NCBI RefSeq assembly: GCF_048593235.1
Contig: NC_133623.1
Span: 930,001 to 994,000 of the forward strand
Reading direction: 5' to 3'
Length of the DNA stretch: 64,000 nt
From: Sminthopsis crassicaudata
Taxonomy: Eukaryota
The position numbers were made by a program, and so were the translations under genes. The notes under the pieces are model-generated. The model was not told the origin of the DNA. It saw only the letters and a program-made list of their open reading frames with translations, and ran no database searches. Shown here in pieces: positions 1 to 64,000 of the stretch (position 1 is its first letter; each line of letters opens with the position of its first letter).

Positions 1-71
1 CGGAGCCAGGGGCGGGGCTCGGGGGTCACAGAGGTGGGGGCCTGCTGTCACAGAGGCCCCTCGCGCGCCGC

Positions 72-78
72 TATAAAA
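72..78 (+). promoter_or_regulatory. TATA box (TATAAAA) of the GARIN-like gene
   Basis: Exact TATAAAA in a CpG-rich context ~330 nt upstream of the first candidate ATG (404); the only TATA-like element in a very GC-rich stretch. Confidence 0.55.
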
Positions 79-351
79 CCGCCAGCCGGGAGCGCGCGTG
101 GTCAGTGTCTGGCCACGGGGAAGGTCGGAGGGAGCGAGCGAGGACGGCGCCCGGCCCCCCCCACGCCTGATCTCGGCCCCCCCACCTCGCCCCGGCGAAG
201 CAGCGAGCGGCCGGCAGCGGCGCGTGCCCCGGAGCGTCCCCCTCCCCGCCCCGCGAGGAGGCGGCCAGAGCAGTGCTCGCGCCCGGCCAGCCGCCAGCCC
301 GGCTCCCGGAGCCAGCCAAGGCGTGGAGGTGGAGGCGGAGGAGGACTATGA

Positions 352-4561
<4,210 letters not shown>

Positions 4562-4608
4562 CCAGGCCACCCACCTAGGGCCACAGAGAATAGCCGGCGG
4601 GCTCGGAT

Positions 4609-4614
4609 ATTAAA
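4609..4614 (+). terminator. Polyadenylation signal (ATTAAA) of the GARIN-like gene
   Basis: ATTAAA 48 nt after the TAG at 4559-4561. Confidence 0.6.
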
Positions 4615-4784
4615 GAATCGTCTTTGGTCCCACGACTGGCTGCTCGTCCATGCTTTAAGGGCCGGACCGTGTCCCTTCGCCTCCTTCCTCCTCTCCCGTG
4701 CCTCTGGCAGTCATCCGATGCTGAGTGGGGGAGCGGGGGAGGGGAGCGCAGGAGGGGCCCCAGCGGGAGCCGGTGAGGCGGCGC

Positions 4785-4815
4785 TGAGGTCACAGTGGAG
4801 GGGCCTGTGACCTCA
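4785..4815 (+). promoter_or_regulatory. Inverted pair of CRE-like TGAGGTCA/TGACCTCA elements upstream of the triple-pseudoprotease gene
   Basis: tgaggtcacag (4785-4795) and its exact reverse complement ctgtgacctca (4805-4815), ~100-125 nt before ATG 4911. Confidence 0.45.
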
Positions 4816-4910
4816 CGAGTTCCGTCGGCCAGCCCCAGAGCCCAGTTCCGCCGGAGCCAGAGCTCAAGCTTCCTCAGCCCCGAGGACGCCAGCCCGACGG
4901 GAAGGGAAGC

Positions 4911-7900
4911 ATGAGGGCTGTTCTGGGCCTCTGCGGCCTGAGCCTGCTCGTGTCTTGTGCTGCCGGCTCTGTGTTCTGGGAGACGCGGGATGGCCCGGCG
5001 AGAGGGGAGCCCCCCTGGCCCGTCCACACCCTCCCCTCCCTCTCGCTTTCTGCCCGTCCTTTTAAAACAGAACGGAAGCAAGCCGGAAATGAATTCCCGC
5101 GAGGTGACCGGGGGTCCGGGGGGTCCGTCTCGGGGAGAGCCCGGGCTCTGCTCCACCGGCCCCGCCATCCTACCTTCTCCCTCCTTCCCACATTTGTAGT
5201 CTCCAGCCCTTGGTACTCAAAGCAAGACTGGGACCTTCTCAGGAGGCCGAGAAACTGGCAGGTGGCCGACGGTGGCGAGGAGGTGCCTTGGCTAGTGTCC
5301 GTGGCCCGGCTGTGCCAGGGTGTGGTCCTGGACCACTGGAGGGTCCTTTCCACCGCCCGCTGTCTGAGAAATACGTACGTGTCCGGGGGATCCGGGAGGA
5401 TGGCGCGCGGGGCCACGGTGGGGTCAGAACCTGGGCCCTTAGGAAGAAGCTGACCCGAGGCAGGCCGGCCCAGGCCGTGGAGTGGAAGTTAGACTGAACG
5501 GGTGGTCCATCTTTGGCTTGTGTTAGTGGATTCAGGGAGTTCCGGGCGGGATTAAGAGGAACTCCGCGCCGGAAGCGAGTCAGGCTCCGTCTCCTAGGCC
5601 ACCACTGGCCGCGGGAGCCCGGAGCAGCTGGACGAAGCTCCGTGAGAGCTCCGGCCCCGTTCACCTTGACTCCTTCCCGCCGGTTCTCAGCGGGGAGGGG
5701 GCGAGGTGGGTCTGTGACCTTGATCTTCCTGGGGTGGGGTGTGTCTGAGGCTGAGCTTCATGGGGGGGGGGGGTCTCTGAGTCTCATCCCCATGGGGATT
5801 CTGCCTCTGATCACCACGTGAGGTCTGCCTCTGCTCCGCATTGGGGATCTTTGCCCCTCATTTCCACGGGGGGGAGGGGGAGAACCTGTGTCCCTGATCT
5901 TCATGGTGGGGGGGGTATCTGCCTCTGATCTCCACGGGGGAGGGGATCTGTGTCCCTGATCTTCATGGGGGGGGTCTCCACCCTTGATCTCCACAGGGGT
6001 CTGCCTCTGCTCTTCATTGGGGTATCTGCCCCTGGTCTCTGTGGGGGGGGGACCTGTGTCCCTGATCTTCCTGGGGGGGCGTCTGCCTCTGATCTCCATA
6101 TGGGTTCTTTGACCTTGATGTCCTGATCCCCACAATGGCTCTTGGAGACAGATCTCCACGCCACCACTCCAGCCAGACGGGCCTTCTCGCAGCCTCCCCC
6201 CCCATCCCGCGGCATCCCATCCACGCTTCCGTCGTCCACAGGCCCGCCGACCATTCTGCATTGAAGGTGGCGCGCTAGGTCGAAGCATTCTTCTTCCCTC
6301 CCCCTGCCCCCACTGACCAGAATCCCCGTCCCTGTTCCCCCCAGCAATCCCGCTCTGTTGCGTGTGAGGAGCTCTGGGACCTGGCTCAACGGCTCTGAGA
6401 TCTGCCTGCACCCCACCTTCGTGCCCCCAGCCAGGACCGCGGCCGCCAAGAGCGACCTGGGCGTGCTCTTCCTTCGTCAGCCAGCCAGGCTGGCTGGGGG
6501 TCAGCTCCCGCTGGCCCGGGATGCCAGCAAGGCCCAAGAAAACTGCCCCTTCTGTGGACATCGGCCATGCCATGTCTACCAGCGTCAAAGTGAGTCCCTT
6601 CGGAAGGGGGGAGCCGGCTGCCCCCTCCCCCTTCCCGGAGCCGGAGAGGAACGTCCTCCCTCTAGACAGGCTCCGGCTCCAGGCTGGCGTTAAGCGGGCT
6701 TCCCAGTGGGCCGGAGAATGGGGAGGCGGGAAGCGACCGCCACTGGCTCATTTTCACCGAGGACATCGTAGGAGTCATCCCGGCTCCATGGGAAGGGCGG
6801 TTTCTCGCCCTAACCTCGGTCCTGGCCCCTAGCTTGGGGGGAGAAGGGGCCAGCTCCTCGGCCCCTCCCCAGCTCTTCTGCCTTTGGCCGACGGTTCGGC
6901 AGCGGCCCACTCGCAGCCACCCAGAAGTACTCTCGGGCGTACTCTGGGATTGTTGGGGGAGGGGCAGCCAGGGAGGAAGCAGGCTCAGGTGACAGGGACA
7001 AGCAGACTCTGGTGTCACCCCCGCATCTCTGTAGGTACCCAAGAGCCTGGACTCATGAGAGCCACAAGGACCACGGTGAGACTCCTGGGGCCCTGGGCCT
7101 GCCACCGCTCGGGAGCCGATGCCCCTGCGACAGAGACCTTCTGCATCCAGATGCATCCCTGGCCAGGCCCAGACTGTCAGGTGGGTGCTAGGCCTGGGGG
7201 GCGGGGACCCCGAAGCGTAGAGAGCGCTCCCTCCCTGGGGCGACAAGGGCACGCCCAGGAGTAAGGAGAGCCCGTCCCCCCCCCCTGCCGCCCCACCCAG
7301 GTGCAGCCCGGCAGCCCCGTGCTGTGCCGCTTTGGAAATCGACGGGAGCTGGTAGGGCTGGTCAGCGAGCCCGGGAAGGCCTGTTCCGCGCCTGTCCCGG
7401 CCGTGCGCACGGCCCCTTATCGCGGTTGGCTGGATGCTGTGGTGCAGGCTGCCCGGAAGCGACCTCCGAGCTTGCCCTGCATGCTCTCTCCACCGAGTAG
7501 CCCCCACAGCCATCCCCAGGTGCACCCAACTCCATACTCTGCCCTGGAGGAAGCTGACGGTGGAGCGGGCTCCGTGCAAGCCCGGGGGCCCTTCCTGGTG
7601 ACTTCCAGCCCCGGGGGCCCGGCGAAGACTGGACGGCGGCCTTCCCGCACCAGGCTCCCCCTGGCCACCGCTTGGGGCCTCCCAGAGGCCTCGGTCGGGT
7701 CCCCGGTTCTCCCTCCGGGGGCTCCGCCAGCTGCCAAGACCGGGACTCCAACCCCCTCAGCTAGAAGCTCTGCCGGAGAGCCCCGGGAAGGGGCGCCCAC
7801 CTCCCGCTTCCGCCCCAGGCCTCCTCAGCCTATCCGTGATCCGGCCCTAGGCCGCTTAGCTGGCGACAGAGGCGCGGCGCAGCAGGGGGCACAGACGTCC

Positions 7901-10900
7901 GGATCCGAGCCTCAGGCAGCCGTAGGGATCGCCCGAGCCCCGGCTCCCTTGGGCCCCGCTGAAGTCGGGAACCCCGCCCGACCGGAGAGCCGGTTACTCA
8001 CTGAGGCAGCCGGAGTGTGGACTCCTCCAGAAGCCAGGCCTTCAGGTGGCCCTAAGGCAGCTCTGCCTGGGCCCCGGATGCCCCGGCCAGCAACGGGAAG
8101 GTCCCAGAGGATCCCCTGGCCCCAGAACGTCCAGCCAGCTGCCGGAGGACTCCGGACCCCCTGGCCAACTTCCAGGGAGCCCCAGTGGATCCCCCAGGCT
8201 CAGATCCCCCCGCCAGCAACCAGAGGGTCCCTGACCCCCCGGCCAGCATCCAGAGGGCCCCTGACCTTCCAGCCAGCATCCAGAGGGCCCCTGACCTTCC
8301 ATCCAGCAACCGGAAGGCTCCTGACGCCCCGGCCAGCAACCAGAGGATCCCTGACCTTCCAGCCAGCATCCAGAGGGCCCCTGACCTTCCATCCAGCAAC
8401 CGGAAGGCTCCTGACGCCCCGGCCAGCAACCAGAGGGTCCCTGACCTTCCAGCCAGCATCCAGAGGGCCCCTGACCTTCCATCCAGCAACCGGAAGGCTC
8501 CTGACGCCCCGGCCAGCAACCAGAGGGTCCCTGACCTTCCAGCCAGCATCCAGAGGGCCCCTGACCTTCCATCCAGCAACCGGAAGGCTCCTGACGCCCC
8601 GGCCAGCAACCAGAGGGTCCCTGACCTTCCAGCCAGCAACTGGAAGGCCCCTGACACCCCGGCCAGCAACTAGAGGGTCTCTGACCCCCCGGCCAGCAAC
8701 CAGAGGGCCCCTGACCTTCCAGCCAGCAACCGGAAGGCTCCTGACGTCCCGGCCAGCAACTAGAGGGTCCCTGACCTTCCAGCCAGCAACAAGACGGTCC
8801 CTGACCCCCCGGCCAGCAACCGGAAGGCCCCTGACGCCCTGGCCAGCAACAAGACGGTCCCTGACCCCCCGGCCCCAGATCCCCCGGCCCCTGACCCCCC
8901 GGCCCCTGACCCCCCAGCCAGCAACCAGAGGGTCCCTGACCCCCCGGCCCCAGATCCCCCGGCCCCTGACCCCCCAGCCAGCAACCAGAGGGTCCCTGAC
9001 CCCCCAGCGAGCAGTTAGAGGGCCTCAGACCTCTTGGCCAGCAACCAGAAGGCCCCTGACCCCCCGGCCCCAGATCCCCCGGCCTCAGATCCCCCGGCCC
9101 CTGACCCCCCGGCCAGCAACCAGAGGGCCCCTAACACCCCGGCCCCTGACCCCCCGGCCAGCAACCAGAGGGCCCCTAACACCCCGGCCCCTGACCCCCC
9201 GGCCCGTGACCCCCCGGCCAGCAGCCCTCACTGTGGCTCCCTGGGCTCGCTCTCCCATGGCATGGCCATTTGCGTCCCAGCCTCATCCAGCAGCTGACGC
9301 GGGCGGGCCCCAAAGCCCGGCAGCTGTCAGATCTCAGACTCACTCGGCGCCTGACGATATGGGAGCCTGGCTGCTTCCCTTCCAGACGGTCCCGGCTGTT
9401 CTCCTCCAGTCCCACATGGCCGGACCCTGGGTTCAGCTGGCACGTGCTCCAGCCGGGCCCTGGATAGCCCCTAACTCAGAAGCAGCCTGGCCTCTGGCTG
9501 AGCCAGCCCCAGAAACAGCCGGGCCTTGGGCTCTCCAGATGCCGGCAGCTGGCCAGCTGCCCGGGCGGGCTCCCAGTGCGGCTGGGCCCTGGGCTCTGGC
9601 TGAGACGGGAGAGGGCGGTCCAGGAGCCCACCTTGCCGCCCCCCTGCCCTGGCCAGTGGCCGAAGCAGCTGGGTTTTGGCCTGTGCCGACGCCAGCCGTC
9701 AAAGCCATCGTCCCCTGGCCTGGGCCCATGAGCAAGATGGCCTCAGAAGCCATTGTGCCCTGGGCCGGCCCAGCTCCCCCCATGGTACAGGGACTAGATC
9801 TGAGGAACTTGCCAGGAACTGCCAGCGGTGGCCGTCTTCCGCCTTCCCCGGCTCTATTCTCCGGCTCCCTCGCCTACCACGGCCCCTTCCTCTCCCCGGT
9901 GTTGTCCCCTTTGCCCCAGTCGCTGCCCCCAGCCCCCGCTCACTCGCAGCCTTCTCTCTTCTCCGGAGCTCTGCAGGCATTGGCCTGGGGCCCCCCAGGC
10001 CCGGCGGTGCCCAAATCCCAGCCCGGCGGTGACTCGGAGGCCGGCCCCTCTGGCACTGAGGGCCGACCGGCCCCCTCTCCCTTGCCCTCCTCGGCCCCCG
10101 TCTCATCTCCGGCAGGACCCTCTAGGTCCAGGAGCCCCGTACCTGACCTCCACCATCAGCCGCAGCGGGAGCAACTGCCCCTCAGGGTCACCTTGGCCCA
10201 GTGTCGCTTGGGACTGGGCTGGAGGAGCAGTTTCCAAGCCTATTGGCTCTTCCAGACAGCCTTGTCCTCTGAGCAAGGGCTAGGTGAGAGGCGGGGCCCA
10301 CCCAGGGGACCCCCGAGCCGCCACGGCTCGCCGAGGCCCAAGGTGGGGGTCCCGGGCTCACCGGGGCTGGCCTTCTTCCCGACAGCCAAGTGCGGCATGC
10401 GTCCAGGCTTCGTGGCCCGGTGCCCCACGTGCTGGGAGGCCGAGGAAGGCGAGTTCCCCTGGGTGGTCTCCTTGCAGTTCTCCCTGTCCCACTTCTGTTC
10501 GGGCTCCATCCTGAACGAGTGGTGGGTCCTGACCACCGCCAGCTGCGCCAACTTCATGTGAGTGCCCCGGAGCCGGGTGGCCCACCCCTGTAGTGTCTCG
10601 TCCTGGCCACGGGCAAGGCCGGGGTGGGCGTGGAGCCAGAGGGGGAATACTCATTTTCCTTTGTTGATGGAACGGGGTGGGGGAAGTCCCAGATAGCCCC
10701 CTTCTCCCCCGCCCCCCCCCCACGTGCCCACAAACACAGAGGCTTCTTGGCTGCCTGCAGACGGAATTCGGAAGCCCTGGCCCAGGTGCAGGCCGGCGTC
10801 ACTGACCTGGAGGACCAGGTTCGGGCCCAGCTCGTGGGCATCCACCGGGTCCTGCCGTACTTCGGGCTCAAAGGGCCTACGGGCCTGGGCTTGATCCAGC

Positions 10901-13900
10901 TCAAGGAGCCCTTGCGCTTCCAGCCCCGGGCGCTGGCCGTGTGCCTCGAGGAGTCCTCCAAGAGGACAGTGACAAAGCCTCGGCGGCACCTCTCTGACTG
11001 CTGGGTCCCCGGCTGGACCTTGATCAAGGGTGAGTCTGGGCCACAGAAGCCAAGCGCGGCAGGGGCAGGGGGTGCCGAGGAGCGGACAGGGCAGCCGCGC
11101 ACAGGGTCCCGGGAGCCCCGAGTCCCAAGATTTGGGGCCGGAGAGGACTTCAGACCATCGAGAGCCATCCTGGAAACTGAGGCTCCAGGTGTCACTCAGG
11201 TAGCCAAAAAAGCCCCAACCCCAGAGCTTTGCTCAGCGAGCCTGGGTCACGGGGGAAGAGTAAGAGGCTCTGGCCCCTTGTGGTCTGTTCCATCCAGGCA
11301 ACCTGGTGACCATGCAGAAGCGGCGACTGGACGTGGTGGAGGTCAGCAACTGTGCCCACTTCTGGCCCATCGAGAGCTCCACGGCCTTCTGCGTGGAGGC
11401 CAAGAAGGTGATGGGCCAGAGCAGCTGCAAGGTGATAAGCACCCCCCAGCAGCCTGGGCCCTGGGCCTCAGCACCTCCTTCCTCCCCGGCCCTGGTCCTC
11501 ACTACCACCTGCCTCCCCCTGACAGGGAGATCTGGGAGCCCCACTGATGTGCCGCCCAAAGTCGCACCTAGAGGAGACGCCCTGGGTACAGATGGGGGTC
11601 CTCACCGCTTTTGACGAGACCTGCACTCGGCCCTATGTCTTCAGCCGCATCCACCCCTTCGACCTTTGGCTCAGGGCCTCCACGAAATCCCAGCACCCGC
11701 CCTGGGTCCGCACCGTCCCCAGGCCCACGCTCTCTTCCCTGCTCCAACCTGAAGGTGAGCGAGACTCTCCCCCCACACACACACACTGGGGCCCCCAGGC
11801 CTGGGGAAACAGAACCAGGAGGAAGAGGGCTCCCTGGGAGACTCGGGCGGGGCGGGGCTAGCTCCCGGGGACTGGGGCAGGGGCTTGGCCAGTGTGCGAT
11901 CTCTCCTGTGCCCACGTCCAGCCCTGGTGAATCGGATTTCTCTGCGCTTTGCCATGCCCTGGCAAGCACTGATCGTGACCTGCGACAGCAGACTTTGTGG
12001 CGGATCCGTCCTCAGTCCGTCTTGGATCCTGACCTCGGCCCACTGCATCCGGAACATGTGAGTGCTGAGCCGACGGGGGGAGGCCTTTGCAGGGCCGGCT
12101 TGCTCAGACAGCCCTCCCAGAGGAGGTGGCTGGGGGGGTTCCTCAGCAAATCGGGGCTCACAGGTGGCAGGCAGAACCAGGCCCCGTGTCCCTTAGCATA
12201 GCTAATGTTGGCGGGGGGGGGGGGGGGGGGGAGGTGGGCGAGGTGCACAATGTTCTCTTAAAGTCGCTTAGAGATCCCACGATCAGTCAGATCTGGGCAG
12301 CAGCCCGCTCAAGGGGTAAAAACTCGTCATTTCTTGTCCCGTGACAGGAGTACAGAGAACATGGCAGTATTCCTGGGACTACCACAGCCCGGGGGCAACA
12401 TGACCGTCGCCCATGTCTCCAGCGTGGTCCTGCATGAGCGGTACCAGTCAGTGGATGGGGTCCCCTGGAATGACCTGGCCCTCCTCCTCCTGCAGAAGCC
12501 CCTGAGCTCCAGCCAGCCACTGGCCCCCGTCGGCCACGTGGATGACGTGAACAAAGCCGAGTGCTGGCTCACGGGGCCCCGAGAACTCCGAGAGGGTGAG
12601 CTGGACGCGTCGTGGCCTGGAGCCCCGCAGCCACCGAATCTCTGAGCGAGACCTTGGCCCTGGGCCCTGAACCTGTAACAGGAGGGGGGTCCACACCAAT
12701 CTATGGGCAGCTCGCTTTTCCAGGCAATCCTGAAGTAGGCTGGGCCGCCCCTTAGGGAGTTCTCTTTAGAAGAGGCCTCGGGAACCCTCGAAGCGGTATT
12801 TGCCATGTGACAATCTGCCCTGAGCCGGGCCAAAGGAGGCTCCCAGGACGGGGCACCCCCTCTGCTAACACCATGACCCTGTGGGGGGTGGCCCGGGAGC
12901 ATGGCCAGCCCACCGTGGTGTGCTTACTGTTGGCTTAAAGCAAATAACAGCCATGGGCCCGGGAAGGGGAGAAAAGGGTTAGGGGCCGGACACGGCACGA
13001 GGGGTAGCAGACATGAGGCAGGCCAGAGGGAGGCAGTCCCCTCACTTCCCCATGCTCGGTGCTCCCCCTCACTTCCCCATGCTCGGTGCTCCCTGGTGTC
13101 GGTTTGGTTGAAGGGTGGGAGGGCAGGCAGAAGGGGGAAGGGTGGGAGGAGGAAAGGAGGAGGCAGATGAAGAAAGCGACGGGGGAGAGGAAGGCGCCCT
13201 AGCAGCTGGATTACATGCAAAAACCCTGAGCGCTGGTTCAAGAACAGCAGCTTCAGAAAGAGCCGCCCGGCGCCCTGCCCTTCCACGTGGGGGCACCCAG
13301 GAGCGGCGGCTCGGACTCCTCGATTATCGGAGTGCACACCCAAGCTCTGCTGTCCAAGATGTGCCCTTGGCCCGCTCCCAAGTCCTCGAGATTCCGCCCT
13401 GCTTCCTCCCCCCCTCACATAACCGTCAGGATGTCCAGCCACGTCCTCCTCCCTCCAGCTTGACGCTAGTCCCTCCGCCCACTGGCACTCAAAGCCGTAG
13501 GGCCGAGGAGATTGATTCCCGACTGTTTGCAGGCGAAACGGACCAGAACCCACAAGCCCTGCACGTTCAGGTGAAGGATGGTCTGTCCTGTGCCCGCCGC
13601 CTCCCTGGCAGCGTCAGGAACTCCGTGCTATGCCTGGGTCCCTGGGTGCCAGAATTCCAAGTGGCTTTGGTGAGTGGCCCCGAGGCCTGCTAGGGGAGGG
13701 GGGGTCCCCTTCGAAGAGTGGCACCAAGGCCCATCCCAGAGGGTTCATATTCATGATTGGAGGGCAGAGGGGAAGAGGTCAGGAACTTGAGCCCAACCTC
13801 AATGGGAGGGGGGGTGGGGGTGGAGGAGGATGGGAAACAAGAAAAAAGTTGGTGAAGGGAGCCAGGCTTATAACTAGGGGAGGGGCTCAACAAGGCTTGA

Positions 13901-14218
13901 CATGTGCGAGCGCCTCCGGGTTCTGGGTTTGTGCCACAGGATCTCATGGGCCCAGGCAGTGCCCTGTTGTGCCGCTCACGGGCTAAGAACGGGACCTGGA
14001 GGCAGACTGGGCTCACAAGCATCAGGTCTCTCACCTTCCTCCTGGCTCCTTACTTCCCCTGGATTTCCAAGACCACCTCTGTCCAGGCGGACCACAGGGG
14101 GCTCAATCAGTCGGTGGGCAAGTCAATCCCTGTCACATCTGCAGCAGGGGCAGAGCCCAGGGGCCCTCGGGGCCTCCTCTTTCTCTTGACCCTATGGCTG
14201 CGGTTCCTGAGAGCATAG
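4911..14218 (+). CDS. Unnamed multi-domain serine-protease-like protein: signal peptide, 3 catalytically dead trypsin-fold (S1) domains, long Pro/Thr/Arg repeat linker, GPI-type C-terminus (~1,759 aa)
   Basis: Exons: 4911-5004, 5071-5103, 5200-5374, 6345-6589, 7035-7180, 7301-10283, 10386-10557, 10761-11029, 11298-11431, 11526-11754, 11922-12057, 12348-12595, 13533-13669, 13940-14218. They sum to 5,280 nt and all phases are compatible. Each domain repeats the trypsin-gene phase pattern (1-2-1-0). N-terminus MRAVLGLCGLSLLVSCAAG looks like a signal peptide; C-terminus SAAGAEPRGPRGLLFLLTLWLRFLRA looks like a GPI signal. All junctions are GT-AG except intron 1, whose donor reads GG at 5005 (the 66-nt intron is in frame and stop-free). 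Confidence 0.75.
5260..7465 (+). other. Pseudoprotease domain 1 (exons 3-6)
   Basis: VADGGEEVPWLVSVARLCQGVVLDHWRVLSTARC (His57 position is Arg); KSDLGVLFL (Asp102 kept); DCQ|VQPGSPVLC (Ser195 position is Pro); RELVGLVS...AC...YRGWLDAV. Confidence 0.75.
5700..6130 (+). repeat. Degenerate intronic tandem repeat
   Basis: Alternating units tctgcctctgatctcca and tgtgtccctgatcttcatggggg recur several times in intron 3 of the protease-like gene. Confidence 0.75.
8205..9225 (+). repeat. Coding tandem repeat: 30-nt units (PATRGSLTFQ / PASRGPLTFH / PATGRLLTPR) with a 90-nt higher-order period, grading into 15-nt units (RPLTP, RPQIP)
   Basis: Unit ccagcaaccagagggtccctgacc(ttcc/cccc)(a/g)g is repeated for ~1 kb inside ORF 7301-10561, and that frame stays open throughout. 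Confidence 0.92.
10386..11700 (+). other. Pseudoprotease domain 2 (exons 7-10)
   Basis: KCGMRPGF...GEFPWVVSLQFSLSHFCSGSILNEWWVLTTASC (His57 position is Ser); GPTGLGLIQLKEP (Asp102 position is Gly); DCWVPGW; SCK|GDLGAPLMC (Ser195 position is Leu). All canonical disulfide cysteines are present. Confidence 0.88.
11922..14080 (+). other. Pseudoprotease domain 3 (exons 11-14)
   Basis: MPWQALIV...LCGGSVLSPSWILTSAHC (His57 kept); WNDLALLLLQKP (Asp102 kept); ECWLTG; DLMGPGSALLC (Ser195 position is Pro); WRQTGLTS...YFPWISK. Confidence 0.85.
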
Positions 14219-14477
14219 GACCGTCTCCCCCCCCCCCCCCCCCCCCCGCCGACTGCAGCCATCCGGCCTCGCCCCAGTCCAAGCCTCCATGGGGTTCAGC
14301 CTTTCTACAGCCCAAGGGGAGGCTAGAGCACTAAAACTGGGAGAGGGCCATTCCCCTGCCCTCTCCCTTATCTTCTCCTCCCAATCCTTCTACCAAGAGA
14401 GCAAGATCACGGGTGTACTGGAGACATGCCAGTAGGGAACCCCGAGTGTATGTTGATGACCCCCTTTCCCCTACCAA

Positions 14478-14483
14478 AATAAA
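14478..14483 (+). terminator. Polyadenylation signal (AATAAA) of the triple-pseudoprotease gene
   Basis: First AATAAA after the stop codon at 14216-14218 (260 nt downstream). Confidence 0.65.
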
Positions 14484-14924
14484 GCCACACCCTCTGCAAA
14501 ACATGGGATTTCTTGTGTGCTGATCCCAAGGTCCCGGGAGCAATTTCTCGTACCCAAGACCTCGGTCGGGGGGGGGGGGGGGGGTGGGGGGGGGGGGGGG
14601 GGGGGGGGGCAGAGCGCCACACGAACACACCCATCACCGCCAGTCATCAAAGGCCTTTTGAGGCTCAATTGAACAGCCTCTTCATTCTTTCTGGCCCTCC
14701 CTGTGACCCCAAAAGCTCTTCCCTAATAGAGTCTGACTATCCCCATTCTCCCCTGCCCCTCCACCACTTAGGAGATGGGGACAAAGCTGGGACTTGATTG
14801 GCCCAAGCATGGGGCAAGGATCGAACTGTTTTCCATGCTGCGTCCTCCAGATCCCAGCCAAACACATCGCCGCCCTTCCAGTCCTGCGGGCGCTCGGGCT
14901 AAATGCCATCCCAAAGCACTATCT

Positions 14925-15685
14925 CCTCGCCACTCCCCGCCCCCCCACTCCAAAGGCGGCCTCCTCCTCCTCTCCTCGCCCCCCCCACTCCAAAGGCGGC
15001 CTCCTCCTCCTCTCCTCGCCCCCCCCACTCCAAAGGCCTCCTCCTCCTCCTCCTCTCCTCGCCCCCCCCACTCCAAAGGCCTCCTCCTCCTCCTCCTCTC
15101 CTCGCCCCCCCCACTGCAAAGGCCTCCTCCTCCTCCTCTCTCTCGCCCCCCCACTCCAAAGGCCTCCTCCTCCTCCTCCTCTCCTCGCCCCCCCCACTGC
15201 AAAGGCCTCCTCCTCCTCCTCTCCTCGCCCCCCCCACTGCAAAGGCCTCCTCCTCCTCCTCTCCTCGCCCCCCCCACTCCAAAGGCCTCCTCCTCCTCCT
15301 CCTCTCCTCGCCCCCCCCACTCCAAAGGCCTCCTCCTCCTCCTCTCCTCGCCCCCCCCACTCCAAAGGCCTCCTCCTCCTCCCTCTCCTCGCCCCCCCCA
15401 CTCCAAAGGCCTCCTCCTCCTCCTCCTCTCTCCTCGCCCCCCCCACTGCAAAGGCCTCCTCCTCCTCCTCCTCTCCTCGCCCCCCCCACTCCAAAGGCCT
15501 CCTCCTCCTCCTCCTCCTCTCCTCGCCCCCCCCACTGCAAAGGCCTCCTCCTCCTCCTCCTCTCCTCACCTCCCCCCCACTCCAAAGGCCTCCTCCTCCT
15601 CCTCTCCTCGCCCCCCCCCACTCCAAAGGCCTCCTCCTCCTCCTCTCCTCGCCCCCCCCACTGCAAAGGCCTCCTCCTCCTCTGT
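14925..15685. repeat. C-rich minisatellite, ~18 copies of a ~39-46 bp unit
   Basis: Unit ctcctcgccccccc(c)act(c/g)caaaggc(ctc)n, with the number of CTC triplets varying between copies. Confidence 0.95.
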
Positions 15686-16484
15686 GATACTGCCACTATC
15701 CCTAGGTGCAGGGGTAATGGGCCACAAGTGGGAAAGCAGGATTCTTCCGAGGTGGAATTGAGGAGACCGTGGTCCTCTAGTAGGTCATGGTGATTCATAG
15801 TTGTCTAGTTCAGCCCGACTGAGTTCATCTTACAACAAATGGGTCCCCAGTGATAGTGATTGCTTCATACTCAGTATGATGGATGGATGTCATTGTGAGG
15901 GGCCAGAGGCACTCCAACAGAGGGACCGGGACAGACTCGGGGAGGACAAAGAGCACAAGCTCCCGGACTCAGGGAGACTCCGAGACCGAGGCTGTGGTGG
16001 CGGTCCTCCTGCCTCCCCCATGGAAACCTCCAGAAGGCTGGCGGGGCCCGGGCAGCGAAAGCACACTGTGAAGGAGATAATAAACGATTTGGACTTAAAC
16101 GCCTGGCGGTTCCCGCTGTGATTACTCTGCTGAAACGAAGCCTGGCCCGGACACCTCCGGAAAACCAAGCGGAACATTCCGTGCAGGCCCCTCCATCTCT
16201 TCAGGCCTGGAGCCTGGCGGTCCCTGCTGGGTGGGGGGCCCTTCAGCAGCCTCCAATCTCTCCCCACTCCAGTCCGTCCTCTGTTCGTCACTAAGGTGAT
16301 TTTCCTGAAGTGCAGGTTTGACTGGCTCACCCCTCCCCCTTCTCAGCAAGCTCTAGGGGCTCCACACCTTCAGAATCAAATATAAAGTTGCTAGAGCCCC
16401 AGCGGGTCGGACAGGAGTCCTCCTGCAGATTATTCAAGAGGGGGTAGAACGAGGAGGCGCCCCAAAGGCCTGTCCTTCAGCTTG

Positions 16485-16910
16485 TGTGGAGGGGGGAGGG
16501 GTTTAAATTCTTTCTCTGTATTTATGATTTCTCCGTGCCTGTGACCGTGACCTCACGCCGATATTGACTTAAGGATGATTCCCCTGGGAATCAGGGAAAC
16601 AAAGCATCCCGTCCTAACCCGCCTTTGGCACTGGAGCAGGGGAGAGGGCGCCCATTTCTCAATGCTCCCCAACTGATGATGTAACAAACTTTCCGTGCCA
16701 ATCTCTTCCGATAGCAGCCACCCATTAGTGCCTCCCCCCCCCCCCCCCCAGGCTCTCTTCCTTTAGCCCTCCGACCAGGAGCTTTCTCTTTCCCTTATCT
16801 GGCCATGGGACGGCTCATCCTCCCGAGGTTTTCAATAAACAACTTTTCTGCTTTCTACTGAGTGATCTCTGGGGAGTCATTTTGGGGAAGGGTCTTCTCC
16901 ATCCCTCACA
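16485..16910 (+). mobile_element. Possible solo LTR
   Basis: ~425-bp, relatively AT-rich block that starts tgtgga.. and ends ..ccctcaca (TG...CA with a loose terminal inverted repeat) and has AATAAA ~75 nt before its 3' end. No clear target-site duplication. Confidence 0.35.
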
Positions 16911-17725
16911 AAGCACTAGAACAAAGCCTTTGTGCTAGGAAATCCGGCTTCATGTTGTGTCTGCGCGTGCGTGTGTGCGTGTGTGTGCGCGCGCGCGTGG
17001 GGGGGGGGAGGGTGCATGTGGGGGTTGTGTGGTGTGTGTTGGAGTGCAGCACTGCTGAGGATTGACCCAAGGTCCAGTTGTGCTTCCGAAGCCCCCACTC
17101 CCCCGGGCTAGAGCCAGGGCCCCCCAGCTCCCCTCCAACCCCGCCTCCTGTGCCCCCTTCTTCCTATGTGGACTTTGAAGGTTGGAAAGAATTCTCTTTA
17201 AATCTGATTAGGGCCCGAAAGGAAGAAAGGAATGAATTCCTCGAAAAGCTAGTTGAGGACTAGTTCACGCCCCCGTCCGTCCCCACCCCTCCAATCAATC
17301 TTTTTCTCCCGGCGTTCATCGGAGTAGTTTTTTCAGAAATATTCCTCCTTCAGAGGGCCAAGAGACGGGGAGGGGCAGAGCGGGCCAATCAGAGTTTTTC
17401 CTCGTTTTTTTCTTCCATTCTGCCCCGGGGCTGTCGGGCCACGGAAGCCCCGCCCACGCGGACCAATCAGCGGCGGCTTGGGTGGGACTCCCCCTCCCTG
17501 TGGCCTTCGCTACTTCCGCGTGCAGGGAGAGGCCGGCTGGAACAGGTCTCCGTCTTCCCCTTTCTCGCCCCTCCACCAAATCCCGGACTATCAGCGGCTG
17601 CTCCCGGGGGGGAGGGGGGGGGCTGTTCCCCGCCCATTGGCTGCCGCAATTTCCTAGATGAGGAGCGGGGCGTCGGGGAATGGGCCAGTTCCTTCTCTCT
17701 CCCTCCCTCCCCTTGTGGATCTGAG

Positions 17726-18080
17726 CCAATCAGCGGTGGCTTCTGTGGCCCGCCCCTTCCCCTATTTCTCCGGCTCAGTTCTACCCCACCAATCAGCGGT
17801 GACTCCTGTGGCCCGCCCCTTCCCCTATTTCTCCGGCTCAGTTCTTTCCCACCAATCAGCGGTGGCTCCTGTGGCCCGCCCCTTCCCCTATTTCTCCGGC
17901 TCAGTTCTTCCCCACCAATCAGCGGTGGCTCCTGTGGCCCGCCCCTTCCCCTATTTCTCCGGCTCAGTTCTTCCCCACCAATCAGCGGTGGCTCCTGTGG
18001 CCCGGCCCTTCCCCTATTTCTCCGGCTCAGTTCTTTCCCACCAATCAGCGGTGGCTCATATGGCCCCGCCCCTTCCTCTT
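17726..18080 (+). promoter_or_regulatory. HSD17B10 promoter VNTR: six 63-bp units, each with a CCAAT box and a GC box
   Basis: CCAAT starts at 17726, 17789, 17852, 17915, 17978 and 18041 (exact 63-nt spacing); each unit contains ccaatcagc and ggcccgcccc or a close variant. The array ends ~75 nt before ATG 18155. Confidence 0.9.
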
Positions 18081-18154
18081 ATATCTTAGGTTCAGTTCCT
18101 CCCTTAGCCCATTGGTTGTCTTGCCAGGGAGCGCGGGCGACCTGCAGTTGAGCC

Positions 18155-20221
18155 ATGGCGGCCACGCGAGGCATCCGCAACCTGCAGGTAGCCCCCGGTC
18201 GCCTCGTGCCCCGGGCTAGTAGGGCAGAGGAGGGCATTCCCCCCGGTTAAGGGGGCCCGGGCCTGAGCATTGGTGGGCGTGGGGCGCGCGGCCGCAAAGC
18301 CGCGCCATTGGCCTTATTGCTTGACCTTGCTGAATTTAGCCCGTTTCCCCCTCAGTAATTTGGGAACTCTGCGGTTCTGGGTGAGCGGAGCCTTTCCGGT
18401 CCCGTGGACTCGGAGCGGACGGAGCTGCCGTCGCCTCTTCCTCCCCCTACCACCTTCCCAGCCAGGGGAACTAATAGACTAATGGCTGGGGGGGGGGGGG
18501 GCCCCGAAGCTTTGCTACTTTTCTTCCCCTCCCCCCCTCCACTTCTGACTGCTTCCTACAGGGCATGGTTGGTGTGGTGACAGGCGGGGCGTCGGGCCTG
18601 GGCCAGGCCACGGTCAGGAGACTGGTTAAGAAAGGGGCCCGGGCCATCATCGTGGACTTGCCCCACTCCTCGGGCGAAGCGCTGGCAAAGGAGCTGGGTC
18701 CTTCCTGCGCCTTCGCCCCCACAGACGTAAGTCCGCATCCACTCCCTGACTTCCGGGGGGAGGGTGGGCGAGCACAGCGGTCCCAAAGGGCCGGCTTGCC
18801 CCGAGAACCGAAGTGGAGCCTGCCCTTCCCCACTTTCCGGGGGTTGGGGAGGAGGGCGACGGGCCAAGTTGCTACCCTAGGTGGCGAGCCGCCCGTGCCT
18901 GCTCTCCTCCTCCAAGGTAACCTCCGAAGGAGAGGTGCAGAGCGCCCTGACCTTGGCCCGGGAGAAATTCGGCCGCATAGACATTGCTGTTAATTGTGCT
19001 GGCGTAGCTGTGGCCTCCAAGACTTACAACTTCAAGAAGAAGGAAGCACACTCCCTGGAGGCCTTTCAGAAGGTGATCCAGGTGTGTCACGTGTGCCGGC
19101 CCTCCCCCCCGGACCCTGGGGCCCATAGATCCCATGTGGGACCAGCCCCCCCTGGTTTGAACCACTTGAAGTCTTGAGATGACTTCGCTACCAAAGGGCA
19201 GGCTGAGGCCCACTGAGCCCAAGGGTACCAGCACTGGCTTCCTCTGCCCCAGGTAAACCTGATCGGCACCTTCAACGTGATCCGCCTCGCCGCTGGGGAG
19301 ATGGGGAAGAATGAGCCCGACGAGGGTGGCCACCGGGGCGTCATCATCAACACAGCCAGCGTGGCTGCCTTCGAGGGCCAGGTATGCCTACGGCCCCCCT
19401 CTGCCCGCACCAGCCTGGGGGCCCGGTTCAGAGCAACTGATTCAGTGAACTCTTTGTTCCCAGGTTGGACAGGTTGCATATTCTGCATCCAAAGGGGCCA
19501 TTGTGGGGATGACTCTGCCTGTGGCCCGGGACCTGGCCCCCATGGGGATCCGGGTGGTCACCATTGCTCCAGGTAGGGTTCCCGTATCTCCAACTTCCGT
19601 CTCTCCCCAGCTTTGAGCAGGCCAACTTAAAACTTCTCAGAATTGAGAAAAGAAATGTACCCTAAAGGGGTCTTCGGGTGGTCCAATACCCTTCCCCCCC
19701 CCCCATTTGTCAGGGGAAAACCGAAGACGGGGGAGGGAACTTGACTACCAAGTCAGAACTCTCAGGACAGGGCTAATGGCTTCGACCAAAAGTTCAAAAC
19801 CCCCACTTGCCTTAAGAGTGCTGCACCAGGGTTGAAGTTGGGCCTAGGGTCAGGCAGACCCCAAGTTGCAACTCAGCCTGAGTTACGGTGGCCGATACTG
19901 GCCAAGCCACAGAGCCTTCTGTCTTGAAGAGTACCCACCCTCCTTCCCCAGATTACCAGGCGGGATCCACCTAGGGCCTATCTGTAAAGCGCTTGGCACA
20001 CAGCGGACACTCGGTCACGTTACTTTCTAGGCCTGTTTGAAACACCCCTCCTGTTGGGACTCCCTGAGAAAGTCCGCTCCTTCCTCGCCCGTCAGGTGCC
20101 CTTCCCCAGCCGCCTGGGCGATCCAGCAGAGTATGCCCACCTCGTGCAGGCCGTGGTGGAAAATCCCCTGCTCAACGGTGAGGTCATCCGGCTGGATGGA
20201 GGTATCCGCATGCAGCCTTAA
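18155..20221 (+). CDS. HSD17B10: 17-beta-hydroxysteroid dehydrogenase 10 / SDR5C1 / mitochondrial RNase P subunit MRPP2 (263 aa)
   Basis: Exons 18155-18187, 18562-18726, 18917-19081, 19253-19381, 19464-19572, 20031-20221. Rossmann motif [13 protein letters not shown], catalytic YSASK, C-terminus [15 protein letters not shown]. Sizes of exons 2-6 (165/165/129/109/191) match the remembered human structure. Confidence 0.97.
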
Positions 20222-20319
20222 TGCCCGAGGCCTAGGGTTTGGGTTCCCGCACTGGCCCCCCCTCTGGCAACAGGGGCCCCGGGGCCTTCCTGCCTTCTAT
20301 GCCTTAACCTCTAGTGCCA

Positions 20320-20401
20320 AATAAAGTTGACTTTTATCCTCTGCTCTGATAGAAGGAACTTGTGCTAGTGACACAGTGTGGATCCCCCAAATCCCTTTAT
20401 T
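20320..20401. terminator. Convergent polyadenylation signals of HSD17B10 (+, AATAAA 20320-20325) and RIBC1 (-, TTTATT 20396-20401)
   Basis: Both hexamers read directly; each lies 66-100 nt past its gene's stop codon. Confidence 0.75.
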
Positions 20402-20467
20402 TTTCCACTGAATTCCGCTCTCCTGCCCTAGCCCAAGTTCCACATGCTAGGGCTGCGCCTCCCAAAC

Positions 20468-23180
20468 TCAGCGGCTGCTGGTGTTGAACTGCAGGTAGAA
20501 CTGGGATGTGGGTTCGTTGGTGTAAACCACTTTGTCCAGGTAGTCCTTTCTGAAATGTAAAGCTTGGGTCAGCTCCGGGCCCTCCCTCAGGGCCCTCCCC
20601 CACCCTCCTCCGTCCTCACTCACTTGGCCTGCTGCTCTTGAGCCAGCTCCTTGTTGTAGGCGTCCAAGTCCCGACGCAGCTTCTGCGCTTGGAGCTGCTG
20701 CTCGTGTTCCAGTTGGCAAGCCGCCTGAGCAGCCATCTGCTCCTGACGGGCCCACTCGGCTTCCTGGCGCTTCTCGGCCTTCCGCCGGTGTTGGGCTTCA
20801 AGGCGCTGTCCTGCCTGTTCCTTCTGGATGGCCGCTATTTGCTCAGAGCTCATGCCCTTCCAGTGATTCTGGATCACTTTTTGTGATTTCAAGGAGGCAG
20901 GACACTTCTCAGTCAACATGTCGCTGGTCAGGTGATTATAGATTTCAGTGAGGTTGTCATCCTGCTCCCTCTGGCGGGCCAGTTGCTGCTGTATGTCCAT
21001 TTCTGTGGCCTGGGGGGGAAGGCAGGAAGTTCAGGCTTAGGGATAGCCCCTAACCATGGCCCTAGGGGGGCTGCCCACCCAGGCTCATAGAGTGGGCAGG
21101 GGCCTCCCCAAAGTGACCTAAGTAGGCCCACGGTCTCAGGATGGGTGTCTTTGCCCAAACCCTCCTCAGAGCCAGGGGAGCACCCTTTCCCTGCGATTCT
21201 GGAGCCCTCCTGTGGTGGGGTCTGCCCTTCTGCCAATTCTGAGGGGCATCAGGCTGGCAGGAATTTCTGTTCCCAAGCAGGATTTCTGAAAGTTTGGATT
21301 CATATAGCCAGGCCCGCCTGGTGACGGGGGTGGTCGGAGCCATGGAGTACCTGAGTCCTGTTGTAATTGGCCGTGGCCACGTCCTTGACTCTGCGGTGGG
21401 TAGCTTGTAGCTCATCCAGATGAACAGCACGCAGATCCATCTCTATCTGCCTCTGGCCCTCCAAGATATCTGCAGGGAGGGAGGGGACAGAGCAACTGAC
21501 TCAGTGAACACAAACTGGGGGGAGGGGGAGGGTTATCAATCTCTTCCGTTTGTTTTACTTTCCATTTTGTGACCGATCATAATGGCAGGAAAAAGACCAC
21601 TTTTTAACTTGGAGGTTAACAGAAGAGAGGTGGGGGGGGGGGGCTGTGATTGTAACAGGACCTCAGTGGGGGCTTGGGAGAGAGGAAGGTTAGAAAACAA
21701 GCGAGTTAGGAGACCTCTAGCAAGCACCACAGAGTTAGCACACCAAGGGGAGGGGGGGGAGGTGCCGTCCTCCATTTTTACAGTTGAGACAAGTGACTTG
21801 CCCAGAATCCCCCGGCTAAGAGGTTTCTGGGTTTGAGTGCTCGGGCAGTTGAGACAAGTGACTTGCCCAGAATCCCCCGGCTAAGAGGTTTCTGGGTTTG
21901 AGTGCTCGGGCAGAGCATTTTGGGCCAATGAGTGGATGATGGCAACGGCTGAACGAACTCGGCAAAGGGGCTGGCCTGACGGCACACAAGGCCCCAAGAG
22001 CTAGGACGGCGTCTGGCTCTTCCAGCAGTGCCTTGCCAAGGTTACAGGAGGGCAGAGCTGAGATCTGGGCTGTCCTCAGAGCATCTGTTCCTACCACACA
22101 TCCCTGGCTGGTGGAAAGAGCCTTTCCATCTGTGTTCCCCATCTGTCCCGCCGCCATTGCCCCACTCACCCAAGTACTTCTCCTGCCTCCTGGCCTGGAG
22201 GTGCTCCTCCCACTGGCGGCCCAAATCACGACGGGATTGTTCCTGTTGTAGACGCCGGCGGGTAGTGCTGTTCAGATCTTCCCCCGCAAAGTACTGCATG
22301 CTGGAGGGTCCACAGCAGGGGTCCTGGCTGCCTACTCTTATTGGCTTTCTCTGCAGTCTGGCTGGGTCACACAGGTCAAACTCTCGGCGGTGGTGGGGCT
22401 GCTGCTCCTTCTCACGAAATGCCTGCACTTGTTGAGCTACCTGTCGGGCACGCTGCGCTTCCTCCTTCTCCAGCATTTGGGCCATTAAGTCACACTGGAC
22501 ACGGTTAGCATCTGGAAGGGAAGGGTTACAGGTAGTCATGGGAACTGGATTCCTCTTTGGACCCTAGGGGGCAGACCCCCCCCCCAGGGCTCTTACTGAA
22601 AGCTTCCTCACGAGCCCGCTCAGCATCTTCTCTCTTTCTTCGCTCCATCACCTGGTTTTTTAAGGCTTCCATGTCCACCTGCCACAGATCAAGGAGTAAT
22701 TCCACTCAAGAACCCCCTGCCGCTTTGAATTGCTAGCTGGGATTTGGATGGGCCAGGGTGGGGTGGACCAGGTTAGTTCCTTCCCTCCAGGGAAACAGCT
22801 TTGGGCGTTGGATAGAAGGGGAGAAAGGGAAAGGAAGCAGCAGGGCAAAGAGCCACCCGAAATCGGAGGCCCAGTTTTTAGTCAGCTCTTGTTGCCCGCC
22901 CGCCCCCCCTTCCTATGGGACATCAGCCAACTCAATCTAGCCTGTTTCCAGGTCTATAAAATAAGGGGAAATGCTAAACTGCTCTTGGGGGGGGGGATGC
23001 CCTGGGCCTGGACCTGCTTCCTCACAGAGATGAATTCAGTTCTGCCATCTTAGGGAAACTCACCCCAATCACTTGGTTCTGAACATTAAAGATTCGGCTC
23101 TGCCTCTGTTTTTCTCGGGTTCTTCGGGCTTCAATGGCCACAGCCTGCTTCTGTTCAGATTGGATGTCTACTTTGAACAT
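20468..23180 (-). CDS. RIBC1: RIB43A domain with coiled-coils 1 (axonemal microtubule inner protein, 375 aa)
   Basis: Coding exons 23180-23064 ([39 protein letters not shown]), 22678-22597, 22511-22170 (RREFDLCDP...[13 protein letters not shown]), 21469-21351, 21009-20624 ([12 protein letters not shown]...WKGMS), 20549-20468 ([18 protein letters not shown]). All phases are compatible. Probable 5'UTR exons at 24009-23941 and ~24423-24401. Tail-to-tail with HSD17B10, as in human. Confidence 0.95.
21781..21912. repeat. Perfect 65-bp tandem duplication of a MIR/CORE-SINE-like fragment
   Basis: cagttgagacaagtgacttgcccagaatcccccggctaagaggtttctgggtttgagtgctcggg occurs at 21781 and again at 21846; it contains the SINE core motif aagtgacttgccca. 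Confidence 0.85.
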
Positions 23181-24400
23181 CCTACCTTGATACTGAGAGA
23201 CACAAGGAGCACTTAGGGGGGGTTTTCTGCTGTTCCTGGAGCTCCTTCGCAAGCTTCCGGCTGGAAGGACTGCTGTTACAATTCAGAGGAGCTGCAAGGA
23301 GCCCTTGTGATTACTAGTCAATTCAACAAACAGTTAATAGGCACCGGTGGAACAGCTGTTTCTAGAAACTGGTATTTCAGGGGCCATAACTTTTACACTG
23401 GTAAGGAAATACCAAGTCGTTTCAAGAACTAGGATGTTTAAGGAGGGGATGAGGAGAGGCACCTGGGAATTCTCCCCAGTGGGTCAGCCTAGAGCATTGG
23501 ACCCAGTGCCGGCCAGGTGGCCTCGGGGCAGGCTTTTTTTTTTTTTTTTTTTGTCTCTTTTCTCTTATCCTGGGGGCTAGGCCCAGGGCCCCTCAACTGT
23601 GCTTTGAAGAAAGAGGTTGGAATGGCAAGGTTTGGGATGACTGTGGTTGGCAATTACTTGGGTGGCCATTAGGAGTGCAGGACTGAATCCCAAAGCCAGA
23701 GGAAGCCAGGACATGGAAAGTGAGCAGTAGGCCCAGAAAAGAGCCTGGCAGGGGCTCTGCCTATGGACTCCGAGGAGCCCCCCCCCTTGAGTAGTGACCG
23801 AACTCTAGAAGAAATGAGCTGAGGTGCCCACCGGGATGGGCAGCAGGCAGCTGAGACCTGAGAAAAACGGCCCTGCCTTCAGTGGGCTAGTACTGGCCAG
23901 GACGGTTTCGGTGGAGTGAGAGGCTGGGGGAGACCCTTACCTGAATTTGCTCCTCAGTGCGTGCCTCAGAACGTCCTCCAGTATTCTGAAACCACTCTTG
24001 GCTCGATGTCTGATTGAAAGAGCAGGGAGCAGAGTTGGGACTGGGATCCTACCTCCCAGCCCAACTCTGGCCTTGGGGTCCCATCCCCACTAGAGCTTTG
24101 CTTTTGCCATGCTGGCTCTAGTTCTCCATGCCCTCCCTCCCCTCCCCCAGCAAGTTGGTCTTTAGGTCTAGCCTCCCATGATGTACTGAAAGCGATGGCC
24201 CGTTTCTGGGGGCTACAGTTTTTTGGGGGAAAGGGGACCTAGTTGCCCCCCCCCCAGGTCCAGTCCATACGGTCTTCCCTTTTTCTCGGTGCCGCCTCCC
24301 TTCCCCTTTCATGTCCCGCCCAGACCAGCTTCCCCTTCACTCTTGTCCCCCCCCTTTCCGCCGTTTGTCAGTCCCCAGCCCTCTCCCCCCACGTCCTCAC

Positions 24401-24485
24401 CTCCCGAGAGGGCTAGCTCCGACTCTGGAGAGTTGTCTGCTCCTGCACTTATATAGTGAGACGGCGTCACCGTTGCCATGGTAGT
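24401..24485 (-). promoter_or_regulatory. RIBC1 core promoter: first exon/donor, TATA-like box and RFX X-box
   Basis: Minus-strand donor (ag|gtgagg) at 24401/24400, TATATAA on the minus strand at 24449-24455, and GTTGCCATGGTAGT at 24472-24485 (close to the X-box consensus GTTGCCATGGYAAC). RFX control of ciliary genes is established knowledge. Confidence 0.6.
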
Positions 24486-24689
24486 GAACAAAGGGGAGGG
24501 GGATTCTTGCGTGAGTTCCGGTGGGAGCCGGGAGCCCCTCCCTCGCCCCTTCCGGTCTAGCCTGCCCCTCCCCCCCCCCCATTGGGAAAAGAAGCTTTTC
24601 CCGGTTTCTCTTCCCAGTTCATTTGGAGCCGATTCGGGAACAGAACCTGGAGTCTCCCCAGAGCCTTCCCACGGACGGGAGGAGGCGAG

Positions 24690-25640
24690 CTGGGCCATCT
24701 CCGCCCCGGACCGCGCGCCGGCGCAGGAGCGTCAAGAAGGCTTGAGTCGGTGCCAATAAAGTCCTTGTCTTCGTCCTGCTCGTTTGCGCACGCGCAGAAC
24801 GACCGCTAAGTTCTGGAGCCCGTGTTCCGGGGACTAGCCTATTCCTTCCCGAATGCGCGCGCACGTACGCGACTCCTCTGGCGCTGGTTAGCTAGCGCTG
24901 GCGATCGCCGGCCCGGTGTTTGCCCGCGCTGCTAGGTGTCGTCGCCCTCCCCCCGCCCCGCGGTGCCGCGGGTTCTCCAGCACTGCGCCGAATCGAGAAC
25001 TCCAAAGCCCACGAAGCTCGGCAGATCACCGGCCCTTCCAGAGGCCCTCCGGCCCGAACGGCTCAGGTAGGGGCACAGCACGAGTCGACCCCGGGCCGGA
25101 GTCGCGCGCCCCGCTCCCCCGGATTCAAGACGTGCGGCGGGGCCGGCCGGAAGTCGCCCTAGGGGCTCCGCCTCCCGGCCACACCTCTCCCTGCCGGAAG
25201 TCCCGCGCCTGCTCCGTCGGGAGGAGGACTCCTAGCTGAGGGGAGACTGCGGATTGGGGAGCCTCCGACGGGGGGGGGGGCGCACTCCGAGCCCTGTACC
25301 CCGAGACCGGGAGGGGAGGGGAAGGCCAGGGGCTGGCTCTCCGCAGGAGTTGGTGGGCACGGGGTGGGCGTGTTCTCCCACCGGGCCGGCCGCCCTTTTC
25401 CTCTCCAGAAACTAAGGAGGAACTTGGCCCGGTCGGGTGCCCCCCCAGCCTGTTCCTCCTCCCCGCTTGGGGTCTCCGGGGCGGTCTCCGGAGGCTGTGC
25501 CCGGGCTGGGGGCGGAGCTGGCGGAGGAACACGGACGGGCCGAAGCGGAGCTGCTGAAGGAGGAGGAGGAGGAGAGGCACGGAGGCGCCGGAGCCCCAGC
25601 CAGCCTGGCCAGCGCATCTTCTTCCTTAGAAAAGCCAGTG
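24690..25640. promoter_or_regulatory. CpG island at the ancestral RIBC1/SMC1A bidirectional promoter
   Basis: Dense CpG with NRF1-like motifs (tgcgcacgcgca at ~24785, tgcgcgcgca at ~24854); located where the head-to-head RIBC1/SMC1A promoter lies in human. Confidence 0.7.
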
Positions 25641-27830
25641 CTTGAACAAACTGATGGCTAAACGTTCCTGTGCCCCCCCCCCCATCTCTGTCTGTTTATG
25701 GAATACGTTTGCACACGCACACATACACACGTACCCCAACGGCTAAACACGAGCCTTAAATATGTGCCGGCTGCGTACACTGAAGGTGTGGGGAAGTGAC
25801 CCGCAGCTAGGGTTTGAAGGGTGGCTACTCTTGTACAAAGTGGGGGGGCTGGGTGCCCCCCTCAAAACAAAGGCCTGTGGATACCTTTAAAGTGCGCAAG
25901 GTGGAACTAACCCAGAAGCCTTGGCGGCCCAGCCCCCCTGGGCGGGAGGCCCAGCGCCTGAGATTTGGGGATCCCCGACTCCCCCGGCAGCCTGGCGTTG
26001 GACGAGAGGCGGCTGAAAGAGGAGCGGGAGGGCGTCTCACGGGGGACTTGGGGAAGTCAGCGGGCTGCCCGGGACTCCACTCTTACTTGGTTGGAACCTT
26101 CCTGCCATGTGCCGGAGGAGCGCAGTGATGGGAACCTGGCACGGCTGGGGGGAGGACGGCCAGGTGGGGTGTAGTCCCCCCTCCCTAGGAGAGGATAGCC
26201 GGTGGAAGGTGGTTAGAAGAGCGGCACAGGGGGGGGGGGCGGGGGAAGCCCACCTCGAGTTTGATCCTCACAATAACCCCGGGGAGTGGCTGCTGGCACT
26301 CCGCCCCTCATGTCAATAGCTCCGGAACCAAGACCTAAAAGGAAGTGGAATGGCTTGCCCAGGATCCGGGCCCGGTGCTTTGTGTACTGTGGGACACCGC
26401 CCCCGCCCCCCCCCCTTGGGGTTCATTGGCCAAGAGGAGGCAGGCTAGGCCAGGCTACGATTCAGGGGCTCGTCCTGTTGTCAGAGACCCGAGCTGAAGT
26501 CCCTTCTTGCCTTATCCCAAAAGTCTCACCGGGCCTGCCTCGGAACTCCCCACATTCCCCTCCGCTAGCTGTACCCTGGTCATGTCAGAGGGCTCTTCCC
26601 CAGACCTCCGTCCTCCATTTGAGAACACAGGTGGGCCTGGCATGTAGCTGCAGCGTGGGTCATCCCACCCTCTTCAAAGAGGCTGCCTGGGAAGCTGGTA
26701 CTGAGACTGACTCATTGACTAGGGCCGGGGCCCAGCTGCCTTGGTGGTACCAGAAAGCCAGGGCTCCTCGTCCCCCTCCACTGGCCGGACCCGGAGCTCG
26801 CGGGACTCTGCACCACAGAAATTTGGCAGGAGAGGAATGCTTCACATTTAGGGTTAGAAACATTTTAGCTTCTGACAGGAAGAGTCTTTGGGACGAGTTC
26901 TGGGAGACATTAGGTGGTAAGGGGGGCACGGGACACCGCGCCAGCTCAGTGGTGCTTCCAAGGAGCTGAAGAGGTCTGGGCCTGGTTCTTGGCCCCAGGG
27001 GGGGCCAGCCTGGCATCTACCGCTCAGGGCCGGGCCAGCAGAGACCAAGTCCACAAGTCTGGGAAGGGCTTAAGCTGGGGTTGCCCGGGAGTTGAGGGTT
27101 CTGCCCCTTGGCTTTCAGTGCCCTTCATCGTCAGCCCTGCCTCCGGCACTTGAGGGCACTCCAGAGCTAGCTTCTGGACAAAGCACGTTCAGTGGACAGT
27201 CCGAGGAGAGTCCAATGGATGTGTTGCCAAGGCCTATGTCGGGGGGGGGGGGGGGGGGATCACCGGCTCTTCCAGCGAGGGGACTGTGCTGTCACCGAGG
27301 AGCCGATGTTCGGCATCATGGGAGATCTAGATGCCGGCCTAGCTCGACTCCCAAGTCCTGTGTGTGGACAGCAGAGCCACCCGAACACACTTGGGGCCTG
27401 CAGGTCAGGGCCTCAGGCCTCTGGCTGAGAATCGGGGCTTTTAAGGCAGTGAGAGGAGGCGTCCCTGTCTTGGTGCAGAGTGGCAGGAGCCCCCGGCCTC
27501 CCTGAGGGCCGGGTATATCCTACAATAAAGTTGGGAAGCTTTCTCTCGCATGAATCCCATGCCAGTTTCGTTCATTGCTGTCCGAAGATGAGGGGCAGCG
27601 GGTAGTCACACATAACTAGCCCTGCAGTTTTCTGAGAGAGGCCCAGTGGCTGCTTGTAAGAAAAACAAATGCCCCTACGGGGCCACTGCTCGCTCATCTC
27701 TGTTGGCTGGGGAGATTGCGAGATGATGACAGGTGGGGGTCTCCTCCCAGTCCACGGCTGCACCGAGCCACTCGGGCCCCGGGCCCTTCGGGCAAGGAAC
27801 CTTCCTTGAGTGGCCTGTAACCTGAGGGAG
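24968..27830 (+). pseudogene. SMC1A: Unprocessed, heavily decayed SMC1A relic
   Basis: Exon-1 relic 24968-25066 translates (A)GSPALRRIENSKAHEARQITGP-FQRPS---GPNGSG|gt versus SMC1A [37 protein letters not shown]. The ATG is replaced by GCG, there is a 1-nt deletion at ~25034 and a 9-nt deletion at ~25050, and the phase-1 donor after GPNGS-G is retained at 25067. Weaker collinear matches to remembered downstream exons lie at ~26631-26705, ~27270-27350, ~27581-27690 and ~27796-27828. No intact SMC1A ORF in the window. Confidence 0.82.
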
Positions 27831-29779
27831 GGACAAGACCCACATGGCCACTCTCTGGGCTCTCAGCCAGCTGGGGCCACGGAGGCCACTTGGACTTGCC
27901 GTCTCTCTGCCTAGCCTTTCTCATTCCTTCAGACCTGCCTGCCGGTGCCCGGTATTGAGCCAGAGAACCGGGAGACCCTGAAAGTGTCTCCTTGGGGCTT
28001 TGGAGTCGGTAGACTCTGAACTGGACCCCAGCAGGAATGAGGCTGGGGTCATGTTAGATTGCTGCGGGAGGCCCCTTGTTCTCTAAGTGAGGTGGGCCTA
28101 AGGGCTCCTGCCGGGTGGAGAGCCTTGGGGGTCAGGAGCCAGGCCCACTGCTTTCCGTGGGGGGGATTGGGGGAATGAAATGTGGGGCGTTCTTGGCTGG
28201 CACCTGCAGGGTTAAAAATCCCTCTCTACCAAGTTCTTTGGAAGCCATTGTCATGGGAACCAGTTTGGCAGCCTAGCCAGTGTTAGGAGCTAAGATGGGG
28301 GTTGGAGGGCCTGCTTGGCAGGCTGGCGGGCGGCGGGCAGGTGGTGGGTGGCTTCAGGTTTCTTCCCTAGAAACCTCAGGGCCTGCGAGCCGGAGCTCTT
28401 GTGCTCTGCCCATCCTTGCCCAGCGGGTGGCTGCGGAACACAATGGTGCTGCCAGGCCACAGTCAGCCTCAGCGGGGTCCTTGGCCAGAATTTCAAAGCA
28501 GATTGCCTGATCGAGAGAGGGCCTCGGAGGCCCTCTGGTCTGACTCCTTTGTTTCACTGAGCTTGGGAAAGGGACTTGACCAAGGTCACACAGCCGTTAA
28601 TCCGTACCCCAGTGGCTGGGCCGAGCCTAGCCTGGTACCTGTACTCTGCTCTTTCCTGAGGATTTCCTACCGGTAGCTCGCTCAGTGCCCTGGGAGACTT
28701 CTTCTTGTCTCCTGTGCCTGCCAACCAGCAGCCTGGGCCTTGTTAGCCCTCACAGCTCCAACGTGGTTTGACCCTCGTGCCCTATCCCTCACTCCCCCAC
28801 CATCTTCCTGGAACCCACCTGCAAGCTCGCAGCACTGCTGCCCTCCCCACAGCAGACTGTGTGGGTGAGCTAGGAAGCCAGGAGGGAGGCTGGCGCGCGC
28901 GTGTGTGTCCAAGCACGAGAGACTTGGGCCGAGAGCTGCCGAGCCTTGCCTTTGGGAGCGGAGGATACCGCTTAACTCTTTGGACCTGGCGCCCGTTCGG
29001 CCCATTGTCCCTGCCAATCACATTCCTTGGAGCTGCCTACCTGGGGCTCTGGCTCATCTGCTTGCCTTCTTTTCTCGGGGAGTTCACCTGGGTCACCTCT
29101 GACCTCAGAGGGGAAGTCCATTGGACACATGGGAAACTGAGGCCCTGAGAGAGATTGAGACGGGGCCAAGGTCCCAGAAGAGGTGTCTTGAGGGACCAGG
29201 TCTGAGAAGACAAGCAGGGAGGCTGGTGCCCCTGATTCCAAGAGGGATTCCGAGGCAGGGAAATGCAGGGAAAAGATGGAAAGAGCTGGAGGCTGCCATT
29301 AGCTGTCCTCTCCAACTGTCTTTTAAGTGGCTGCAGAGGGGGAGGGGGAGAGGGAAGGAGCGTTTCCAGGTGCCGGACTGAACACTTCGAGCTCCGTCCT
29401 AGCCCTGGGGCCTCACGACAGCCACTTGGAAGTCACTGCTGTTCTTGTCTTGGAGTTGAGGAGACTGGGGCAGGCAGAGGCCTAAGGACCGATCGCTCGG
29501 GAAGATGTACAGCCCTCCGACACATTGGAGCACCGTCACTTCAGCAGCGCCGCTTCCATTCTCTCGGGTCGAGCGCCATTGATCCACTGAGGGGACAGTC
29601 GGAGGGGGCCGGAAGAGGCTTCATGTGGGAAGCTGGCTGGGCCTGGGGAAGGGGGGTGCAGAGACATGCTCGGTCAATAGACCGGGCTGTACAGGCCCTG
29701 AAGTTCACAAAGAAGCCATTGCTGAAGGTGGGGACATGCCACGGAATTGGCCCAAGGGACACCAGAAAGTCATCTGAAG

Positions 29780-31240
29780 CTTCTGAGGCAGGGAAATAGC
29801 CTCGGGAAGATGATTCTGGCAGCAGGGTGAGACTGAATTACAGAAGAGAGAGCCCAGAATTGGGGGACTGGAAGAGAAATGGAGCTCTGAAGGAGGCCTC
29901 GGGAGGAGAGGAGCGCGAGAAACGTCGTCGAGCTTGGCAACGGATTAAATGGAGAGGGAGGGGAGGAAGTAGGGATGGTTCAGGGCACAAATCCAGGTTA
30001 AGATAGTGAGCGTCGAGGGGTGAAAATCACAAAGTCTGTTTCGGAGATGACATGTTGAGATGTCCAGCAGGAAAGCTGGAGCTCAAGGGAAAAATGAGGA
30101 GCTCAAGCTCCCCTACCCCCCCCCCCCCAGGAAACGCCCAGGACACCTTGCAGTGCCCACAGTGTGAGATGGCAGCAAGGGAGGCAGAGAAGGAGCGGTC
30201 AGGCGGGTGGTTGAAATGTTCAGGAAACCCAGCAGCAGAGGGTGAGTTGCCACGTCCCGAGCTGTAGGTAGGTCCTGGAGAACGGAGAGCTTGGTGGATG
30301 GGAAGACTGACGTTTCTACAGGGCTTCACACATTGGCTTCCTTGATACACCCCATAGTAACCCCTGGAGGTTGCTATAGATGAGGAAACTGAGTCTGACA
30401 GAGGGTGGTGATAGCTGAGAAAAGGCTACCAGGGTTAGCTGTTCAGAAGAGATCATTCATAACCTTGGAGGGATCCATTTCAGTTGAGGGATGAGGTCGG
30501 AATTAGCCAGATTGTGAGGGGTTGAGAAGTGAGTGGGAGGTGAAAAAGTGGAGGCACCAAGTGTAGACAGCTTTTTCTAGGAGTTAGGCTGAGAAAGGAG
30601 GAAACTAAAGTTGAGGTAGGGGGTGGGGACAGTCCAAAAGTGCAGGCTCGATGGGCTTAAGAGCCCAAGTTCAAGTGGTTGACCTCGGGGGGTCAGTAGA
30701 CACTGGAGCAAAAGAGGGGAGAGATGGGGGATGATGACAAGGGGCTTTGAAGAACAGCCAGGTCCCGACTGGTGTCCTGGTGGCCCCACACAGCAGATCC
30801 AGACGACCCAAAAGTGGGATCATGTCAAGTACAGTCATCGCTTCTAGCCCAGTGGAGTTGAAGAACGGACCGTGGGAGTCATTGCAGGCACTCCAAGGGT
30901 AGAGGCCCATTACTTCTGGAGGCCGGGAACAGTGGAAGGACTGGAGGCTTCAGTGAGAGAGGGATGGGAAGGGAAGAAGTATTAGGAGCAATTTGGAGCT
31001 CACGCGTGGTGGGAAGGTTGATGTGGGAAACATTCTGGAAGCTTGCCTTAGAGTCGGCAGACTTGAGAATGGCCTCGAGCCTGAGAACAGAGGGGGCTGT
31101 TACCGTCACCAAAAATAAGGAATACCGGGGAAGAGTGAGCTTGGAAGAACAGAGCCGGAACTCCAGTCTCGACATCTCGGGTTCGAGCCACTCTGTAAAA
31201 CATGAGAGCCGTCCCACACGATTCTCTGATTGGGAATGAG
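29780..31240 (-). mobile_element. Ancient LINE-2 fragments
   Basis: Diagnostic L2-like text such as ...ccagattgtgaggggttgagaagtgagtgggaggtgaaaaagtggaggcacc..gtgtagacagctttttctaggagtt.. (30505-30590) and gacatgttgagatgtcc (30047-30063). Recognised by pattern only; boundaries are approximate. Confidence 0.6.
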
Positions 31241-31911
31241 GCGGCGGCAGGGAGATCAGGACCCCGCAAGTGACAGGCGAGTGGAGTGCGGAACCGCGGG
31301 AGTTGGGGAGAGACCGGCTGCAGGCCCTCAGAGATCCTCGTCCAGCCATAAGTGACCCGCTTTCTGCTAAGACACGGGCACAAACACGCCGCCCACGACG
31401 CTGAGCTGACAAACCCAACGGTGACCGAGAGGATGTTGCCATGTGGTTTGGCAGGCCGCTCTGCAGCCCCAGGGATCCTTCTGCTCCAGCCAGGTTTCCC
31501 CCCCTTTTTTCTCTCCTTTTTTTTCCTGGTTAAACACAGTACATGGAGCCTTTAAATACACATTTCTCTATGAATCATGGGGGGAGAGAAGAGTCGGAAT
31601 TTGAGTTTGACGCTGCCAGGTGACGGCTTCCATCTTCTCGGTCCTGTGATTTCCATTCTTGGGTCTTGCCAGTGGTGGGAAGTGGAAATGAATGAGCTGG
31701 GGGTTCTCACCGCCATAGAGCTCCCCCCCCCCCCCCCCCCCGGGTGCTGGGGCAGATGCCCAGGGGAAGGGCTGGGGAAGAAGATGCGGGAGGCAAGGAT
31801 GGGTTTAGCATGAGCCCAGAGGAAGGCTCCGAGGCTGGGCCTCTTGCTCTCCTATAGCCCTCGTCAACCTCTGCTAATTACTAGGGAGCTGCTTCTCCAA
31901 GAAGACCAAAA

Positions 31912-32640
31912 TGACGTCACTTGGTTAGAGGAGTCGAGTTACAGTGGCCCATCAGACCCCTAGGGGCCCCGGCCACAGTCCCCGGAGACATCTGGGGGCT
32001 TCTCTGACTGCCCCGGGGGGCGGGCCTCTCCCCATCCGGCGTTGAGGGCCGTTCTGTGGAGCTGCCTCCCCGACTTCCTCCCTGCTGGGCATCCCATTGT
32101 CGCCCCCCCTTCAGGAAATGGGGCCCAGGCTGGGCGGGGCGGGGGCGAGCCCGGAGCTGGATCTCCAAGGGCAGTCGGGCTTCGGGGAGCCCGGGGAGCT
32201 GAAGGTAGCGCGGTGCGCGCTGCCCACGGGCCGCCTCCTGACCTCGGCGGCAGCGTGCCTCTGGGGCCCCGCGCTCTCGGACAGTGAAGGCCGGGCTCGA
32301 GCGCAGGGGCGGCCGGGGCGGCCGTGGGATGGGGATGGGCCAGAATCTAGAGCCTGCCTTCGCGGCAGGCGCGCGGGTCACCCCGCCCCCATGGGGGCCC
32401 TCGGCAGAGCTGCCTAATTAGCTGCGCCACCTCTGGATTAAACACCGATCTGTCCCTCCCTGCGGAGCTCCGAACGTCTCTGGCGCCTCCTCTGGGAAAA
32501 CAGGCTCGGGGCTTCCTCGCGCCCCCCCAAAAAGTCCGCCCTGCGCGCCGCCGCCGCCGCCTCTCGGATTGGCCCCTCCAGCTGAGGGCCGGCCCAGAAG
32601 CCCCGAGGCACCTATTTAAGGAGAGGGCCCGCCCCAGCCT
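31912..32640 (+). promoter_or_regulatory. Candidate upstream promoter elements of IQSEC2: full CRE (TGACGTCA 31912-31919), ATTGG at ~32568, TATTTAA at ~32614, GC box at ~32627
   Basis: Motifs read directly within a CpG-rich region upstream of IQSEC2 exon 1; TSS not determined. Confidence 0.4.
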
Positions 32641-33139
32641 TGCCCCCGCTCGGCACCAGCTGCCCTCGCCGCCCCCCCCCCTCCCTTCCACTGGCCCTTC
32701 CCCCTTCCCTGGCAGAGCAGGCTCCCCCTGGGGATCGGAAGCTTCCTGGGGGCAGGACTGTGGCGGTGTTTCAGTTCTCCCAGCTCCAGGCTGGGCGTTG
32801 CGCTTCCGACCCGGCCGAGGTCCCACAGCCACAGGCTCCCAGCTCGGCCCGGGCCCCGAACTCCCCAGGACTCTCCCCAGCTGAGCGCGAGCCAGGTTGG
32901 GGAGGGGGCTCGGCCAACTAGGGGCTTCGGCCCTGTTTTCCAGCCGTTCGTGCGGGGGCTGCGAAATCTGGCCCCCTCCTCACCCGTCCGGGATCCCGAG
33001 CCGGCCCCAGCCCCGGGGAGCTGGGAGAAACCTTAGGCTGCCCAGACTCGCCCAGGGTCGAGCCTGCCCCAGGAGTGTGGGCAGCGCACTCTGTGGGGGG
33101 GGGGGGGAGCGGTGATCCGTGATCCAGACCCCGCGGCCG

Positions 33140-33740
33140 AGGGGAAAGGAAGAGAAGGGGGCCCGAGGAGGGGAGGGAGAAGGGACAGAAGGAGGAAGAT
33201 GAAGAGGAGGAGGAGAAGAGAGAGGAGGAAGATGAGGAGAAGGGGGAGAAGGAGGGGAGGAGGAGAAGAGAGAGAAGGAGGAAGATGAAGAGGAGGGGGA
33301 GGGGGAAGAGGGGAGAAGGAGGAAGATGAAGAGGAGGAGGAGGAAGAGGGGGAGAAGGAGGAAGATGAGGAGAAGGGGGAGGAAGAGGGGACAAGGAGGG
33401 AGATGTGGAGAAGGGGGAGAAGGAGGGGACGAGGAGAAGAGAGAGAAGGAGGAAGAGGAGGAGGAGGAGAAAGAGGGGACAAGGAGGGAGATGTGGAGAA
33501 GGGGGAGAAGGAGGGGAGGAGAGAGAAGGAGGAAGGTGAAGAGGAGGAGGAGGGGGAGGAGGAGGAAGAGGGGAGAAGGAGGAAGATGAGGAGAAGGGGG
33601 AGGAGGAAGAGGGGACAAGGAGGGAGATGTGGAGAAGGGGGAGAAGGAGGGGACGAGGAGGAGGGAGATGAGAAAGGGGAGGAGGAGGGAGAGAAGGGGG
33701 ACGACCGAGAAGGGGGGGGGGGAGAGAAGAAGGAACGCGA
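33140..33740 (+). repeat. GA-rich low-complexity tract upstream of IQSEC2 exon 1
   Basis: ~600 nt of nearly pure A/G (gaggagga, gaagaggg, ggagaagg units). Confidence 0.9.
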
Positions 33741-34492
33741 GGACCGGGAAGGAAGGGGCGGAGCCGGGGGGCGGGGCCCCGGGAGCGCCAGGTACCGTGG
33801 CTGAGCGGGCGCGCCGCCCCAGCCGGCTGGGCCCGGGGGGCTGCCCCCCCCCCCCCCGCGTGTTGCGCTCTGGGCAGGCCCGAGCGACGGACGGACAGAC
33901 GGACGAGCGCCAAGAGGGACGGAGGGAGGCGGGGCTAGCCTCGGGCTCGGGGGAGGCGGGCCCAGGGGCGGGCTCGAGGGCGGGCGCTGTCCCGGTCGGG
34001 GCGGGCCCAGGGGCGGGCTCGGTCTGGGCACTGCGCAGTGACTCCGCAGCGGAGCTGGAGCCCGAGCCGGGAGCCGGGAGCCGGGAGCCGGGAGCAGGGA
34101 GCCGGGAGCCGGGAGCAGGGAGCCGGGAGCCGGAGCCCGAGCCCAGGCCAGCTCCGCTGGGCCGATCGCTGGGTCGAGCCTTCTTCCCTCCCCCCTCCTC
34201 TTCCTCTTCCTCTTCCTCCTCCCTCCCGCATTATCTCCCCCCCCACCCCGCCTCCCGTCGGCCCCTCTCCCCAGGCCCGCAGCCCCCGTGCGCGCCCGCA
34301 ACCCTCGGCGGCCCCCTCCCCCCGGGCCGGCACCAGCGCCAGCGCCGGGACCCGGGGGGGGAGGACGGAGAGGCGGCGGCGGAGGAGGAGAACGACGACG
34401 ACGACGACGAGGAGGAGGAGGAGGAGGAGGGCCGAGGCAGCTGCCTCCGGGGGCCGCGGCCCGAGGCCCCGGGCGCCCGCAGCGGGGCCCCC

Positions 34493-63882
<29,390 letters not shown>

Positions 63883-64000
63883 TGAGCAATTGGGTGGGGG
63901 GGGGGGGGGAGGGGGGAGGGAGGTCAGAGGGGGCCAGGACGGGCATGTCGAGTTCTGTCACGGCCCTGCCCTGTGAGCTCCCTGAGTCCTCGCCACCACT

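What the first reader, a model, noticed from the sequence alone, without database searches (positions are those of the whole stretch)
24968..25068. Fossil exon 1 of SMC1A: an essential cohesin gene is dead at its ancestral locus
Seen: codon-by-codon alignment to SMC1A residues 1-37. G2, L6, I9-N11, K13, R18-I20, G22, F24-R26 and the Walker-A start G32-P-N-G-S-G37 are preserved, and many of the other differences are single-base changes (TTC>TCC, TAC>CAC, ATC>ACC, GGT>GCT). The ATG is gone, there are 1-nt and 9-nt deletions, and the splice donor sits where I recall human exon 1 ending (c.109). Established: human order is HSD17B10-RIBC1-SMC1A-IQSEC2, with RIBC1 and SMC1A head to head, and SMC1A is essential. 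There is no assembly gap in this interval. Inference: a functional copy must exist elsewhere, plausibly an autosomal retrogene that escaped meiotic sex-chromosome inactivation and replaced its parent (an orphan retrogene).
Basis: partly seen in the sequence, partly recalled or inferred. Interest (0 to 1): 0.86.

Follow-up and report, generated by a model that had tools for sequence, protein, structure and literature searches.

The report
Dead SMC1A first exon in marsupials
A decayed copy of the first coding exon is all that remains of the essential cohesin gene SMC1A at its ancestral site next to RIBC1 in this dasyurid marsupial; the same relic is in Antechinus and koala, platypus has the intact gene there, so marsupials must run cohesin from a copy elsewhere that I could not locate.

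Summary
Window 24968-25066 (+) is a broken copy of SMC1A coding exon 1. The start codon is now GCG, there is a 1-nt and a 9-nt deletion, and 19-21 of 34 aligned codons are kept, depending on how codons 1-5 are aligned. The GT donor sits at the conserved exon boundary. A frameshift-aware alignment scores 65, against 35 for the next best site in the window and at most 49 in 90 simulated windows (P about 1e-4).

The relic lies head to head with an intact RIBC1, between HSD17B10 and IQSEC2. No other SMC1A exon is detectable in the 64 kb. Only 9.4 kb, without gaps, separates the relic from the IQSEC2 start codon.

New here:
- RIBC1 similarity places the genome among dasyurid marsupials.
- Antechinus and koala carry the same relic, with shared ATG>GCG and shared replacements but different indels, and no exon 2.
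- Platypus has an intact 1233-aa SMC1A at this position.
- The gene therefore died here before dasyurids and diprotodonts split.
- One RNA contig splices the relic's donor (25066) to an IQSEC2 exon (55597), so promoter and donor still work.

A working copy elsewhere follows from published full-length marsupial SMC1A. Its place, and whether it is a retrogene, remain untested.

The parts
24968..25066 (+). Relic of the coding part of SMC1A exon 1 (codons 1-37): GCG in place of ATG, a 1-nt deletion at codons 22/23, a 9-nt deletion of codons 29-31. The last 16 nt (GPNGSG) are intact.
25067..25068 (+). GT splice donor at the conserved exon 1 boundary, still used: an RNA contig of run X11 continues from 25066 into 55597.
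24646..25066 (-). Non-coding first exon of RIBC1 in the shared CpG-island promoter. It overlaps the relic in antisense. The minus-strand introns 24442-24645 and 24010-24400 (CT..AC) are seen in RNA contigs. In runs X12 and X17 contigs run on to about 25250.
   Evidence: tables 5 and 8; CpG observed/expected 0.66-0.72
20471..23282 (-). Coding exons of an intact RIBC1 (RIB43A family), 86-94% identical in protein to Antechinus flavipes RIBC1.
18571..19499 (+). HSD17B10 exons (short-chain dehydrogenase motifs), the other ancestral neighbour.
25069..34493 (+). The 9.4-kb interval where SMC1A exons 2-25 should lie. It has no N and no SMC1A-like coding remnant. It is collinear with the Antechinus and koala loci and includes a purine-rich tandem array at 33165-33705.
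34494..35288 (+). Start of IQSEC2: ATG at 34494, [13 protein letters not shown] at 34547, ending ...TTLRRK with GT at 35289.
55597..55909 (+). IQSEC2 exon (SVEGDAP...STDLQDKK) whose acceptor receives the relic's donor in run X11. The first in-frame AUG of that chimeric RNA is at 55751.

Best explanation
The 99-bp stretch is what is left of SMC1A at its ancestral site.

In an ancestor of dasyurid and diprotodont marsupials another copy of SMC1A took over (inferred). The old gene then lost its start codon, and exons 2-25 were removed, most simply by deletion, because the two flanking genes RIBC1 and IQSEC2 stay adjacent and in their original orientation. Exon 1 survived because it lies inside the CpG-island promoter that RIBC1 still needs, and it is overlapped in antisense by RIBC1's first exon (inferred reason).

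Since then the relic has decayed independently in each lineage. Its promoter and splice donor still work: transcripts start there, and at least some splice from 25066 to an IQSEC2 exon 30 kb downstream (shown by one contig). That chimeric RNA has no start codon from the relic, so it is at most an alternative 5' leader for IQSEC2.
For: - Relic identity and significance.
- Exon boundary conserved in real SMC1A genes.
- Synteny with HSD17B10, RIBC1 and IQSEC2.
- No other SMC1A exon. Twenty-two motifs were absent. Three PDB-checked segments score 35-42. A full-length SMC1 open reading frame, real vertebrate exons, and axolotl and gar SMC1A find nothing above low-complexity background.
- Ancestral state in platypus: a 1233-aa SMC_N/SMC_hinge gene head to head with RIBC1, with exons 1-3 within 5.4 kb.
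- Same relic, without exon 2, in koala (score 81) and Antechinus (score 68), with collinear flanks.
- Shared ATG>GCG, F3S, S14A, K16E and I21T, but lineage-specific indels.
- The relic sequence is confirmed by RNA contigs of four studies and by DNA runs of two samples.
- Donor use 25066>55597 with GT..AG.
- Marsupials express a conserved full-length SMC1A (PMC4529305).
Against: - The working copy was not found, so replacement is inferred rather than shown.
- The 29.5-34.5 kb part of the interval was not checked against reads.
- The splice to IQSEC2 rests on a single contig in a single run.
- For opossum, tammar, brushtail possum and sugar glider only gene calls were available, not DNA. Their lack of an SMC gene within 10 kb of RIBC1 is weak evidence, because echidna shows the same.
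- The reason for the relic's retention (promoter constraint) is not tested.
Confidence: 0.85

Rival explanations
1. One reading: the working SMC1A is an intronless autosomal retrogene that replaced its X-linked parent (an orphan retrogene), favoured by escape from meiotic sex-chromosome inactivation.
For: - The parent is dead at its ancestral site in at least three marsupials.
- Marsupials have a conserved 1233-aa SMC1A.
- Orphan retrogenes are a documented class in mammals (PMC4772013).
- An earlier unchecked note of this scan reports a retrocopy replacing ELP5 in this genome.
Against: - Nothing here shows where the working copy is or whether it has introns.
- SMC1A has a 3.7-kb coding sequence, and full-length retrocopies of that size are uncommon.
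- Out-of-X retrogenes normally coexist with the parent and are testis-biased. SMC1A must be expressed everywhere and is dosage-sensitive, which a DNA-level duplicate carrying its own promoter would satisfy more easily.
- No paper in the searchable library reports it.
Confidence: 0.4
2. The working SMC1A arose by a DNA-level duplication or transposition of the whole intron-containing gene to another place, possibly on the same chromosome. The original body was then deleted.
For: It fits the same facts: a dead exon 1, the body gone, and flanking genes still adjacent. It also carries promoter and regulation with the gene.
Against: Not tested. Relocation of a gene of tens of kb is rarer in mammals than retroposition.
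Confidence: 0.35
3. An assembly error hides an intact SMC1A in this interval, or the defects of the relic are sequencing errors.
For: The region is very GC-rich (0.61-0.78). Only 23.5-29.5 kb was laid against reads.
Against: - Contigs of four RNA studies match the relic exactly, and two DNA samples hold the region.
- There is no N between 20 and 50.9 kb.
- Two other species' assemblies show the same relic, the same collinear downstream sequence and no exon 2.
- The relic's donor splices to IQSEC2, not to an SMC1A exon 2.
Confidence: 0.03
4. The match to SMC1A is a chance resemblance in GC-rich promoter DNA.
For: phmmer on single frames finds nothing. tblastn gives only E=0.009.
Against: - The frameshift-aware score of 65 compares with a simulated maximum of 49, P about 1e-4 for the whole window.
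- The position is exactly where platypus has exon 1 relative to RIBC1.
- The donor is in the conserved phase.
- Less decayed versions exist in koala (81) and Antechinus (68).
Confidence: 0.01

Closest known systems
Orphan retrogenes / parental gene replacement (for example RNF113A, MARS2, TRMT12; Ciomborowska et al. 2013; Carelli et al. 2016, PMC4772013)
   Same: An essential gene is dead or absent at its ancestral locus while the lineage keeps a conserved functional protein made from another locus.
   Different: Here only the dead parent is shown. The replacing copy, and whether it is intronless, were not seen. SMC1A is not named in the main text of Carelli et al. 2016 (PMC4772013), whose Table 2 is not held as text.
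Unprocessed (unitary-type) pseudogene remnants left in bidirectional promoters
   Same: Disabling changes (start codon lost, frameshift, in-frame deletions) accumulate independently in related species on a shared dead backbone. The remnant sits in a CpG island still used by the neighbouring gene.
   Different: Only one exon of 25 survives. Its splice donor is still used.
Transcription-induced chimeras / promoter capture by a downstream gene
   Same: Transcripts that start at one gene's promoter splice from its first exon into exons of the next gene on the same strand (25066 to 55597).
   Different: The upstream gene no longer exists. The leader supplies no start codon, and three out-of-frame AUGs precede the first in-frame one. 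Support is a single contig.
The paralogous head-to-head pair RIBC2-SMC1B (human 22q13; from my own knowledge of the human map)
   Same: A RIB43A-family gene shares a bidirectional promoter with an SMC1 gene.
   Different: The flanking genes here are HSD17B10 and IQSEC2, which mark the SMC1A locus. Platypus has SMC1A at this site.
ELP5 relic in this same genome
   Same: An essential gene decayed at its ancestral locus in this marsupial, said to be replaced by a retrocopy.
   Different: That note is unchecked by me. For SMC1A the replacing copy is unknown.

Membership tests
SMC1A exon 1 (N-terminal SMC head, start of Walker A) | Sequence similarity to SMC1A residues 1-37 beyond chance | tested here: met
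   The score is 65, against 35 for the next site in the window and at most 49 in 90 simulations. The score is 57 with the L003 exon 1. It is the top tblastn hit with axolotl SMC1A, E=0.009.
SMC1A exon 1 (N-terminal SMC head, start of Walker A) | Phase-1 intron after the first base of codon 37, with a GT donor | tested here: met
   The window has ...GGC TCA G|GTAGG. The same boundary is seen in L003 and platypus. The donor is used in RNA.
SMC1A exon 1 (N-terminal SMC head, start of Walker A) | Head to head with RIBC1, between HSD17B10 and IQSEC2 | tested here: met
   Platypus has SMC1A at the same position relative to RIBC1.
Functional SMC1A gene | Start codon and open reading frame through exon 1 | tested here: not met
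   GCG replaces ATG, and there is a 1-nt and a 9-nt deletion.
Functional SMC1A gene | Downstream exons (rest of Walker A, hinge, signature motif and Walker B) | tested here: not met
   Nothing above background appears in the whole window. Platypus serves as a positive control, scoring 199 for residues 38-77.
Orphan retrogene system | Parental gene dead at the ancestral locus in the lineage | tested here: met
   Seen in the window, Antechinus and koala.
Orphan retrogene system | Intronless functional copy elsewhere, derived from the parental mRNA | not testable with these tools
   No tool searches this genome.
Orphan retrogene system | Replacing copy under purifying selection | not tested
   Literature only: rat kangaroo SMC1A has 1233 aa, is 97% identical to human and 99% to opossum and devil (PMC4529305).
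SMC1B exon 1 (paralogue) | Closer to SMC1B than to SMC1A, at the RIBC2 locus | tested here: not met
   The score is 53 against SMC1B (sequence from memory, unchecked) and 65 against SMC1A. The flanking genes are those of the SMC1A locus.

The most novel reading that the evidence does not exclude
On the marsupial stem lineage the essential, dosage-sensitive cohesin gene SMC1A was replaced by a copy elsewhere, possibly an intronless retrogene. Its abandoned CpG-island promoter and first exon have been kept for tens of millions of years. They serve as RIBC1's promoter and as a live first exon that now feeds transcripts into IQSEC2, or in koala and sugar glider into an unnamed predicted gene.
Probability: 0.35. 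Interest if true: 0.7.

Novelty: new member of a known kind. Interest (0 to 1): 0.6.

Why it matters
SMC1A is an essential core cohesin subunit. It is X-linked in eutherians, partly escapes X inactivation in humans, and is mutated in Cornelia de Lange syndrome. If marsupials make it from a different locus, several things follow:
- Its dosage, its X-inactivation status and its behaviour in male meiosis differ between the two therian branches.
- Marsupials become a natural experiment on how a dosage-sensitive housekeeping gene can be moved.
- Annotation pipelines that use synteny to call SMC1A orthologues will be misled in marsupials.
- The relic shows how a dead gene's promoter and splice donor can stay active and be taken over by neighbouring genes.

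I found no paper in the searchable library that reports any of this. That library lacks most subscription journals, so the finding may still be known.

Tried and rejected
1. phmmer of the single reading frames against PDB found no SMC hit, as expected for short frame-shifted pieces. One search was in the wrong frame through my own slip.
2. Pfam on the two open frames over the relic found nothing.
3. The 21/34 count comes from that rejected alignment.
4. An E-rich open frame at 25515-25634 resembles SMC1 residues 160-200, scoring 49-53. Another purine-rich tract scores 47, so I treat it as low-complexity noise.
6. A homologue search with the 107-aa open reading frame over the relic, to find orthologous relics directly, gave no hits.
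7. Attempts to reach a marsupial SMC1A protein and its gene structure failed. A metagenome scan gave invertebrate cDNAs and one fish-like genomic contig. The last homologue search listed 120 hits that ended at fish and axolotl.
8. An Rfam scan of the window found nothing.
9. Seven literature searches found no report on the location of marsupial SMC1A.
10. Gene calls alone cannot show absence. Echidna has no SMC1A exon 1 within 10 kb upstream of the RIBC1 coding start either.

Full report
**What is at the coordinates**

Window 24968-25066 (+) reads GCG GGT TCT CCA GCA CTG CGC CGA ATC GAG AAC TCC AAA GCC CAC GAA GCT CGG CAG ATC ACC GG-CCC TTC CAG AGG CCC TCC GGC CCG AAC GGC TCA G, followed by GTAGG.

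I confirmed the reference peptide, SMC1A residues 1-40, as identical to PDB chains of human SMC1A (8roc_A, 6wg3_A). Against it the relic shows:
- 19-21 of 34 aligned codons kept, depending on how codons 1-5 are aligned;
- no start codon;
- one base lost in the GGC/CCC run;
- three codons (29-31) lost.

The exon ends after the first base of codon 37. That is the exon 1 boundary in two real SMC1A genes fetched here: a fish-like genomic contig, L003 (...GGA TCT G|GTATG), and platypus (...GGC TCA G|GTGAG).

**Is it more than chance?**

Standard searches of the separate frames fail. I therefore wrote a frameshift-aware protein-to-DNA local alignment.

| Search | Result |
|---|---|
| SMC1A 1-37 against the window, best site (25068, +) | 65 |
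| Same query, next best site on either strand | 35 |
| Ninety first-order Markov simulations of 64 kb (window-wide and CpG-island composition) | mean 39.5, maximum 49; Gumbel P 6e-5 to 1.4e-4 |
| L003 exon 1 peptide against the window | 57, next site 37 |
| tblastn with full-length axolotl SMC1A | relic first at E=0.009, all else E>4 |

**Is it an assembly error?**

No. RNA contigs from four studies cover the relic with no listed difference or indel. DNA runs of two samples hold 0.97-0.98 of the sampled words for 23.5-27.5 kb. The only N runs in the window are at 50958-51191 and 59458-59902.

**The neighbourhood**

- HSD17B10 lies on the + strand at about 18.6-19.5 kb (motifs and the adh_short family).
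- An intact RIBC1 lies on the - strand. Its coding exons run from 23.2 to 20.47 kb (RIB43A, E 1e-35 to 1e-37).
- RNA contigs show two minus-strand introns in the RIBC1 leader, 24010-24400 and 24442-24645. They also show a first exon, 24646-25066, that runs antisense across the relic.
- IQSEC2 starts at 34494 and continues to the end of the window.

Only 9.4 kb lies between the relic and IQSEC2.

**Is the rest of SMC1A there?**

No.
- Twenty-two SMC1A motifs, allowing 25% mismatch, are absent from all six frames. IQSEC2 and HSD17B10 motifs typed the same way were found at once.
- Three PDB-checked segments (residues 38-77, 530-576, 1125-1164) score 35-42, inside the null range.
- A full-length SMC1 open reading frame from a metatranscriptome contig (L009), real vertebrate exons from L003, and full-length axolotl and gar SMC1A all find nothing above purine-rich low-complexity background.

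**Which genome, and how old is the loss?**

A RIBC1 exon led to annotated RIBC1 proteins of many species. The window's RIBC1 is 86-94% identical to that of Antechinus flavipes and 55-74% identical to other marsupials.

I fetched the RIBC1 loci of four species.

| Species (locus) | SMC1A exon 1 score | Residues 38-77 score | Other findings |
|---|---|---|---|
| Platypus (L083) | 188 | 199 | A 1233-aa SMC_N/SMC_hinge gene head to head with RIBC1; exons 1-3 within 5.4 kb |
| Koala (L081) | 81 | at most 34 | Window collinear in patches to 31.85 kb |
| Antechinus (L082) | 68 | at most 34 | Window collinear over 19.0-32.1 kb at 81-83% identity |
| Echidna (L084) | none in the 10 kb fetched | none | See the limits below |

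The four-way alignment shows that all three marsupials share ATG>GCG, F3S (TCT), S14A (GCC), K16E and I21T. The indels differ by lineage:
- the window has -1 and -9;
- Antechinus has +4, which creates a TAG, and -1;
- koala has a different -9 that removes G-P-N.

This is the pattern of a sequence that was already dead in the common ancestor and has drifted since. The loss therefore predates the split of dasyurids and diprotodonts. That split is many tens of millions of years old on my general knowledge; I did not test the date here.

For opossum, tammar, brushtail possum and sugar glider no DNA was served. Their gene calls show no SMC gene within 10 kb upstream of RIBC1. Echidna shows the same, with no exon 1 in the 10 kb fetched. 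I give that evidence little weight, so a marsupial-wide loss is likely but not shown.

**How the body was lost**

RIBC1 and IQSEC2 remain neighbours in the ancestral orientation. The simplest event is therefore an internal deletion from intron 1 to beyond the last exon. An inversion or a translocation break would have separated the flanking genes. This step is inference.

**The relic is still alive as RNA**

In run X11 a contig matches up to 25066 and then continues for 255 letters. The first 30 of those letters are exactly window 55597-55626, preceded there by AG. This is a canonical GT..AG splice on the + strand from the old SMC1A donor to the IQSEC2 exon SVEGDAP....

The relic supplies no AUG in the IQSEC2 frame. 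The first in-frame AUG is at 55751, after three out-of-frame ones. The chimera is therefore at best an alternative leader.

In koala and sugar glider the annotation places an unnamed predicted gene (148 and 239 aa, no Pfam family) starting at this promoter. This suggests the promoter stays active there too.

**Where is the working gene?**

It was not found. The rat kangaroo expresses a 1233-aa SMC1A that is 99% identical to the annotated opossum and Tasmanian devil proteins and 97% identical to human (PMC4529305). Marsupials therefore have a conserved SMC1A made somewhere.

I found no paper reporting the location of marsupial SMC1A. Orphan retrogenes are a known class (PMC4772013).

**Verdict**

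- The core reading, a fossil exon 1 of an essential gene at its ancestral locus, is supported and extended to two more marsupial species, with platypus as the intact outgroup.
- The retrogene and meiotic-inactivation parts are untested.
- It is a new member of a known kind: a parent gene lost after duplication. Its active leftover promoter and donor are an added point of interest.

Noticed in passing
window 25031: In run X12 a contig joins 169 letters (CATCATGCTGCTGCCTGAGAGCAAACGCAA...) directly before 25031, inside the relic. Those letters occur nowhere in the window, and the junction has no splice-site dinucleotides on either strand. It may be a chimeric contig or a trans event.
   Followed up: partly
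L081 5378-8670 (-) in koala; the same position in sugar glider: NCBI annotation places an unnamed predicted gene (148 aa in koala, 239 aa in sugar glider, no Pfam family) that starts at the relic's promoter and runs downstream. This suggests a spliced transcript from the old SMC1A promoter in diprotodonts.
   Followed up: no
window 25416-25658 (+): An E-rich open frame 450 bp downstream of the relic resembles SMC1 residues about 160-200 (ELAEEHGRAEAELLKEEEE against ELAQEYD.RKKEMVKAEED). It scores 49-53, no better than another purine-rich tract (47), so I read it as low complexity.
   Followed up: yes
window 34494-35288: The first IQSEC2 coding stretch changes reading frame between CHLHHE (one frame) and [14 protein letters not shown] (another). 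A GCC/PQ-rich repeat lies at 35040-35183. This is either a short intron or a lineage-specific rearrangement of this low-complexity part.
   Followed up: no
window 33165-33705: A purine-rich (GAGGAG-type) tandem array of about 540 bp lies upstream of the IQSEC2 CpG island, with periods of 18, 41 and 136.
   Followed up: partly
gene calls around RIBC1 in other species: In opossum HUWE1 follows HSD17B10 within about 6 kb. In Antechinus and tammar a trypsin-domain gene follows HSD17B10 instead. An earlier first-reader note places a trypsin-fold gene at 4911-14218 of this window, which I did not check.
   Followed up: no
L084 (echidna): No SMC1A exon 1 lies within 10 kb upstream of the RIBC1 coding start in echidna, unlike platypus, where it is 4.6 kb away. 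The first RIBC1 intron may be longer, or the arrangement may differ.
   Followed up: partly
window 26229-26270 and 27240-27260: Contigs of run X5 break at G or C runs and show back-joints and skips (26246>27240, 27259>25557, 29353>25558) with poly-G letters between. These are probably sequencing or assembly artefacts. X5 covers everything evenly and behaves like DNA, although it is labelled RNA.
   Followed up: no
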